A stretch of DNA of 64,000 nt. Source: an uncultured Clostridia bacterium (lineage in GTDB: Bacteria; Bacillota; Clostridia; Oscillospirales; Ruminococcaceae). Both the position numbers and the translations under genes were made by a program. The notes beneath the pieces are model-generated. The model had not been told where the DNA came from. It did not search any database and saw only the letters and a list, made by a program, of their open reading frames with translations. The DNA lies in NCBI GenBank assembly GCA_944382845.1, contig CALWNN010000085.1:2150-66149 (forward strand). Direction: 5' to 3'. This document shows, one piece after another, positions 1 through 64,000 of the stretch. Each line of letters starts with the position of its first letter. Within the stretch, counting starts at the first letter, position 1.

Positions 1-309
1 TACAAGAAATTCCACAACGGAAGTAAGCACATAGACTCGTCAAATTCTAAACAGCTTGAATACACAAACGTATTTTATCTTGAGACAACCACAAAGGTCA
101 TAAACCAAAACAACGGACTTATCAGTCTTGACTGGAAAGGCGGAAACGGATACTACATCTCAAACGGAAGTATAGTTCCTATAAAATGGTCAAAGGCGAG
201 TGAAACAGCTCCTCTCGTATTTAAAGACGCAGACGGTAAAGCCTTGAAAGTAAACCCCGGAAAGTCCTACATCGGATTTTCAAACAAAGGAACGTTAAGT
301 TATTCATAA
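1..309 (+). CDS. C-terminal fragment of a CDS entering from upstream (beta-rich secreted/lipoprotein-type domain; resembles DUF3048/YerB C-terminal domain from memory)
   Basis: Frame 1 is open from base 1 to TAA 307-309 (...GNGYYISNGSIVPIKWSKASETAPLVFKDADGKALKVNPGKSYIGFSNKGTLSYS*). The stop overlaps the next ATG as TAATG. It is absent from the ORF track only because there is no in-window start. Confidence 0.45.
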   Translation, partial: YKKFHNGSKHIDSSNSKQLEYTNVFYLETTTKVINQNNGLISLDWKGGNGYYISNGSIVPIKWSKASETAPLVFKDADGKALKVNPGKSYIGFSNKGTLSYS

Positions 310-1004
310 TGCGATACGACAACATTATCAGGGGAATATTTTTAAGCCGTCCCAACAGGTTTATTGCAAATGTTATGATCGACGGCGAAATTCAGGTTGC
401 TCACGTCAGGAATACAGGAAGGTGCAGAGAGTTGCTTGTAGAGGGTTGCACCGTTTATCTTGAAATTTCAAAAAACCCTGCCAGAAAGACAAAATTTGAT
501 CTTGTCGCCGTAAACAAAGACGGCAGGCTTATCAACATGGACAGTCAAGCGCCGAACAGGGCTGTTGAGGAATTTTTGCTGTCAGACAAAGCAAGAAGCA
601 TTTTTCCGGGGCTTTCTGTTCTTAAAAGAGAAAAGGTATTCGGAACGTCCAGATTTGACTTTTACGGCGTTCCGGAGGAATCAGGCTATGAATTCTTTTT
701 GGAGGTCAAGGGAGTGACTCTTGAAGAAAACGGAGTTGTAAAATTTCCCGACGCTCCCACTCAAAGAGGGATAAAGCATTTGCAGGAGCTTGAAATGGCA
801 GTAAAGGAAGGCTACGGCGCATATGTGTTTTTTCTTGTACAAATGGAAAACGTAAAATATTTTGAGCCTAACCGCAAAACTCATCCGGAGTTTGCCCGTG
901 CTCTTCTTTCAGCTGAAAATTCAGGAGTTAATATCCTGTGTTATGATTCTGTTGTTACTCCCGATTCAATGACAGTGGGAAAGCCTGTAGAGGTTCGTAT
1001 TTAA
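309..1004 (+). CDS. sfsA: SfsA family protein (sugar fermentation stimulation protein homolog)
   Basis: 231-aa ORF. The N-terminal RPNRF...AH..NTGR..EL block and the C-terminal EVKGVTL....FPDAPT.RG.KHL.EL block are typical of SfsA. Confidence 0.85.
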   Translation: MRYDNIIRGIFLSRPNRFIANVMIDGEIQVAHVRNTGRCRELLVEGCTVYLEISKNPARKTKFDLVAVNKDGRLINMDSQAPNRAVEEFLLSDKARSIFPGLSVLKREKVFGTSRFDFYGVPEESGYEFFLEVKGVTLEENGVVKFPDAPTQRGIKHLQELEMAVKEGYGAYVFFLVQMENVKYFEPNRKTHPEFARALLSAENSGVNILCYDSVVTPDSMTVGKPVEVRI

Positions 1005-1090
1005 TAAAAAAGTCTTTTTTAAAAAAGCTCTTGACAAGAAAGCTGTTTTGGTGTATAATATATTTGTTTCGTGAGAAACAGTGTATATTC

Positions 1091-1166
1091 GGGAGCATAG
1101 CTCAGCTGGGAGAGCATCTGCCTTACAAGCAGAGGGTCATAGGTTCGAGCCCTATTGTTCCCACCA
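1091..1166 (+). tRNA. tRNA-Val (anticodon TAC), CCA encoded
   Basis: Cloverleaf folded by hand: acceptor GGGAGCA/TGTTCCC, D arm GCTC-AGCTGGGA-GAGC, anticodon arm TCTGC-CTTACAA-GCAGA, T arm ATAGG-TTCGAGC-CCTAT, then A-CCA. Confidence 0.93.
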
Positions 1167-1193
1167 ACAGTCAGCTTGGTGCTGGAAATATTT

Positions 1194-1228
1194 AACCTCA
1201 ACTGTGTGCAGTTGAGGTTTTTATTTTT
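1194..1228 (+). terminator. Rho-independent terminator after tRNA-Val
   Basis: AACCTCAACTG-tgtg-CAGTTGAGGTT followed by TTTATTTTT. Confidence 0.8.
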
Positions 1229-1291
1229 GCGCCAAAAAGTCAGGCTGAAGTTACAGAACCCTCTTTATAAACAAGCCCGTAAAACGGTCAA

Positions 1292-1331
1292 TAGAAAAAA
1301 CAAAGCTCTCCTTTCAAAATAAAAGGAGAGC
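1292..1331 (-). terminator. Rho-independent terminator of the RR-HK-htrA operon
   Basis: 10-bp stem GCTCTCCTTT/AAAGGAGAGC (1305-1331) with a T-run on the minus strand (complement of 1292-1303). Confidence 0.75.
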
Positions 1332-1339
1332 AATTATCA

Positions 1340-1377
1340 ATTTAAATCGGAGCAAAGCCCCTCGGCGACTTAGTTAT
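1340..1377 (+). repeat. Minimal (ends-only, 38 nt) copy of the modular intergenic repeat family
   Basis: ATTTAAATCGGAGCAAAGC-CC-CTCGGCGACTTAGTTAT. It matches the left and right ends of the 169-nt copy at 16834-17002. It lies between the htrA stop and its terminator, and the htrA stop codon (1370-1372) is inside it. Confidence 0.75.
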
Positions 1378-2749
1378 TTTCCATTAGCTTGAAAGTGATC
1401 GTAAACTCCGACTCATCAGAGGGGCGGTAAACCTTAGCCGTAATAGTATCCCCGGGGGATTTCCCCAAAAGTATCTGGGTAACGTCGTAACTTTCCGCTA
1501 CAGGCACGCCGTCCATCTCGGTAATAACATCATAGATCTCAAGCCCGCTTGAAAAAATATCACAGCTTTCGTCAATTCCCATAATGTATAACCCGGAGGG
1601 AACATTCACATCAACGGCAATTTCCTCAGTCACCGAAAGAAATTCGATTCCGATTCTTGTGTTCCGCTTGACCTCGCCGTACTTTATCAGGGAATCTACA
1701 ACAGGCTTTGCGTCGTTTATGCATATTGCAAAACCTATCCCGTCATAGCTGTCGGAAGAAAGCTTAGAGCTTATTATTCCTATTACCTGACCCCATGAAT
1801 TTACAAGAGCGCCTCCGCTGTTTCCCGGATTTACCGCAGCGTCTACCTGTATGCACCGCACATAGTCGTAGCTTGTAAGCTTTCTGTCAAGCCCCGAAAC
1901 TATTCCCTTTGAAATACTCCCATCAAGTCCGGCAGGATTTCCTATTGCGTAAACCTCTTCTCCAAGAAGCACCTGAGCTGAATTTCCGAACTGTGCAGGC
2001 ACAAGCCCTTTTTCGTCGATTTTTATGACTGCAATATCCGTAAGCTCATCCGAGCCCATTACCTGTGCATTGTATCTTCTGCCGTCGTAAAGGGTAACAA
2101 CTATCATATCGTTTCCCGCATTATCTATAACATGAGCGTTTGTAACGATATATCCGTCCTCGGATAAAATTATCCCGGAACCTCTTCCCTCGGAAATGTA
2201 ACCATCGCTGTTTATATCTGAATATGAACTGATGCTTACAACCGACTGCTCAAGCTCTTTTGCAATTCCGGCTGACGTGTAGCGTCCGTCTTCGTAATAA
2301 TATTCCCTTTCGGAAGTCGGTCTGTCTGAAAGGTCAAGAGTGTATTCGGAACGTTGTTCAAGTCCGAAAAGATTTCTCACCCAGCCGTTTCCATAATAGC
2401 TTGTAGCAATATAATTTACGCAAAAACAAATAACCACAACAACCGAAACAAGGGACGCAAACATAACTATACCTGTATTTCTGACTGGCTTTGTCCCTGT
2501 TTTTATGTCTGTGTAATTGCCCCAGAAAAGCTTCCTTTCAAGCTCCTTGGATTCGTTTTGTTCCTTTTGTCCGTCTTGCCTATTTGGCATATCCCGGTTC
2601 GGGTATTCCTCATTATTTTTATCCGCCCCGGCTGACTCTTCAGCTTCACTCCGCTCGGATAATGCCCGGTCTGAACCGATCTCGCCTGCATTACGGGAAT
2701 TATCGGCAGATTCGCCGTTTAAAAATTCTTCCTTGTCAAAAAAACTCAC
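1370..2749 (-). CDS. htrA: HtrA/DegP-family trypsin-like serine protease with C-terminal PDZ domain, N-terminal disordered tail plus TM anchor
   Basis: 459 aa. Catalytic motifs are TNAHV (His), DIAVIKI (Asp) and NPGNSGGALVN (Ser). A PDZ-like C-terminus is present. It sits downstream of a two-component system, as in cssRS/htrA-type modules. Confidence 0.85.
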   Translation of the reverse strand: MSFFDKEEFLNGESADNSRNAGEIGSDRALSERSEAEESAGADKNNEEYPNRDMPNRQDGQKEQNESKELERKLFWGNYTDIKTGTKPVRNTGIVMFASLVSVVVVICFCVNYIATSYYGNGWVRNLFGLEQRSEYTLDLSDRPTSEREYYYEDGRYTSAGIAKELEQSVVSISSYSDINSDGYISEGRGSGIILSEDGYIVTNAHVIDNAGNDMIVVTLYDGRRYNAQVMGSDELTDIAVIKIDEKGLVPAQFGNSAQVLLGEEVYAIGNPAGLDGSISKGIVSGLDRKLTSYDYVRCIQVDAAVNPGNSGGALVNSWGQVIGIISSKLSSDSYDGIGFAICINDAKPVVDSLIKYGEVKRNTRIGIEFLSVTEEIAVDVNVPSGLYIMGIDESCDIFSSGLEIYDVITEMDGVPVAESYDVTQILLGKSPGDTITAKVYRPSDESEFTITFKLMENN

Positions 2750-2763
2750 GTTTAACCTCCCTG

Positions 2764-4212
2764 TCAGGGCTTGCTTTTCAGATCTATAATAAATCTCGTA
2801 TACTTGCCTTTTACGCTTGTTACACGGATATTTCCTCCGTGAAGCTTTACTATCGACCTGACAATATTAAGTCCGAGTCCCACGCCGGTCGCGTCCTTGC
2901 TTCGTGAAGAATCGGTCTTGTAAAATCTGTCGAAAATCATAGGCAGTTCGTCCTCGCTTAATCCTTCACCGCTGTTTTCAATTGAGATTTTTACAAAATC
3001 CCCCTCCGTCTCAAATCCAAACCGGATATAGCCTCCGTCGTTAACAAACTTTATGGCGTTTTCAATAAGGTTATACATCACCTGATGGATAAGGTCGCTG
3101 TCGGCATAGACCTTGACCCTTCCCACGTCGAGTCCCTGAATGTCGATATGCTTTTGCTCTATCCTGCTCTCAAAGGTAAACAGAGTATTTGCAATAGGTT
3201 CGATAATCGATATCATCTTCATATCAGGCTTCATTGTACCCGATTCTATCTTAGCTAAATTCAGCATTGAACGTATAAGTCTTGTAAGTCTTTTTATTTC
3301 AGTTGAAATAAGACCTAAATACTTTCTGTGCTGGCTGGGAGGAATTGTTCCGTCAAGCATTCCGTCAACAAATCCGCCGATAGAAGTCATAGGCGTCCTG
3401 AGCTCATGAGAAACATTCTGCACAAAGCTTGTTCTCATCTTATCGTAGCTTGCAAGGTTTGCCGACATATCGTTTATTGCATTTCCAAGCTCGTCAAACT
3501 CAGTTATCTCATATTCGGGAAGCCTTGTTAAAAAGTTTCCCTGACCTATCTTTATAGCCGCTTCAGCCATTTCTCTTATGGGCGCCGTAAGCTTTATCGT
3601 TGCAAAATAAACTATTATCATTGAAACAAGAAGAACTATGACAGCCGAGAGAAGAAAAAGTTTCATCATGGCTCCTACTGCGCTGTCCTGCTGAGAAACT
3701 GAGGCAGAAGCAAAAAGGTAGAGAGCATTATCGTCAAGATCATAAAATCTGACTGCGACATTGTGATGAGTCGATTCAAAAAATCCTCCAAGACCCGACT
3801 GCATATAGACAGGCTCATCGGATATCTTTTCAAGGATACTTGCTTCAATTACCCTGCCATTGGTGAAGTTTGCAAGGGAAATGTCGCTTGACGCAACGAT
3901 CTCACCCCTGTCGTTAACAATGAAAAATTCAGCGTTGCTTGCGGCGGCATAGGCCTTAAGGACGTTTGCTACTTCGTCCCTCCAGATATACTCCTTATCC
4001 TGAGTTCCTTCGCTTATATGCTGAGTCCTGATGATCGTCTGGGTTTCAACGGACGCACGGTTGACGTTTGAATAAAGAAGATCCTTCTTTTCGCCTATAA
4101 AGTACTGAGAAGAAACAAGCAGCAATACTGCACCTAAGCATATGAAGCTTATGAGTATTACTGCCGAACAGATAATAAAGTATTTAAAAAATATGCTTTT
4201 GGTACGCTGCAT
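2764..4212 (-). CDS. Sensor histidine kinase (two TM segments, extracytoplasmic domain, HAMP, HisKA, HATPase_c)
   Basis: 482 aa. H-box SHELRTPMTSI, N-box NLIENAIKF and G-boxes GEGL / GVGLGLNIV are present. It overlaps the RR gene by 1 nt. Confidence 0.85.
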   Translation of the reverse strand: MQRTKSIFFKYFIICSAVILISFICLGAVLLLVSSQYFIGEKKDLLYSNVNRASVETQTIIRTQHISEGTQDKEYIWRDEVANVLKAYAAASNAEFFIVNDRGEIVASSDISLANFTNGRVIEASILEKISDEPVYMQSGLGGFFESTHHNVAVRFYDLDDNALYLFASASVSQQDSAVGAMMKLFLLSAVIVLLVSMIIVYFATIKLTAPIREMAEAAIKIGQGNFLTRLPEYEITEFDELGNAINDMSANLASYDKMRTSFVQNVSHELRTPMTSIGGFVDGMLDGTIPPSQHRKYLGLISTEIKRLTRLIRSMLNLAKIESGTMKPDMKMISIIEPIANTLFTFESRIEQKHIDIQGLDVGRVKVYADSDLIHQVMYNLIENAIKFVNDGGYIRFGFETEGDFVKISIENSGEGLSEDELPMIFDRFYKTDSSRSKDATGVGLGLNIVRSIVKLHGGNIRVTSVKGKYTRFIIDLKSKP

Positions 4213-4913
4213 TATTCTTCTTCAACTTCAAATTTGTATCCGACGCCCCAGACAGTTTTCAAAGCCCATTTGTCAGATACTCCTTCAAGTTTTTCACGAA
4301 GTCTTTTAACGTGTACGTCAATAGTTCTTGAATCGCCGTAGTATTCAAAGCCCCATACTTCGTCAAGAAGCTGATCTCTTGTGTAAACCCTGTTTGGATT
4401 TGAAGCCAGATGGAAAAGAAGCTCAAGTTCCTTAGGAGGTGTGTCAAGCACCTTTCCGTCAACTCTGAGTTCATATCTTGTCATGTTTACGGACAGCTTG
4501 TCATATTTGACTTCCTTGACTTCGTTTTCGGTAGATGTCTGTCCCACTCTTCTGTAGACAGCCTTTATTCGTGCAATGATCTCCTTTGTATCAAAGGGCT
4601 TTACAACATAATCATCAGCTCCAAGCTCAAGTCCGAGAACCTTATCAAAGGTCTCTCCCTTGGCTGTTATCATAATGATCGGAACATTTGATTTCTTTCT
4701 TATCTCACGGCATACCTGCCATCCGTCTACTCCGGGAAGCATTACGTCGAGAAGTACAATATCAGGCTTTAATGCATTGAATTTTACAATAGCTTCCTCT
4801 CCGTCATGGGAAAGAATCACGCTGTATCCGTCTTTCTCAAGATAAAGCCTTAATAATTCGCAAATATTCTTGTCATCGTCAACTACCAGTACCTTACCAA
4901 GCGACATTAACAT
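4212..4913 (-). CDS. OmpR/PhoB-family response regulator (receiver plus winged-helix)
   Basis: 233 aa. It has VLVVDDD...LLDVMLPGVDG...ITAKG..FDKV.GLELGADDY..KPF and a C-terminal trans_reg_C domain (LT..E..LL..L...P..V..R..L...VWG). AAAGGA upstream favours the ATG at 4907 as the true start. Confidence 0.88.
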   Translation of the reverse strand: MLMSLGKVLVVDDDKNICELLRLYLEKDGYSVILSHDGEEAIVKFNALKPDIVLLDVMLPGVDGWQVCREIRKKSNVPIIMITAKGETFDKVLGLELGADDYVVKPFDTKEIIARIKAVYRRVGQTSTENEVKEVKYDKLSVNMTRYELRVDGKVLDTPPKELELLFHLASNPNRVYTRDQLLDEVWGFEYYGDSRTIDVHVKRLREKLEGVSDKWALKTVWGVGYKFEVEEE

Positions 4914-5083
4914 CCGTCCTTTCGTGTGTTTTTATCTATATTTAACTTACCCTTAGCTCAAGGACAGCAGTCTTACAAAACCGCCGACCCTTTGCTTAAT
5001 AAATTGCCTTGTCCTTGAGAAAACCGCAAAACGTCAGAGTACATATTTTACATCCTGCAAAAGCCGTCCCTTTCAGCTTTCGC

Positions 5084-5113
5084 AAAGATGTACCTATTAA
5101 AGATGTACCTATT
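5084..5113. repeat. Perfect tandem duplication of a 15-nt unit (AAAGATGTACCTATT x2)
   Basis: Read directly. Units are 5084-5098 and 5099-5113, about 170-200 nt upstream of the RR start codon. Confidence 0.9.
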
Positions 5114-5855
5114 ATTATCCTCCGCCCTGCACCGGCGCCCACCTTACCACGCTTACCTGTCCCAAACAGGAGAAACCCGGTTCCTGATTTTCGGTGACAA
5201 CATACGCACTGCTTTCTTCGACAGCTTGTCCTTGTCAAACGCAGTTTACCGATTTCAAGCCATCAAATAATATGTCGCCCGGTTTGCATGACAATCCCTA
5301 TTTAACGTCATGACCCCCATACCTGCGCCCGTATTCGGCACACGTCTTTACGCGCCGTATCATATTGCACCGACAAGACAGACCCACGGCACTAAGCCGG
5401 AAACCTCTGCCGTTTTTCACAGAACCCTCTCAGACTCAGCGACATTGCGGATCACGGAAAAATGAATCCTTCAAATTAACCGCTTTTTCCGCAATTTTCA
5501 CTTTTGAAAATTTGAATAGAAAAAAATCAAATCCTCAATTGATACTTTTATTATAACAAATTCACAATAATAAGTATTACGATTTTATTGCCATAATATT
5601 AATATTAGTTAAATTTTAAAGGTTGTAAGGGGTTTTTAGTGATATTTGTTCATAATATTTAATTTTTTATCAAATATGAATCATGTTATTATAATTAATC
5701 AAACAGACAGTTTTCAAACGTTTGCGTTACAAAAAAAAGTATGACGGCAAATAATTTAACATATTGTTTTTGTTAATGTATGCTATATCGGTAACAATAA
5801 ATTATATTTAATTTGTGCAATATTACAAAATTTATAAAAAACACGCTGTAACCCC

Positions 5856-5883
5856 TTGCATTTTTCAAAATAGGTGCTAAAAT
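5856..5883 (+). promoter_or_regulatory. Sigma-A type promoter of groES-groEL
   Basis: TTGCAT (5856-5861), 16-nt spacer, TGcTAAAAT extended -10 (5875-5883), immediately followed by CIRCE. Confidence 0.6.
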
Positions 5884-5887
5884 ATAA

Positions 5888-5914
5888 TTAGCACTCAAAT
5901 AAACAGAGTGCTAA
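5888..5914 (+). promoter_or_regulatory. CIRCE operator (HrcA binding site)
   Basis: Perfect TTAGCACTC-N9-GAGTGCTAA, 60 nt upstream of the groES ATG. Confidence 0.92.
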
Positions 5915-5946
5915 ACAAGCATACAGCGGCATCTTACCGTTTATAA

Positions 5947-7914
<1,968 letters not shown>

Positions 7915-7950
7915 TAACCCGCAAATAAAACTAACATTAAACAAGCCTTA

Positions 7951-7987
7951 CAAGCCTTATCTTCTGTGAGATAAGGCTTGTTTTTTT
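7951..7987 (+). terminator. Rho-independent terminator of groESL
   Basis: CAAGCCTTATCT-tctgtg-AGATAAGGCTTG followed by TTTTTTT. Confidence 0.85.
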
Positions 7988-8045
7988 GCACTCCCCCGTC
8001 CCCGTTGCAAACGGCGACAGGATTTTACAGAACGCAGTCTTTTAA

Positions 8046-8085
8046 GGTAAAACAAAACTCTCCTCTTTTCACAAAAGGAGAGTTT
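8046..8085 (-). terminator. Rho-independent terminator of serC-serA
   Basis: 10-bp stem AAACTCTCCT/AGGAGAGTTT (8055-8085). The minus-strand tail is TTGTTTT. Confidence 0.65.
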
Positions 8086-8113
8086 ATGTCGATTTAAAAT
8101 TGCCTTACAAGGG

Positions 8114-9265
8114 TCAGATAACTCTTACTCTGATAACGCCTTCAATTGCAGCAATTGCGTCAGCGTCAACATCGCCGCTTATGTCAAGCATTGTGTAGGA
8201 ATAATCCTTCTTTGACTTGTTGATACTGTTTTCAATGTTGCTTCCCTTTGCGGAAACCTCGGTCATTATCTTTGAAAGAATCGTGGGAACGTTCTTATGA
8301 AGTATGCAAACAAGTTTGTCGCCTGTCTTTGCAAGCTCTGCATCGGGGTAGTTTACAGAATTTCTTATAGTTCCCCTTTCAATGTAATCAATAAGCTCGT
8401 TTGCAGCCATAACTGCACAGTTGTCCTCTGATTCCGGAGTTGACGCGCCAAGGTGAGGAAGAACAATTACGTTTTCCTGTCCCAGAACAATGTCGTCTGC
8501 AAAGTCGGTAACGTATTTTGCAACCTTTCCTTCGCCTATTGCCTTTACAACCGCCTCGCTGTTTATAAGCTCTCCTCTTGCAAGGTTGATAAGACGTACG
8601 CCGTCCTTCATCATTGCTATCTGGTCTGAATCTATCATGTTCTTTCCTTCCGGAGTGTAAGGAACATGAATGGTAATGTAATCGCTGTTCTTATAGATAT
8701 CGTTAATGTCTGCGACAACGCTGACATGAGGATCAAGGTGAAGGGCAGCGTTTACGGAAAGATAAGGGTCGTATCCGATAACCTTCATTCCGAGATCGCT
8801 TGCAGCGTTTGCAATCTTTCCTCCGATTGCGCCCAGTCCGATAACTCCGAGAGTTTTTCCAAGTATCTCAGGACCTGCAAACTTTGCCTTTCCTCCCTCT
8901 ACTGTCTTTGGAGCGTCCGGCGTACCCTTCAGGGAAGCAGCCCAAGCCGCAGCCTCTGTAATTTTTCTTGAAGCAAGAAGCATAGCGCAAATGGCAAGCT
9001 CCTTAACAGCGTTTGAATTTGCGCCGGGTGTGTTGAATACAACTATTCCCTGTTCGGCACACTTTTCAATAGGAATATTATTTACTCCCGCTCCTGCTCT
9101 TGCAATTGCAAGAAGCTCGCTGTTCATTTCCATGTCGTGCATTTTTGCCGAACGCACCATTATTGCATCGGGATTTGCAATACTGTCCGAAACGGCATAC
9201 TTATTTCTGTCAAAAATATCCGTTCCGCAGGCGGCTATTTTATTCAAAGTTAATATGTTGTACAT
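8114..9265 (-). CDS. serA: D-3-phosphoglycerate dehydrogenase (short form with C-terminal ACT-like domain)
   Basis: It has the 2-hydroxyacid dehydrogenase fold with the NAD motif GVIGLGAIGGKIA and is adjacent to serC. The maximal ORF starts at 9283, but the ATG at 9265 (MYNIL...) has AAAGAGG 8 nt upstream. Confidence 0.82.
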   Translation of the reverse strand: MYNILTLNKIAACGTDIFDRNKYAVSDSIANPDAIMVRSAKMHDMEMNSELLAIARAGAGVNNIPIEKCAEQGIVVFNTPGANSNAVKELAICAMLLASRKITEAAAWAASLKGTPDAPKTVEGGKAKFAGPEILGKTLGVIGLGAIGGKIANAASDLGMKVIGYDPYLSVNAALHLDPHVSVVADINDIYKNSDYITIHVPYTPEGKNMIDSDQIAMMKDGVRLINLARGELINSEAVVKAIGEGKVAKYVTDFADDIVLGQENVIVLPHLGASTPESEDNCAVMAANELIDYIERGTIRNSVNYPDAELAKTGDKLVCILHKNVPTILSKIMTEVSAKGSNIENSINKSKKDYSYTMLDISGDVDADAIAAIEGVIRVRVI

Positions 9266-9440
9266 TAAACTAACCTCTTTCATCTATTATGATATGATTC
9301 TGACAAACAGGCAGCCGACTATCACAACAGCAAACAAAACCGCAATTATTTTAAGTCTGATTTTATTTCGCTGCTTTATTCTTTCACGCCAGTCGTCATT
9401 ACGCATTATGTTAAGCGTTGAAATAATGTGAAGCAGTCTG

Positions 9441-10523
9441 TCAAGCATTTTCAGCCTCAAATTTCCTCATGAATTCAACAAGCTTCTCAACGCCCTCGAT
9501 AGGCATTGCATTGTAAATGGAAGCTCTCATTCCGCCCACCGTTCTGTGACCCTTAAGGTTTACAAATCCTTCGGCAGCAGCCTCGGCAACAAACTTCTTG
9601 TCAAGTTCCTCATCGCCTGTAACAAAAGGAACATTCATAAGAGATCTGTCCTTCTTTTCAACCGTTCCCTTGAAAAGCTTGCTCTCGTCAAGGAAATCGT
9701 AAAGGATCTTAGCCTTCTTTTCGTTGTGAACCTTCATTGCTTCAAGTCCGCCCATTTTCTTTATCCACTTGAACACCTTGCCGCAGATGTAAATTCCGTA
9801 GCACGGAGGTGTATTGTAAAGAGAATCGGCGTCAGCCTGAGTTTTCCACTTGAGCATGGTAGGAGTTCCGGGAAGAACGTCGTCTCTGATAAGATCCTCT
9901 CTTATTATTGAAATAACTACTCCCGCAGGTCCTATGTTCTTCTGAACTCCGCCGTAAATAACTCCGTACTTAGTTACGTCAACAGGCTCTGACAAAAAGC
10001 ATGATGAAACGTCGGCAACAAGATCTTTTCCCTTTGTATTGGGAAGAGTCCAGAACTTTGTTCCATAGATAGTATTGTTTTCGCAGATGTAAACATAGTC
10101 TGCGTCCTCAGGAATGTCAAGATCCGAGCAGTCCGGGATATATGAGAAAGTTTTATCGGCAGACGACGCAACAGCAACAGCTTCGCCGTACTTCTGAGCT
10201 TCCTGATAAGCCTTTTTAGCCCACTGACCGGTAATTATGTATGCCGCTTTCTTGTTTTTCATAAGGTTCATAGGAACTGCCGCAAACTGCTGAGAAGCTC
10301 CCCCCTGTAAAAACAGCACCTTATAGTTATCGGGGATATTCATAAGCTCCCTGATGTCCTTTTCAGCTTCCTTGATAATGTTGTCATACGCTTTTGAGCG
10401 GTGGGACATTTCCATTACGGACATACCCGTGCCCTTGTAATCAAGCATTTCGTCTGCCGCTTCTTTAAGCACTTCTTCAGGAAGTACGGCAGGTCCCGCG
10501 CTGAAATTGTAAACTCTTCCCAT
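9441..10523 (-). CDS. serC: Phosphoserine aminotransferase
   Basis: It has the N-terminus YNFSAGPA.LP..VL, the PLP-region motifs and the C-terminal HR..GG.RAS.YNA motif. The ATG at 10523 (MGRVYNF...) follows GGAGG by 8 nt; the maximal ORF reaches 10580. Confidence 0.9.
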   Translation of the reverse strand: MGRVYNFSAGPAVLPEEVLKEAADEMLDYKGTGMSVMEMSHRSKAYDNIIKEAEKDIRELMNIPDNYKVLFLQGGASQQFAAVPMNLMKNKKAAYIITGQWAKKAYQEAQKYGEAVAVASSADKTFSYIPDCSDLDIPEDADYVYICENNTIYGTKFWTLPNTKGKDLVADVSSCFLSEPVDVTKYGVIYGGVQKNIGPAGVVISIIREDLIRDDVLPGTPTMLKWKTQADADSLYNTPPCYGIYICGKVFKWIKKMGGLEAMKVHNEKKAKILYDFLDESKLFKGTVEKKDRSLMNVPFVTGDEELDKKFVAEAAAEGFVNLKGHRTVGGMRASIYNAMPIEGVEKLVEFMRKFEAENA

Positions 10524-10758
10524 TGATAAAACCTCCATCTTGAATATCATTTGATAAAATCGCTTAATATACTTAAACAAAAAATTAAGCCATTAAGAAT
10601 ATTATATAACTTTTACAACCGCAAGTCAAGCAAATCTACAATAAACTTAACGATTAATACAATAATACGAACGCGGTTGAAATACAGTTGAAAAAATTAT
10701 CGGAATGTGATATACTAATAGGCAAATTGAAATTAAGTTTAACATAAGGAGAAATGTT

Positions 10759-11865
10759 ATGGATAAAAGGCCCTCTGTCAGAAACGGAAAAATTGAGTTT
10801 CTCAGGTTTTTGTTTTGCATTATAATATTATTGTTTCACGGACAGAAATATCTTATAGGAGAAACTCCCCTGCCAAAGGACATAAGGCTTGTATTTTTCC
10901 GCCACGGCGCAATCGGAGTTGAATTTTTCTTTCTTGTTTCGGGATATTTAATGGCAAAAACCATTTACAAAACAAGGACGGCAGACCGTGAAAACGGAAT
11001 GACCGAACAGACTCTCAGCAAAAACGCTCTTATGTTTATAAAAAAGAAATATATTTCTATCCTTCCTCAGCATCTTGCAGCATTCGTCATTGTTTTTATA
11101 GCTTATGTTATATCAAACGGCTTTACTGTCAAGGAGTGGATACTAAAAGCAATAAACAGTCTCCCGAACCTTTTTCTTATTGAAATGTCAGGACTGAGCT
11201 TTACAAACCCGAACCATATTGAATGGTATATTTCCAGTATGCTTATTGCAATGGCGATATTATATCCTTTCTGTTACAAATATTATTATACCTTTACCCG
11301 ATATGCGGCTCCTCTGATTTCTCTGCTGATTGTAGGATATCTGATATACGAAACAAAATATCTTTCGGGAGTTACGGTATGGATGGGATTTTCATACAAA
11401 GGAATGTTAAGGGCTGTTGCGGAAATCGCTCTCGGCACAACAGCCTTTGAGATATCACGGTACATGAATCAAAGAACCTTTTCAAAAGTTCAGCGATTTG
11501 CATTTACAGTTCTTGAACTATCCTGTCTTTCCGGAATTCTGATTTACTGCGTAACAACCTTCTCTTCAAGATATGAATCTTACGCTCTTATTGCTATTTT
11601 TGTGCTTGTGACCCTTGCTTTTTCAGGGGTTTCATACGGAAGCAGACTTTTTGACAACAAGCTTTGCTACTTCTTGGGGAACATTTCTCTTCCCGTTTAT
11701 CTGGCTCAGCTTGCGCCAATTTATGTCGTTCCTGTTTTCTTCCCGGATTCATCCGGCATGGAGCAGATTTTGTATGCCGTAATCCTGACGTTTGTACTGA
11801 CGTTTGTAATTATGGCTATGGGAAATCTTACAGCAAATGCTTTCAAAAAGCTTGGCATAAAATAA
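10759..11865 (+). CDS. Acyltransferase family 3 (OafA/YrhL-like) integral membrane protein
   Basis: 368 aa with about 10 TM segments. The N-terminal I.FLRF.....I...H motif is typical of acyltransferase_3. Confidence 0.7.
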   Translation: MDKRPSVRNGKIEFLRFLFCIIILLFHGQKYLIGETPLPKDIRLVFFRHGAIGVEFFFLVSGYLMAKTIYKTRTADRENGMTEQTLSKNALMFIKKKYISILPQHLAAFVIVFIAYVISNGFTVKEWILKAINSLPNLFLIEMSGLSFTNPNHIEWYISSMLIAMAILYPFCYKYYYTFTRYAAPLISLLIVGYLIYETKYLSGVTVWMGFSYKGMLRAVAEIALGTTAFEISRYMNQRTFSKVQRFAFTVLELSCLSGILIYCVTTFSSRYESYALIAIFVLVTLAFSGVSYGSRLFDNKLCYFLGNISLPVYLAQLAPIYVVPVFFPDSSGMEQILYAVILTFVLTFVIMAMGNLTANAFKKLGIK

Positions 11866-11946
11866 TTCCCTGTAAATCATAATATGCAAAAATAAGCCGA
11901 CTTGATTTTCTCAGATCCGGACGGCTTATTTTTTTGCACAAAAGTC

Positions 11947-11975
11947 TTGACAAACGCAAGTATTTCAATTATAAT
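11947..11975 (+). promoter_or_regulatory. Sigma-A type promoter of the symporter gene
   Basis: TTGACA (11947-11952), 17-nt spacer, TATAAT (11970-11975). Confidence 0.65.
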
Positions 11976-12048
11976 AGTTAATGGCCTCGCTTTAGCGATT
12001 AAAAGCATAAAAACTCTAAAGCAATAAACAGAAAAGGAAGTAAATACT

Positions 12049-13590
12049 ATGGTAAAATGGATAACACTTGCCATATATCTTGCCATAATGACAGGCATCG
12101 GGATATATTGCAGAAAAAAGACAGCCAATGTTGACGACTTTGTACTTGGAGGAAGGAATATCGGGGCTTGGTTTACCGCATTTGCTTACGGGACCTCTTA
12201 TTTTTCGGCAGTTGTTTTCATAGGCTATGCAGGACAGTTCGGCTGGCAGTTCGGAACCTCAGCCACATGGATAGGTATAGGAAACGCAATAATCGGTTCT
12301 ATGCTTGTGTGGATAATTTTAGGAAGAAGAACAAGAATAATGACCCAGCATTTAAAGGTCTCCACAATGCCCGAATTTTTTGAAAAGCGTTACAACTCAA
12401 AAGGAATAAAGATTTGTGCGGCAATTATCGTTTTTGTGTTCCTTATCCCTTACACAGCCTCCGTTTACAACGGACTTTCAAGGCTTTTTGAAATGGCGTT
12501 TGACATCGATTATTCATACTGCATAATTGCAATGGCGGTGTTGACGGCGGTTTATGTTATTTTAGGCGGTTACATGGCGACTGCGATAAACGACTTTGTG
12601 CAGGGAATTATCATGCTTGGAGGAATCATTGCCGTAGTAGTATGCGCTCTTGCCAACAAGGGCGGACTTTTCTCAGCTATACATAAGCTTAAAGAAATTC
12701 CGGCAACCCCCGAAGGAGCTTACGGTTCAATATTCGGTCCGGACCCCGTAAACCTTTTAGGAGTTGTAATACTTACCTCTCTGGGAACTTGGGGACTTCC
12801 CCAGATGATACACAAGTTTTACGCTGTCAAGGACGACAACGCAATAAAGCGCGGAACTGTCATCTCCACAATATTTGCAATCGTGGTTTCGGGCGGAAGC
12901 TATTTCCTCGGAGGCTTCGGACGGCTTTTTGTTACTCAGGAGGAAATAACTACTGTTTCCGGAAAACTTGCATATGACAGCATTATCCCAAAGCTTCTCG
13001 AAACAGCCATTCCGGAGGTTTTGGTGGGTATCGTTGTTGTTCTTGTACTTTCCGCTTCAATGTCAACCCTTTCCGCACTTGTTCTCACTTCAAGCTCTAC
13101 CCTTATTATCGACCTTATAAAGCCAAGATTCAAAAACGGACTCGGCGAGAAAAATCAGGTGTTCTTAATGAGGATATTCATTGCGGTATTTATCGTTCTT
13201 TCAGTAGTTATCGCCCTTAATCCAAACGCTTACATAACAACTCTCATGTCCATTTCATGGGGCGCTCTGTCGGGAGCTTTTCTTGCTCCGTTTATGTACG
13301 GACTTTTCTCGAAAAAGATAACAAAACCTGCGGTATGGACTTCATTTATTGCGGGAACGGGAATAACAATTATTCATATGTTCCTTTTCAGCCTTGGATT
13401 CTTCCCCTCCCTTACGGAAAAAGTCCGGTCCTTAGGACTTAGTTTCAATATTCTCTCTCCCATCAACGCCGGAGCTTTTGCAATGATAATGGGACTTGTG
13501 CTTGTGCCCGTTGTAAGCGCCTTTACAAGAAAAAGCCTTAAAAAGGACGAGGCTTATGTGGAAGAAGTGTTTACCTGCTACAAAGGATAA
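12049..13590 (+). CDS. Sodium:solute symporter family (SSF) transporter, substrate unassigned
   Basis: 513 aa with about 13 TM segments. It has the SSF N-terminal pattern (DF.LGGR..G....A....TY.SA..F.G..G) and the GTWGLPQ block. Confidence 0.78.
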   Translation: MVKWITLAIYLAIMTGIGIYCRKKTANVDDFVLGGRNIGAWFTAFAYGTSYFSAVVFIGYAGQFGWQFGTSATWIGIGNAIIGSMLVWIILGRRTRIMTQHLKVSTMPEFFEKRYNSKGIKICAAIIVFVFLIPYTASVYNGLSRLFEMAFDIDYSYCIIAMAVLTAVYVILGGYMATAINDFVQGIIMLGGIIAVVVCALANKGGLFSAIHKLKEIPATPEGAYGSIFGPDPVNLLGVVILTSLGTWGLPQMIHKFYAVKDDNAIKRGTVISTIFAIVVSGGSYFLGGFGRLFVTQEEITTVSGKLAYDSIIPKLLETAIPEVLVGIVVVLVLSASMSTLSALVLTSSSTLIIDLIKPRFKNGLGEKNQVFLMRIFIAVFIVLSVVIALNPNAYITTLMSISWGALSGAFLAPFMYGLFSKKITKPAVWTSFIAGTGITIIHMFLFSLGFFPSLTEKVRSLGLSFNILSPINAGAFAMIMGLVLVPVVSAFTRKSLKKDEAYVEEVFTCYKG

Positions 13591-13645
13591 GTCGTTTTAT
13601 CCCTTTTCCAAATAGAATTACTAAAAGAAATTTGAGAATATTGTA

Positions 13646-13674
13646 TTGACAGATATAAATTCTGATGTTATAAT
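13646..13674 (+). promoter_or_regulatory. Sigma-A type promoter of the acidic-repeat lipoprotein gene
   Basis: TTGACA (13646-13651), 17-nt spacer, TATAAT (13669-13674). Confidence 0.65.
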
Positions 13675-13675
13675 A

Positions 13676-13710
13676 ATACTGTGTATTAATGTTTTTTTAA
13701 TACACAGTAT
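13676..13710 (+). promoter_or_regulatory. Perfect 14-bp inverted repeat starting 2 nt after the -10 box (operator or leader hairpin)
   Basis: ATACTGTGTATTAA-tgttttt-TTAATACACAGTAT, followed by ATCTTTTATT. Confidence 0.6.
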
Positions 13711-13733
13711 ATCTTTTATTACGAAGGGAGGAT

Positions 13734-14549
13734 GTGCGTTTCCCGAAAGGATTTTACGCACAAATACTTATGAAAAAATTACTGGCAATTACTCTTGCTG
13801 CTCTTATGGCTTTTTCTATGGCTGCCTGCAATGAGGAAGAGAAGGACGATGATTCAGCAATATCAAACAATTCTTCTTCTGTTGTTGACGACGGCAGTTC
13901 TGAGGACGAGGACGGCTCGGATGTTGACGACGGCAGTTCCGAGGACGACGACGGCTCGGACGTTGACGACGGCAGTTCTGAGGACGACGGCTCGGACGTT
14001 GACGACGGCAGTTCTGAGGACGACGGCTCGGATGTTGACGACGGCAGTTCTGAGGACGACAGCTCGGACGTTGACGACGGCAGTTCTGAGGACGACGACA
14101 TCTCGGACGTTGACGATATAACCACCGCTTCGGGTACTATTGAAAACGGCGTTATCACTGTGCAAGAGCTTACAATGACAGTTGACGACACTTGGACGAT
14201 TGTTGATCAGTCAGGTCAGACATATTTTGTTCCTGCCGATTATGAGACTTACGGAAACAATGTAAACATTATCCGTCAGGCTTACGACGCAATGTTTGAT
14301 TCCTATAGCAAGGAAATATTTGAAACTCAGCTCCAGGCATTCATGGGCGAGGATTTTAAGGTTTCAAGCTTTGAAAGAACCACAATAAACGGCACTGACG
14401 CAATTTTAATGTCCTACGAGTACAGCGGATTCATCCTTACACAGGTAATGCTCAATACTGATGATTGTTCATTTATCGTAACCTTTACAGGCACAGGCGG
14501 AACATTTGAAGATGTTACTCCGTTTATTGAAACCATTGAAGTAAAATAA
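13734..14549 (+). CDS. Lipoprotein with Asp/Glu/Ser-rich tandem repeats and a globular C-terminal domain of unknown function
   Basis: The canonical lipoprotein signal MKKLLAITLAALMAFSMAAC starts at the ATG at 13770. The maximal ORF uses the GTG at 13734. Repeats are of the form DDGSSEDDDGSDV. Confidence 0.65.
   Translation: MRFPKGFYAQILMKKLLAITLAALMAFSMAACNEEEKDDDSAISNNSSSVVDDGSSEDEDGSDVDDGSSEDDDGSDVDDGSSEDDGSDVDDGSSEDDGSDVDDGSSEDDSSDVDDGSSEDDDISDVDDITTASGTIENGVITVQELTMTVDDTWTIVDQSGQTYFVPADYETYGNNVNIIRQAYDAMFDSYSKEIFETQLQAFMGEDFKVSSFERTTINGTDAILMSYEYSGFILTQVMLNTDDCSFIVTFTGTGGTFEDVTPFIETIEVK
13884..14116 (+). repeat. In-frame tandem repeats (about six units of 36-39 bp) encoding VDDGSSEDD(D)GSD
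   Basis: GTTGACGACGGCAGTTCTGAGGACGACGGCTCGGAC recurs with point and 3-nt length variants. Long repeat-derived ORFs on the antisense strand are artefacts. Confidence 0.9.
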
Positions 14550-14570
14550 ATCTTTCGTTTGGAATAACCG

Positions 14571-14603
14571 ACTCCCCTTTTACTACAAAAGGGGAGTTTT
14601 TTT
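14571..14603 (+). terminator. Rho-independent terminator
   Basis: ACTCCCCTTTT-actac-AAAAGGGGAGT followed by TTTTTT. Confidence 0.85.
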
Positions 14604-14618
14604 GTGCTTTGCTCCAAT

Positions 14619-14652
14619 ATTGTCAACCAGATATCGATAACCAGTTGACAAT
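14619..14652 (+). promoter_or_regulatory. Candidate biotin-repressor (BirA-type) operator overlapping the bioY -35 box
   Basis: ATTGTCAAC-N16-GTTGACAAT. The half sites TGTCAACC / AGTTGACA resemble the Firmicute TGT.AACC-N14/15-GGTT.ACA BirA box as I recall it. Confidence 0.45.
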
Positions 14653-14673
14653 TCAAATGAACTGTGCTACAAT
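14645..14673 (+). promoter_or_regulatory. Sigma-A type promoter of bioY
   Basis: TTGACA (14645-14650), 17-nt spacer, TACAAT (14668-14673). Confidence 0.65.
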
Positions 14674-14707
14674 TAATAAAGATTTTCATAACTAAGGAGA
14701 AAAAACT

Positions 14708-15268
14708 ATGATCAAAGACAGAAGCAAAACTCTTACTATTGTTTTATGCGGAGTTTTTACAGCTCTCATTGCAGTATGCTCGTGGATATCAATTCCCGGA
14801 GAAGTACCCTTTACATTGCAGACCTTTGCGGTATTTGTTACCGTAGGTCTTTTAGGAGCAAAGGCAGGACTTATGTCGGTTATCGCTTACATACTTTTAG
14901 GGGCGTGCGGGGTACCTGTTTTCGCAGGATTTTCCGGAGGCTTAGGCTATCTTTTCGGCACAAGCGGCGGATATATAATCGGGTTTGTATTTCTGGCGCT
15001 TGTGATGTGGGGATTTGAAAAACTTCCTTACGCAAAGAAGTTTCCCATGCTGATTCTTTCCATGATTGCAGGACTTGCCGTATGCTACCTTTTCGGAACA
15101 GCATGGTACATGGTGGTTTACACAAGAAATACAGGTGCAGTGGGACTCGGAACAGTTCTCGGCTGGTGCGTTATTCCATTTATAATTCCCGACCTTATCA
15201 AGATTTTCTGCGCCGCAGTAATTATAAACAGGGTGAAAAAGTATGTCGGCGTTTTTGAAGCTAAATAA
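14708..15268 (+). CDS. bioY: Biotin transporter BioY (ECF S-component)
   Basis: 186 aa with 6 TM segments. The BioY pattern is present: ...C.A.F.AL.A....I.IP....PFTLQTF.V...G.LLG...G. Confidence 0.85.
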   Translation: MIKDRSKTLTIVLCGVFTALIAVCSWISIPGEVPFTLQTFAVFVTVGLLGAKAGLMSVIAYILLGACGVPVFAGFSGGLGYLFGTSGGYIIGFVFLALVMWGFEKLPYAKKFPMLILSMIAGLAVCYLFGTAWYMVVYTRNTGAVGLGTVLGWCVIPFIIPDLIKIFCAAVIINRVKKYVGVFEAK

Positions 15269-15314
15269 AAACCATGTCCTTGTGAATCAAGCAGAGCGAC
15301 AGAATTTACCTGAC

Positions 15315-15336
15315 ATTTAAATAGCGACTTATGGAT
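15315..15336 (+). repeat. Possible collapsed (ends-only, 22 nt) copy of the repeat family
   Basis: ATTTAAAT-AGCGACTTATGGAT, compared with the family ends ATTTAAATCGG...GGCGACTTGGTTAT. It lies between the bioY stop and the terminator. Confidence 0.4.
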
Positions 15337-15337
15337 A

Positions 15338-15374
15338 GAAAAAATCCCCGACTCATGTGAATCGGGGATTTTTG
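15338..15374. terminator. Bidirectional rho-independent terminator between convergent bioY and the M23 peptidase gene
   Basis: AAAAA-ATCCCCGA-ctcatgtgaa-TCGGGGAT-TTTT. Confidence 0.8.
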
Positions 15375-15384
15375 CATATTCTTT

Positions 15385-16785
15385 TTACAGATAATTAAGT
15401 GGATTCTGTGCAACTCCGTTTAAAAGTATTTCAAAGTGAAGATGATCTCCCGTTGAAAATCCTGTTGAACCTACGATTCCCAGAACATCGCCCTGATTTA
15501 CCTTCTGACCAACAGAAACATTCATATACTGTGCGTGTCCGTAAAGTGTCATATAGCCGTTTCCGTGGTTTATGATGCAATAGTTTCCGTATCCTCCGCC
15601 ACAACCGCACGAACCGCTCTTGCCATAGTCGTGAGAACATGAATTGTTGACTTTTACAACTGTTCCGCTGTCAGAAGCACAGATATTTGCTCCTCTGATG
15701 CCGTATGAGGAAATATCTATTCCCTTATGGTATGCGCCCCATCTCCAGCCTACTCCGGAGGTTATGTTATAATATCCGGGGACAGGCCATGCAAATATTC
15801 CCGAGCCGTACTGAAAAGAGTCGTCCGAAGAGCTGCTGCTTCCGGAATTGTTTGAGCTTTCCGAGCTGTCAGAACTTCCGCTCTGCTGATTCTGCTGAGC
15901 CAAAGCCTCCTGCTTTTTACGCTCTTCCTCTTCACGGCGCTTTCTTTCTTCCTCTTCTTTCTTACGCTGTTCCTCCTGTGCCACAAGGTCGTCAATAACG
16001 TCCTGAATGTCCATCATTTCCCCTTCAAGTTCGCTGTAGTCGCTCTCGCCCTGAATAATCAGACCCTCAAGTTCCTCAGCCGACTCCTGGCTCTCAGCAT
16101 AAAGCCCGCTCAGCTTTTCACGCTGAACGTCCTGCTCCTCCTTCTGAGTATTATACTCAGTCATCTGAACCTCAAGCTCCTGCTTCTTTATTTCAAGAGC
16201 CTCTTCCTCGGCTTCAAGCTGTTTTTTAAGGTCGTAAAGCTCGCTTATTATTTTGTTGTCGTAATCTGCAACTCTCTTAACAAGCTCCGTTTTCATAAGC
16301 ATATCGTAAAAGCCGTCGGCAGAAAGAATAAGACTGCTGTAAGACCCTTCGCCGGCAATATACATCGCTCTCAGTCTTGCCATAAAGGCTTGCTTGCCTT
16401 CTTCTATCTCGACCTTCTTTTCCTCAATAGCCTTCTCCTTGTCGGCTATATCCGTTTCACAAGCGCTTATGTCCTTTTTAAGCTGTAAAATATAATTTGA
16501 AAGAACTTCGAGAGTATTTTCAACAGTATCTATCTGTACAAGAAGATCCTCCTGATAAGCCTTTTCATTTTCAAGATCGTTCTTGTTCTGCTGAAGCTGA
16601 GCGTCTATCTCAGCCTGCTGTTGCTTATAGTCCTCAAGCTGTTGCTGATACTCGTTTATCTGCTCCTGATAGGAAGCAGCTTCAGTAGTTATCTCAGGCT
16701 TGTTACTGTTGTTTGAAACTATCATTGTAGCTGCAACAATAAATGCAGTCAATGCTGCAGCAACCTGTTTGATTCTGCTTTTCAT
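15385..16785 (-). CDS. Secreted coiled-coil plus M23 (LytM) peptidase, EnvC/PcsB-like partner of FtsEX
   Basis: 466 aa. It has a signal/TM, about 250 aa of heptad-rich Q/E/K coiled coil, a Ser-rich linker, and an M23 domain (HKGIDI ... GDHLHFEI). It sits directly downstream of ftsE-ftsX. Confidence 0.82.
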   Translation of the reverse strand: MKSRIKQVAAALTAFIVAATMIVSNNSNKPEITTEAASYQEQINEYQQQLEDYKQQQAEIDAQLQQNKNDLENEKAYQEDLLVQIDTVENTLEVLSNYILQLKKDISACETDIADKEKAIEEKKVEIEEGKQAFMARLRAMYIAGEGSYSSLILSADGFYDMLMKTELVKRVADYDNKIISELYDLKKQLEAEEEALEIKKQELEVQMTEYNTQKEEQDVQREKLSGLYAESQESAEELEGLIIQGESDYSELEGEMMDIQDVIDDLVAQEEQRKKEEEERKRREEEERKKQEALAQQNQQSGSSDSSESSNNSGSSSSSDDSFQYGSGIFAWPVPGYYNITSGVGWRWGAYHKGIDISSYGIRGANICASDSGTVVKVNNSCSHDYGKSGSCGCGGGYGNYCIINHGNGYMTLYGHAQYMNVSVGQKVNQGDVLGIVGSTGFSTGDHLHFEILLNGVAQNPLNYL

Positions 16786-16833
16786 ATCATCCCTCCGGGT
16801 TTTGCCGTATCCTTTTTTCCTTGTCCTTTTGTG

Positions 16834-17002
16834 ATTTAAATCGGAGCAAAGCGTGATAAGCTCGCTTAATCACGTTGCGACGATTGCAATCGTCGCCGAG
16901 GAGCTTTGCTCCTCAGTTTTTCAGTGGGGGATTAAAACCCCCACTGAAAAACTGAATGGAACCCGCCGCCTTAGAGGCGGGGGACATCGGCGACTTGGTT
17001 AT
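16834..17002 (+). repeat. Full-length (169 nt) copy of a modular hairpin-rich intergenic repeat (reference copy)
   Basis: It is made of consecutive hairpins. These are GTGATAAG/CTTAATCAC, GCGACGATTG/CAATCGTCGC, GAGGAGC/GCTCCTC, TTTTTCAGTGGGGG/CCCCCACTGAAAAA and CCCGCC/GGCGGG. The ends are ATTTAAATCGGAGCAAAGC and CGGCGACTTGGTTAT. Confidence 0.9.
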
Positions 17003-17004
17003 AG

Positions 17005-17910
17005 TTATACCTTGCAGTACTTGCTTGTACTGATGGTAGTTCCTATTGCCCCTATAACAGCTCCCGCAACAATATAGGCTGTCGCTACATATTTTACGAT
17101 GGAATCGTATGAATAAAGCGATGAGATGCCAAGAGCGGTAAGAATGTTCATATTGTTTGTGAGAATGTCGTAAAGTCCCACATATACAAACTTAGTCAAA
17201 AACAGCGAACATACTCCTGCAAGAACTCCGATAAGCATACCTTCAACAAAGAAAGGTATTCTTATAAATCTGTTTGTGGCTCCCACATATCTCATAATGT
17301 TTATTTCTTTTCTTCTTGAGAACACGCTTGCTCTTGTTGTATTAGAAATGATTATAAGACAGACTACAACAAGCGCTGCGATAATTGCAGTTGAAACAAG
17401 AGTGAGTATATTTCTTATGCTTATAAGAACGTCCGCATACTCGTTAGGCGATTTAACGCTTTCAACGTTTTCCAAAGCCGATATCTGCACCGTGGTGTTT
17501 CCCATAGTCTCGATATCCACAACAGTAACTCTGTAGGTATCGGGAAGAGGGTTATCGTCTGCATACTGGAAAAGATCCTTTTCCTCCTCGGTCATATCAG
17601 CCACCATGTCCTGCCACGCCTGATCCCTCGAGAAAAATTCGCACCCGGAGATATTTGCAAGACTTTGTATGCTCTGTCCAAGTTCATCTATCTGTTCCTG
17701 ACTGACGCCGTCGTTTATAATAACGACTATCTCGTTTTTCTCTTCCATTGAGTCTATGGCTCTGTTAAGATTTAATGCGAGCAGAAAAGTAAGCCCCACA
17801 AGGAGCAGTGAAACAAGCATTATACAAAATGACGCAAAGGACATCATCCTGTTTCGCCAGACTCCCTTTATTCCCTGACCTATAAGGTCTTTATATGTAC
17901 TGACTCTCAT
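17005..17910 (-). CDS. ftsX: Cell division permease-like protein FtsX
   Basis: 301 aa. It has the FtsX topology (TM1, large extracytoplasmic loop, 3 C-terminal TMs) and overlaps ftsE by 4 nt. Confidence 0.88.
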   Translation of the reverse strand: MRVSTYKDLIGQGIKGVWRNRMMSFASFCIMLVSLLLVGLTFLLALNLNRAIDSMEEKNEIVVIINDGVSQEQIDELGQSIQSLANISGCEFFSRDQAWQDMVADMTEEEKDLFQYADDNPLPDTYRVTVVDIETMGNTTVQISALENVESVKSPNEYADVLISIRNILTLVSTAIIAALVVVCLIIISNTTRASVFSRRKEINIMRYVGATNRFIRIPFFVEGMLIGVLAGVCSLFLTKFVYVGLYDILTNNMNILTALGISSLYSYDSIVKYVATAYIVAGAVIGAIGTTISTSKYCKV

Positions 17911-18590
17911 TCCTCAGCACCTCCGAAAACCTGGTCGATGGTAATGCTTCCTTTTTCAAGTCTTATGATTCTTCCTCCGAAATGAACAACGTTGGAAAGG
18001 TCGTGAGTAACCACAAGCACAGTTGTTCCGCAGGCGTTTATTCCCTTTAAAAGTTCAAATATACCGTATGTCAGGGCAGGGTCAACATTTGCGGTAGGCT
18101 CGTCCGCAATTATAAGCTTAGGGTCGTTTACAAGCGCCCTTGCAAGGGCAACTCTCTGCTGCTCTCCTCCCGAAAGCTCTTCCGGAAGGCAGTCCGCCTT
18201 GTCGGAAAGACCCACAAGTCCGATAACGTACGGCACTCTTGTTTTTATATATTTCTTAGGAGCGTCAACGCATCTCATAACAAATGCAATATTCTCATAT
18301 ACCGTCATAGTCGGGATAAGTCTGTAGTCCTGAAACACAACTCCTATGGTTCTTCTTAAATTAGGTATCTTTCTTCTTTTCATAGAAGTAAGGTCAAAAC
18401 CGTTTACCATTATTTTTCCGCTTGTAGCGTCTATCTCTTTCTGCAAAAGCTTTATAAGTGTGGATTTACCCGCACCGGATTCGCCTACTATAAAAACGAA
18501 ATCCCCGTCGTTTATAGTAAGGTTTATATCGTTTAACGCGTCAACGCCGGTCGAGGAATATGTGACCGAAACGTCTTTGAATTCAATCAT
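17907..18590 (-). CDS. ftsE: Cell division ATP-binding protein FtsE
   Basis: 227 aa. It has Walker A GESGAGKST, signature LSGGEQQRVALARAL and Walker B LIIADEPT. Confidence 0.9.
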   Translation of the reverse strand: MIEFKDVSVTYSSTGVDALNDINLTINDGDFVFIVGESGAGKSTLIKLLQKEIDATSGKIMVNGFDLTSMKRRKIPNLRRTIGVVFQDYRLIPTMTVYENIAFVMRCVDAPKKYIKTRVPYVIGLVGLSDKADCLPEELSGGEQQRVALARALVNDPKLIIADEPTANVDPALTYGIFELLKGINACGTTVLVVTHDLSNVVHFGGRIIRLEKGSITIDQVFGGAEE

Positions 18591-18731
18591 TTTGCTGCAC
18601 CGCCTTTTGTTTTATATCTTTTTATATCTTTTAAATCGGAGTAAATCTTAATTCTGCTTAACCTTCAAACAAAATCAAAGCCCTGCAAAAAGGCAACCTT
18701 CAGGGCTTTGTGTTTTCATTTATGACCTGTA

Positions 18732-19817
18732 TCAGAATTTAACAGGATTAGCCGAGAGATATTTTCTTACCATAAGAGCGATCTTGAAAACAATTGCGTG
18801 ATCAAACTCCCTGAGATCAAGCCCTGTAAGTTTCTTTATCTTTTCAAGTCTGTAGACCAGAGTATTTCTGTGTACGAAAAGCTTTCTTGAGGTTTCAGAA
18901 ACGTTAAGGTTGTTTTCAAAGAATTTCTGAATAGTAAAGAGAGTTTCGTGGTCGAGTGCTTCTATAGAGCCTCTCTTGAAAACTTCTTTGAGGAATGTTT
19001 CGCAGAGAGTCGTGGGAAGGTGATAAATAAGTCTTGCAATTCCCAGATTGTCATAAGAAACAATCACCTTATCAGTGTCAAATACTTTACCTACTTCAAG
19101 GGCGGTCTGAGCCTCCTTAAAGGAACGCGCAAGATCCTTTACCCCCTCGACTACAGTACCGATGCCAACATTTACTCTTGTGTAAAATTCACTGCTCAAG
19201 GTATCCGCAATGCTTCTTGCAAGCTTTTCAAGGTCTTTTGAATCGATGCCCAGCTTTACCTCCTTAACAAGAACAATATCAGACTCGGTAATATTGAAAA
19301 CAAAATCCTTGTTCTTGTCGGGGAAAAGATTCTGTATCACATCATAAGCGGAAACATCGTTTGACGAAATTATCCTTATAAGAAAACAAACTCTTGAAAC
19401 ATCGTTATTAAAGTGAAGTTCTCTTGCTTTTACATGGATATCACCGGGAAGAACGTTATCAAGCACAACGTTTTTTATAAAGTTATTTCTGTCGTATTTC
19501 TCGTCATAATACTGCTTGATGCTTGAAAGTGTGATAGCAAGTATGCTTGCGTACTTTGCGGCAACCTCGTCTGTTCCCTCCACAAAGACTGCATAATCAG
19601 GCTTTAAATGAGTTCCGAACGGTTTATAGGTATAGCCGTCTCTTACAAAGATATCGTGAGTGTCGCTGAGATCAAAGGAAACGAACTCATTAGTCGTTCC
19701 GATAAGTGAAAGATCGGAGCATGCGATAATCGACGCATTTTCGTCAATTACACCTATAACACAGTCTATCGTATCACGCATCTGGTGAACTACGCTTTGA
19801 AATAATCTGTTGGACAT
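18732..19817 (-). CDS. PucR/CdaR-family transcriptional regulator
   Basis: 361 aa. The C-terminal PucR-type HTH is (N.SETSRKLFVHRNTLVYRLEKIKKLTGLDL). Confidence 0.75.
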   Translation of the reverse strand: MSNRLFQSVVHQMRDTIDCVIGVIDENASIIACSDLSLIGTTNEFVSFDLSDTHDIFVRDGYTYKPFGTHLKPDYAVFVEGTDEVAAKYASILAITLSSIKQYYDEKYDRNNFIKNVVLDNVLPGDIHVKARELHFNNDVSRVCFLIRIISSNDVSAYDVIQNLFPDKNKDFVFNITESDIVLVKEVKLGIDSKDLEKLARSIADTLSSEFYTRVNVGIGTVVEGVKDLARSFKEAQTALEVGKVFDTDKVIVSYDNLGIARLIYHLPTTLCETFLKEVFKRGSIEALDHETLFTIQKFFENNLNVSETSRKLFVHRNTLVYRLEKIKKLTGLDLREFDHAIVFKIALMVRKYLSANPVKF

Positions 19818-20090
19818 AATTTTTTCCCCTTTAGAATATCAGATTTGATTTGTATTTTCCTCTGTTACTATAATAACAAAAAATCATAGATTTTGCAAGT
19901 GATTTTCGTTAAAAATAATAACCCCGGAGTACAAATTCAATATCACGCCTCACGAATATATTACAAATAGTAACACATTTCTCTCGCAATTGTGTTAACA
20001 AATTGTAAATCTCCCCCTTTGAAGCGGATTTTGCGGCAGCAGGTCTTGTAATCAAACTGTAACCTTTGCTTTTGAGGTTTTCAATATGGT

Positions 20091-20286
20091 ATAACCGTGT
20101 TGCAGACGTCCCCCTGCCAATTGCTTGGCAGGTGTGCCAATTGCTTGGCAGGTGTGCCAATTGTTCGGCAGGTCTGATTCAGAATTTCAGCGGAGGATAC
20201 AGAACCCTAAATTGAACCACTCTGATAAACCATGCTCTAAACAATGACAAGCTGCAAAGTTGCAATTGTTGCAGTTTAGATTTTAC
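20091..20286 (-). repeat. Diverged long copy of the repeat family with 3 tandem 20-nt hairpin units
   Basis: It starts ATAACCGTGTTGCAGACGTCCCC. Next come 3 units of CTGCCAATTGCTTGGCAGGT (20115-20174), then GATTCAGAATTTCAGCGGAGG, ending in TTGCAGTTTAGATTTT. It is closest to the copy at 47250-47412. Confidence 0.8.
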
Positions 20287-20317
20287 AAAAAAAAGAAACC
20301 CTGTAATGCAGAGTTTC
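20286..20317 (-). terminator. Rho-independent terminator of ptsH
   Basis: GAAACCCTG/CAGAGTTTC stem (1 mismatch) with a T8 run on the minus strand. Confidence 0.7.
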
Positions 20318-20357
20318 CTTTTAAATTTATAGACGAATCAAAAATAAGAACCTGAGA

Positions 20358-20630
20358 TCAAGCCTTATCGTCAGCAAAACCACTTTCAACAAGGTCAACA
20401 AGTCCGTTTACGGCAGCCTGTTCATCTGCGCCGTCAGCAATGATTCTTATAGAAGTACCGCCAACGATACCAAGTGAAAGAATACCGAGAAGGCTCTTTG
20501 CATTTACTCTCCTGTCTTCCTTTTCGATCCAGATAGAGGACTTGAATTCGTTAGCCTTCTGGATAAAGAAAGTAGCCGGACGAGCATGAAGACCTACCTG
20601 ATTCTGAACAACAACATCTCTTACGAACAT
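20358..20630 (-). CDS. ptsH: Phosphocarrier protein HPr
   Basis: The His15 motif GLHARPA and the Ser46 motif NAKSLLGIL are present. The ATG at 20630 (MFVRD...) follows GGAGAG by 6 nt; the maximal ORF reaches 20648. Confidence 0.88.
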   Translation of the reverse strand: MFVRDVVVQNQVGLHARPATFFIQKANEFKSSIWIEKEDRRVNAKSLLGILSLGIVGGTSIRIIADGADEQAAVNGLVDLVESGFADDKA

Positions 20631-20927
20631 AATAATCTCTCCATTCATTCAAAAATAGTTCTGCAACCTTTCCGCGCTTAATAAAAAAATAAGCCGGAAA
20701 AACTCTATGCGTGTTTAAGTTCCTTATAGATATTATACAGTCATACTATCACATAGTCAACGATAAAAAATGCATAAATCCACCTTTTCAGCAAATTTTC
20801 TGCGATTTTATTATCTTCAAACGTTCCCGAAGCAATTTTTTTGTACAATTTCACTAAGAGCTTTGAAAAAATTAAAACACATTGTCCAAAAACTTTTAAC
20901 AATAGAATTTGATTCTTTACATCAAAT

Positions 20928-21719
20928 TTATTTATTGTTGTTAAAAATGCTATATACCAAATCGGTATAGTTTTTGTTTTCTTCCTCTTTTGCCCATGCT
21001 TTAAGGAACTCCTCATCTTTTTTGTCAAGCTCTGCTTTAAGTAAAAGATCAGGGCGCTTTTTTAAAGTTGTTATCAAAGCCTGTTCACGTCGCCATTTTG
21101 CAATATTAGCATGATGTCCCGACAAAAGCACCGCCGGCACGGTCATATCCTGCCAGACCTCCGGTCTTGTAAATTGAGGATACTCCAGAAGTCCGCTGTA
21201 GTGGGATTCATCCTCGTAGCAGTCCGATCTGGAAAGGGTTCCGTCTATCATTCTTACAACGCTGTCAATAAGCACAAGGGCGGGAAGTTCTCCCCCCGTC
21301 AGAACATAGTCCCCTATGGATATCTCCTCGTCAACTATTTTGTCGATAACCCTCTGGTCCACTCCCTCATAATGTCCGCAGAGAATAAATATATTGTCCA
21401 TTTTTGAAAGCTCGATACATTTTTTCTGAGTAAGGGTCTTTCCCTGAGGGGACATATATATTACATACGGCTTTTTGCCTGTCATTTCTTCAACCGCTTT
21501 GTAACAGCAGAATATAGGCTCGGCCTGCATTAGCATACCCTGTCTTTCGCTGTAGGGAGTGTCGTCCACACGGCGGTGCTTATCCTTGGTATATTCTCTT
21601 ATCTGATGGCAGTTTATTTCAAAAAGCCCTTTTTTCCTTGCCCTTCCCACTATGCTTTCCGAAAGATAATATTCGCACATTTCGGGGAAAAGGGTCGCAA
21701 CATCTATCCTCAAACCCAT
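20928..21719 (-). CDS. trmD: tRNA (guanine37-N1)-methyltransferase TrmD
   Basis: It has TrmD motifs (IDV.TLFPEM, GDYVLTGGELPA.VLIDSV.R) and follows rimM. The ATG at 21719 is preferred over the TTG at 21743. Confidence 0.9.
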   Translation of the reverse strand: MGLRIDVATLFPEMCEYYLSESIVGRARKKGLFEINCHQIREYTKDKHRRVDDTPYSERQGMLMQAEPIFCCYKAVEEMTGKKPYVIYMSPQGKTLTQKKCIELSKMDNIFILCGHYEGVDQRVIDKIVDEEISIGDYVLTGGELPALVLIDSVVRMIDGTLSRSDCYEDESHYSGLLEYPQFTRPEVWQDMTVPAVLLSGHHANIAKWRREQALITTLKKRPDLLLKAELDKKDEEFLKAWAKEEENKNYTDLVYSIFNNNK

Positions 21720-21756
21720 CTGCCTTTCTTTTTTTGTAATCAAGTCTTATCACTTA

Positions 21757-22257
21757 TCAGTCAAAAAGTCCGGGGATAGGCCTTATTTTCATAATCCCAC
21801 CCTCTATGTCCGTTTCGATCACAACGTCGGGAATTGCCGGAATAAGACTGAGTTTCCCCTCATCGTTTACAATATGATAAACGTCGTTTGCTCCCGTTTC
21901 ACTGACATCTGTTATTTTTCCATACGAAACGCCACTGTCCGTATCAATTACTTCAAGTCCAATCAGGTCCTGTATAAAGTAACTTCCCTCAGACAGCTCA
22001 ACATCGTTTCTGTCCATATATAAAACCCTGTTTCTCAGCTTCTGAGCCTGTTCAACCGTATCGCAACCGTTTATTTTCATAACGACCATATTTTTATGGA
22101 CTCTTGCCTTTTCAACCTTAACATCATCTCCGCTTTTCCAGTGGAGAATTTCAAACTCAGTGAGAAAGCCGGGAGAGTCGCACCACGGTTGAACCTTTAC
22201 CTCTCCTTTTATCCCAAAAACCGATACTATTTTTCCTATTTCAAGATATCGTTTCAT
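21757..22257 (-). CDS. rimM: 16S rRNA processing protein RimM
   Basis: It has the pattern IGKIV...GIKGEVKV plus a PRC barrel C-terminus. The ATG at 22257 follows AGGAGG; the maximal ORF reaches 22329. Confidence 0.88.
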   Translation of the reverse strand: MKRYLEIGKIVSVFGIKGEVKVQPWCDSPGFLTEFEILHWKSGDDVKVEKARVHKNMVVMKINGCDTVEQAQKLRNRVLYMDRNDVELSEGSYFIQDLIGLEVIDTDSGVSYGKITDVSETGANDVYHIVNDEGKLSLIPAIPDVVIETDIEGGIMKIRPIPGLFD

Positions 22258-22353
22258 AATTCCTCCTAAAGAAAGATACTGCTTGCCTGCAATTATTTTA
22301 ACACAAATCTCCCCGTAAATCAACAGCACATATGAAATTTAACATTAGACTTG

Positions 22354-22382
22354 TTGCAATAAGAACGGCGCTGTGTTATAAT
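22354..22382 (+). promoter_or_regulatory. Sigma-A type promoter of cysK
   Basis: TTGCAA (22354-22359), 17-nt spacer, TGtTATAAT (22374-22382). Confidence 0.6.
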
Positions 22383-22422
22383 AATTTCTGTGTGAATTTT
22401 ATGATTTTTAAGCGAGGGGGAA

Positions 22423-23361
22423 ATGCACATGATATACAACAACATTCTTGACGTAATAGGTCACACTCCGGTTATAAGGCTCAACAGAATGGTTGACGAG
22501 GATTCTGCGCAGGTTCTTGTTAAATTTGAGGGGCTGAATGTCGGCGGTTCGATCAAAACCAGAACCGCTTACAAAATGATAACCGACGCGGAGCAGAAAG
22601 GTCTTATACATAAGGACACAATTATTGTTGAACCCACAAGCGGAAACCAAGGCATAGGACTTGCTCTTATCGGTGCGGTAAAGGGCTATAAAACAATAAT
22701 CATCATGCCTGATTCCGTAAGTGAGGAGAGAAGAAAGCTTGTTGCACATTACGGAGCGCAGGTCATACTTATCCACGATTCTGGAAATATCGGAGACTGC
22801 ATTGACGAGTGCCTTAAAACCGCTCTCAGAATGGCGGAAGAAAACCCGAACGTCTATGTTCCGCAACAGTTTGAAAACCCTGCAAATCCCCTTGCGCACA
22901 AGCACCATACCGGGCTTGAGCTTATGGAGCAGGTAGAAGGTCCTATTCACGGATTCTGCTCAGGTATCGGCACCGGGGGAACCATAAGCGGAATAGGAGA
23001 GGTATTGAAGGCCCAGAACCCTGATATTGAGATATGGGCTGTTGAGCCTGAAAATGCAGCCATACTTGCAGGGGGAACCATAGGCACTCATCTTCAGATG
23101 GGAATAGGCGACGGACTTATCCCGAAAAATCTTAATCTTGATATTTACGATCATATCTACGTTGTAACCGATGACGAAGCTATTTCCACAGCAAAGGACC
23201 TTGCAAAAAAAGAGGGCATTATGTGCGGAATTTCCAGCGGAACAAACGTTGCCGCAGCTTTGAAGCTTGCAAAGAAGCTTGGAAAGGGAAAGACTGTTGT
23301 TACCGTGCTTCCCGACACGGCGGAAAGATATTTTTCAACTCCGCTTTTTGAAAATGAATAA
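22423..23361 (+). CDS. cysK: Cysteine synthase A family (PLP-dependent O-acetylserine sulfhydrylase)
   Basis: 312 aa. It has a lysine motif region GGSIKTR and TSGNQGIGLA, GTGGT. The second ATG at 22429 has better RBS spacing. Confidence 0.82.
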   Translation: MHMIYNNILDVIGHTPVIRLNRMVDEDSAQVLVKFEGLNVGGSIKTRTAYKMITDAEQKGLIHKDTIIVEPTSGNQGIGLALIGAVKGYKTIIIMPDSVSEERRKLVAHYGAQVILIHDSGNIGDCIDECLKTALRMAEENPNVYVPQQFENPANPLAHKHHTGLELMEQVEGPIHGFCSGIGTGGTISGIGEVLKAQNPDIEIWAVEPENAAILAGGTIGTHLQMGIGDGLIPKNLNLDIYDHIYVVTDDEAISTAKDLAKKEGIMCGISSGTNVAAALKLAKKLGKGKTVVTVLPDTAERYFSTPLFENE

Positions 23362-24283
23362 GCAGGTTTTTAAAAATATCCTGCCCACAGCTTTTGCACT
23401 TTCGGTGGTTTTAATTATGACAGGCGCGGCCGAGCTTTTCGGACAAAGGGAAATTATTTTTCCGGAGATAACGGCTGTTGCAATAGGTGCGCTTATCGCT
23501 CCCAAAATGACATGGAATACAAGCAGAAGTCGCCTTTTTTTCTTTATCAACATTGCAGCGGTAATCGGGATAACCATTTCAAGATTTCTTACCGTCACTC
23601 AGGCGGTAAGGATACCTGTGGCTTTTCTTACGGCGCAAGCGCTTCTCATAATATCCCGCACAGGCTTTGTTCCTATGATATCCGCCTGCGTTCTGCCCGT
23701 GGTTTTAGGTTCGGAAAGCTTTGTTTATGTGTTTTCCGTATTTGTTATGACAGGTCTTATACTTGTTTTGCAGATAGCGCTTGAAAAGCATGGTATTATA
23801 GAAAAAAGGGAGTTTATCCCAGCAAAAATTGATCCATCAACCCTTGTCATGTATGGAAAACACCTTTTGGTCATAACCGGCGCCTCTGCAATTGCGGATT
23901 TTTCCGGTCAGATGTATTTTATTGTTCCACCTCTGATTGTGGGTTATGTTGAAATGTCCTTTCCGTCATCGCCCTTGAGAAGCCGTTACAAGCAAGCTAT
24001 ATTCCTGATTTTTGCGGCAGGGATAATCGGGGTTGTATGCCGTCTGGGTTTAACGGAGAGTCTTGGGTTTCCCCTTGCTGTTTCGGCGGTGATTTCCGCA
24101 CTTGGGGTAATTGTGATTGTAAAGAAAATAAGACTTTACTTTCCGCCCTGCGGTGCGATCTGCACCCTTCCGATGCTTTTGGGGACACAAAATCTTCTTG
24201 TTTATCCGCTTGAAACAACTATAGGTTTTATAATTCTGACTGTTATTTCGCTAAATTTCTTCAAAGAAAAAGGAAGGGTATAA
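23354..24283 (+). CDS. Polytopic membrane protein of unknown function (possibly HPP-family-like)
   Basis: About 309 aa from the ATG at 23354 (MNKQVFKNIL...), overlapping the cysK end by 8 nt. It has about 8 TM segments. Two internal halves carry FPE.TAVAIGALIAP and FPPCGAICTLP motifs. Confidence 0.5.
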   Translation: MNKQVFKNILPTAFALSVVLIMTGAAELFGQREIIFPEITAVAIGALIAPKMTWNTSRSRLFFFINIAAVIGITISRFLTVTQAVRIPVAFLTAQALLIISRTGFVPMISACVLPVVLGSESFVYVFSVFVMTGLILVLQIALEKHGIIEKREFIPAKIDPSTLVMYGKHLLVITGASAIADFSGQMYFIVPPLIVGYVEMSFPSSPLRSRYKQAIFLIFAAGIIGVVCRLGLTESLGFPLAVSAVISALGVIVIVKKIRLYFPPCGAICTLPMLLGTQNLLVYPLETTIGFIILTVISLNFFKEKGRV

Positions 24284-24287
24284 ATTT

Positions 24288-24557
24288 ATGAAAAACTCAA
24301 AACCAAGAATAATCCTCACCCTTGTTGAAAAAAAAGGGGAATGTGGCTGTCACAGAGGACACAGGGTAGGGGACGTTTTCGACTTTGATAAGGACAGGGG
24401 CAGACTTTGTCCCATGGCAATGCACGTTGCATTTCCCTACATTGACATTTTACGCTATGGAGGAGAAATCCCTCCTTCAAAAAGCGGAGACATTCGGTTT
24501 TGCTGTCCTGACTGCGACGTTATAAACGTATTCAGGATAGAAAAGCTTGAGGAATAA
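24288..24557 (+). CDS. Small Cys/His-rich protein (resembles the TIGR04076 family from memory)
   Basis: 89 aa, starting 4 nt after the previous stop. It has 6 Cys and 3 His (ECGCHRGH ... LCPMAMH ... FCCPDC). Confidence 0.5.
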   Translation: MKNSKPRIILTLVEKKGECGCHRGHRVGDVFDFDKDRGRLCPMAMHVAFPYIDILRYGGEIPPSKSGDIRFCCPDCDVINVFRIEKLEE

Positions 24558-24637
24558 GAACCAACTGATTTTTTTAGCCGTAAATAACGAAAAGCTCCCG
24601 ACCATAAAAATTCGGAAGCTTTTTTATTTTTTTATTT

Positions 24638-25252
24638 TTATCCCATACCCTCATACTCGTCGGAAGTGTCAACTCCCATTTCAATGTCCGGGTCAATATA
24701 AACCTCTTCGGTTGTAGATGAAGTGTCCTCAGCCTCGGTTTCTTCCGGAACAGTGGTAACAGGCTCCGGCTTAGTGGATTCCGTTATCGTTGTGGTAGTT
24801 GTTTTATTGGTGGTTGTAGTTTTCTTAGTGGTAGTTTTTTTCTTTGTTGTTGTCGTTTTCTTTTTAGTTGTGGTTTTCTTAGTAGTAGTTGCTTTCTTGG
24901 TAGTGGTTGTTTTCTTAGTAGTTGAGGCTTGGGTTATCGTAACGGGAGTCTGGGTGTCTACAGGTCTTTCACTTTCTGTTTCCTCCGGCTCTTCTTCTTT
25001 TTCAGAAGTGGTTGTTGTTTCCGGAGCTTTTGAAGCTTCCTCTGATGTGGTGGTTGTCAGTGGGTCGTAGGAAGTCTCAGCACCGGTGGTAGTTACAACC
25101 GGACCGTCAGTCACATCGGCATCGACTACGGAGGTTTCAGGCTCTCCAAACGTAGTTATAGTAAGCTTGTACGGCTCGTTCACAGGGATAGAACAGCCTG
25201 CCATACAGATAAGAGCCGCTGCGGCGAGCAGCGCAGAAACAGCTTTTTTCAT
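24638..25252 (-). CDS. Lipoprotein with Thr/Lys-rich low-complexity repeat (TTTKK)n
   Basis: 204 aa. It has a signal plus lipobox (LICMAGC), then a T/E-rich and a TTTKKxTTTKK tract. AAAGGAG RBS is present. Confidence 0.6.
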   Translation of the reverse strand: MKKAVSALLAAAALICMAGCSIPVNEPYKLTITTFGEPETSVVDADVTDGPVVTTTGAETSYDPLTTTTSEEASKAPETTTTSEKEEEPEETESERPVDTQTPVTITQASTTKKTTTTKKATTTKKTTTKKKTTTTKKKTTTKKTTTTNKTTTTTITESTKPEPVTTVPEETEAEDTSSTTEEVYIDPDIEMGVDTSDEYEGMG

Positions 25253-25497
25253 AAAATTATCTCCTTTGCTCCTTTACGTTTTTTATCATAGCAAACCGCT
25301 TAATTTCGCGCATTTACATTATACAACATTTTTCCTCAGTTGTCATCTGAATTTTTTCCATTTTTTATTTTTATGCATTCTGGACAAATCAGAACTTTAT
25401 TTTTTGTACATTTTAAGCAACGTTAATTTCCCTTTTATCCATGTCTTAAAGACTCTCAATATAAACAAACCGCTCCAAGTAAAAGTTGACGCCCAAA

Positions 25498-25531
25498 GAA
25501 AAACCGCTGCCCGTAAAAGGGAGCGGTTTTA
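25498..25531. terminator. Bidirectional hairpin terminating the 10-gene ABC/envelope operon
   Basis: AAAACCGCTGCCC-gtaaaa-GGGAGCGGTTTT, with A/T runs on both sides. Confidence 0.75.
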
Positions 25532-25546
25532 CTCTTGTTAATAATA

Positions 25547-26620
25547 TTATCCGACAAGACCTGAACGTTCAACGCCTTCAACGAAATATCTCTGTAAGAA
25601 TACATACATGATAAGAATAGGCGCTGTTGCAAGTATACATCCGGATTCAAGCCAAACTATGATCTGTCTTGGCGAAACGGTCTGATTGTTGAACAGCTGA
25701 GCCTGTAAGGTGCTGTCAAGGTTTTTCAGAGCCAGCGCAACAGTATCGTTGTTTGTGAAGAATGAAGATGAAATATAGTAGTCGTTCCAGTACCATACGA
25801 TAGAGAAAAGGAATACGGTAAGGAATGACGACGCTGCGTTTGGTACCATTACAGTAATGAATGTTCTGAACGGTCCGCAGCCGTCAAGGTAAGCCGCGTC
25901 CTCAAGTTCCTTAGGAAGTCCTCTGAAGAACTGTCTGAAAATGAAGATGAACAGACCTGCCTTGATACCGTTTGCAAATATTGCCGGAGCATACATTGTA
26001 ATTCCCTTGTTGATAAGGCTGATTGTTGCTTCGCCGGTAAAAAGCTTTACAAGTCCAAAGCCCTTGAAGAATGAGAACTGAAGGAACAGTGGGATCGATG
26101 TGATCTGTGGCGGAACAATGATCTGTAAAATTACAAGTGCGAAAAGCAGTCCCTTAAATTTAAACTTAAATCTTGCAAATCCGTATCCTGTGATAGCGCA
26201 GGACGCTACTGAAAGGACAGAGGAAATGATATTGAGCTTTAGCGTGTTGAGAACTGTTGAACCGTAATCAATGATATCCCATGTATCTTTGATATTTCTG
26301 AGGGTCAAGCTTTTCGGAAGCCATACTATAGATGGGTCAGACATCTGTTCGTTTGGTCTGAACGCAGTCGACACCATGAATATGAGGGGATAGAGAATTA
26401 CGAAGCAAAGTCCGAAAAGTATGAGGAATCTGAATATAGGCCATACAGAACCCACAAGAGCTTTGTTTCTGTTGTACTTTCTCTGCTCGGGAGTGATATT
26501 TGGCTTGATGCCTGCGGCTTTCATTGCTTTAAGCTTTGCTTTTTTTGCCGCTTTCATTTCTTTTGCGAATAATTTTTCTTCTTTTCTTGTAGCCAATTTT
26601 TTCTCCCCCCTCTTATTCAA
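25547..26620 (-). CDS. Carbohydrate ABC transporter permease (MalG-like), Lys-rich N-terminal tail
   Basis: It has the EAA loop ELEDAAYLDGCGPFRTFITVMVP. The maximal ORF starts at the TTG at 26620. The TTG at 26596 has a GAGGGGGGAG RBS 6 nt upstream. Confidence 0.82.
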   Translation of the reverse strand: MNKRGEKKLATRKEEKLFAKEMKAAKKAKLKAMKAAGIKPNITPEQRKYNRNKALVGSVWPIFRFLILFGLCFVILYPLIFMVSTAFRPNEQMSDPSIVWLPKSLTLRNIKDTWDIIDYGSTVLNTLKLNIISSVLSVASCAITGYGFARFKFKFKGLLFALVILQIIVPPQITSIPLFLQFSFFKGFGLVKLFTGEATISLINKGITMYAPAIFANGIKAGLFIFIFRQFFRGLPKELEDAAYLDGCGPFRTFITVMVPNAASSFLTVFLFSIVWYWNDYYISSSFFTNNDTVALALKNLDSTLQAQLFNNQTVSPRQIIVWLESGCILATAPILIMYVFLQRYFVEGVERSGLVG

Positions 26621-27650
26621 CTTCGTAGTAAACGAACTTGTTTACTACAACTACAACAATTGCAAGTACAACTCCGACTATTGCAAAGTATGCCCAAGCC
26701 ATTGCTGCCGAGAATCCGTGATGCCACTGTGACGACTGTGAAAGAACCTGTTGCATTACCGCGTTTGTAGGATCTACAAATGAGTCTACAACAGTGTAAA
26801 CCAAGCTGGCGATTATCATAGGGCTTATGTAAGGAACGGTAATTTTCCAGAAATATTCCCACGCCGTTGCACCTTCCATCTGCGCCGCTTCCTTGGCAGA
26901 GAACGGAATGTTCTGCAAAGCCGAGAGGAACAGAAGAATCTGGATACCTGAGTTCCATACCATATTGAAGATATCCGCAGTAACTGTGGTTATCATGTTG
27001 GTAAGGCTGTCGCTTATGCCATAAATTCCAAGGAAGGTCAGGAGCTGGTCAACAAGGTCTGTTTCAAACATTGTTGAGAACTGCTCGGAACCGCCTGCAT
27101 ATCCGCCTGTAGACATATTACCGTTGATAATATCGAATACAGGACCTGTTGCGATAATAACAGGAAGGAAGAATACGGCTCTTGCGAATGTACGTCCTCT
27201 GAACTTCTGGTTAAGAATAACCGCAATGAAGATAGAGAAGATAATGATAAGCGGAGTTTTGAGGCCAGTGGTACCAAGCACGCTTAAAAGATTCTTTGTG
27301 TAATCAGGATCCTGTCTGAAAGCGTTTATATAGTTGTCCCAGCCTATAAAATCAAGCTGCATTTCTCCCGATACAGGCTTTGTGTTATTGAATGAATAAA
27401 TAAGAGATTTGATTACAGGAACAATAAAGAAATATATTGTTCCCACAAACCAGAGTGCGATAAATCCGTAGCCGTAGAGAGCCTTTCTTTTTTCGTACGG
27501 GATCTTTGTACCCTTGATCTCTTTGGGCTTCACAAGTCCGCCCTCTTCACTTCCGGACTTTTTAGAAGTTTCGTCTGCAACAGCTTCTGTATTTACATTT
27601 TCAGCTGCCTTTACTTCTGCGGCTTCCATGTTAGTTGTTTTTTCTTCCAT
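26613..27650 (-). CDS. Sugar ABC transporter permease (MalF-like), acidic/Lys-rich N-terminal tail
   Basis: 345 aa. It has the EAA loop AKEAAQMEGATAWEYFWKITVP. Its start overlaps the upstream stop as TAATG. Confidence 0.82.
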   Translation of the reverse strand: MEEKTTNMEAAEVKAAENVNTEAVADETSKKSGSEEGGLVKPKEIKGTKIPYEKRKALYGYGFIALWFVGTIYFFIVPVIKSLIYSFNNTKPVSGEMQLDFIGWDNYINAFRQDPDYTKNLLSVLGTTGLKTPLIIIFSIFIAVILNQKFRGRTFARAVFFLPVIIATGPVFDIINGNMSTGGYAGGSEQFSTMFETDLVDQLLTFLGIYGISDSLTNMITTVTADIFNMVWNSGIQILLFLSALQNIPFSAKEAAQMEGATAWEYFWKITVPYISPMIIASLVYTVVDSFVDPTNAVMQQVLSQSSQWHHGFSAAMAWAYFAIVGVVLAIVVVVVNKFVYYEVE

Positions 27651-30600
27651 TAGCCCTGCAAACCTCCTTCCGAAACTATTGAACTTAAATCATAAGTCTG
27701 ACCGTTGACATCAGCAGTTGCGTTTTGCGTATCAACTGTGATAACCACCGAGTCGTTGTATGTTGTTGTTATAACGCCTGTTTCTGTATCGATCTGATAA
27801 TCTGTGATGATCATATCGCTTACCTGGCTCAGGATCTCGTCGCTTACCTTGTACTGTTCAATAGCAGCGTCGAGCCAGCCGTTGTAATTTGCATAGTAGA
27901 GGTCGTCATAATCTGTGTCGAGAAGCTCGAATGCGTTCTCGTAAATAAAATCATAGTGTATCGCCGAACCTGACGCAAGCGACAGGAGGAATACTTCTTC
28001 TGCGTTTGAGTTTGCGTTTATAGCCGTTGAAGCATATGGAACATATCCGTGAATAACCATCTGGTAAAGAGGAATGTCATAGTCAACAACATTGTACTGG
28101 CTGGAGTACACAGGCACATTGGTGATATGATCCGCATAAGGGATAACATATGAATTTGCCTCGTCTGCTATAATATTTCCAACTTCTTCGGAAGCCTTTT
28201 TATATCCCTCTATGATAGTTGCTTCGGTCGAGGATCTGCTCTTGGCATTTCTTGTGGAGAAGTCGGAAACAAGTGTGTTTGCGTAATCTCCAAAGCCAAC
28301 GTTTGTCTGACCCTTCTTGGTGAAGCTTGAAATGATCTGGTCAAACACCTTTGAATATGCGTTAGGAGTAAGAAGTGCGGGAGCTTTTCCTGAAAGCTGA
28401 ACTCCGAACGCTGTGGAGTATTCGGACTGTCTTGACTGAGCGTTTGAAACTCTGGTAGCTGTCTTATTAATAGTCATATAGCCCCATGAGTTCTTTACCA
28501 TCTCCATATTTGAAAGAGTCGGGTAAATTTCAGCGTTCATGCTTTCGGCGGCGCTCTGAAGATCCTCAAATCCGCTGCTTCCTCCAAGCTTGCCTGAAGG
28601 CGAGAAGCTTGTTGATATCTTTCCGACCATTGACTTGTTTGTCCAGTCGTTATATGTAGCTATCATTCCGGTAACTCCGCCGTCTGAGAGTTTCTTCATG
28701 ATCTCTTCAGCCTGATCAAAGGTTGTTATTTCAGTTTTCATATCTACAGGAATACCAAAAACTGATGTTTCCTTTAATACTCCGCCGTAAAGATCAAGGT
28801 AAAGGTCAGTATTGCCTGCTTCAGTCTTCTTTTCAAGTCCTTCCTCGTTTATAAGGTAGTTTCTGTAGACCTCTGCAACGTCGGCATAGTTTACCTCTTG
28901 CTCATCGCTTATGGGATAGTATCTTACCGAGATTCTGTCAGTCTTGATATCGCCCTTTTCAAAAACTGTAATTCTTGTTCCGTCTGTTCCGCCCATATAG
29001 TATGTGTCGGAAGATCTGAGATTGAACTCGAAGTATACGTTATTGAAGGACTGTCTGTTCTGTCTGCTTACCTGAGCTTTTACAGCGGCATTTTCATCGC
29101 CCTCTGTTGCAATTGCAACAAGTCCGGAATTTCCGGAAACTGTTGCGATAAGGGGCAGATATGCCTGTTCGGTAACTCTCGGAGCGTTAAGGGGAACCGT
29201 TGTCTTGTCACGTCCGTAAAGGGTCTGTGAGTAAGACGTATAACCCTCTTTGTCATTGTTGTATTCAATTACTGCACCGCTTCCGTCCGGAACTACCATA
29301 TATCCTTCAACCTCATTGCCTGCAAGGTCTGTATACGGCGAAGCGCCGAATGTAGGAGAAAGCGCAAGAGCTGTAATTACCTTTCCGTCAACTGTAGATG
29401 TGTTTTCCTCGTCGATTTCGGAAATATTGACCGCAACCTCAATGTAATCATCATTTAAGGTGTATGTTACGGGAACTGTAAAGCCAATGTTAAACTCGTA
29501 TGTAATTGTTACGCCGTTTTGATTAAGCTCCCACTTTTCAGAGCCTCTTCCCGACTCCTGCACGACAGATGAGTAAACGTAGGTCTCGTTTCTCTTTTCC
29601 TGTCTGAGGTCGCCGTATTTAAGGATAAGTCCCGAAGCCGCCTGATTTCTTTGAGGAAGCTTCATAACGCTGTTTTTGGTTTTATCTATGATAGTTTCGT
29701 CGCCGTACGGGTCAACGGGTGTTGTCCACCAGTACTTATCAGCCGTCTTGTCATATACAGCGATTTTTTTGTTTGTGCTGTCTGCATAAAGAGCCATATT
29801 GTCGTTTTCACAAACAAGCTCGATATCGGCAAGAAGTCTGTCAGTCTCAAGGTTTGTATAAGCCATTCTGCCGTCTGACGAAACGAACAGTCTGCCGTTT
29901 TCTGCGTCCTCAGACTCATATGTGTATGTAGCAGAAACCTCTCCGCTGTTTACGTCCATATAGTAAATCTCGGTCTTTGCAGTGGTAACGTATGCGTTCT
30001 CCACAAAGTTGCTGAGAAGTCTGATATAGAAGTTTGTAACTCTTGTATGATCGGCGTCTGTTTCAACTACCCATATGCCGTTAGGAGTTGTGTTTACAAC
30101 ATCCGAGCCGTCCTCGCTTTCGATCATATCCATAGTTCCCACAAGCTTATATCCGTCTTCGGGGTGATTGTATACTACCGCAAGTATCTCATCGGGAGCC
30201 TCTATAAGCTTTCCGTAGGTATATGAGATATTTTCCGCAGCTTCGTTTACCTCCGCCTGAGTTGCGTTAGGGTCGCTGTTTACTGTTCTTGCGTCTGCAA
30301 GCGCCTGCTGATAGAGGTTCCATGTATAATTTGTGTAATCCTCTGCAACAAGCTCGGTATCCTGTCCGTCAAGAGCTGTCTGAAGAGTTGTCTTGTCAAC
30401 GGTTTCCGGTTCTTCAAACGGAGTTTCCTCCATGCCGGCCATAACAAGAGCGGATGCTGCTCTGTCAAGGTTTATATAAGCCTCGTCCAGCTCATCCTGA
30501 GTTGAATTTTCATTTGCATCGGCTGCCTTGGCTGCTGCAAGAGCCTGGCTGTATGCCCCGTAGCTTTCCTCGGTATAGTCCTCGGCGATTACATACTCAG

Positions 30601-30916
30601 AGCTTTCGATAAGGGTCTGGAGATTTCTCTTTTCCCTTATTATACCCTTATATATTGTATAGTCGCCCTGTGCGTTCAGCACTGACATATTTGCCTGAAC
30701 ATAGGAAACGGTAGTTTCGTGCTGGAGGTCGATAGTTTCGTCAACCGCTTCTTCCTCCTCCTCTTCCTCCTCATCTTCAGTTTCACCGCTGTCGGCAGCC
30801 TGTGAATCAGCGTCTTCCTCTGTTTGGTCAGCCGCAAATACCGAACCGAGAGGCATTAGCATTGTCAGTGCCAATGCAAAGGCAAGTATCTTTTTTACTT
30901 TGCTGTTGTGCATCAA
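27650..30916 (-). CDS. 1088-aa secreted protein: signal peptide, poly-Glu tract, two FIVAR-like helical repeats, then about 800 aa unrecognised
   Basis: The signal is MMHNSKVKKILAFALALTMLMPLGSVFA. The repeats fit the FIVAR pattern: EDYTEESYGAYSQALAAAKAA..NENSTQDELDEAY..L and EDYTNYTWNLYQQALADART...DPNATQAEVNEA. I recall similar proteins annotated as a DUF (DUF5696?) next to YIP1 genes and ABC permeases; this is unverified. Confidence 0.6.
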   Translation of the reverse strand: MMHNSKVKKILAFALALTMLMPLGSVFAADQTEEDADSQAADSGETEDEEEEEEEEAVDETIDLQHETTVSYVQANMSVLNAQGDYTIYKGIIREKRNLQTLIESSEYVIAEDYTEESYGAYSQALAAAKAADANENSTQDELDEAYINLDRAASALVMAGMEETPFEEPETVDKTTLQTALDGQDTELVAEDYTNYTWNLYQQALADARTVNSDPNATQAEVNEAAENISYTYGKLIEAPDEILAVVYNHPEDGYKLVGTMDMIESEDGSDVVNTTPNGIWVVETDADHTRVTNFYIRLLSNFVENAYVTTAKTEIYYMDVNSGEVSATYTYESEDAENGRLFVSSDGRMAYTNLETDRLLADIELVCENDNMALYADSTNKKIAVYDKTADKYWWTTPVDPYGDETIIDKTKNSVMKLPQRNQAASGLILKYGDLRQEKRNETYVYSSVVQESGRGSEKWELNQNGVTITYEFNIGFTVPVTYTLNDDYIEVAVNISEIDEENTSTVDGKVITALALSPTFGASPYTDLAGNEVEGYMVVPDGSGAVIEYNNDKEGYTSYSQTLYGRDKTTVPLNAPRVTEQAYLPLIATVSGNSGLVAIATEGDENAAVKAQVSRQNRQSFNNVYFEFNLRSSDTYYMGGTDGTRITVFEKGDIKTDRISVRYYPISDEQEVNYADVAEVYRNYLINEEGLEKKTEAGNTDLYLDLYGGVLKETSVFGIPVDMKTEITTFDQAEEIMKKLSDGGVTGMIATYNDWTNKSMVGKISTSFSPSGKLGGSSGFEDLQSAAESMNAEIYPTLSNMEMVKNSWGYMTINKTATRVSNAQSRQSEYSTAFGVQLSGKAPALLTPNAYSKVFDQIISSFTKKGQTNVGFGDYANTLVSDFSTRNAKSRSSTEATIIEGYKKASEEVGNIIADEANSYVIPYADHITNVPVYSSQYNVVDYDIPLYQMVIHGYVPYASTAINANSNAEEVFLLSLASGSAIHYDFIYENAFELLDTDYDDLYYANYNGWLDAAIEQYKVSDEILSQVSDMIITDYQIDTETGVITTTYNDSVVITVDTQNATADVNGQTYDLSSIVSEGGLQG

Positions 30917-30933
30917 TCAAACACCTTCCTTTC

Positions 30934-31563
30934 TTAGCCTCTTATTCTGTATGCAATTTCCTGATAGATCTGAACGATAAATACATAAACCTGCTGGAAA
31001 AGCGAGAGAAGAAGTACAGCAAGGAAAAGTATCAGAAGCATAGCTATCAGTGTGCCTATCATTGAAGCGATTGTCTTTGCGAACGAATACTGGTGAACGG
31101 CTCTCATTGCCTGTATCATAAGGATGACAGACCAGCCCATACCCAGAAGTGAAATGAAGTTTACCCAGATAGCCTCGTCAAGTATGAGGAAGTTTGACAT
31201 GAATACCGAGATGTATGTTCCGAAAATATAAGGAACAAGAGCATATGCAGAGTAAATGCATATCTTCTTCAGAGTTCCTTCACCATCGAAAAGGGTGCAT
31301 ATTGCCCAGTTTCCCAATACCCATACAAAGAAGTAAACTACCGAGCGAACGATAAGAGGCACTACGTTAAATACCTTAACATAGGCTGTATTGAAGGCAA
31401 AGCCCATAAGCTGTCTGTCAACAACCATTGCCACAAAGAGCAAAAATACAATGACCATTGAAAGTGCAAGAGAGCCTTGCTTTTTCCATCTCAGATCTTC
31501 AAATCCTTCAACGGGATGGAAAATTACATGCTTAAGCCAGCCTAAAGTCGAAAACTCATACAT
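30934..31563 (-). CDS. Yip1-domain-like 5-TM membrane protein
   Basis: 209 aa. The N-terminus (...I.HPVEGFEDLR.KKQGS) is followed by 5 hydrophobic spans. It abuts the upstream gene with a 0-nt gap. Confidence 0.55.
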   Translation of the reverse strand: MYEFSTLGWLKHVIFHPVEGFEDLRWKKQGSLALSMVIVFLLFVAMVVDRQLMGFAFNTAYVKVFNVVPLIVRSVVYFFVWVLGNWAICTLFDGEGTLKKICIYSAYALVPYIFGTYISVFMSNFLILDEAIWVNFISLLGMGWSVILMIQAMRAVHQYSFAKTIASMIGTLIAMLLILFLAVLLLSLFQQVYVFIVQIYQEIAYRIRG

Positions 31564-33183
31564 TTAATTTCCCTCCTTTTTTGATTTTTTGAATGAATTT
31601 CTGATCTTTCTGCAAAGTATAACTATATACTCTGTAATTGACTTTATCTTTTTGTGTTTTTTAAGCTTAACATATACTATTATAAGTATAACAAGTGCAA
31701 GAAGCACACTAACGATAATCTCAAAGTTATTCCTGAGAAGGTCGTCACGGTAATACTCGAAAGCCTTATCGTAGTCCTCCTGATCGTAAGCTGTTTTAAA
31801 GTATTCCATTGCAGAAGCATAGTTTCCGTTGTTAAGCTCTGCCTTACCAAGGGCGACATGAGCAAGAGTATATTCGCCGTCTCTTCTCATTACTTCTTCC
31901 CAGAGAGGCTGAGCGTCGGTATATCTTCCCTCAACGTACAGAACAGATGCTGCGTGAACATATTTTCCGAAAACAGTTTCGGTAAATACGGTTATGTCGT
32001 TTTTGGTTCCGTCAAGGACAAAGACGTTTGTTCCCATTGTCTCAACGGCGTTGGGAGCGGTAAAGCTTCCCTCCTGTTCGGAAGGAGTTGATCTTGTACC
32101 GAATATGAAAAGGAGAGTTGCGTCTTCATCATACTGGAAAACACGTCCTGTTTCATAGTCAAGAATATTGATAACCCCGTTATCGCCTATTACAACGTCG
32201 GTAAGCTTTGTTGAAATTGCAGTAGACTCGTCGTAGCCGCTTGCAAAATCACCGAATTCATATTTGTTTCCTACTGCATTGTCCCAGATGTTGTATCCGG
32301 CGGGATTAAGCTTCTTAACGGCGTCTGTTGAAGCGTTTGCAGATTCTGTAACAGTATATACAAAGCCCTGGTCGTCAATATCGAAGTTATTGAACTCGGT
32401 AGGTACCGAGGAGGTCATAGCCTGAAGCTGTTCGTCCGAAGCAAAAACTCTCCAGACCTTTCTTGCAATAACATCTGCTGTCTGTTCAACACGGTTTGCA
32501 CCGTAAAATCCTCTGAAAGTACCTGTAGAATCGTATCTTAAAGCACCTGTACTTACTGATGTACAAACAAGGTAAGCGTTTCCTTCCTTATCCGCAAGTA
32601 TTTTTGACGGATTGAATGCTTCTGCGGTATATGCTGCTGAGTCAGGCTTTGTGTATTCAACCTCGATCTCGGCAGTCATATCGCCTGTTATTTTTGTTCT
32701 TATGGCTCTTTGATTATCACTGTCCGCAATATATAGAGTCGTATTTCCGGCGCTGTCGGAGGTCGCAAAAACTCCCATTGGATTTTCAAGAGTGCTTATC
32801 GTTCCGCCGGTGAAGGTTTTGTATACTCCGGTAACCTCAAGATCCATATTGAGTCTTAGAATTCTGTTGTTTCCGGAGTCTGCAAGCCACATTGTCTTTG
32901 TGTTCTGGTCAATGAAGAAATCTCTCGCTCCGCTGAGCTGTGGATTTTCATTTTCGCTTATAAACAAGTCGCTTTCAGGATCGGAGAGCTGTTCAAGTCC
33001 CATATCCAGTCCGGTAACTGTTCTTTCAACTCTGTAGCCTGCCTGGGAAGGGATAGGATCTCCCCAGTTATCATAGCTGTATGTATTATAGGGTTCATCT
33101 GCGAAGGCGGTAATTGCAGTTGATGTAAACGCCATTACCGCTGATACAGCGCAGATAAGACATTTTTTTAATTTCGACACCAC
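31564..33183 (-). CDS. Secreted six-bladed NHL-like beta-propeller plus TPR-like helical region plus C-terminal TM anchor
   Basis: 539 aa with a signal peptide. Six repeats are of the type LADSGNNRILRL / IADSDNQRAIR / ILDYETGRVFQY. The TPR-like segment is YVEGRYTDAQPLWEEV...GNYASAMEYFKTAY. The C-terminal TM is IIVSVLLALVILIIVYV, followed by a Lys-rich tail. Confidence 0.6.
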   Translation of the reverse strand: MVSKLKKCLICAVSAVMAFTSTAITAFADEPYNTYSYDNWGDPIPSQAGYRVERTVTGLDMGLEQLSDPESDLFISENENPQLSGARDFFIDQNTKTMWLADSGNNRILRLNMDLEVTGVYKTFTGGTISTLENPMGVFATSDSAGNTTLYIADSDNQRAIRTKITGDMTAEIEVEYTKPDSAAYTAEAFNPSKILADKEGNAYLVCTSVSTGALRYDSTGTFRGFYGANRVEQTADVIARKVWRVFASDEQLQAMTSSVPTEFNNFDIDDQGFVYTVTESANASTDAVKKLNPAGYNIWDNAVGNKYEFGDFASGYDESTAISTKLTDVVIGDNGVINILDYETGRVFQYDEDATLLFIFGTRSTPSEQEGSFTAPNAVETMGTNVFVLDGTKNDITVFTETVFGKYVHAASVLYVEGRYTDAQPLWEEVMRRDGEYTLAHVALGKAELNNGNYASAMEYFKTAYDQEDYDKAFEYYRDDLLRNNFEIIVSVLLALVILIIVYVKLKKHKKIKSITEYIVILCRKIRNSFKKSKKEGN

Positions 33184-33227
33184 TTATCACCTTTTCCTTT
33201 TCATTATATAAATTGTATATCTGTTGA

Positions 33228-34121
33228 TCAGTCCTTGATACCCGAATTAGCCATGGTTTCCATAACGTTATTCTGAGCGATAAGGAATACGAGAAGTGGA
33301 GGGATCATAAGAATAACTGCCGTTGCAAATGTAACACCCTGTCTTGCGATACCTGAAGCTGCGATCTGGTTCATGATTGTCGGAAGGGTCTTTAACTCTT
33401 CAGAGTAGATAAGCGCGCCGCCCTGAATGTTCCATGCACCCTGGAAAGCAAAGATAAGAAGGGTCATAAGTGCAGGCTTTGAGTTTGGAATAACTATTGT
33501 CCAGCAAATTCTGAAAAGTCCTGCTCCGTCAACCTTTGCCGCCTCGATCATAGAGTCGTGGATAGTCGTCATGCTCTGTCTCATAAGGAAGAGACCAAGA
33601 GATGTTGCAACGTTAGGAAGGATAAGAGCCCAGTAAGTATCGATCATTCCGAGAACTGCCATTACAAGGAACTGTACGATCCACATTGCTGATGATGTGA
33701 AAAGAAGGGCAGTTACGATGATCTTGTTTATTACCACACATCCGGGGAACTTGCACTTTGCAAGAGGGAATGCGGCACAGCAGCAAACGAAGATATTTGC
33801 TACAGAAATTACAACAGTAATGAATGCGCTGTTGAAGATATATCTTGAAAGCGGTACCCACAAGCTGCTTGCTACCTTGAACATATCCGAATAGTTTCTC
33901 ATGGTAGGTCTCAGAACATAGAGCTTAGGCGGGAATACGAACAGCTCTTCAATAGGTTTAAAAGACTGGATGATAGCGTAGTAAAGAGGGAATACCATAA
34001 ATATTCCGAGTAAGCAGAGGAATATGAAAATGCATATGTCGCCGCCTATATTACCGCTGGTCCTTTTTCTTTTATCCTTGACCTTGAGGTCATTAATGTC
34101 TTTCTTTTTGTTTTTAGCCAT
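33228..34121 (-). CDS. Carbohydrate ABC transporter permease (MalG-like), second pair
   Basis: 297 aa. It has the EAA loop MIEAAKVDGAGLFRICWTIVIP and a Lys-rich N-terminal tail. Confidence 0.82.
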   Translation of the reverse strand: MAKNKKKDINDLKVKDKRKRTSGNIGGDICIFIFLCLLGIFMVFPLYYAIIQSFKPIEELFVFPPKLYVLRPTMRNYSDMFKVASSLWVPLSRYIFNSAFITVVISVANIFVCCCAAFPLAKCKFPGCVVINKIIVTALLFTSSAMWIVQFLVMAVLGMIDTYWALILPNVATSLGLFLMRQSMTTIHDSMIEAAKVDGAGLFRICWTIVIPNSKPALMTLLIFAFQGAWNIQGGALIYSEELKTLPTIMNQIAASGIARQGVTFATAVILMIPPLLVFLIAQNNVMETMANSGIKD

Positions 34122-34135
34122 TTTATCCCACCCCC

Positions 34136-35119
34136 TTAATCAAGATACTTGTCGAGCAGCCATGTAACGAGTTTGTTACAAAGAAGCATTGCCGCAAACA
34201 GAATGAAGCAGATCGCACAAGCGTAACCCATTTCGTAACGGATTGAACCGTAGTCTGTTGCGTGGTTCATAATTGTATGTGCAGCATAGTCTGTTGATGG
34301 AAGTCCAACAAGAGACTGTCCTACCACACCTACTGTAAATGCAGCGGATATCTGCATAACAGCGGCAAAGAGAAGCTGAGGTCCCATTGAAGGAACAGTG
34401 ATGAGGAAAAGTTCCTGCCATCTGTTTCTGATTCCTTCTATAGCTCCCGCTTCGTACATTGATCTGTCAATGTTCTGGAAGCCTGCACGAAGTGCAAGGA
34501 AGCCTGCGCCCATTGATATCCAGAGCTGTACTACGATAACTACGCCAAGAATGTAGTTTGTATCGGTAAGCCACTGAATAGGTGCGTTTATAAATCCAAG
34601 GTCCATAAGGATGGAGTTTATAAATCCGTATGAGTCACCTGACAGGAAGAGCTGCCAGATGATATAAACGGAAGGAGTCATTGAAGGTGCGTAGAACACG
34701 AATGTAAAGAATGTCTTGAGCTTTGGGTGCATTTCGTTAATGAGCCATGCAAGGAAAAAGCTCAGTACATAAGAGAACGGACCTGTGAATATCGCAAATA
34801 CAAGAGTATTTTTAACTGCGATCATGAATATGTCGTCGTTCAGGAATAATGTGTAGAAGTTTGACAGTCCGACAAATTTCGGGAACTGTACCATGTTAAA
34901 GTTTGTAAAGCCCAGAGGAAGAGAAATAATTACCGGAATTATTGTAAATACCGTAAACAGTATCATAAACGGAGCGAGCAGTCCATAGCAGCCGATATTC
35001 AGACGCATCATATGAAGTGTATACTTGAATTTATTCTGCTTGTTTACAGGAACTTCCTTTCCGGGAGTATTAGCCTTTGTCCCAACCTCTGCAGTCTTTG
35101 CAGATGATTTTTCAGCCAT
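34136..35119 (-). CDS. Sugar ABC transporter permease (MalF-like), second pair
   Basis: 327 aa. It has the EAA loop MYEAGAIEGIRNRWQELFLITVP. Confidence 0.82.
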   Translation of the reverse strand: MAEKSSAKTAEVGTKANTPGKEVPVNKQNKFKYTLHMMRLNIGCYGLLAPFMILFTVFTIIPVIISLPLGFTNFNMVQFPKFVGLSNFYTLFLNDDIFMIAVKNTLVFAIFTGPFSYVLSFFLAWLINEMHPKLKTFFTFVFYAPSMTPSVYIIWQLFLSGDSYGFINSILMDLGFINAPIQWLTDTNYILGVVIVVQLWISMGAGFLALRAGFQNIDRSMYEAGAIEGIRNRWQELFLITVPSMGPQLLFAAVMQISAAFTVGVVGQSLVGLPSTDYAAHTIMNHATDYGSIRYEMGYACAICFILFAAMLLCNKLVTWLLDKYLD

Positions 35120-35142
35120 TATTTATTTACTCTCCTTTCTTA

Positions 35143-38070
35143 TTAAGAATACATTCCGAGGTCTTCAAGCTTTCTTGTGATCTCGGCATTGATATCCTTG
35201 TTATACCACATAAGGGTATCTCTTGGATTTTCTGCATCATTTACAACAGTTCTGAAAGCGTTTGTAAGGTTTCTTGTAACTGCGTATGTAGCAGGGATGA
35301 TCGGAATCTCAATCTGTTCTTCCATCTGAGCCAGGAGAAGGTCAAGTTCAGACTGTGACCATGAAAGTCTCTTCAAAGCTTCTATGTTAGCCGTATCAAA
35401 ACGACCCATTGTACCCATAAGAGCTTCGATGTCGTTTCCGTATTCAACCTGGGTATCGGTTGAAGTAAACCACTTGATGAATTCCCATGCGGCTTGCTGA
35501 TCTTCACAGTCTGTAAAGATTATTGCGCCCGATCCTGAGGAGCATGAAGCGTGGCTTACAGTTCCGTCTTCCTGAACTGTTCCGGGGATCTGCATGAAGT
35601 CCCAGCATCCCTTGATTTCGGGAGCGGCAACAGAAAGCTGGTTAAAGAATGTATATGCGTTAAGGAGAAGAGGCATATCTCCCGTTCTGAAACGTGTGAA
35701 CGGGTCGTAGGTCTGTTCAAACTTATAAGTAGTATAGAATTCTGTCCACATTTCAAATGCGTCGATAGCCGCCTGCTGGTCAAACGTTGTAGCTGTCTTG
35801 TCTTCGTTGTAGAAGTTATATCCCTTCTGGAGAAGAAGTGTTGCGAATGTGTTTCCGGCTTCTGTTGTTGTAGGAACGGTAGTTACGCCGTTTGTTACAA
35901 TATTAGCCTGAAGCACAAGGCCTGCTTCCATGTAGTTTCTCTGGAGAACAGGAAGAACATCGATAAAGTCGTCCCATGTTTCAAGATCTTCTTCAGCGTT
36001 TATTCCGTAACTTGTAAGAATGTCGTTTCTGTAGAACATCATTGGGAATGTCTGGCTTACCGGAAGTCCGTAAACTCCGTCGTTATATGTATAAAGAACA
36101 GGAGCGGTTTCGGTAAATCTTGTGATAACTTCTTCATAGTCCGGGAACTGACTTATATCCGTAAGCACTCCACGGGCGGCAAGCTGTATCGGGAAGTCGC
36201 CTCCGATAAACAGAGCTATATCCGGTCCCTTTCCTGCAAGAGTAGCTTCAACGATACCACCCTGAACAAGGTTTATTGCTACCTTTGTATCAGATGTAGG
36301 GTTAAATTCATTGTCAACAAGCTGTTTTACCACCTGAGCCTGGTCACGTCCCAGGGATACCCATACTGTAAGGGAATTTTCTCCCTCTTCCGAAAGTGAG
36401 TTATAATCCTCGAAGAAGGAGCCGATAAAGGACTTGAAGCCGAAGCCGAGAGATTTGAAGAAGTTCTTATCGGTATCTGCAAATTCAACGTCTGCTGAAT
36501 TTATTTCGATAAGGTCAAGTTCAAGCGCCTGACCTCTGTAGGTCTGCATCCATGATGAAACCGAAGTAATATTATCCTTTATCTGAGAAAGAAGGCTTGG
36601 TATTCTGTAAGTTCTTTCTGTACATTTATCAAGGATGATCGCCATCTTGTCAAGGGTTACAGCTTCTGAACCTTCAGTACCTGAGAGCTTTTCGATCTCA
36701 GCCTGTATTTCTCTCATTCTCTTGCTGTAGTAATTGAAGTCGTCAACAAGAGTAGGGATCGAGCCGTCAACATTATAGTCAACGTATTCGTCAGGGCTTG
36801 GACCTGTTATTTCTCTTATTCTTCTGTAATAAGACGTGATATTGTAAACAATATCCTCAAGCTCATCCATGATTTCGCCTATCTCGCCGGGAATAGCCTC
36901 AAGAGTAATTGTATGGTTTCCGGCTTCAAGGTAGTAGTACATAGGATCGCCGTTTGCGTCCTCCGGGCTTACTACTTCCCATTCGGTATTATAGTAGAAC
37001 TTGATCTGTTCTGATTCAGCGTTAGGAACTACTCCGTCAATATAAAGTCTTCTGTTTGAATAAAGACCTCTCATTGAATCCTGTCTTGCGCGGATACCTA
37101 TTTTATAGTATCCGGACTGTTCAACCGTAAATTCCCATGTGATAGATTGAGTAGCCTGATTCCAGTTATCCTTGCCAATTGTATTATATCTTGTCTTGGT
37201 AGGATCTGAAGGGCTTGTTATGTAAGAAGTTCTGTCCGAAGTAGGATAGAGAGTTCTGTCGTTTTTATAAGCGGCGTCCTCACCCTCAAGAACGATATTC
37301 TGGTCTGATATACTGTTGATATCGCTGTCGGAAGGTTTTTCGTAAGACGCAAGTTCCTTTTCGTTGTAAAGCTTAAGGTAGTTAAGAGCAAAGCTGGCGC
37401 GGGTTGAATTGATCGTGACAGTATTTATTCCTTCCTTGAAATAGAAAGCAAGAGGAGCATTTGAAAGTCCGTCGATATCCTTGATAGGAGAAGTCTGCCA
37501 TCTTACGCTTTCTATCTGACCCGGTCTGATGTCGTTGTCATGGATATCCTTCTGAATCTCCGTCTTATTTACCCATACCTTTGGCAGAGTGATTCTCGAA
37601 GCGGTTGTATACTGTATCTCTCCGTTTATGGCAAGTGTAAACTCAACGGTATTCGTATTTCCCTCAAGAGCCTCATAATTTGCCTCGATGCAGTAAAGTC
37701 CCTCTTCGGGAACATCCACTTCAAAGGATACCTGACCCGACTGATTTGACCATTTAAGAACGTCCGCAACCCCGTCCACAGTCTCAACGGAAACCTCTGT
37801 TCCCTCAGTAGCGTCCGTATAATCTTTTCCGTAGATATAGACCTCCCCGTCGGGTCTTGCTGTGTCGCTGTGCCTTTCAAGGAAAGCGCTGTAAGCATTT
37901 TCACGGTTTGACGCGTCGATATCGTCAGCCGAAATAACGCTCTGGTCAGTAGCTTCACCGGTTTCTTCAGTTGCCGAAGCCGCCCCGGCAAATACTGCCT
38001 GAACAGTAGTCAAGCACATTGTCACAGCCAGTATTGTTGCTGTCAATCGCTTTAACTTAGTTTTTTTCAC
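35143..38070 (-). CDS. 975-aa extracellular solute-binding protein fused to two N-terminal CBM-like beta-sandwich modules
   Basis: It has a signal peptide. Two segments follow the sugar-binding-module pattern (W...SGQVSFEVDVPEEGLYCIEANYEA ; W.QATQSITWEFTVEQSGYYKIGIRARQ). The C-terminal half is family-1 SBP-like (LTVWVSLGRDQAQVVKQLV.NEF...). Confidence 0.7.
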   Translation of the reverse strand: MKKTKLKRLTATILAVTMCLTTVQAVFAGAASATEETGEATDQSVISADDIDASNRENAYSAFLERHSDTARPDGEVYIYGKDYTDATEGTEVSVETVDGVADVLKWSNQSGQVSFEVDVPEEGLYCIEANYEALEGNTNTVEFTLAINGEIQYTTASRITLPKVWVNKTEIQKDIHDNDIRPGQIESVRWQTSPIKDIDGLSNAPLAFYFKEGINTVTINSTRASFALNYLKLYNEKELASYEKPSDSDINSISDQNIVLEGEDAAYKNDRTLYPTSDRTSYITSPSDPTKTRYNTIGKDNWNQATQSITWEFTVEQSGYYKIGIRARQDSMRGLYSNRRLYIDGVVPNAESEQIKFYYNTEWEVVSPEDANGDPMYYYLEAGNHTITLEAIPGEIGEIMDELEDIVYNITSYYRRIREITGPSPDEYVDYNVDGSIPTLVDDFNYYSKRMREIQAEIEKLSGTEGSEAVTLDKMAIILDKCTERTYRIPSLLSQIKDNITSVSSWMQTYRGQALELDLIEINSADVEFADTDKNFFKSLGFGFKSFIGSFFEDYNSLSEEGENSLTVWVSLGRDQAQVVKQLVDNEFNPTSDTKVAINLVQGGIVEATLAGKGPDIALFIGGDFPIQLAARGVLTDISQFPDYEEVITRFTETAPVLYTYNDGVYGLPVSQTFPMMFYRNDILTSYGINAEEDLETWDDFIDVLPVLQRNYMEAGLVLQANIVTNGVTTVPTTTEAGNTFATLLLQKGYNFYNEDKTATTFDQQAAIDAFEMWTEFYTTYKFEQTYDPFTRFRTGDMPLLLNAYTFFNQLSVAAPEIKGCWDFMQIPGTVQEDGTVSHASCSSGSGAIIFTDCEDQQAAWEFIKWFTSTDTQVEYGNDIEALMGTMGRFDTANIEALKRLSWSQSELDLLLAQMEEQIEIPIIPATYAVTRNLTNAFRTVVNDAENPRDTLMWYNKDINAEITRKLEDLGMYS

Positions 38071-38124
38071 TATGATCCACCTTTCTTATAAATTGCTTTA
38101 TGTCTCCCATTGCGGGTTGTAAAG

Positions 38125-47249: not shown

Positions 47250-47412
47250 TTTAAAATCGACTGCAACGATTTCAACCGCAACATGGCGTGTTGTTCCTCA
47301 GGCGGGGTTAAAGTCAGGACTGACCGCCTCTGCTGAAATTCTAAATGGAACCTGCCGAATACTTGGCAGACCTGCCGAATACTTGGCAGGGGAACGTCTG
47401 CAACTTGGTTAT
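47250..47412 (+). repeat. Long copy of the repeat family with 2 tandem 20-nt hairpin units, inverted relative to 46254-46424
   Basis: It reads TTTAAAATCGACTGCAACG...GCTGAAATTCTAAATGGAAC, then CTGCCGAATACTTGGCAGAC x2 (47351-47390), then GGGGAACGTCTGCAACTTGGTTAT. Confidence 0.85.
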
Positions 47413-47483
47413 ATTATAACTTAAAAAGGTCTTATTGTAAAGTGAAAATTGCAAAAATGTTAAAAAGAAAGGAAATAAATTTT

Positions 47484-48113
47484 ATGAAAGGTTACAGAAT
47501 ACATCTTGTCCGCCACGGAATGACTGACGCAAACTTAAACGGAATCTATATCGGAAGTACCGACGAGCCTCTTTGTTCTCAGGGAGTAGGAGAGCTTTAT
47601 GAAAAGCTTGACAAAATGGTTTATCCGGGAGTGCAAAAAGTATATTCATCTCCTTTAAAGCGTTGTCTTTCAACTGCGGGGATTCTTTTTCCCGAAGCCT
47701 TTACTGTTTCGGTTGAGGATCTTCGTGAAATGGATTTCGGGGAATACGAAGGAAAAAAAGCAGTTGACCTTATGAACGATCCCGGATACAAAGAATTTTT
47801 AAAAGGCGGTCTTGACAATCCTCCTCCCGGAGGAGAAAGCATCAGACATGTAATTGAAAGAAGTTATGCAGGGATAAGCTATGTTGTTTCGGACATGATG
47901 AGAGAGGGGCTTACAAACTGCGCAGTAGTTACCCATGGAGGAATAATAATGAATCTCCTTTCCTGCTTTGGCATTCCCAAAATGCCCCCTATGCAGTTTC
48001 CCTGCGATTTCGGCGAAGGATATGAGATACTTGTTACGGCGGATATGTGGATGAGATCCCATGCTTTTGAGATACTCGGAAAATTCCCTTTAAATCGAAG
48101 CAAAGACGATTAA
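47484..48113 (+). CDS. Histidine phosphatase family protein (phosphoglycerate mutase-like)
   Basis: It has the catalytic RHG motif (IHLVRHGMTDAN) and a downstream H (VVTHGG). The ATG at 47484 is preferred over 47442. Confidence 0.78.
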   Translation: MKGYRIHLVRHGMTDANLNGIYIGSTDEPLCSQGVGELYEKLDKMVYPGVQKVYSSPLKRCLSTAGILFPEAFTVSVEDLREMDFGEYEGKKAVDLMNDPGYKEFLKGGLDNPPPGGESIRHVIERSYAGISYVVSDMMREGLTNCAVVTHGGIIMNLLSCFGIPKMPPMQFPCDFGEGYEILVTADMWMRSHAFEILGKFPLNRSKDD

Positions 48114-48207
48114 GCCGTATATCTGCGACACGGTTACATCCGTGATGAAAATGAAGATACGGATCATATCCGACTGATCATTAAGATTCTCAAAAGGGAG
48201 TGTAGAG

Positions 48208-49047
48208 ATGACTAACAAACAGATAAAAACTCTCGCAAGGATAAAACTCAGAGGAAACTGGGGAAATAGTATTGCACTTGTTTTCTGCATATTTGCGGTG
48301 GCGCTTCTGATAATTATCGGAGGATACTTTGTTCTGTCTATGTACGCATATCTTATAGACGAAGAATTTTCCGTCTCCTCTTATCTTCACGATCCCGTTA
48401 ATCTGGGGATTTCTGTTACCGCAATATTATTGCTGACGGCAGTTTTATCCATGATATATTTTGTTATTGTAAGACAGTTTATAGACATTTCCAAGGGTGC
48501 GGATTTTTCAGAAAAACGCAACTCTGTTTACAAGCGTCCCTTACTTCTTATGAAAATCACCCTTATCCCTCAGTTTGCAAAGCTTGTTATAATTATTCTG
48601 GCGTCAATTCCGGGAATATTTGCCGTTGACTTTGCAAATAATCTTACGGCTCGGGCAAAGCAATCCTCAATAACTTTCATTCTGTTGCTTTTATTTATGG
48701 TGAGTCTGCTTGTGGTCATACTTTCCGCCATACTGGTCTTAGCGTGCATATTGAGCCTGCATTTACTGCCTGTTATAATAATGCTCCATCCTGCGATGCC
48801 TTTGGGAAAAGCCATAAAAATATGCTTTAAGGCAACTGATTCAAACCGCATAAGAATGCTTCTTTTTTATCTTTCCTTTATAAAATTCCTACCGCTTCTT
48901 TTACTTGTTTATCCGGGTTTTATTATAATACCGTATTTTGCAATGTCGGACATCGTGCTTATTTCCTCAATACTCGATGAAGATCTTAAAAAAGACGAAT
49001 TTTTCGACGTGTTTCCACAACTTTACAAGGAAAAGGAGAACCTTTAA
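48208..49047 (+). CDS. DUF975-like integral membrane protein
   Basis: 279 aa. The N-terminus IK..AR..L.GNWG..I....I is typical of DUF975. It has about 6 TM segments. Confidence 0.6.
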   Translation: MTNKQIKTLARIKLRGNWGNSIALVFCIFAVALLIIIGGYFVLSMYAYLIDEEFSVSSYLHDPVNLGISVTAILLLTAVLSMIYFVIVRQFIDISKGADFSEKRNSVYKRPLLLMKITLIPQFAKLVIIILASIPGIFAVDFANNLTARAKQSSITFILLLLFMVSLLVVILSAILVLACILSLHLLPVIIMLHPAMPLGKAIKICFKATDSNRIRMLLFYLSFIKFLPLLLLVYPGFIIIPYFAMSDIVLISSILDEDLKKDEFFDVFPQLYKEKENL

Positions 49048-49051
49048 GAAC

Positions 49052-49909
49052 ATGGAAATGACATTTATCGTGCCTGCGGAGGAGCAAGGAAAGACCGCAG
49101 GGGAATTTCTTTTACACAGGGGAGCTTCAAGGCGGCTTATCACAAAACTCAAGCGCGTTCCTTCCGGAATAACAAGAAACGGCAGTCTTTGCAGGACAAT
49201 CGACAAGGTCAACGAAAAGGACGTTATAAAAATTTTTATGGAGGACGAAAAAAAGCTTACCCCAAACGGAGAACTCTTCGTTCCGGTTCTTTACGAAAGC
49301 GAATGTGCGGTCGTATTTGACAAGCCGAGTCTTATGCCGGTTCATCCGTCCATAAAGCATCAGGGGGACACTTTGGGAAATTATTTTTCATTTCTTTATC
49401 CCTCGCTTACTTTTCGTCCCGTAAACAGGCTTGACCGTGATACGTCGGGATGTTGTGTTGTTGCAAAAACTCCCTTTAGCGCAAAAGCGTTGCAGTTTTC
49501 AGTCAGAAAGATATACTATGCTGTAGTAGTCGGACAGTGTGAATCTGAAGGAACGATAGATCTTCCCATTGCAAGAAAGGAAAGCTCTATTATTTTAAGG
49601 GAGGTTTCCATGTCGGGGCAGAAAGCTGTCACTCACTATAAACGCATTTATACCGACGGGAGGTATTCTCTTGTTGAGATATACCTTGAAACGGGACGCA
49701 CTCATCAGATAAGGGTGCATTTTTCCCATATAGGATATCCGCTTTTAGGCGATGGAATGTACGGCGAAAAGTCAGATATTATTTCTCGTCAGGCCCTTCA
49801 CTGCGGCAGGGTTGAATTTGTCGATCCGCTCTCTCGGGAAACTGTGATATGCAAGTCGCCTTTGCCCAAAGATATGCAGGCTGTACTTACCCTCCCCTCA
49901 GAAATCTGA
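49052..49909 (+). CDS. RluA-family pseudouridine synthase
   Basis: It has an S4-like N-terminus and the catalytic HRLDRDTSG-type motif (VNRLDRDTSG), plus TGRTHQIRVH. The ATG at 49052 follows AAGGAGA; the maximal ORF starts at 48938. Confidence 0.85.
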   Translation: MEMTFIVPAEEQGKTAGEFLLHRGASRRLITKLKRVPSGITRNGSLCRTIDKVNEKDVIKIFMEDEKKLTPNGELFVPVLYESECAVVFDKPSLMPVHPSIKHQGDTLGNYFSFLYPSLTFRPVNRLDRDTSGCCVVAKTPFSAKALQFSVRKIYYAVVVGQCESEGTIDLPIARKESSIILREVSMSGQKAVTHYKRIYTDGRYSLVEIYLETGRTHQIRVHFSHIGYPLLGDGMYGEKSDIISRQALHCGRVEFVDPLSRETVICKSPLPKDMQAVLTLPSEI

Positions 49910-49948
49910 GGGGAATCATCAGAAATCTGAGGGGAGTCATCAGAAATA
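49894..49948 (+). repeat. Tandem 21-nt hairpin units (about 2.5 copies) overlapping the 3' end of the pseudouridine synthase gene
   Basis: CCCCTCAGAAATCTGAGGGGAAT / CATCAGAAATCTGAGGGGAGT / CATCAGAAATA. The first unit forms an 8-bp hairpin. Confidence 0.8.
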
Positions 49949-50170
49949 CAAGTGAGGTTGAGCCTTTTAAAAATAAAAGTCACCGCAAAAGATTAACGCT
50001 CCGAAACAGGGTATTCTGCTCCTTTAAAAGAAACGCCGGCAACGTCAGACCGTCGAAGCATCCGCAACATAAGTTAAAATTTTTACAGCATATTATCCAA
50101 AACCTATAACGGGTTTTTTGCTATAATGCACAAAGATTACAAATCCGTTTGTCAAAACTCCCGAAAAGCC

Positions 50171-50198
50171 TTGACTTTTTGATTTCCAGTGCTATAAT
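50171..50198 (+). promoter_or_regulatory. Sigma-A type promoter of the G5-M23 peptidase gene
   Basis: TTGACT (50171-50176), 16-nt spacer, TGcTATAAT (50190-50198). Confidence 0.6.
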
Positions 50199-50394
50199 GT
50201 AACTTGTTGTTACTATTTTGTAATAACAAACGCGACTGTTGTTACCATTTTGAAATCAATAAAGAAAGGGAGTTTTTCGTATCAGTATCCAGAATGTTTC
50301 AGTTGAAAACGGCGGAAAAACAAACGCAAAAACTGCACTTACCACACTTACTGCACTTGAAAGAATTAAGGAAAAAAAGAACATCATAACCACG

Positions 50395-51501
50395 GTGTGC
50401 GCTGTTATTGTCGCAGCATTAACGGTTGCGGCGTCAACCTTTGAGGGAAACGGAGCTTATATAGGCAATGCTGTTGAAAAATACTGCCCCGATGTTTCCC
50501 AAGTGACAAACCTTTCTGAAATTGTTGTCAAGGCACAATCCTACTATTCCACCTGTTCGCCTTATTCTACCGGAGAGGATGACTCTGTTCTCGCACAAAA
50601 CGACAGTCTTTACAAGACAGAAAAGGGTTATTCCGTTTATGTAAACGACGAGATCCTGGGAAACGTTTCTGAAAAAGGAAAAGTAAATCTCGAAAAGCAT
50701 ATTGAAGAATTTCTTTCTTCCTATAAATCAGATGAAAAAAACGCAAAAACCGTTCTTACAGATAAAATTGAATACGCAAGGGGAACTTTTGATTCTCTCT
50801 CAATAGTTTCGTCGCAGGAAATACTTGCACAAATGGAGCTTGAGGCAAAAACCACCTACACAACCACTTGCTCAGAAGAGATACCTTTTGAAGTGGTTTA
50901 CGAAAATTCCGATCAGATTTTCACAGACTGCCGGGTCGTTTCGACAGAAGGCAAAGCCGGACAAAAAAATGTTGTATACACGGTCAGTGAGATAAACGGC
51001 GAGGTTGTATCAAAAACCGCCGAAAAGGAAACGGTCGTTGCCGATGCCGTAAATCAGGTGGTTCTTGTCGGAACAAAACAACCTGTCACCCTTTCGGCAG
51101 AAGATATTGAAAAAGCGGGAGATTATGTATTCCCTCTTTCGGGACAAAGCTGTTACATTTCATCTGATTTCGGCTACAGAGAATTTGACGGCTCGTTCCA
51201 TAACGGAACAGACTATGCCGCAGACGAGGGAACAGAAGTGTACTGCGCCGCAGACGGCGTCGTGACCTTTGCAGGCTGGGATGATACCGGATACGGAAAC
51301 TATGTTGTTGTCACACACGAAAACGGCTATAAGACAGGATACGCTCACCTTTCTTCAATTTCCGCTGAGGAGGGAAAGAAAATTTCCGCGGGAGATATTA
51401 TAGGAGGTGTGGGAAGCACAGGCTACTCCACAGGAAACCACCTCCACCTTAACGTTTTCTACAACGGCGAAAGCGTAGACCCGCAGGAATTGTTCGGTTA
51501 A
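50395..51501 (+). CDS. Membrane-anchored G5-domain plus M23 (LytM) peptidase
   Basis: It has a G5 domain (...STEGKAGQKNVVYTVSEINGEVVSK...VVLVGTK) and an M23 domain (HNGTDYA ... GNHLHLNV). The frame is open back to 50263 with no canonical start there (see findings). Confidence 0.8.
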   Translation: MCAVIVAALTVAASTFEGNGAYIGNAVEKYCPDVSQVTNLSEIVVKAQSYYSTCSPYSTGEDDSVLAQNDSLYKTEKGYSVYVNDEILGNVSEKGKVNLEKHIEEFLSSYKSDEKNAKTVLTDKIEYARGTFDSLSIVSSQEILAQMELEAKTTYTTTCSEEIPFEVVYENSDQIFTDCRVVSTEGKAGQKNVVYTVSEINGEVVSKTAEKETVVADAVNQVVLVGTKQPVTLSAEDIEKAGDYVFPLSGQSCYISSDFGYREFDGSFHNGTDYAADEGTEVYCAADGVVTFAGWDDTGYGNYVVVTHENGYKTGYAHLSSISAEEGKKISAGDIIGGVGSTGYSTGNHLHLNVFYNGESVDPQELFG

Positions 51502-51651
51502 GAGAGGCGCTGTGGCGGAAAAATAAAAAGGCTGTCTGATATTGTATTCTATATGTGGAATTCATGACGCAGGATAATAACAATATGTTGTTATCCCCCT
51601 GAAACAAGGGAAAACAAAGCGGTTTAATTAGTTAAAAAATTGTGAAAATGC

Positions 51652-51680
51652 TTGACAAGAGAGATGAAAAAAAGTATAAT
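51652..51680 (+). promoter_or_regulatory. Sigma-A type promoter of rpmH-rnpA
   Basis: TTGACA (51652-51657), 17-nt spacer, TATAAT (51675-51680). Confidence 0.7.
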
Positions 51681-51768
51681 ATAAAATTGCAGGGGTTTTT
51701 TGAAATGGAAAAAATGAGTTGCAAAAATCAAAAAATCCGAAAGTTATGTGTCAAAGGAGGGTATTTTA

Positions 51769-51903
51769 ATGAAAAGAACTTATCAGCCCAAGAAGCTTCA
51801 GAGAAAGAAAGAACACGGCTTTATGAAGAGAATGTCTACAAGAAACGGACGCAAGGTGCTTGCACGCAGGAGAGCAAAGGGTAGAGCAAGACTTACCTAC
51901 TGA
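51769..51903 (+). CDS. rpmH: 50S ribosomal protein L34
   Basis: Translated by hand: [53 protein letters not shown] lies 8 nt upstream. It is too short for the supplied ORF track, whose 51642-51884 ORF is in another frame. Confidence 0.95.
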
Positions 51904-52005
51904 TAATGCTGACCACCCTGATTACCGAGCCTTAAAACAGGCTGGAGTTTGGTGTGGTCTTTTTTGCTTTTTAAAGAAAAAACAAAATTAATCGGAGAGA
52001 AAAAT

Positions 52006-52356
52006 ATGCTGTTTACCGCTGTTATGAAAAACGATAAGGACTTCAGAAGGGCTTACCGGAAAGGGAAATACTGCGTAAATGAAGCGGTGACCGCCTATTA
52101 TCTTCCGAATAAGCTTCCCATAAACAGACTTGGAATAACTACCGGGAAGAAAATTGGAAACGCGGTCAAAAGAAACCGTGCAAGAAGAATAATCAGAGCC
52201 GCTTACAGAGTGAAAGAGGAAATTCTCCCCATAGGCTTTGATATAGTAATTGTGGCAAGACCCGGTATAGAGGGTAAGAAGTCCACGGATATTGAAAAAT
52301 TCATAAGTTCACGACTTGTAAAGGAAATGAATAAGCCTTTTAAAAATAAAAAGTAG
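52006..52356 (+). CDS. rnpA: Ribonuclease P protein component
   Basis: It has the RNR motif KAV.RNR.RR and follows rpmH. The ATG at 52006 has a GGAGAG RBS; the maximal ORF starts at 51949. Confidence 0.88.
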   Translation: MLFTAVMKNDKDFRRAYRKGKYCVNEAVTAYYLPNKLPINRLGITTGKKIGNAVKRNRARRIIRAAYRVKEEILPIGFDIVIVARPGIEGKKSTDIEKFISSRLVKEMNKPFKNKK

Positions 52357-52357
52357 T

Positions 52358-52648
52358 ATGAAATATCTTGCTGTGATACTGATAAAAATATATCAGAAAA
52401 TTATAAGCCCAATGTTTCCGAAAAGCTGTAAATACTATCCGACTTGTTCAAGCTATGCCATAGAAAGCTATAGGCGGCATGGTTTTTTCAAAGGAACAAT
52501 ACTTTCCGTATGGAGGCTTTTAAGATGCAATCCCTTTTCAAAAGGCGGAGTGGATAAGGTTCCTGAAGAATTCAGTATTTTTGCCGCTTTAAAAAACAGG
52601 CTTGATAAGCTTTTGGCTGTCGTGAAAAAAAACAAGAACAAAATGTAA
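52358..52648 (+). CDS. yidD: Membrane protein insertion efficiency factor YidD
   Basis: It has IYQK.ISP.....C.Y.PTCS.Y....... G...G......R...C.P...GG.D. Confidence 0.9.
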   Translation: MKYLAVILIKIYQKIISPMFPKSCKYYPTCSSYAIESYRRHGFFKGTILSVWRLLRCNPFSKGGVDKVPEEFSIFAALKNRLDKLLAVVKKNKNKM

Positions 52649-52669
52649 AATCGGAGGTCTGACATACAC

Positions 52670-53962
52670 ATGAGTATTATCGCCATACCTTTCGGCTGGC
52701 TGATGAAGCTTTGCTATATGCTTGTGAAGAATTACGGCTTTGCCCTTATTCTGTTTACTTTTATCACAAAGCTTATTATGTTCCCGCTTCAGATAAAGCA
52801 GCAGAAAATGTCCGCAAAAACCGCTAAACTTAATCCAAAGCTCCAGAAATTAAAACAGAAGTACGGAAACAACAAGGAAAAATACAATGAAGAGCTTACC
52901 AAGCTCTATGCAGAAGAGGGCGTTTCAATGACCGGAGGCTGTCTGCCGTTGGTTATAAACTTTGTTCTTCTTTTTGCAATGATCGAAATCATATACGCTC
53001 CGTTTACCTACGTTACAAGCCTCAGCAAGGATAAGGTAAATGATGCAAAAGCTCTTGTTTCAAACATGATGACCGTAAGCTACGACATCAAGGATGGCGA
53101 CAAGGACAGCAATACTTATGCTGAGCTTAAAGACAGCAACGGCGATGTGTATGGGTATATCACGTCTGACGAGCATAAGGGAGATTTTAAGAATTCAAAC
53201 AAACTCGACAAAGATGAGCTTAAAGAAATTATTGAAATATTTGACACTCACCCGGGGCTTGACGAATACTTTTCCGATACAACAAAGGTAACTCAGAACC
53301 TTCAGGACCGTCCTGAGCTTCTTATTTTCAGAATAGTCGAGGACGGAAAGGGCGATTTCCTTGACAGCGAGGTTGTTGAAGTAGCAGAGGATTTCAATTA
53401 TGAAATGTTCGGAGTGTTCCTTGGAGATTACCCAAGCTGGAAGAGCGTTCTTGTGCTTATTCCTGTTCTTTCGCTTGTATTACAGCTTCTTGTGACTTTT
53501 GTTTCTCAGCATTACACCAAGAAGAATAATATAAATACAAACCAGCCGGGAATGGGCGGTATGACAGTCATGCTTTATGTTCTGCCATTGTTCTCATTCT
53601 GGATAGCATTCAACTTCCCTGCCGGTATCGGTCTGTACTGGATTGCTCAGTCGCTGTTCAGCCTTATTCAGGTAATAGTTGTCAACAAGGTCTATACTCC
53701 GGAATATATTGATAAGCTCAACGAAAAGGACGCTGAAAAGAGAAAGAAAAAGGGTAAGAAATCCTTTATGGAAAGAGCCCTGGAGACTCAACAGCTCCAG
53801 TCAAACGGCGGTGCGCCGGAAAAAAACAGCGATGACGAAGTTCTTACCGAGGAGGAAAAGAAGCTTTCAAAAGCAGAACTTAAGGAGCTTCAGAGAAAAC
53901 GTCTTAACGAAGCAAGAAAACGTATGGCTGAAAAATACGGAGACGAATACAAAGAAGACTAA
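52670..53962 (+). CDS. yidC: YidC/Oxa1-family membrane insertase (long form with about 135-aa insertion and Lys-rich tail)
   Basis: It has a coiled-coil C1 region (QQKMSAKTAKLNPKLQKLKQKYGNNKEKYNEEL.KLY.EEGV), GCLP and conserved TM3-5. A basic C-terminal tail is present. Confidence 0.88.
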   Translation: MSIIAIPFGWLMKLCYMLVKNYGFALILFTFITKLIMFPLQIKQQKMSAKTAKLNPKLQKLKQKYGNNKEKYNEELTKLYAEEGVSMTGGCLPLVINFVLLFAMIEIIYAPFTYVTSLSKDKVNDAKALVSNMMTVSYDIKDGDKDSNTYAELKDSNGDVYGYITSDEHKGDFKNSNKLDKDELKEIIEIFDTHPGLDEYFSDTTKVTQNLQDRPELLIFRIVEDGKGDFLDSEVVEVAEDFNYEMFGVFLGDYPSWKSVLVLIPVLSLVLQLLVTFVSQHYTKKNNINTNQPGMGGMTVMLYVLPLFSFWIAFNFPAGIGLYWIAQSLFSLIQVIVVNKVYTPEYIDKLNEKDAEKRKKKGKKSFMERALETQQLQSNGGAPEKNSDDEVLTEEEKKLSKAELKELQRKRLNEARKRMAEKYGDEYKED

Positions 53963-53985
53963 TTTTAAGAGAGAGGAAGAGAAAA

Positions 53986-54771
53986 ATGAAAGAAATCTTT
54001 ACAGCAAAAACCGTTGAAGAAGCTAAAGAACTTGCTGCTTCAAAATTCGGAACAGATATAAACAAGATCTCTTTTGAAGTTATTGAAGAGCCTAAAAAGG
54101 GTCTTTTCGGAAAGCTTAAAGGAGAGGCTAAGGTTGAGGCTTCATACACACTTACAAAGGCTGACCTTTCCGTTAAATACATTAAAAGCGTTCTTGCCGC
54201 CGCAGGAATCGAAAACCCGACTTGTGAAATTACAGAGGTAGACGGCGGAGCTGAAATTGAAATCGGCGGAACGGACATAGAATCCTTTATCGGCAAAAGG
54301 GGAGAAGCTATCGACTCCTTGCAGTACCTTTGCTCGCTTGTGTGCAATAAGATAGACAGGGATTATTACAGAATCACAATTGACTGCAACGGCTTCAGGG
54401 AGAAAAGAAAAGCCCAGCTTGAAGAGCTTGCAAGAAAAATGGCTGCCAATGTTAAAAAGAACGGCAGAACGGCGGCTCTTGAACCTATGAATCCTTACGA
54501 GAGAAGAATTATCCATGCCGCTGTTTCCGATATTGAAGGGGTAACCTCACGCTCGGTCGGAGAGGAACCTTACAGAAAGGTGCTTATAAGCTCCACGGAG
54601 AAGAGAGGATACGGCAAAGAAAGACGGGGAGGAAGAAACGGCTCAAGAAGAGAAAACCGCAGACCTCAGAAGTCCTTCGATATCTCAACCTCTTTTGAAA
54701 AGGAATACAAAAAACCAAAGCCTGAGGACTCATTGACAGGCGCAGGACTTTATTCAAAGATAGAATTCTGA
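53986..54771 (+). CDS. jag: Jag/KhpB RNA-binding protein (Jag_N, KH, R3H)
   Basis: It has the Jag N-terminus (TAKTVEEA...A...), a KH-like middle region and an R3H motif (L.PM.PYERRIIH). Its position after yidC is typical. Confidence 0.88.
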   Translation: MKEIFTAKTVEEAKELAASKFGTDINKISFEVIEEPKKGLFGKLKGEAKVEASYTLTKADLSVKYIKSVLAAAGIENPTCEITEVDGGAEIEIGGTDIESFIGKRGEAIDSLQYLCSLVCNKIDRDYYRITIDCNGFREKRKAQLEELARKMAANVKKNGRTAALEPMNPYERRIIHAAVSDIEGVTSRSVGEEPYRKVLISSTEKRGYGKERRGGRNGSRRENRRPQKSFDISTSFEKEYKKPKPEDSLTGAGLYSKIEF

Positions 54772-54793
54772 TAAAAACTAATAACAATAACAC

Positions 54794-54820
54794 ATCGCCC
54801 TTGCAACAAAGGGCGATTTT
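54794..54820 (+). terminator. Rho-independent terminator after jag
   Basis: ATCGCCCTT-gcaaca-AAGGGCGAT followed by TTT. Confidence 0.75.
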
Positions 54821-54825
54821 GGTAT

Positions 54826-54934
54826 ATAACTAAGTCGCCGATGTCCCCCGCCTTAAAGGCGGGGGTTCCATTCAGAGTTTCAGTGGAGGATTAAAACCCC
54901 ACTGAAACTCTGAGGAGCTTTGCTCCGATTTAAA
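54826..54934 (-). repeat. Medium (109 nt) copy of the repeat family
   Basis: ATAACTAAGTCGCCGATGTCCCCCGCCttaaaGGCGGGGGTTCCATTCAGAGTTTCAGTGGaggattaaaaCCCCACTGAAACTCTGAGGAGCTTTGCTCCGATTTAAAG. It aligns along its length with the reverse complement of 16834-17002, minus two internal hairpins. Confidence 0.9.
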
Positions 54935-54962
54935 GCGCAAGTTTAACAGTGAGGAATAATTT

Positions 54963-56321
54963 ATGTCAACAATTGCAGCAATCTCAACTCCCCAAGGCAC
55001 CGGAGGAATATCTGTTATACGTATAAGCGGCGAGTCCGCCTTTGAAATTGCCGACCGTGTGTTCAAACCGTCAAAAGGAAGCGTTCTTAAAATGAGCGCC
55101 AACACCTGCAAATACGGTAAAATCGTGTCAGCGGACGAAACGATCCTTGACGACGGGGTTGTCACCGTTTTCAAATCTCCAAACTCCTACACCGGGGAGG
55201 ATACCTGCGAAATTTCCTGCCACGGAGGAATTTACGTTACAAGACGTATTCTCCGTGAAATTTTCAAAGCAGGAGCTGTCCCTGCTTCGGCAGGCGAATT
55301 TACAAAACGGGCTTTTTTAAACGGCAAACTTTCCCTTACTCAGGCGGAAGCTGTAATGGACCTTATTTCCGCTAACGGAAGCCAGACGCTTAATTCCGCC
55401 GTCAACGCAAGACAAGGCAGACTTTATAAGCAGATAAAACAAGTTTCAGACAGACTTGTTACAATTCTCGGAGAACTTGCGGCTTGGGTGGATTATCCCG
55501 AAGAGGATCTTCCCGAGGCCGACCCCGTTGCCCTCGAAAATTCCATTGACAGCGCAATCTCCGTTCTTGAAAGGATCTTGAAGAATTACGACAGCGGAAA
55601 GGTGCTTCGGGATGGGATAGACACCGCTATTGTCGGCAAGGCAAATGTGGGCAAATCAACTCTCATGAATAATATTTTAGGTTTTGAACGTTCTATCGTT
55701 ACCGATATAGAAGGTACAACAAGAGATATCGTTGAGGAAACTGCCCGTGTGGGTGAAATTCTTCTCCGGCTTTCCGATACTGCCGGACTTCGTGAAACAG
55801 GAGATATCATTGAAAATATGGGCATTGAGCTTTCCCGAAAAAAGCTTGATACTGCTCAGCTTGTTATTGCTGTTTTTGACAGTTCCTCCCCTCTTGACAG
55901 CTCTGACCTTGAGCTTCTTGAAAGGATAAAAAACAAGAAAACTCTTATTGTTCTTAACAAAACCGACCTTGAGCAGAAACTTTTCGCCAATGATTTTTCT
56001 GATTATTCACGTTGTGTTGTGGAAATTTCCGCTAAAAATGAAGGGACGGATAAAATAGCAAACGCCCTTGAGGAAATGTTCTTAAATAATGATTTTGACC
56101 CTCATACAGATTTTTTTGCAAACGAAAGACAGCATGCCTGCACCGAAAAGGCTTATGAAAAGTTAATTGACGCTAAGGATTCCCTTTTGTCGGGAATAAG
56201 CCTCGACTGCGTTTCGGTAACACTTGAATCCGCACTTGAAAGCCTTCTTGAACTTGCGGGAGAGCGGGTTACCGACGCTGTTGTTGACGATGTGTTTTCA
56301 AGATTCTGCGTTGGAAAATAA
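54963..56321 (+). CDS. mnmE: tRNA modification GTPase MnmE
   Basis: 452 aa. The N-terminus is TIAAISTP.G.GGI.VIR.SG, the G-domain has GK.NVGKSTL.N, and the C-terminus is CVGK. Confidence 0.93.
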   Translation: MSTIAAISTPQGTGGISVIRISGESAFEIADRVFKPSKGSVLKMSANTCKYGKIVSADETILDDGVVTVFKSPNSYTGEDTCEISCHGGIYVTRRILREIFKAGAVPASAGEFTKRAFLNGKLSLTQAEAVMDLISANGSQTLNSAVNARQGRLYKQIKQVSDRLVTILGELAAWVDYPEEDLPEADPVALENSIDSAISVLERILKNYDSGKVLRDGIDTAIVGKANVGKSTLMNNILGFERSIVTDIEGTTRDIVEETARVGEILLRLSDTAGLRETGDIIENMGIELSRKKLDTAQLVIAVFDSSSPLDSSDLELLERIKNKKTLIVLNKTDLEQKLFANDFSDYSRCVVEISAKNEGTDKIANALEEMFLNNDFDPHTDFFANERQHACTEKAYEKLIDAKDSLLSGISLDCVSVTLESALESLLELAGERVTDAVVDDVFSRFCVGK

Positions 56322-56340
56322 TTTGCGGTGGGAGGAAAAT

Positions 56341-56832
56341 ATGGCTGAACAAAAAACAAATGTAATGAGGATACTTGACAAGGCTAAAATTCCTTACGAG
56401 CATTATCTGTACAAATCTGACGGGCAGATCGACGGAGTACACGTTGCTGAAATCTGCAAAATTCCTCCTGAAAAGTGCTTTAAGACCCTCGTTACCTCAC
56501 ATACGGAAAAGAGCGGGAAAAAAGAATATTTTGTGTTTGTGATACCTGTCGCTCAAAACCTTGACCTCAAAGCCGCCGCAAAAAGCGTTGGTGCAAAAAA
56601 CGTTGAAATGCTTCACGTCAAGGACCTTCTTCCCGTAACAGGATATATCAGAGGGGGATGCTCCCCTATCGGCATGAAAAAACAGTTTAAAACCGTTATC
56701 CATATTTCCGCTGAAAACCTTGACTTTATGACTGTAAGCGGCGGAAAAATCGGCGCGCAGGTAAGGCTTGCCCCCACCGACCTTGCTATGCTTATCGGTG
56801 CGGAATTTGCGGATATCTGTGAAAAAAAATAA
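56341..56832 (+). CDS. ybaK: Cys-tRNA(Pro)/Cys-tRNA(Cys) deacylase YbaK/EbsC family
   Basis: It is 163 aa from the ATG at 56341 (GGGAGG RBS). YbaK pattern: T...R.L......Y....Y ... KTL........V.V.P....LDLK..A...G.K...M. Confidence 0.8.
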
Positions 56833-56863
56833 GATTAAATTGAACCTAAAAGGACTTGATAAA

Positions 56864-58738
56864 ATGGTATTTCTTGAAAGCTATGATGTTGCAGTAGTCG
56901 GCGCCGGTCATGCCGGAGTCGAAGCGGCGCTTGCTTGCGCCCGTCTCGGAATGAAAACCGTTCTTTTTACAATTTCTCTTGACGCTCTGGCGAATATGCC
57001 CTGCAATCCTTCTATCGGAGGAACGGCAAAGGGTCATCTTGTACGTGAGATAGACGCTCTTGGTGGAGAAATGGGCAAAGCCGCAGACGCTACTTTTATA
57101 CAAAGCAGAATGCTGAATCTGGGAAAAGGTCCTGCCGTACATTCTCTCAGAGTTCAGGCTGACAGAGTGAAGTACCATGCCTACATGAAGCATACGGTTG
57201 AGCTTACCGAAGGACTTGATTTGAGGCAGGGGGAAATAACTGAGATTTTAACGGAAAACGGGAAAATCTGTGGAGTTAAGTCGTCTCTCGGAACCTGCTT
57301 CGGGGCAAGGGCGGTGATTATTGCAACAGGTACATACCTCAAGGGACTTATCCATGTGGGCGACGTTTCCTATGAGAGCGGTCCCGATAACGTTATGCCG
57401 GCTAAATCCCTTTCAGAAAGCCTTAAATCCCTTGGAGTTTCCCTTAGAAGATTTAAGACGGGAACTCCTGCCAGAGTTCACAGACGTTCAATTGACTTTG
57501 ATAAGCTTGAGGAACAGAAGGGCGACGAGCATATTGTTCCTTTTTCTTTTGATACCCACGGCAAGCTTGAAAACAAAGTTTCCTGCTATGTAGGTTACAC
57601 CAATGCCGAAACCCATAAGGTCATACTTGATAATATTCATCGTTCGGCAATGTACGGCGGAAAGATCGAGGGGATTGGTCCAAGATACTGCCCTTCCATT
57701 GAGGACAAGATCAAACGCTTTTCTGACAAACCCCGTCATCAGCTTTTTATAGAACCCATGGGACTTGATACTGAAGAATTTTATCTTCAGGGAATGTCTT
57801 CATCACTTCCTGAGGAAGTCCAGCTTGCATTCTTGAGAACCATTAAGGGACTTGAAAGAGTTGAAATTATGCGTAACGCCTACGCTATCGAGTACGATTG
57901 CTGCGACCCTACCGAACTTTTGCCCACCCTTGAATTCAAAAAAATAAAAGGACTTTACGGCGCAGGACAATTTAACGGAACCTCCGGTTATGAGGAAGCC
58001 GCCGCACAAGGACTTGTAGCTGGAATAAACGCTGCTTTGAAGCTTTCCGGGAAGAATCAGTTGATTCTTGACCGTGCTTCAAGTTACATAGGCACACTTA
58101 TTGACGACCTTGTTACAAAAGGAGTTTCCGACCCTTATCGTATGCTTACCTCTCGAAGCGAGTACAGGCTTATTTTAAGACAGGACAATGCGGATATGCG
58201 ACTTACGCCGATCGGTCATGAAATCGGACTTATAAGCGATGAGCGGTATAATTCATTTTTGCACAAAAAGGAACTTATTGAAAAGGAAATTAAAAGAGTG
58301 AACAGTCTTTCGGTTTCGCCAACTGAGCAAGTTAACAGTTATCTTGTTTCCGTTGGAACAGACCCTGTTTCTACAGGATGCAAAATGTCAAAGCTTATTA
58401 AGCGTCCTCAGGTTACCTACGACGGACTTGCTTTTGCCGATAAAGACAGACCTGACCTTCCTTTTGAAGTAAAAGAGCAGGTTGAGCTTCAGATAAAATA
58501 CGAAGGATATATCAATATTCAGCTTCAACAGGTAGAGGCGATGAGAAAGCTTGAAGAAAAGAAGCTTCCCGAAGAGGTCGATTACTCGTCAATTACCGGG
58601 CTAAGACTTGAAGCCGCCGAAAAGCTTAACAAAATAAAGCCGTTGAGTGTTGGTCAGGCAAGCAGAATTTCGGGGGTCAATCCGGCGGATATTTCTGTTT
58701 TGCTTGTTTGGCTTGAAAAACATAAGCGAACAAAATAA
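56864..58738 (+). CDS. mnmG: tRNA uridine 5-carboxymethylaminomethyl modification enzyme MnmG (GidA)
   Basis: It has the FAD motif [18 protein letters not shown] and [11 protein letters not shown]. The ATG at 56864 is preferred; the maximal ORF starts at 56768. Confidence 0.93.
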
Positions 58739-58742
58739 AAAT

Positions 58743-58758
58743 TGTTCCACGTGGAACA
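58743..58758. promoter_or_regulatory. parS centromere-like site (perfect 16-bp palindrome)
   Basis: TGTTCCACGTGGAACA, compared with the B. subtilis parS TGTTCCACGTGAAACA (15/16). It lies in the mnmG-rsmG spacer, 1.1 kb from a ParB-family gene. Confidence 0.85.
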
Positions 58759-58780
58759 ATCAAGGCGACAATTTAAAAAC
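58757..58780 (-). repeat. Possible collapsed (ends-only) copy of the repeat family abutting parS
   Basis: CAATCAAGGCGACAATTTAAAAAC, compared with the ends of the copy at 59566-59660 (ATAACCAAGGCG ... GGCGACGATTTAAAAAC). Confidence 0.4.
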
Positions 58781-58837
58781 GGACGGGTTGAGGTATAATA
58801 ATTACAAACATATTGAAAGGGTATTTTACGGACAGGA

Positions 58838-59569
58838 ATGATAAAACAAATGATTGACAAGGACTATTTAACCAATTTATTTAAACAATGCGACATAGAC
58901 ATTACCTCTGGTATGGCGGACAAATTTGATATCTATGGATCGGAACTTGTTTCATGGAACGAAAAAATAAACCTTACCGCAATAACAGAACCGGGAGAAA
59001 TATGTGAAAAACACTTCCTTGATTCGGTTCTTCCCTTTGTAATATGGAAAAAATTCAGTAAATTAAACGCTCCTAAGATAATTGACGTTGGAACAGGGGC
59101 GGGATTTCCATCTATACCGCTGAAAATAGTTTTTCCTGAAATTAAAATAACAATGCTTGACAGTCTGAACAAGAGAATTAACTTTTTAAACAATACACTA
59201 TCCGTTTGCGGACTCGAAGGTGAAACAATACATGGCAGAGCTGAGGAGCTTGGACATAAGGAAGAAAACAGAGGCAGGTACGATATTGCCACGGCAAGAG
59301 CCGTTGCAAACCTGTCACATTTAAGCGAATACTGTCTGTCTTTTGTTAAAATCGGGGGATATTTTGTTGCTCTTAAAGGACAGAACGGTCAAGAAGAACT
59401 TAAAACCGCACAAAATGCAATAAAAACTCTTGGAGGAGTGGTTGAAGAGGCAATAGACTATTCACTGCCGTCAGGCGACAAGCGTGTGCTTGTGATTGTG
59501 AGAAAACAGTTTTCCACACCCGAAAAATACCCCAGAAACAAAGGACAGATGACTAAAAAGCCATTATAA
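58838..59569 (+). CDS. rsmG: 16S rRNA (guanine527-N7)-methyltransferase RsmG (GidB)
   Basis: 243 aa. It has W N.K.NLT.I......... H.LDS and the SAM motif DVGTGAGFP. Confidence 0.9.
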   Translation: MIKQMIDKDYLTNLFKQCDIDITSGMADKFDIYGSELVSWNEKINLTAITEPGEICEKHFLDSVLPFVIWKKFSKLNAPKIIDVGTGAGFPSIPLKIVFPEIKITMLDSLNKRINFLNNTLSVCGLEGETIHGRAEELGHKEENRGRYDIATARAVANLSHLSEYCLSFVKIGGYFVALKGQNGQEELKTAQNAIKTLGGVVEEAIDYSLPSGDKRVLVIVRKQFSTPEKYPRNKGQMTKKPL

Positions 59570-59660
59570 CCAAGGCGTCGGTTTCCATTCAGTTTTCAGT
59601 GGGGATTATAATCCCCAACTGAAACCCTGAGGAGCAAAGCTCCTCGGCGACGATTTAAAA
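59566..59660 (-). repeat. Medium (95 nt) copy of the repeat family; its first bases contain the rsmG stop codon
   Basis: ATAACCAAGGCGTCGGTTTCCATTCAGTTTTCAGTGGGGattataATCCCCAACTGAAACCCTGAGGAGCAAAGCTCCTCGGCGACGATTTAAAAA. The rsmG TAA is at 59567-59569. Confidence 0.88.
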
Positions 59661-59661
59661 A

Positions 59662-59701
59662 CAAACCCCGGAAGCGTTTTATGCTCTCGGGGTTTGTTTT
59701 C
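59662..59701 (+). terminator. Rho-independent terminator after rsmG and the repeat
   Basis: CAAACCCCG-17 nt-CGGGGTTTG followed by TTTT. Confidence 0.7.
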
Positions 59702-59832
59702 AATCAAAGCAAATTAGATTTAGATTACTTGAAAATGACCGTGACGCCGGGACAAATGGAAACCACAGCCTTGTAAGCGGACCTTTCAAACAAATGGCAG
59801 AGGGTAAAGTAAGACAAGTTTATATTGAGATG

Positions 59833-60666
59833 TTACGCGCTTTGCTCTGAACCGGCGTCACGGGGGATATTAATCACAAGCTGAATCTCTCCGTCAGTTT
59901 CAAACTTTCTTGTTTTTACGTCAACTCCCGCTGCCTGCATAATTTCCACCGCCTTTGAAACAGTATTCATAAACAAACGGACATTTTTCAATACTGCCGA
60001 GTTTTTTCTGATATTTCCCTCTTTTTGACGCTTTGAAAGAAGAGTATCTATTAAAAGTTCCGTTTTTTCAACGCTGAGATTTCCTCTTGCTATCTGTTCA
60101 AGAACCTCCAGACGAAGCTTATAATCGGGTATTCTGAGAAGAGCACGTGCATGACGTTCAGAAAGTCCGAGAGAAAGAATAACCTCCCGTTCCTCCTCGG
60201 AAAGTTTTAAAAGCCTCAGCTTGTTTGCAACAGTAGATTGAGCCATTCCAAGACGAATCGCCGCGTCCTCCTGAGTCATTCCGTAAAAGTCAATAAGCTT
60301 AGAAATGCCTTCCGCTTCCTCAAAAATGTTCAGGTCGCAGCGTTGAAGATTTTCGACAAGCGCAAAAAGAGCAGATGATCGGTCGGTTATGTTTAAAATT
60401 ATACAAGGAACAGTTTTAAGCCCTGCAATTCTCGCCGCACGAAGCCGTCTCTCGCCTGTTACAAGAATGTAGCAGTTTTCGCCTTCCTTGCGAACCGTGA
60501 GAGGCTGAATAACGCCTTCCGTGGAAATGCTTTTTGCAAGAGCGGATAATTCTTTCTGGGAAAAACTCTTTCTCGGTTGGTATGGATTCGGCTTGATATA
60601 ACCGATATGCACCGCAACTACCTTGTTAAGTTCCTTTTCTTTCTTTCCCTGAGTGAAAATATTCAT
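59833..60666 (-). CDS. ParB/Noc/Spo0J-family DNA-binding protein (no adjacent ParA/Soj)
   Basis: 277 aa. It has the ParB N-terminal motifs I.PNPYQPRK.F and GERR.RAA, plus an HTH (TQEDAAIRLGMAQSTVANKLRLL). Confidence 0.82.
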   Translation of the reverse strand: MNIFTQGKKEKELNKVVAVHIGYIKPNPYQPRKSFSQKELSALAKSISTEGVIQPLTVRKEGENCYILVTGERRLRAARIAGLKTVPCIILNITDRSSALFALVENLQRCDLNIFEEAEGISKLIDFYGMTQEDAAIRLGMAQSTVANKLRLLKLSEEEREVILSLGLSERHARALLRIPDYKLRLEVLEQIARGNLSVEKTELLIDTLLSKRQKEGNIRKNSAVLKNVRLFMNTVSKAVEIMQAAGVDVKTRKFETDGEIQLVINIPRDAGSEQSA

Positions 60667-61026
60667 AATATCATCTCCTTATTTGTTATTCTGATTATAA
60701 CAGATATTTTTTTGCAGTTCCATAATTTATGCAAAGTAATTTTCGCATTTTTAAATGCTGTTTCGTCAAGAAAAAACCCGTTTTCTCAGAAATCGTGAAA
60801 TAATTTTGCAGAATAAGAAAAATTATAGATAAAACACTCAGTTTCAGGAATATATCCGGTAAACGGCTGAATGATAATAAAAACACATATATATGATTAA
60901 AAATGTTAAAGAAATTTATAGAATAAAACAATTGACAAGGAGAGAAAAATGGTGTATATTATAAGGAATACTATAAAAATTGTCGAAGAAAACAAGAACG
61001 AAAAGAACCGATAAGGGGGATCTTAA

Positions 61027-62502
<1,476 letters not shown>

Positions 62503-62639
62503 TATTTTCTAAAGACAATTTAACGGCTGTTCTCTTGTTCAAGGGGACAGCTTGTCTTTTTGTCCAATGGTACATTTGTCAAAGGGACAATTGTGTTTTA
62601 AACAAGAGAAAACACACAATATTGTCATAAAATATTCAC

Positions 62640-62668
62640 TTGACATAAGGCTGAGATAACTATATAAT
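62640..62668 (+). promoter_or_regulatory. Sigma-A type promoter of pnuC
   Basis: TTGACA (62640-62645), 17-nt spacer, TATAAT (62663-62668). It leaves a leader of about 110 nt. Confidence 0.65.
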
Positions 62669-62786
62669 AAAAACAAGAAATATTGAAGCCTGCCACCGGG
62701 CGGCATGAGCAATCATTTTTACATCGTTAGGTCTTTGAAGATGTAAAGCTGACTGCTTATTTTTTTGCGACCTTGGAGGAAATCTT

Positions 62787-63485
62787 ATGAAACACACTGC
62801 AAAATGGATAATTAATTATTTTTCTAAAGGAGAACTTTTGCTATGGGGAATATCGACAATATTCATCATTGCTTCCTTTGAAATATTCGACAGGGAGCAA
62901 TATCTTACCTTAACAGCGTCGCTTATCGGCGTAACATCACTGATTTTCTGTGCAAAAGGAAATCCATTCGGACAGTTTCTCATGATTGTTTTCAGCATAC
63001 TTTACGGTATAATTTCTTACGGCTATGCCTATTACGGAGAAATGCTCACATACCTTGGCATGACAGGCCCCATGGCGGTTTTCTCAATGATATCGTGGCT
63101 GAAAAACCCTTACGAAAAAAACAAGGCGGAAGTTAAGGTAAACCGTTTATCCGGAGCAGAAATAACTTTTGCCTTTATACTTTCCGCAGTAGTCACTTTT
63201 ATATTCTATTTTATTCTGACTTATTTCAACACATCTAACATAATTCCAAGCACAATTTCCGTAACAACAAGCTTTCTTGCAGTCTACCTCACATTCCGCC
63301 GCAGTGAGTTTTACGCTCTCGGCTATGCGGCAAACGACATTGTGCTTATAATTTTATGGACTCTTGCGGCAATTGACAACAGAAGCTACATATCAGTAGT
63401 AATTTGCTTTATTATTTTCTTTGCAAACGACCTTTACGGATACATTAACTGGCGGAGAATAAAAGCAAAACAACAACCAGCATAA
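62787..63485 (+). CDS. pnuC: Nicotinamide riboside transporter PnuC family
   Basis: 232 aa with 7-8 TM segments. PnuC pattern: (E...W..S........F......... L.G......AKGN.FGQ.......Y..ISY....YGE). Confidence 0.78.
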   Translation: MKHTAKWIINYFSKGELLLWGISTIFIIASFEIFDREQYLTLTASLIGVTSLIFCAKGNPFGQFLMIVFSILYGIISYGYAYYGEMLTYLGMTGPMAVFSMISWLKNPYEKNKAEVKVNRLSGAEITFAFILSAVVTFIFYFILTYFNTSNIIPSTISVTTSFLAVYLTFRRSEFYALGYAANDIVLIILWTLAAIDNRSYISVVICFIIFFANDLYGYINWRRIKAKQQPA

Positions 63486-63517
63486 CTGTGCGGCAGAAAA
63501 GTTACAACTACAAAATC

Positions 63518-63548
63518 AAAACCACCGTGATAGACGGTGGTTTTAATT
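63518..63548 (+). terminator. Rho-independent terminator of pnuC
   Basis: AAAACCACCG-tgataga-CGGTGGTTTT. Confidence 0.8.
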
Positions 63549-63556
63549 TACAAAAT

Positions 63557-63590
63557 AAAAACTCCGACTACAAATGAGTCGGAGTTTTTT
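63557..63590 (-). terminator. Hairpin terminator downstream of the tRNA pair (bidirectional shape)
   Basis: AAAACTCCGACT-acaaatg-AGTCGGAGTTTT. Confidence 0.75.
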
Positions 63591-63612
63591 ATTTGCAGCA
63601 TCATGCTGATAA

Positions 63613-63687
63613 TGGTGACCCCTACGGGAATCGAACCCATGATTACGCCGTGAAAGGGCGTCGTCTTAACCGCTTGACCAAGGGGCC
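63613..63687 (-). tRNA. tRNA-Glu (anticodon TTC), CCA encoded
   Basis: The reverse complement folds as acceptor GGCCCCT/AGGGGTC, anticodon arm ACGCC-CTTTCAC-GGCGT, T loop TTCGATT, then A-CCA. Confidence 0.88.
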
Positions 63688-63708
63688 ATATTGCTATGAA
63701 AGCTTTAC

Positions 63709-63785
63709 TGGTAGCGGCAGTGTGATTCGAACACACGACCTGCCGGGTATGAACCGGATACTCTAGCCAGCTGAGCTATGCCGCC
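63709..63785 (-). tRNA. tRNA with CAT anticodon (Met, or Ile2 if lysidine-modified), CCA encoded
   Basis: The reverse complement is GGCGGCATAGCTCAGCTGGCTAGAGTATCCGGTTCATACCCGGCAGGTCGTGTGTTCGAATCACACTGCCGCTACCA. Position 1-72 is paired, so it is not an initiator. Confidence 0.85.
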
Positions 63786-63857
63786 GTTTGCTCTCATAGC
63801 GACTTAATTATTATACAACAATAAAAAATTACATTCATCAATAAATATTTAATATTA

Positions 63858-64000
63858 TATGAATTTTTAGTTATTTTCAAGATCCTTTTCTATTATAAAC
63901 CTGGGTCTGTGCTTGGTTTCAAGATATATCTTACCTATATATTCGCCGATTACTCCTACTGAAAGAAGTTCAAGCCCTCCTATTGCCCATATTGAAATAA
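63858..64000 (-). CDS. C-terminal fragment of a family-2 glycosyltransferase (polyprenyl-phosphate glycosyltransferase-like TM tail)
   Basis: The minus-strand translation is ...ISIWAIGGLELLSVGVIGEYIGKIYLETKHRPRFIIEKDLENN*. The GEYIG.IY.E.K.RP.YII ending is typical of GtrB/ArnC-like GT2 enzymes. Confidence 0.6.

What the first reader, a model, noticed from the sequence alone, without database searches (positions are those of the whole stretch)
16834..17002. Unnamed modular, hairpin-rich intergenic repeat family (BOX/REP-like), at least 6 long copies in 64 kb
The 169-nt spacer between ftsX and the M23 peptidase gene consists almost entirely of consecutive hairpins. In order:
- left end ATTTAAATCGGAGCAAAGC
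- GTGATAAG..CTTAATCAC
- GCGACGATTG/CAATCGTCGC
- GAGGAGC/GCTCCTC (also complementary to the left-end GGAGCAAAGC)
- TTTTTCAGTGGGGG/CCCCCACTGAAAAA
- CCCGCC/GGCGGG
- right end CGGCGACTTGGTTAT

The same element recurs with modules present or absent:
- 54826-54934 and 59566-59660 (reverse orientation)
- 1340-1377 (two ends only)
- a diverged subfamily at 20091-20286, 46254-46424 and 47250-47412
- possible end fragments at 18630-18646 and 8088-8100

All copies are intergenic. The two ends are not inverted repeats of each other, and no copy has an ORF. It is therefore not a classical MITE or IS. Conserved ends plus optional internal hairpin modules recall pneumococcal BOX or enterobacterial REP/BIME/ERIC elements. 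I do not recognise it as a named family. The reference copy sits inside an operon (ftsEX to its cognate hydrolase), where it could set relative expression.
Basis: seen in the sequence. Interest (0 to 1): 0.7.

Follow-up and report, generated by a model that had tools for sequence, protein, structure and literature searches.

The report
Small hairpin-rich mobile DNA repeat family
The hairpin-filled spacer after ftsX is one copy of a protein-less mobile DNA element, about 165 bases long, that inserts just after the sequence TATAA, is still moving in gut and rumen Oscillospiraceae, and most resembles the gene-less derivatives (PATEs) of IS200/IS605 insertion sequences.

Summary
The window holds eight copies plus one end fragment of a modular, hairpin-rich repeat. 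The same left-end motif occurs 68 more times in the two public scans (10 MAG species plus metagenome contigs).

The decisive finding is an empty site. Three metagenome contigs encoding the identical FtsX protein have a 55-nt ftsX-peptidase spacer that lacks the element. This sets the exact boundaries at 16835-16998 on the minus strand: TATAA|CCAAGTCGCC...CCGATTTAAA|. There is no target duplication and there are no terminal inverted repeats.

A second polymorphism shows another family member inserted after the same TATAA, head to tail with copy F.

The hairpins show compensatory changes. A 75-nt form that keeps only the two ends and the two outer hairpins has also spread.

The features that fit a non-autonomous IS200/IS605-type element (PATE), moved in trans by a Y1 transposase, are:
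- an AT-rich 5-nt target on one side only;
- no duplication and no inverted repeats;
- hairpins near both ends;
- an orientation bias towards the G-rich strand.

No transposase partner was found, so membership is inferred rather than shown. I rate it a new member of a known kind, of moderate interest. A fixed regulatory role in the ftsEX operon is not supported.

The parts
16835..16998 (-). Copy A, full-length reference element (164 nt): 5'-CCAAGTCGCCGATGT...GCTTTGCTCCGATTTAAA-3' on the minus strand
   Evidence: Boundaries come from the empty-site comparison with L001, L002 and L003. nhmmer matches model positions 1-166.
16999..17003 (-). Target pentanucleotide TATAA, directly 5' of the left end. 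It is pre-existing host DNA, 2 nt after the ftsX stop codon.
   Evidence: The empty site reads GGTATAACTATAA|TCACAAAAGG. The same 5' flank is seen at 6 of 8 window copies.
16984..16998 (-). Left end, 15 nt (CCAAGTCGCCGATGT). It lies in one of the two best-conserved stretches of the family. Nucleotides 5-11 can pair with the 5' arm of hairpin 4.
   Evidence: Invariant columns in alignment A1. The 7-bp complementarity covaries: A-T 23, C-G 18, mismatch 8.
16962..16983 (-). Hairpin 1, G+C-rich, near the left end (CCCCCGCC..GGCGGCGGG). In copies E, F and G it is replaced by 2-3 tandem 20-nt hairpins (CTGCCGAGTATTCGGCAGGT).
   Evidence: 96-98% of cells are paired. Tandem units are seen.
16913..16955 (-). 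Hairpin 2, the long central hairpin (TCAGTTTTTCAGTGGGGG..CCCCCACTGAAAAACTGA). It is dispensable for spread, yet its pairing is maintained.
   Evidence: 7 pairs show changes on both sides. It is absent from the 75-nt short forms.
16900..16912 (-). Hairpin 3 (GGAGCAAAGCTCC). Its 5' arm plus loop is also the exact complement of the right-end GCTTTGCTCC.
   Evidence: Seen in the MFE fold. The alternative 9-10-bp pairing has 3 covarying pairs but is absent in the GGCGAAG right-end type.
16877..16897 (-). Hairpin 4 (GGCGACGATTGCAATCGTCGC)
   Evidence: 97.7% of cells are paired. In 48 of 49 copies one pair is G.T on this strand; copy A has A-T there.
16852..16874 (-). Hairpin 5, near the right end (CGTGATTAAGCGAGCTTATCACG)
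   Evidence: 92.7% of cells are paired, and pair 154-165 switches U-A 28 / C-G 19. It is retained in the 75-nt short forms.
16835..16851 (-). Right-end tail CTTTGCTCCGATTTAAA, ending at the right junction
   Evidence: Empty-site comparison. GATTT(A/T)AA is conserved in all full copies.
54830..54934 (+). Copy B (105 nt, lacks hairpins 4 and 5), between jag and trmE, 28 nt upstream of the trmE start
   Evidence: The same 191-nt spacer is present in all 9 related contigs shown.
59570..59659 (+). Copy C (90 nt, rearranged left end, lacks hairpins 1 and 5). Its TATAA target contains the stop codon of the upstream gene (probably rsmG).
1341..1373 (-). Copy D (33 nt, the two ends only). Its nucleotides 2-4 provide the stop codon of the HtrA-like protease gene.
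20095..20285 (+). Copy E (191 nt, diverged subfamily with three tandem 20-nt hairpins)
   Evidence: Present in L001-L004.
46258..46422 (+). Copy F (165 nt, canonical left end plus three tandem 20-nt hairpins)
   Evidence: In L082 a second family member sits between its TATAA and its left end.
47250..47408 (-). Copy G (159 nt, diverged subfamily). It is inverted relative to F, and the two flank an XRE-type HTH gene.
48089..48133 (-). Copy H (45 nt, ends only), with 5' flank TGTAA. It overlaps the 3' end of the longest ORF call for the histidine-phosphatase gene.
   Evidence: (D10)
18630..18646 (-). Solo right-end remnant ATTTACTCCGATTTAAA, upstream of ftsE
   Evidence: (D10)

Best explanation
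This is a family of protein-less, non-autonomous transposable elements of the IS200/IS605 type, that is, palindrome-associated transposable elements (PATEs). It lives in uncultured gut and rumen Oscillospiraceae.

Shown here:
- A copy inserts precisely 3' of the pentanucleotide TATAA.
- Insertion duplicates no target. Only a 2-nt AA ambiguity remains.
- The element has no terminal inverted repeats.
- It carries a conserved 15-nt left end followed by a G+C-rich hairpin, and a hairpin 17 nt before a conserved ...GATTTAAA right end.
- Insertions are polymorphic between near-identical strains.
- A 75-nt derivative that keeps only those two ends and the two outer hairpins has spread to many sites. 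The ends therefore carry what is needed in cis.

Inferred:
- One strand (the minus strand for copy A) is excised as a single-stranded circle and pasted next to TATAA in single-stranded DNA at replication forks.
- The enzyme is a Y1 (HUH) TnpA-type transposase supplied in trans. It cuts after TATAA at the left junction and after TTTAAA at the right.
- Because the target pentanucleotide survives on the left, it can be used again, which gives head-to-tail tandems.
- The internal hairpins 2-4 are not needed for movement but their pairing is maintained. They are either passenger structure or an RNA or single-stranded-DNA function, possibly a guide-RNA scaffold.
- Copy A is a recent, apparently tolerated insertion in the ftsEX-peptidase operon. 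It is not an operon component.
For: 1. Empty versus filled site. L001, L002 and L003 carry the identical FtsX protein with 98-99.8% identical flanks and read GGTATAACTATAA|TCACAAAAGG. The window and L004 carry the 164-nt insert.

2. Second polymorphism. In L082 a 144-nt family member sits exactly between TATAA and the left end of copy F, with junction GATTTAAA|CCAAGTCGCC. It is absent from the window and from L081.

3. Target.
- 5' flank is TATAA at 6 of 8 window copies, with AATAA and TGTAA at the other two.
- It is TATAA at 7 of 10 copies found by nhmmer independently of the search pattern.
- The 3' flank is not conserved.

4. No inverted-repeat ends. No conserved ORF, because indels break every frame.

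5. Hairpins. 89.3% of cells are paired against 35-45% in slid controls. 12 pairs and 95 cells show two-sided changes, and 0 of 500 shuffles reach that.

6. Short 75-nt forms (left end + hairpin 1 + hairpin 5 + right end) lie at nine or more different loci in one MAG.

7. Orientation. The top strand lies on the G-rich strand (equivalent to the lagging-strand template) 52:29 (p = 0.014), and 39:17 where |skew| > 0.04. In the window, which contains a GC-skew switch at about 47-48 kb, six of eight copies fit: A, B, C, D and G and also H, judged from its strand and the local skew.

8. Literature.
- Y1-mobilised elements lack inverted repeats and target duplications, have subterminal hairpins and insert 3' of a 4-5-nt target (PMC4810608).
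- Their targets are AT-rich (TTAC, TTTAA, TTGAT), whereas IS607 prefers G-rich sites (PMC13565253).
- They prefer the lagging-strand template (PMC5027513).
- Protein-less PATEs are known (PMC10055086).
Against: - No autonomous partner was found. All 68 left-end matches in GTDB genomes and metagenome contigs are minis.
- A motif screen for Y1 and TnpB ORFs in about 0.6 Mb of flanks found nothing. No multi-copy ORF lies near copies.
- The left and right hairpins do not resemble each other, unlike IS608.
- The 4-5 nt 5' of the hairpin feet show no obvious relation to the cleavage sites.
- The strand bias is only about 2:1. It is confounded with gene orientation, because the target often overlaps a TAA stop codon.
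- G.T versus A.C asymmetry in the stems gives no consistent active strand.
- The 2-nt AA shared by target and right end would also fit a recombinase with a 2-bp crossover core.
Confidence: 0.6

Rival explanations
1. It is a mobile element, but it is moved as double-stranded DNA by a site-specific recombinase that exchanges strands at a 2-bp core (AA). The enzyme would be an IS607-type serine transposase, an IS110-type DEDD recombinase or an unknown enzyme. The hairpins would then serve something other than transposase recognition.
For: - Target (TAT-AA) and right end (TTTA-AA) share the dinucleotide AA, which is exactly the residual ambiguity at the junctions.
- These families also lack inverted repeats and real target duplications (own knowledge).
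- The left end (nt 5-15) and the right-end tail share a direct-repeat motif (CCGATGT / CCGATTT) that changes together between subfamilies. This could be a protein-binding site.
Against: - IS607 elements insert after G-rich sequences (PMC13565253), whereas this target is AT-rich.
- IS110 targets are specified on both sides of the core (own knowledge). Here only the 5' side is conserved.
- Hairpin pairing near both ends is maintained by compensatory changes, and the orientation is biased with respect to GC skew. A double-stranded mechanism predicts neither.
- No such recombinase was seen near any copy.
Confidence: 0.12
2. The element is a host-retained structural or regulatory repeat in the manner of BOX, REP/BIME or ERIC. 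Its role is at the RNA level (stabiliser, attenuator, processing site). Copy A would set the ratio of ftsEX to its hydrolase.
For: - All copies are intergenic and many lie in 5' leaders or between co-transcribed genes: 27-31 co-oriented tandem contexts against 14-15 anti-oriented.
- Pairing of the internal hairpin 2 is maintained although it is dispensable for spread.
- The family is modular, with variable numbers of tandem hairpin units.
- Genome-specific subfamilies (88-97% identity within a genome against 80% between genomes) suggest long residence.
Against: - Copy A is absent from three of five contigs of the same species, so it is not a conserved operon part.
- Both orientations occur.
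- There is no promoter or terminator signal on the operon's sense strand in copy A.
- Strict TATAA adjacency and tandem re-insertion are transposition signatures, not regulatory ones.
- Intergenic location is expected from purifying selection alone.
Confidence: 0.1
3. The element is mainly a gene for a structured RNA, for instance a guide-RNA (omega RNA) scaffold used in trans by a TnpB or IscB nuclease. The guide would be read from the DNA just outside the right end.
For: - PATEs 'often encode omega RNAs' used in trans (PMC10055086).
- Hairpins 2-5 and the 10-nt complementarity between hairpin 3 and the right-end tail form a compact multi-stem fold that ends at the right junction.
- The target TATAA would serve as the adjacent motif.
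Against: - No match to any Rfam family, even at E <= 10.
- No tnpB or iscB gene was found near any copy.
- The abundant 75-nt forms and copies B, C, D and H lack most of the putative scaffold.
- The second right-end type (GGCGAAG) lacks the long-range pairing.
- There is no expression evidence.
Confidence: 0.12

Closest known systems
PATEs (palindrome-associated transposable elements), the protein-less derivatives of IS200/IS605 elements described in haloarchaea, cyanobacteria and Geobacillus stearothermophilus
   Same: - Short and without genes.
- No terminal inverted repeats and no target duplication.
- Hairpins near both ends.
- Insertion 3' of a specific AT-rich 4-5-nt sequence.
- Many copies per genome, presumably mobilised in trans.
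   Different: - No autonomous or TnpB/IscB-bearing element with the same ends was found in 10 genomes.
- The two end hairpins are unlike each other.
- The interior is a set of optional hairpin modules, including tandem 19-20-nt hairpin units.
- The host group (uncultured Oscillospiraceae) and the sequence are new.
REP / REPIN / BIME elements with their RAYT (TnpA_REP) Y1 transposases
   Same: - Intergenic, palindromic and abundant.
- Thought to be moved by a Y1 enzyme that is not part of the repeat.
- Genome-specific variants suggest long residence.
- No multi-copy autonomous IS is needed.
   Different: - REPs are 20-40 nt with a conserved GTAG, and they usually occur as inverted pairs or clusters.
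- This element is about 165 nt, mostly solitary, has distinct left and right ends and a defined TATAA target.
- No RAYT-like gene was seen.
Pneumococcal BOX elements (boxA-boxB(n)-boxC)
   Same: - Modular build with conserved ends.
- A variable number of internal units.
- Strong predicted folding.
- Intergenic, in Firmicutes, with no ORF.
   Different: - BOX has no defined target, and no empty-site-proven precise insertion that I know of.
- Module sequences are unrelated.
- Here the evidence points to a specific transposition chemistry.
Classical bacterial MITEs (Correia/NEMIS, ERIC, RUP)
   Same: Small, non-coding, multi-copy, foldable, polymorphic between strains, often co-transcribed with neighbouring genes.
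   Different: Those have terminal inverted repeats and duplicate a short target (often TA). Both features were tested here and are absent.
IS200/IS605 insertion sequences (IS608 with target TTAC, IS605 with TTTAA, ISDra2 with TTGAT)
   Same: - Target on the 5' side only and no duplication.
- A right-end terminal motif (TTAAA) that resembles but differs from the target (TATAA).
- Similar spacing of hairpins from the cleavage sites: 15 nt on the left and 17 nt on the right, against 19 and 10 in IS608 (IS608 figures from own knowledge).
- Bias towards the lagging-strand template.
   Different: No tnpA or tnpB gene, and no sequence similarity to described members.

Membership tests
IS200/IS605 superfamily, non-autonomous (PATE) | No protein-coding capacity | tested here: met
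   Size is 33-191 nt. Indels among 49 aligned copies break every frame. The ORF list shows only one chance 74-aa ORF across copy A.
IS200/IS605 superfamily, non-autonomous (PATE) | No terminal inverted repeats | tested here: met
   The left end CCAAGTCGCCGATGT and the right end GCTCCGATTTAAA are not complementary.
IS200/IS605 superfamily, non-autonomous (PATE) | Insertion without target-site duplication | tested here: met
   Empty CTATAA|TCAC against filled CTATAA[164 nt]TCAC, with only a 2-nt AA ambiguity. The tandem insertion in L082 agrees.
IS200/IS605 superfamily, non-autonomous (PATE) | Insertion 3' of a specific AT-rich 4-5-nt target that abuts the left end only | tested here: met
   TATAA at 6 of 8 window copies and at 7 of 10 copies found independently of the pattern. 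The 3' flank is variable. Targets of known members are listed in PMC13565253.
IS200/IS605 superfamily, non-autonomous (PATE) | Imperfect hairpins near both ends, recognised by TnpA | tested here: inconclusive
   Hairpins lie 15 nt from the left junction and 17 nt from the right. They are supported by covariation and retained in the minimal 75-nt forms. However, the two hairpins differ in sequence and no guide/cleavage-site relation is evident.
IS200/IS605 superfamily, non-autonomous (PATE) | Ends shared with a TnpA(Y1)-encoding element, or a Y1 gene present in the same genome | tested here: inconclusive
   None was found among 68 left-end matches or in about 0.6 Mb of flanking DNA. Whole genomes could not be scanned.
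IS200/IS605 superfamily, non-autonomous (PATE) | Active strand biased to the lagging-strand template | tested here: met
   52:29 overall and 39:17 at clear skew. The bias is moderate and confounded with gene orientation.
Classical MITE (DDE-mobilised) | Terminal inverted repeats plus target-site duplication | tested here: not met
REP/BIME with RAYT | A 20-40-nt imperfect palindrome with a conserved 5' GTAG, in inverted pairs or clusters, with a RAYT gene flanked by REPs | tested here: not met
   The unit is about 165 nt with distinct ends, has no GTAG and is mostly solitary. The presence of a RAYT gene could not be tested.
Pneumococcal BOX | boxA, boxB and boxC module sequences | not tested
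   No BOX reference sequence was available in the tools. Only the modular principle is shared.
TnpB/IscB omega RNA (HEARO and related Rfam families) | Match to the covariance model, and adjacency to tnpB or iscB | tested here: not met
   No Rfam hit at the gathering score, and none credible at E <= 10. No such ORF lies nearby.
IS607 (serine transposase) | Insertion after a G-rich sequence | tested here: not met
   The target here is TATAA. The IS607 preference is taken from PMC13565253.
IS110 / bridge-RNA elements | Target sequence specified on both sides of a 2-bp core | tested here: not met
   Only the 5' side is conserved and the 3' flank is variable. The defining feature itself is from my own knowledge.

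The most novel reading that the evidence does not exclude
The family has no autonomous master copy at all. It would be a Clostridia counterpart of the REPIN-RAYT arrangement. In that reading, a single-copy, domesticated Y1 (or unknown) enzyme maintains a long-resident population of 165-nt modular elements. Their internal hairpins (2-4) would be kept because they do something as RNA, for example as a trans-used guide-RNA scaffold whose guide is read from each copy's right flank.
Probability: 0.15. Interest if true: 0.7.

Novelty: new member of a known kind. Interest (0 to 1): 0.45.

Why it matters
- It adds an undescribed, currently active non-autonomous element family to a large group of uncultured gut and rumen Oscillospiraceae. 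The density is about one copy per 8 kb in this window.
- Copies break assemblies: several contigs end inside them. They also create strain-level insertion polymorphisms in housekeeping operons such as ftsEX-peptidase, jag-trmE and the region of the GC-skew switch.
- The precise TATAA target, which often overlaps TAA stop codons, and the re-usable target site make the family a good natural system for studying single-strand transposition in Firmicutes.
- If a TnpB/IscB or RAYT-like partner is found, the family could provide a new adjacent-motif specificity, or a new case of long-term coexistence between a host and a transposon.
- For annotation, it explains otherwise puzzling long, hairpin-rich spacers.

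Tried and rejected
- Rfam at gathering score on the whole window, and at E <= 10 on copy A: only tRNAs and chance microRNA or CRISPR-repeat hits.
- Hammerhead-like core (CUGAGGA): the downstream GAAA and helices are missing, and there is no Rfam hit.
- Search for an autonomous copy:
  - left-end pattern in viral contigs, 0 matches;
  - GTDB genomes, 57 matches, all minis;
  - metagenome contigs, 11 matches, all minis;
  - hairpin 5 and hairpin 4 patterns in viral contigs, 0 matches;
  - blastn against plasmids and phages, no match.
- Motif screen for Y1 (xKYR...HxH) and TnpB (RuvC-III plus zinc finger) ORFs in all loci and the window: none.
- All-against-all ORF clustering: only ordinary paralogous families, no recurrent neighbour.
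- The XRE-HTH gene flanked by inverted copies F and G was considered as a partner. It has only an HTH domain and a helical tail, so it was rejected as a transposase.
- The idea that the element targets -10 boxes (TATAA|T): the context analysis shows stop-codon overlaps and both orientations, so it was not pursued.
- Using G.T versus A.C mismatches to name the functional strand: the result was mixed.
- Reading hairpins 4-5 as a remnant of a TnpB C-terminus: one frame is open in the consensus, but indels between copies break it.
- Look-ups of genes flanking copies C and G for more empty sites: those exact proteins are not on record.
- Integron attC, IS91 and group II intron fragments were considered and dismissed on anatomy.

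Full report
**The observation**

The spacer between ftsX (17005-17910, minus strand) and the PcsB-like M23 peptidase gene (15385-16785, minus strand) is 219 nt long. It folds much better than shuffled sequence on either strand (z = -9.4 and -8.8).

They add a 45-nt ends-only copy at 48089-48133 and a right-end remnant at 18630-18646. It may have been a slip for 48088.

**The decisive result: an empty site**

Looking up the exact FtsX protein in public assemblies returned contigs of the same species, with flanks 98-99.8% identical.
- In three contigs (L001, L002, L003) ftsX and the peptidase gene are only 55 nt apart. The sequence reads GGTATAACTATAA|TCACAAAAGG.
- In the window, and in L004 (a contig that ends inside the repeat), 164 nt are inserted at the bar: TATAA[CCAAGTCGCC...GCTCCGATTTAAA]TCAC.

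Several things follow.
- Copy A is exactly 16835-16998.
- No target duplication is made. Only a 2-nt AA ambiguity remains.
- The insertion is a strain polymorphism, not a fixed part of the operon.

**A second polymorphism**

Upstream of the ApbE gene, contig L082 carries an extra 144-nt family member. It sits exactly between the TATAA and the left end of copy F, head to tail, with junction ...GATTTAAA|CCAAGTCGCC.... The window and L081 lack it. The target pentanucleotide therefore survives insertion and is used again.

**Target and ends**

Re-oriented, the eight window copies have these 5' flanks: TATAA six times, AATAA once and TGTAA once. Ten further copies found by nhmmer, without using the flank, have TATAA seven times. 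The 3' flank is not conserved. The two ends are not inverted repeats.

**Distribution**

- The left-end pattern has 57 exact matches in ten species-representative MAGs labelled Oscillospiraceae, Ruminococcus, Ruminiclostridium, Clostridia or Clostridiales. Of these, 32 are in one MAG, CAMMVF01.
- A relaxed pattern found 11 more matches in metagenome contigs.
- There were no matches in viral contigs, plasmids or phages.
- Every match is a mini element. Nearly all complete ones have the right end within about 190 nt, and two look decayed.
- Size classes are about 165 nt (the majority), about 110 nt and about 75 nt.
- The 75-nt form consists of left end, hairpin 1, hairpin 5 and right end. It sits at nine or more different loci in CAMMVF01. 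These parts therefore suffice in cis.
- Copies are 88-97% identical within a genome and about 80% identical between genomes.

**Structure**

These counts use an alignment of 49 full-length copies (A1).
- For the five stem regions tested (hairpins 1, 2, 4 and 5, plus the long-range pairing of hairpin 3 with the right-end tail), 89.3% of cells are paired. Partners slid by 1-3 columns give 35-45%.
- Twelve pairs and 95 cells show changes on both sides. No shuffle out of 500 reaches this.
- Hairpin 2 alone has seven covarying pairs, although it is dispensable for spread.
- Two long-range complementarities also covary:
  - Left-end nt 5-11, GTCGC[C/A]G, pair with C[G/T]GCGAC, the 5' arm of hairpin 4: A-T 23, C-G 18, mismatch 8.
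  - GGAGCAAAGC (hairpin 3) pairs with the right-end GCTTTGCTCC. This pairing is missing in a second right-end type, GGCGAAG.
- Mismatch asymmetry (G.T against A.C) does not identify one functional strand.

**Context**

- Nearly all copies are intergenic. A few overlap a crude long-ORF call, and copy H overlaps the 3' end of a gene call.
- In tandem gene contexts, 27-31 copies are co-oriented with the genes and 14-15 are not.
- In a dozen or more cases the left end abuts a stop codon, because TA-TAA supplies the target.
- The window contains a GC-skew switch at about 47-48 kb and the rnpA-yidD-yidC-jag-trmE gene cluster, followed by ORFs I take to be mnmG and rsmG. It therefore probably spans the replication origin.
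- Over all loci, the element's top strand lies on the G-rich strand 52:29 (p = 0.014). Where skew is clear the ratio is 39:17.
- In the window, copies A, B, C, D, G and H fit this and copies E and F do not.

**Interpretation**

Published descriptions define Y1-mobilised elements as follows.
- They lack inverted repeats and target duplications, carry hairpins near both ends, and insert 3' of a specific 4-5-nt site (PMC4810608).
- Their targets are AT-rich (TTAC, TTTAA, TTGAT), whereas IS607 prefers G-rich sites (PMC13565253).
- They favour the lagging-strand template (PMC5027513).
- Protein-less derivatives (PATEs), some carrying guide-RNA genes, are known (PMC10055086).

The family here meets every anatomical criterion I could test. 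I therefore read it as a new PATE-like family, moved in trans by a Y1 transposase that cuts after TATAA on the left and after TTTAAA on the right.

What is missing is the enzyme.
- No gene-carrying element shares these ends in the data I could reach.
- A motif screen and ORF clustering of about 0.6 Mb of flanks found no candidate.

The left and right hairpins are also unlike each other. Membership is therefore an inference (confidence 0.6).

**Rivals**

- A double-strand recombinase using the shared AA as a crossover core (0.12).
This is weakened by the absence of copy A from most strains, and by the lack of promoter or terminator signals on the operon's sense strand.
- A primarily RNA-coding element such as a guide-RNA scaffold (0.12). 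This lacks any Rfam or neighbouring-gene support.

**Verdict**

The family is unnamed and real, but it is a target-specific mobile element of a known kind rather than a BOX- or ERIC-like repeat. I rate it a new member of a known kind, with interest 0.45.

Noticed in passing
window 46000-60000: The window probably spans the chromosomal replication origin. Cumulative GC skew reaches its minimum at about 47-48 kb, and gene orientation flips there. The rnpA-yidD-yidC-jag-trmE cluster, followed by ORFs that look like mnmG and rsmG and a parB gene, lies just to the right. No dnaA gene was identified in the window.
   Followed up: partly
window 46258-47408: Copies F (+) and G (-) lie in inverted orientation, left ends outward. 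They flank a 240-aa XRE-type HTH protein gene (46495-47217) right at the skew switch. The protein has no recognisable enzymatic domain. This exact protein is not on record elsewhere, although a 234-aa version is (L081).
   Followed up: partly
L082 667-810 (minus strand): The extra family member in this contig has hairpin 5 expanded by tandem 19-nt hairpin units (AGCTCTGAAAGAGATGTAT). A single such unit is present in the copy at L052 3908-4092. This is a second kind of amplifiable internal module, besides the 20-nt CTGCCGAGTATTCGGCAGGT units of copies E, F and G.
   Followed up: no
window 1341-1376: Copy D inserted inside the last codon of the HtrA-like protease gene (1370-2749). The element's first bases (C|TAA) restore the same final Asn codon and supply a new stop codon. 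The protein therefore still ends ...MENN* exactly as the inferred empty site would.
   Followed up: yes
window 13866-14123: An in-frame 36-nt tandem repeat (7 overlapping units) in ORF 13734-14549 encodes an Asp/Ser/Glu/Gly-rich, low-complexity acidic stretch.
   Followed up: no
window 24765-24940: An 18-nt tandem repeat (8 or more units) lies inside ORF 24638-25252 (minus strand). This is a repetitive low-complexity protein segment.
   Followed up: no
window 15385-16785 and 50395-51501: There are two M23 peptidase genes in the window. One is PcsB-like with a coiled-coil domain, downstream of ftsEX. The other has a G5 domain. Their shared domain explains inverted repeat I5 in the repeat scan.
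   Followed up: partly
L004, L014, L044, L067, L083, L084, L086 (contig ends): Several metagenome contigs end inside or at a copy of the element. The family therefore breaks short-read assemblies of these organisms, and copy numbers counted in MAGs are likely underestimates.
   Followed up: no
CAMMVF01 loci (for example L009 and L038 against L017 and L049): Two different right-end tails (CTTTGCTCCGATTTAAA and C[A/G]GGCGAAGATTTAAA) coexist in one genome, on otherwise similar copies. This implies recombination or module exchange between subfamilies.
   Followed up: no
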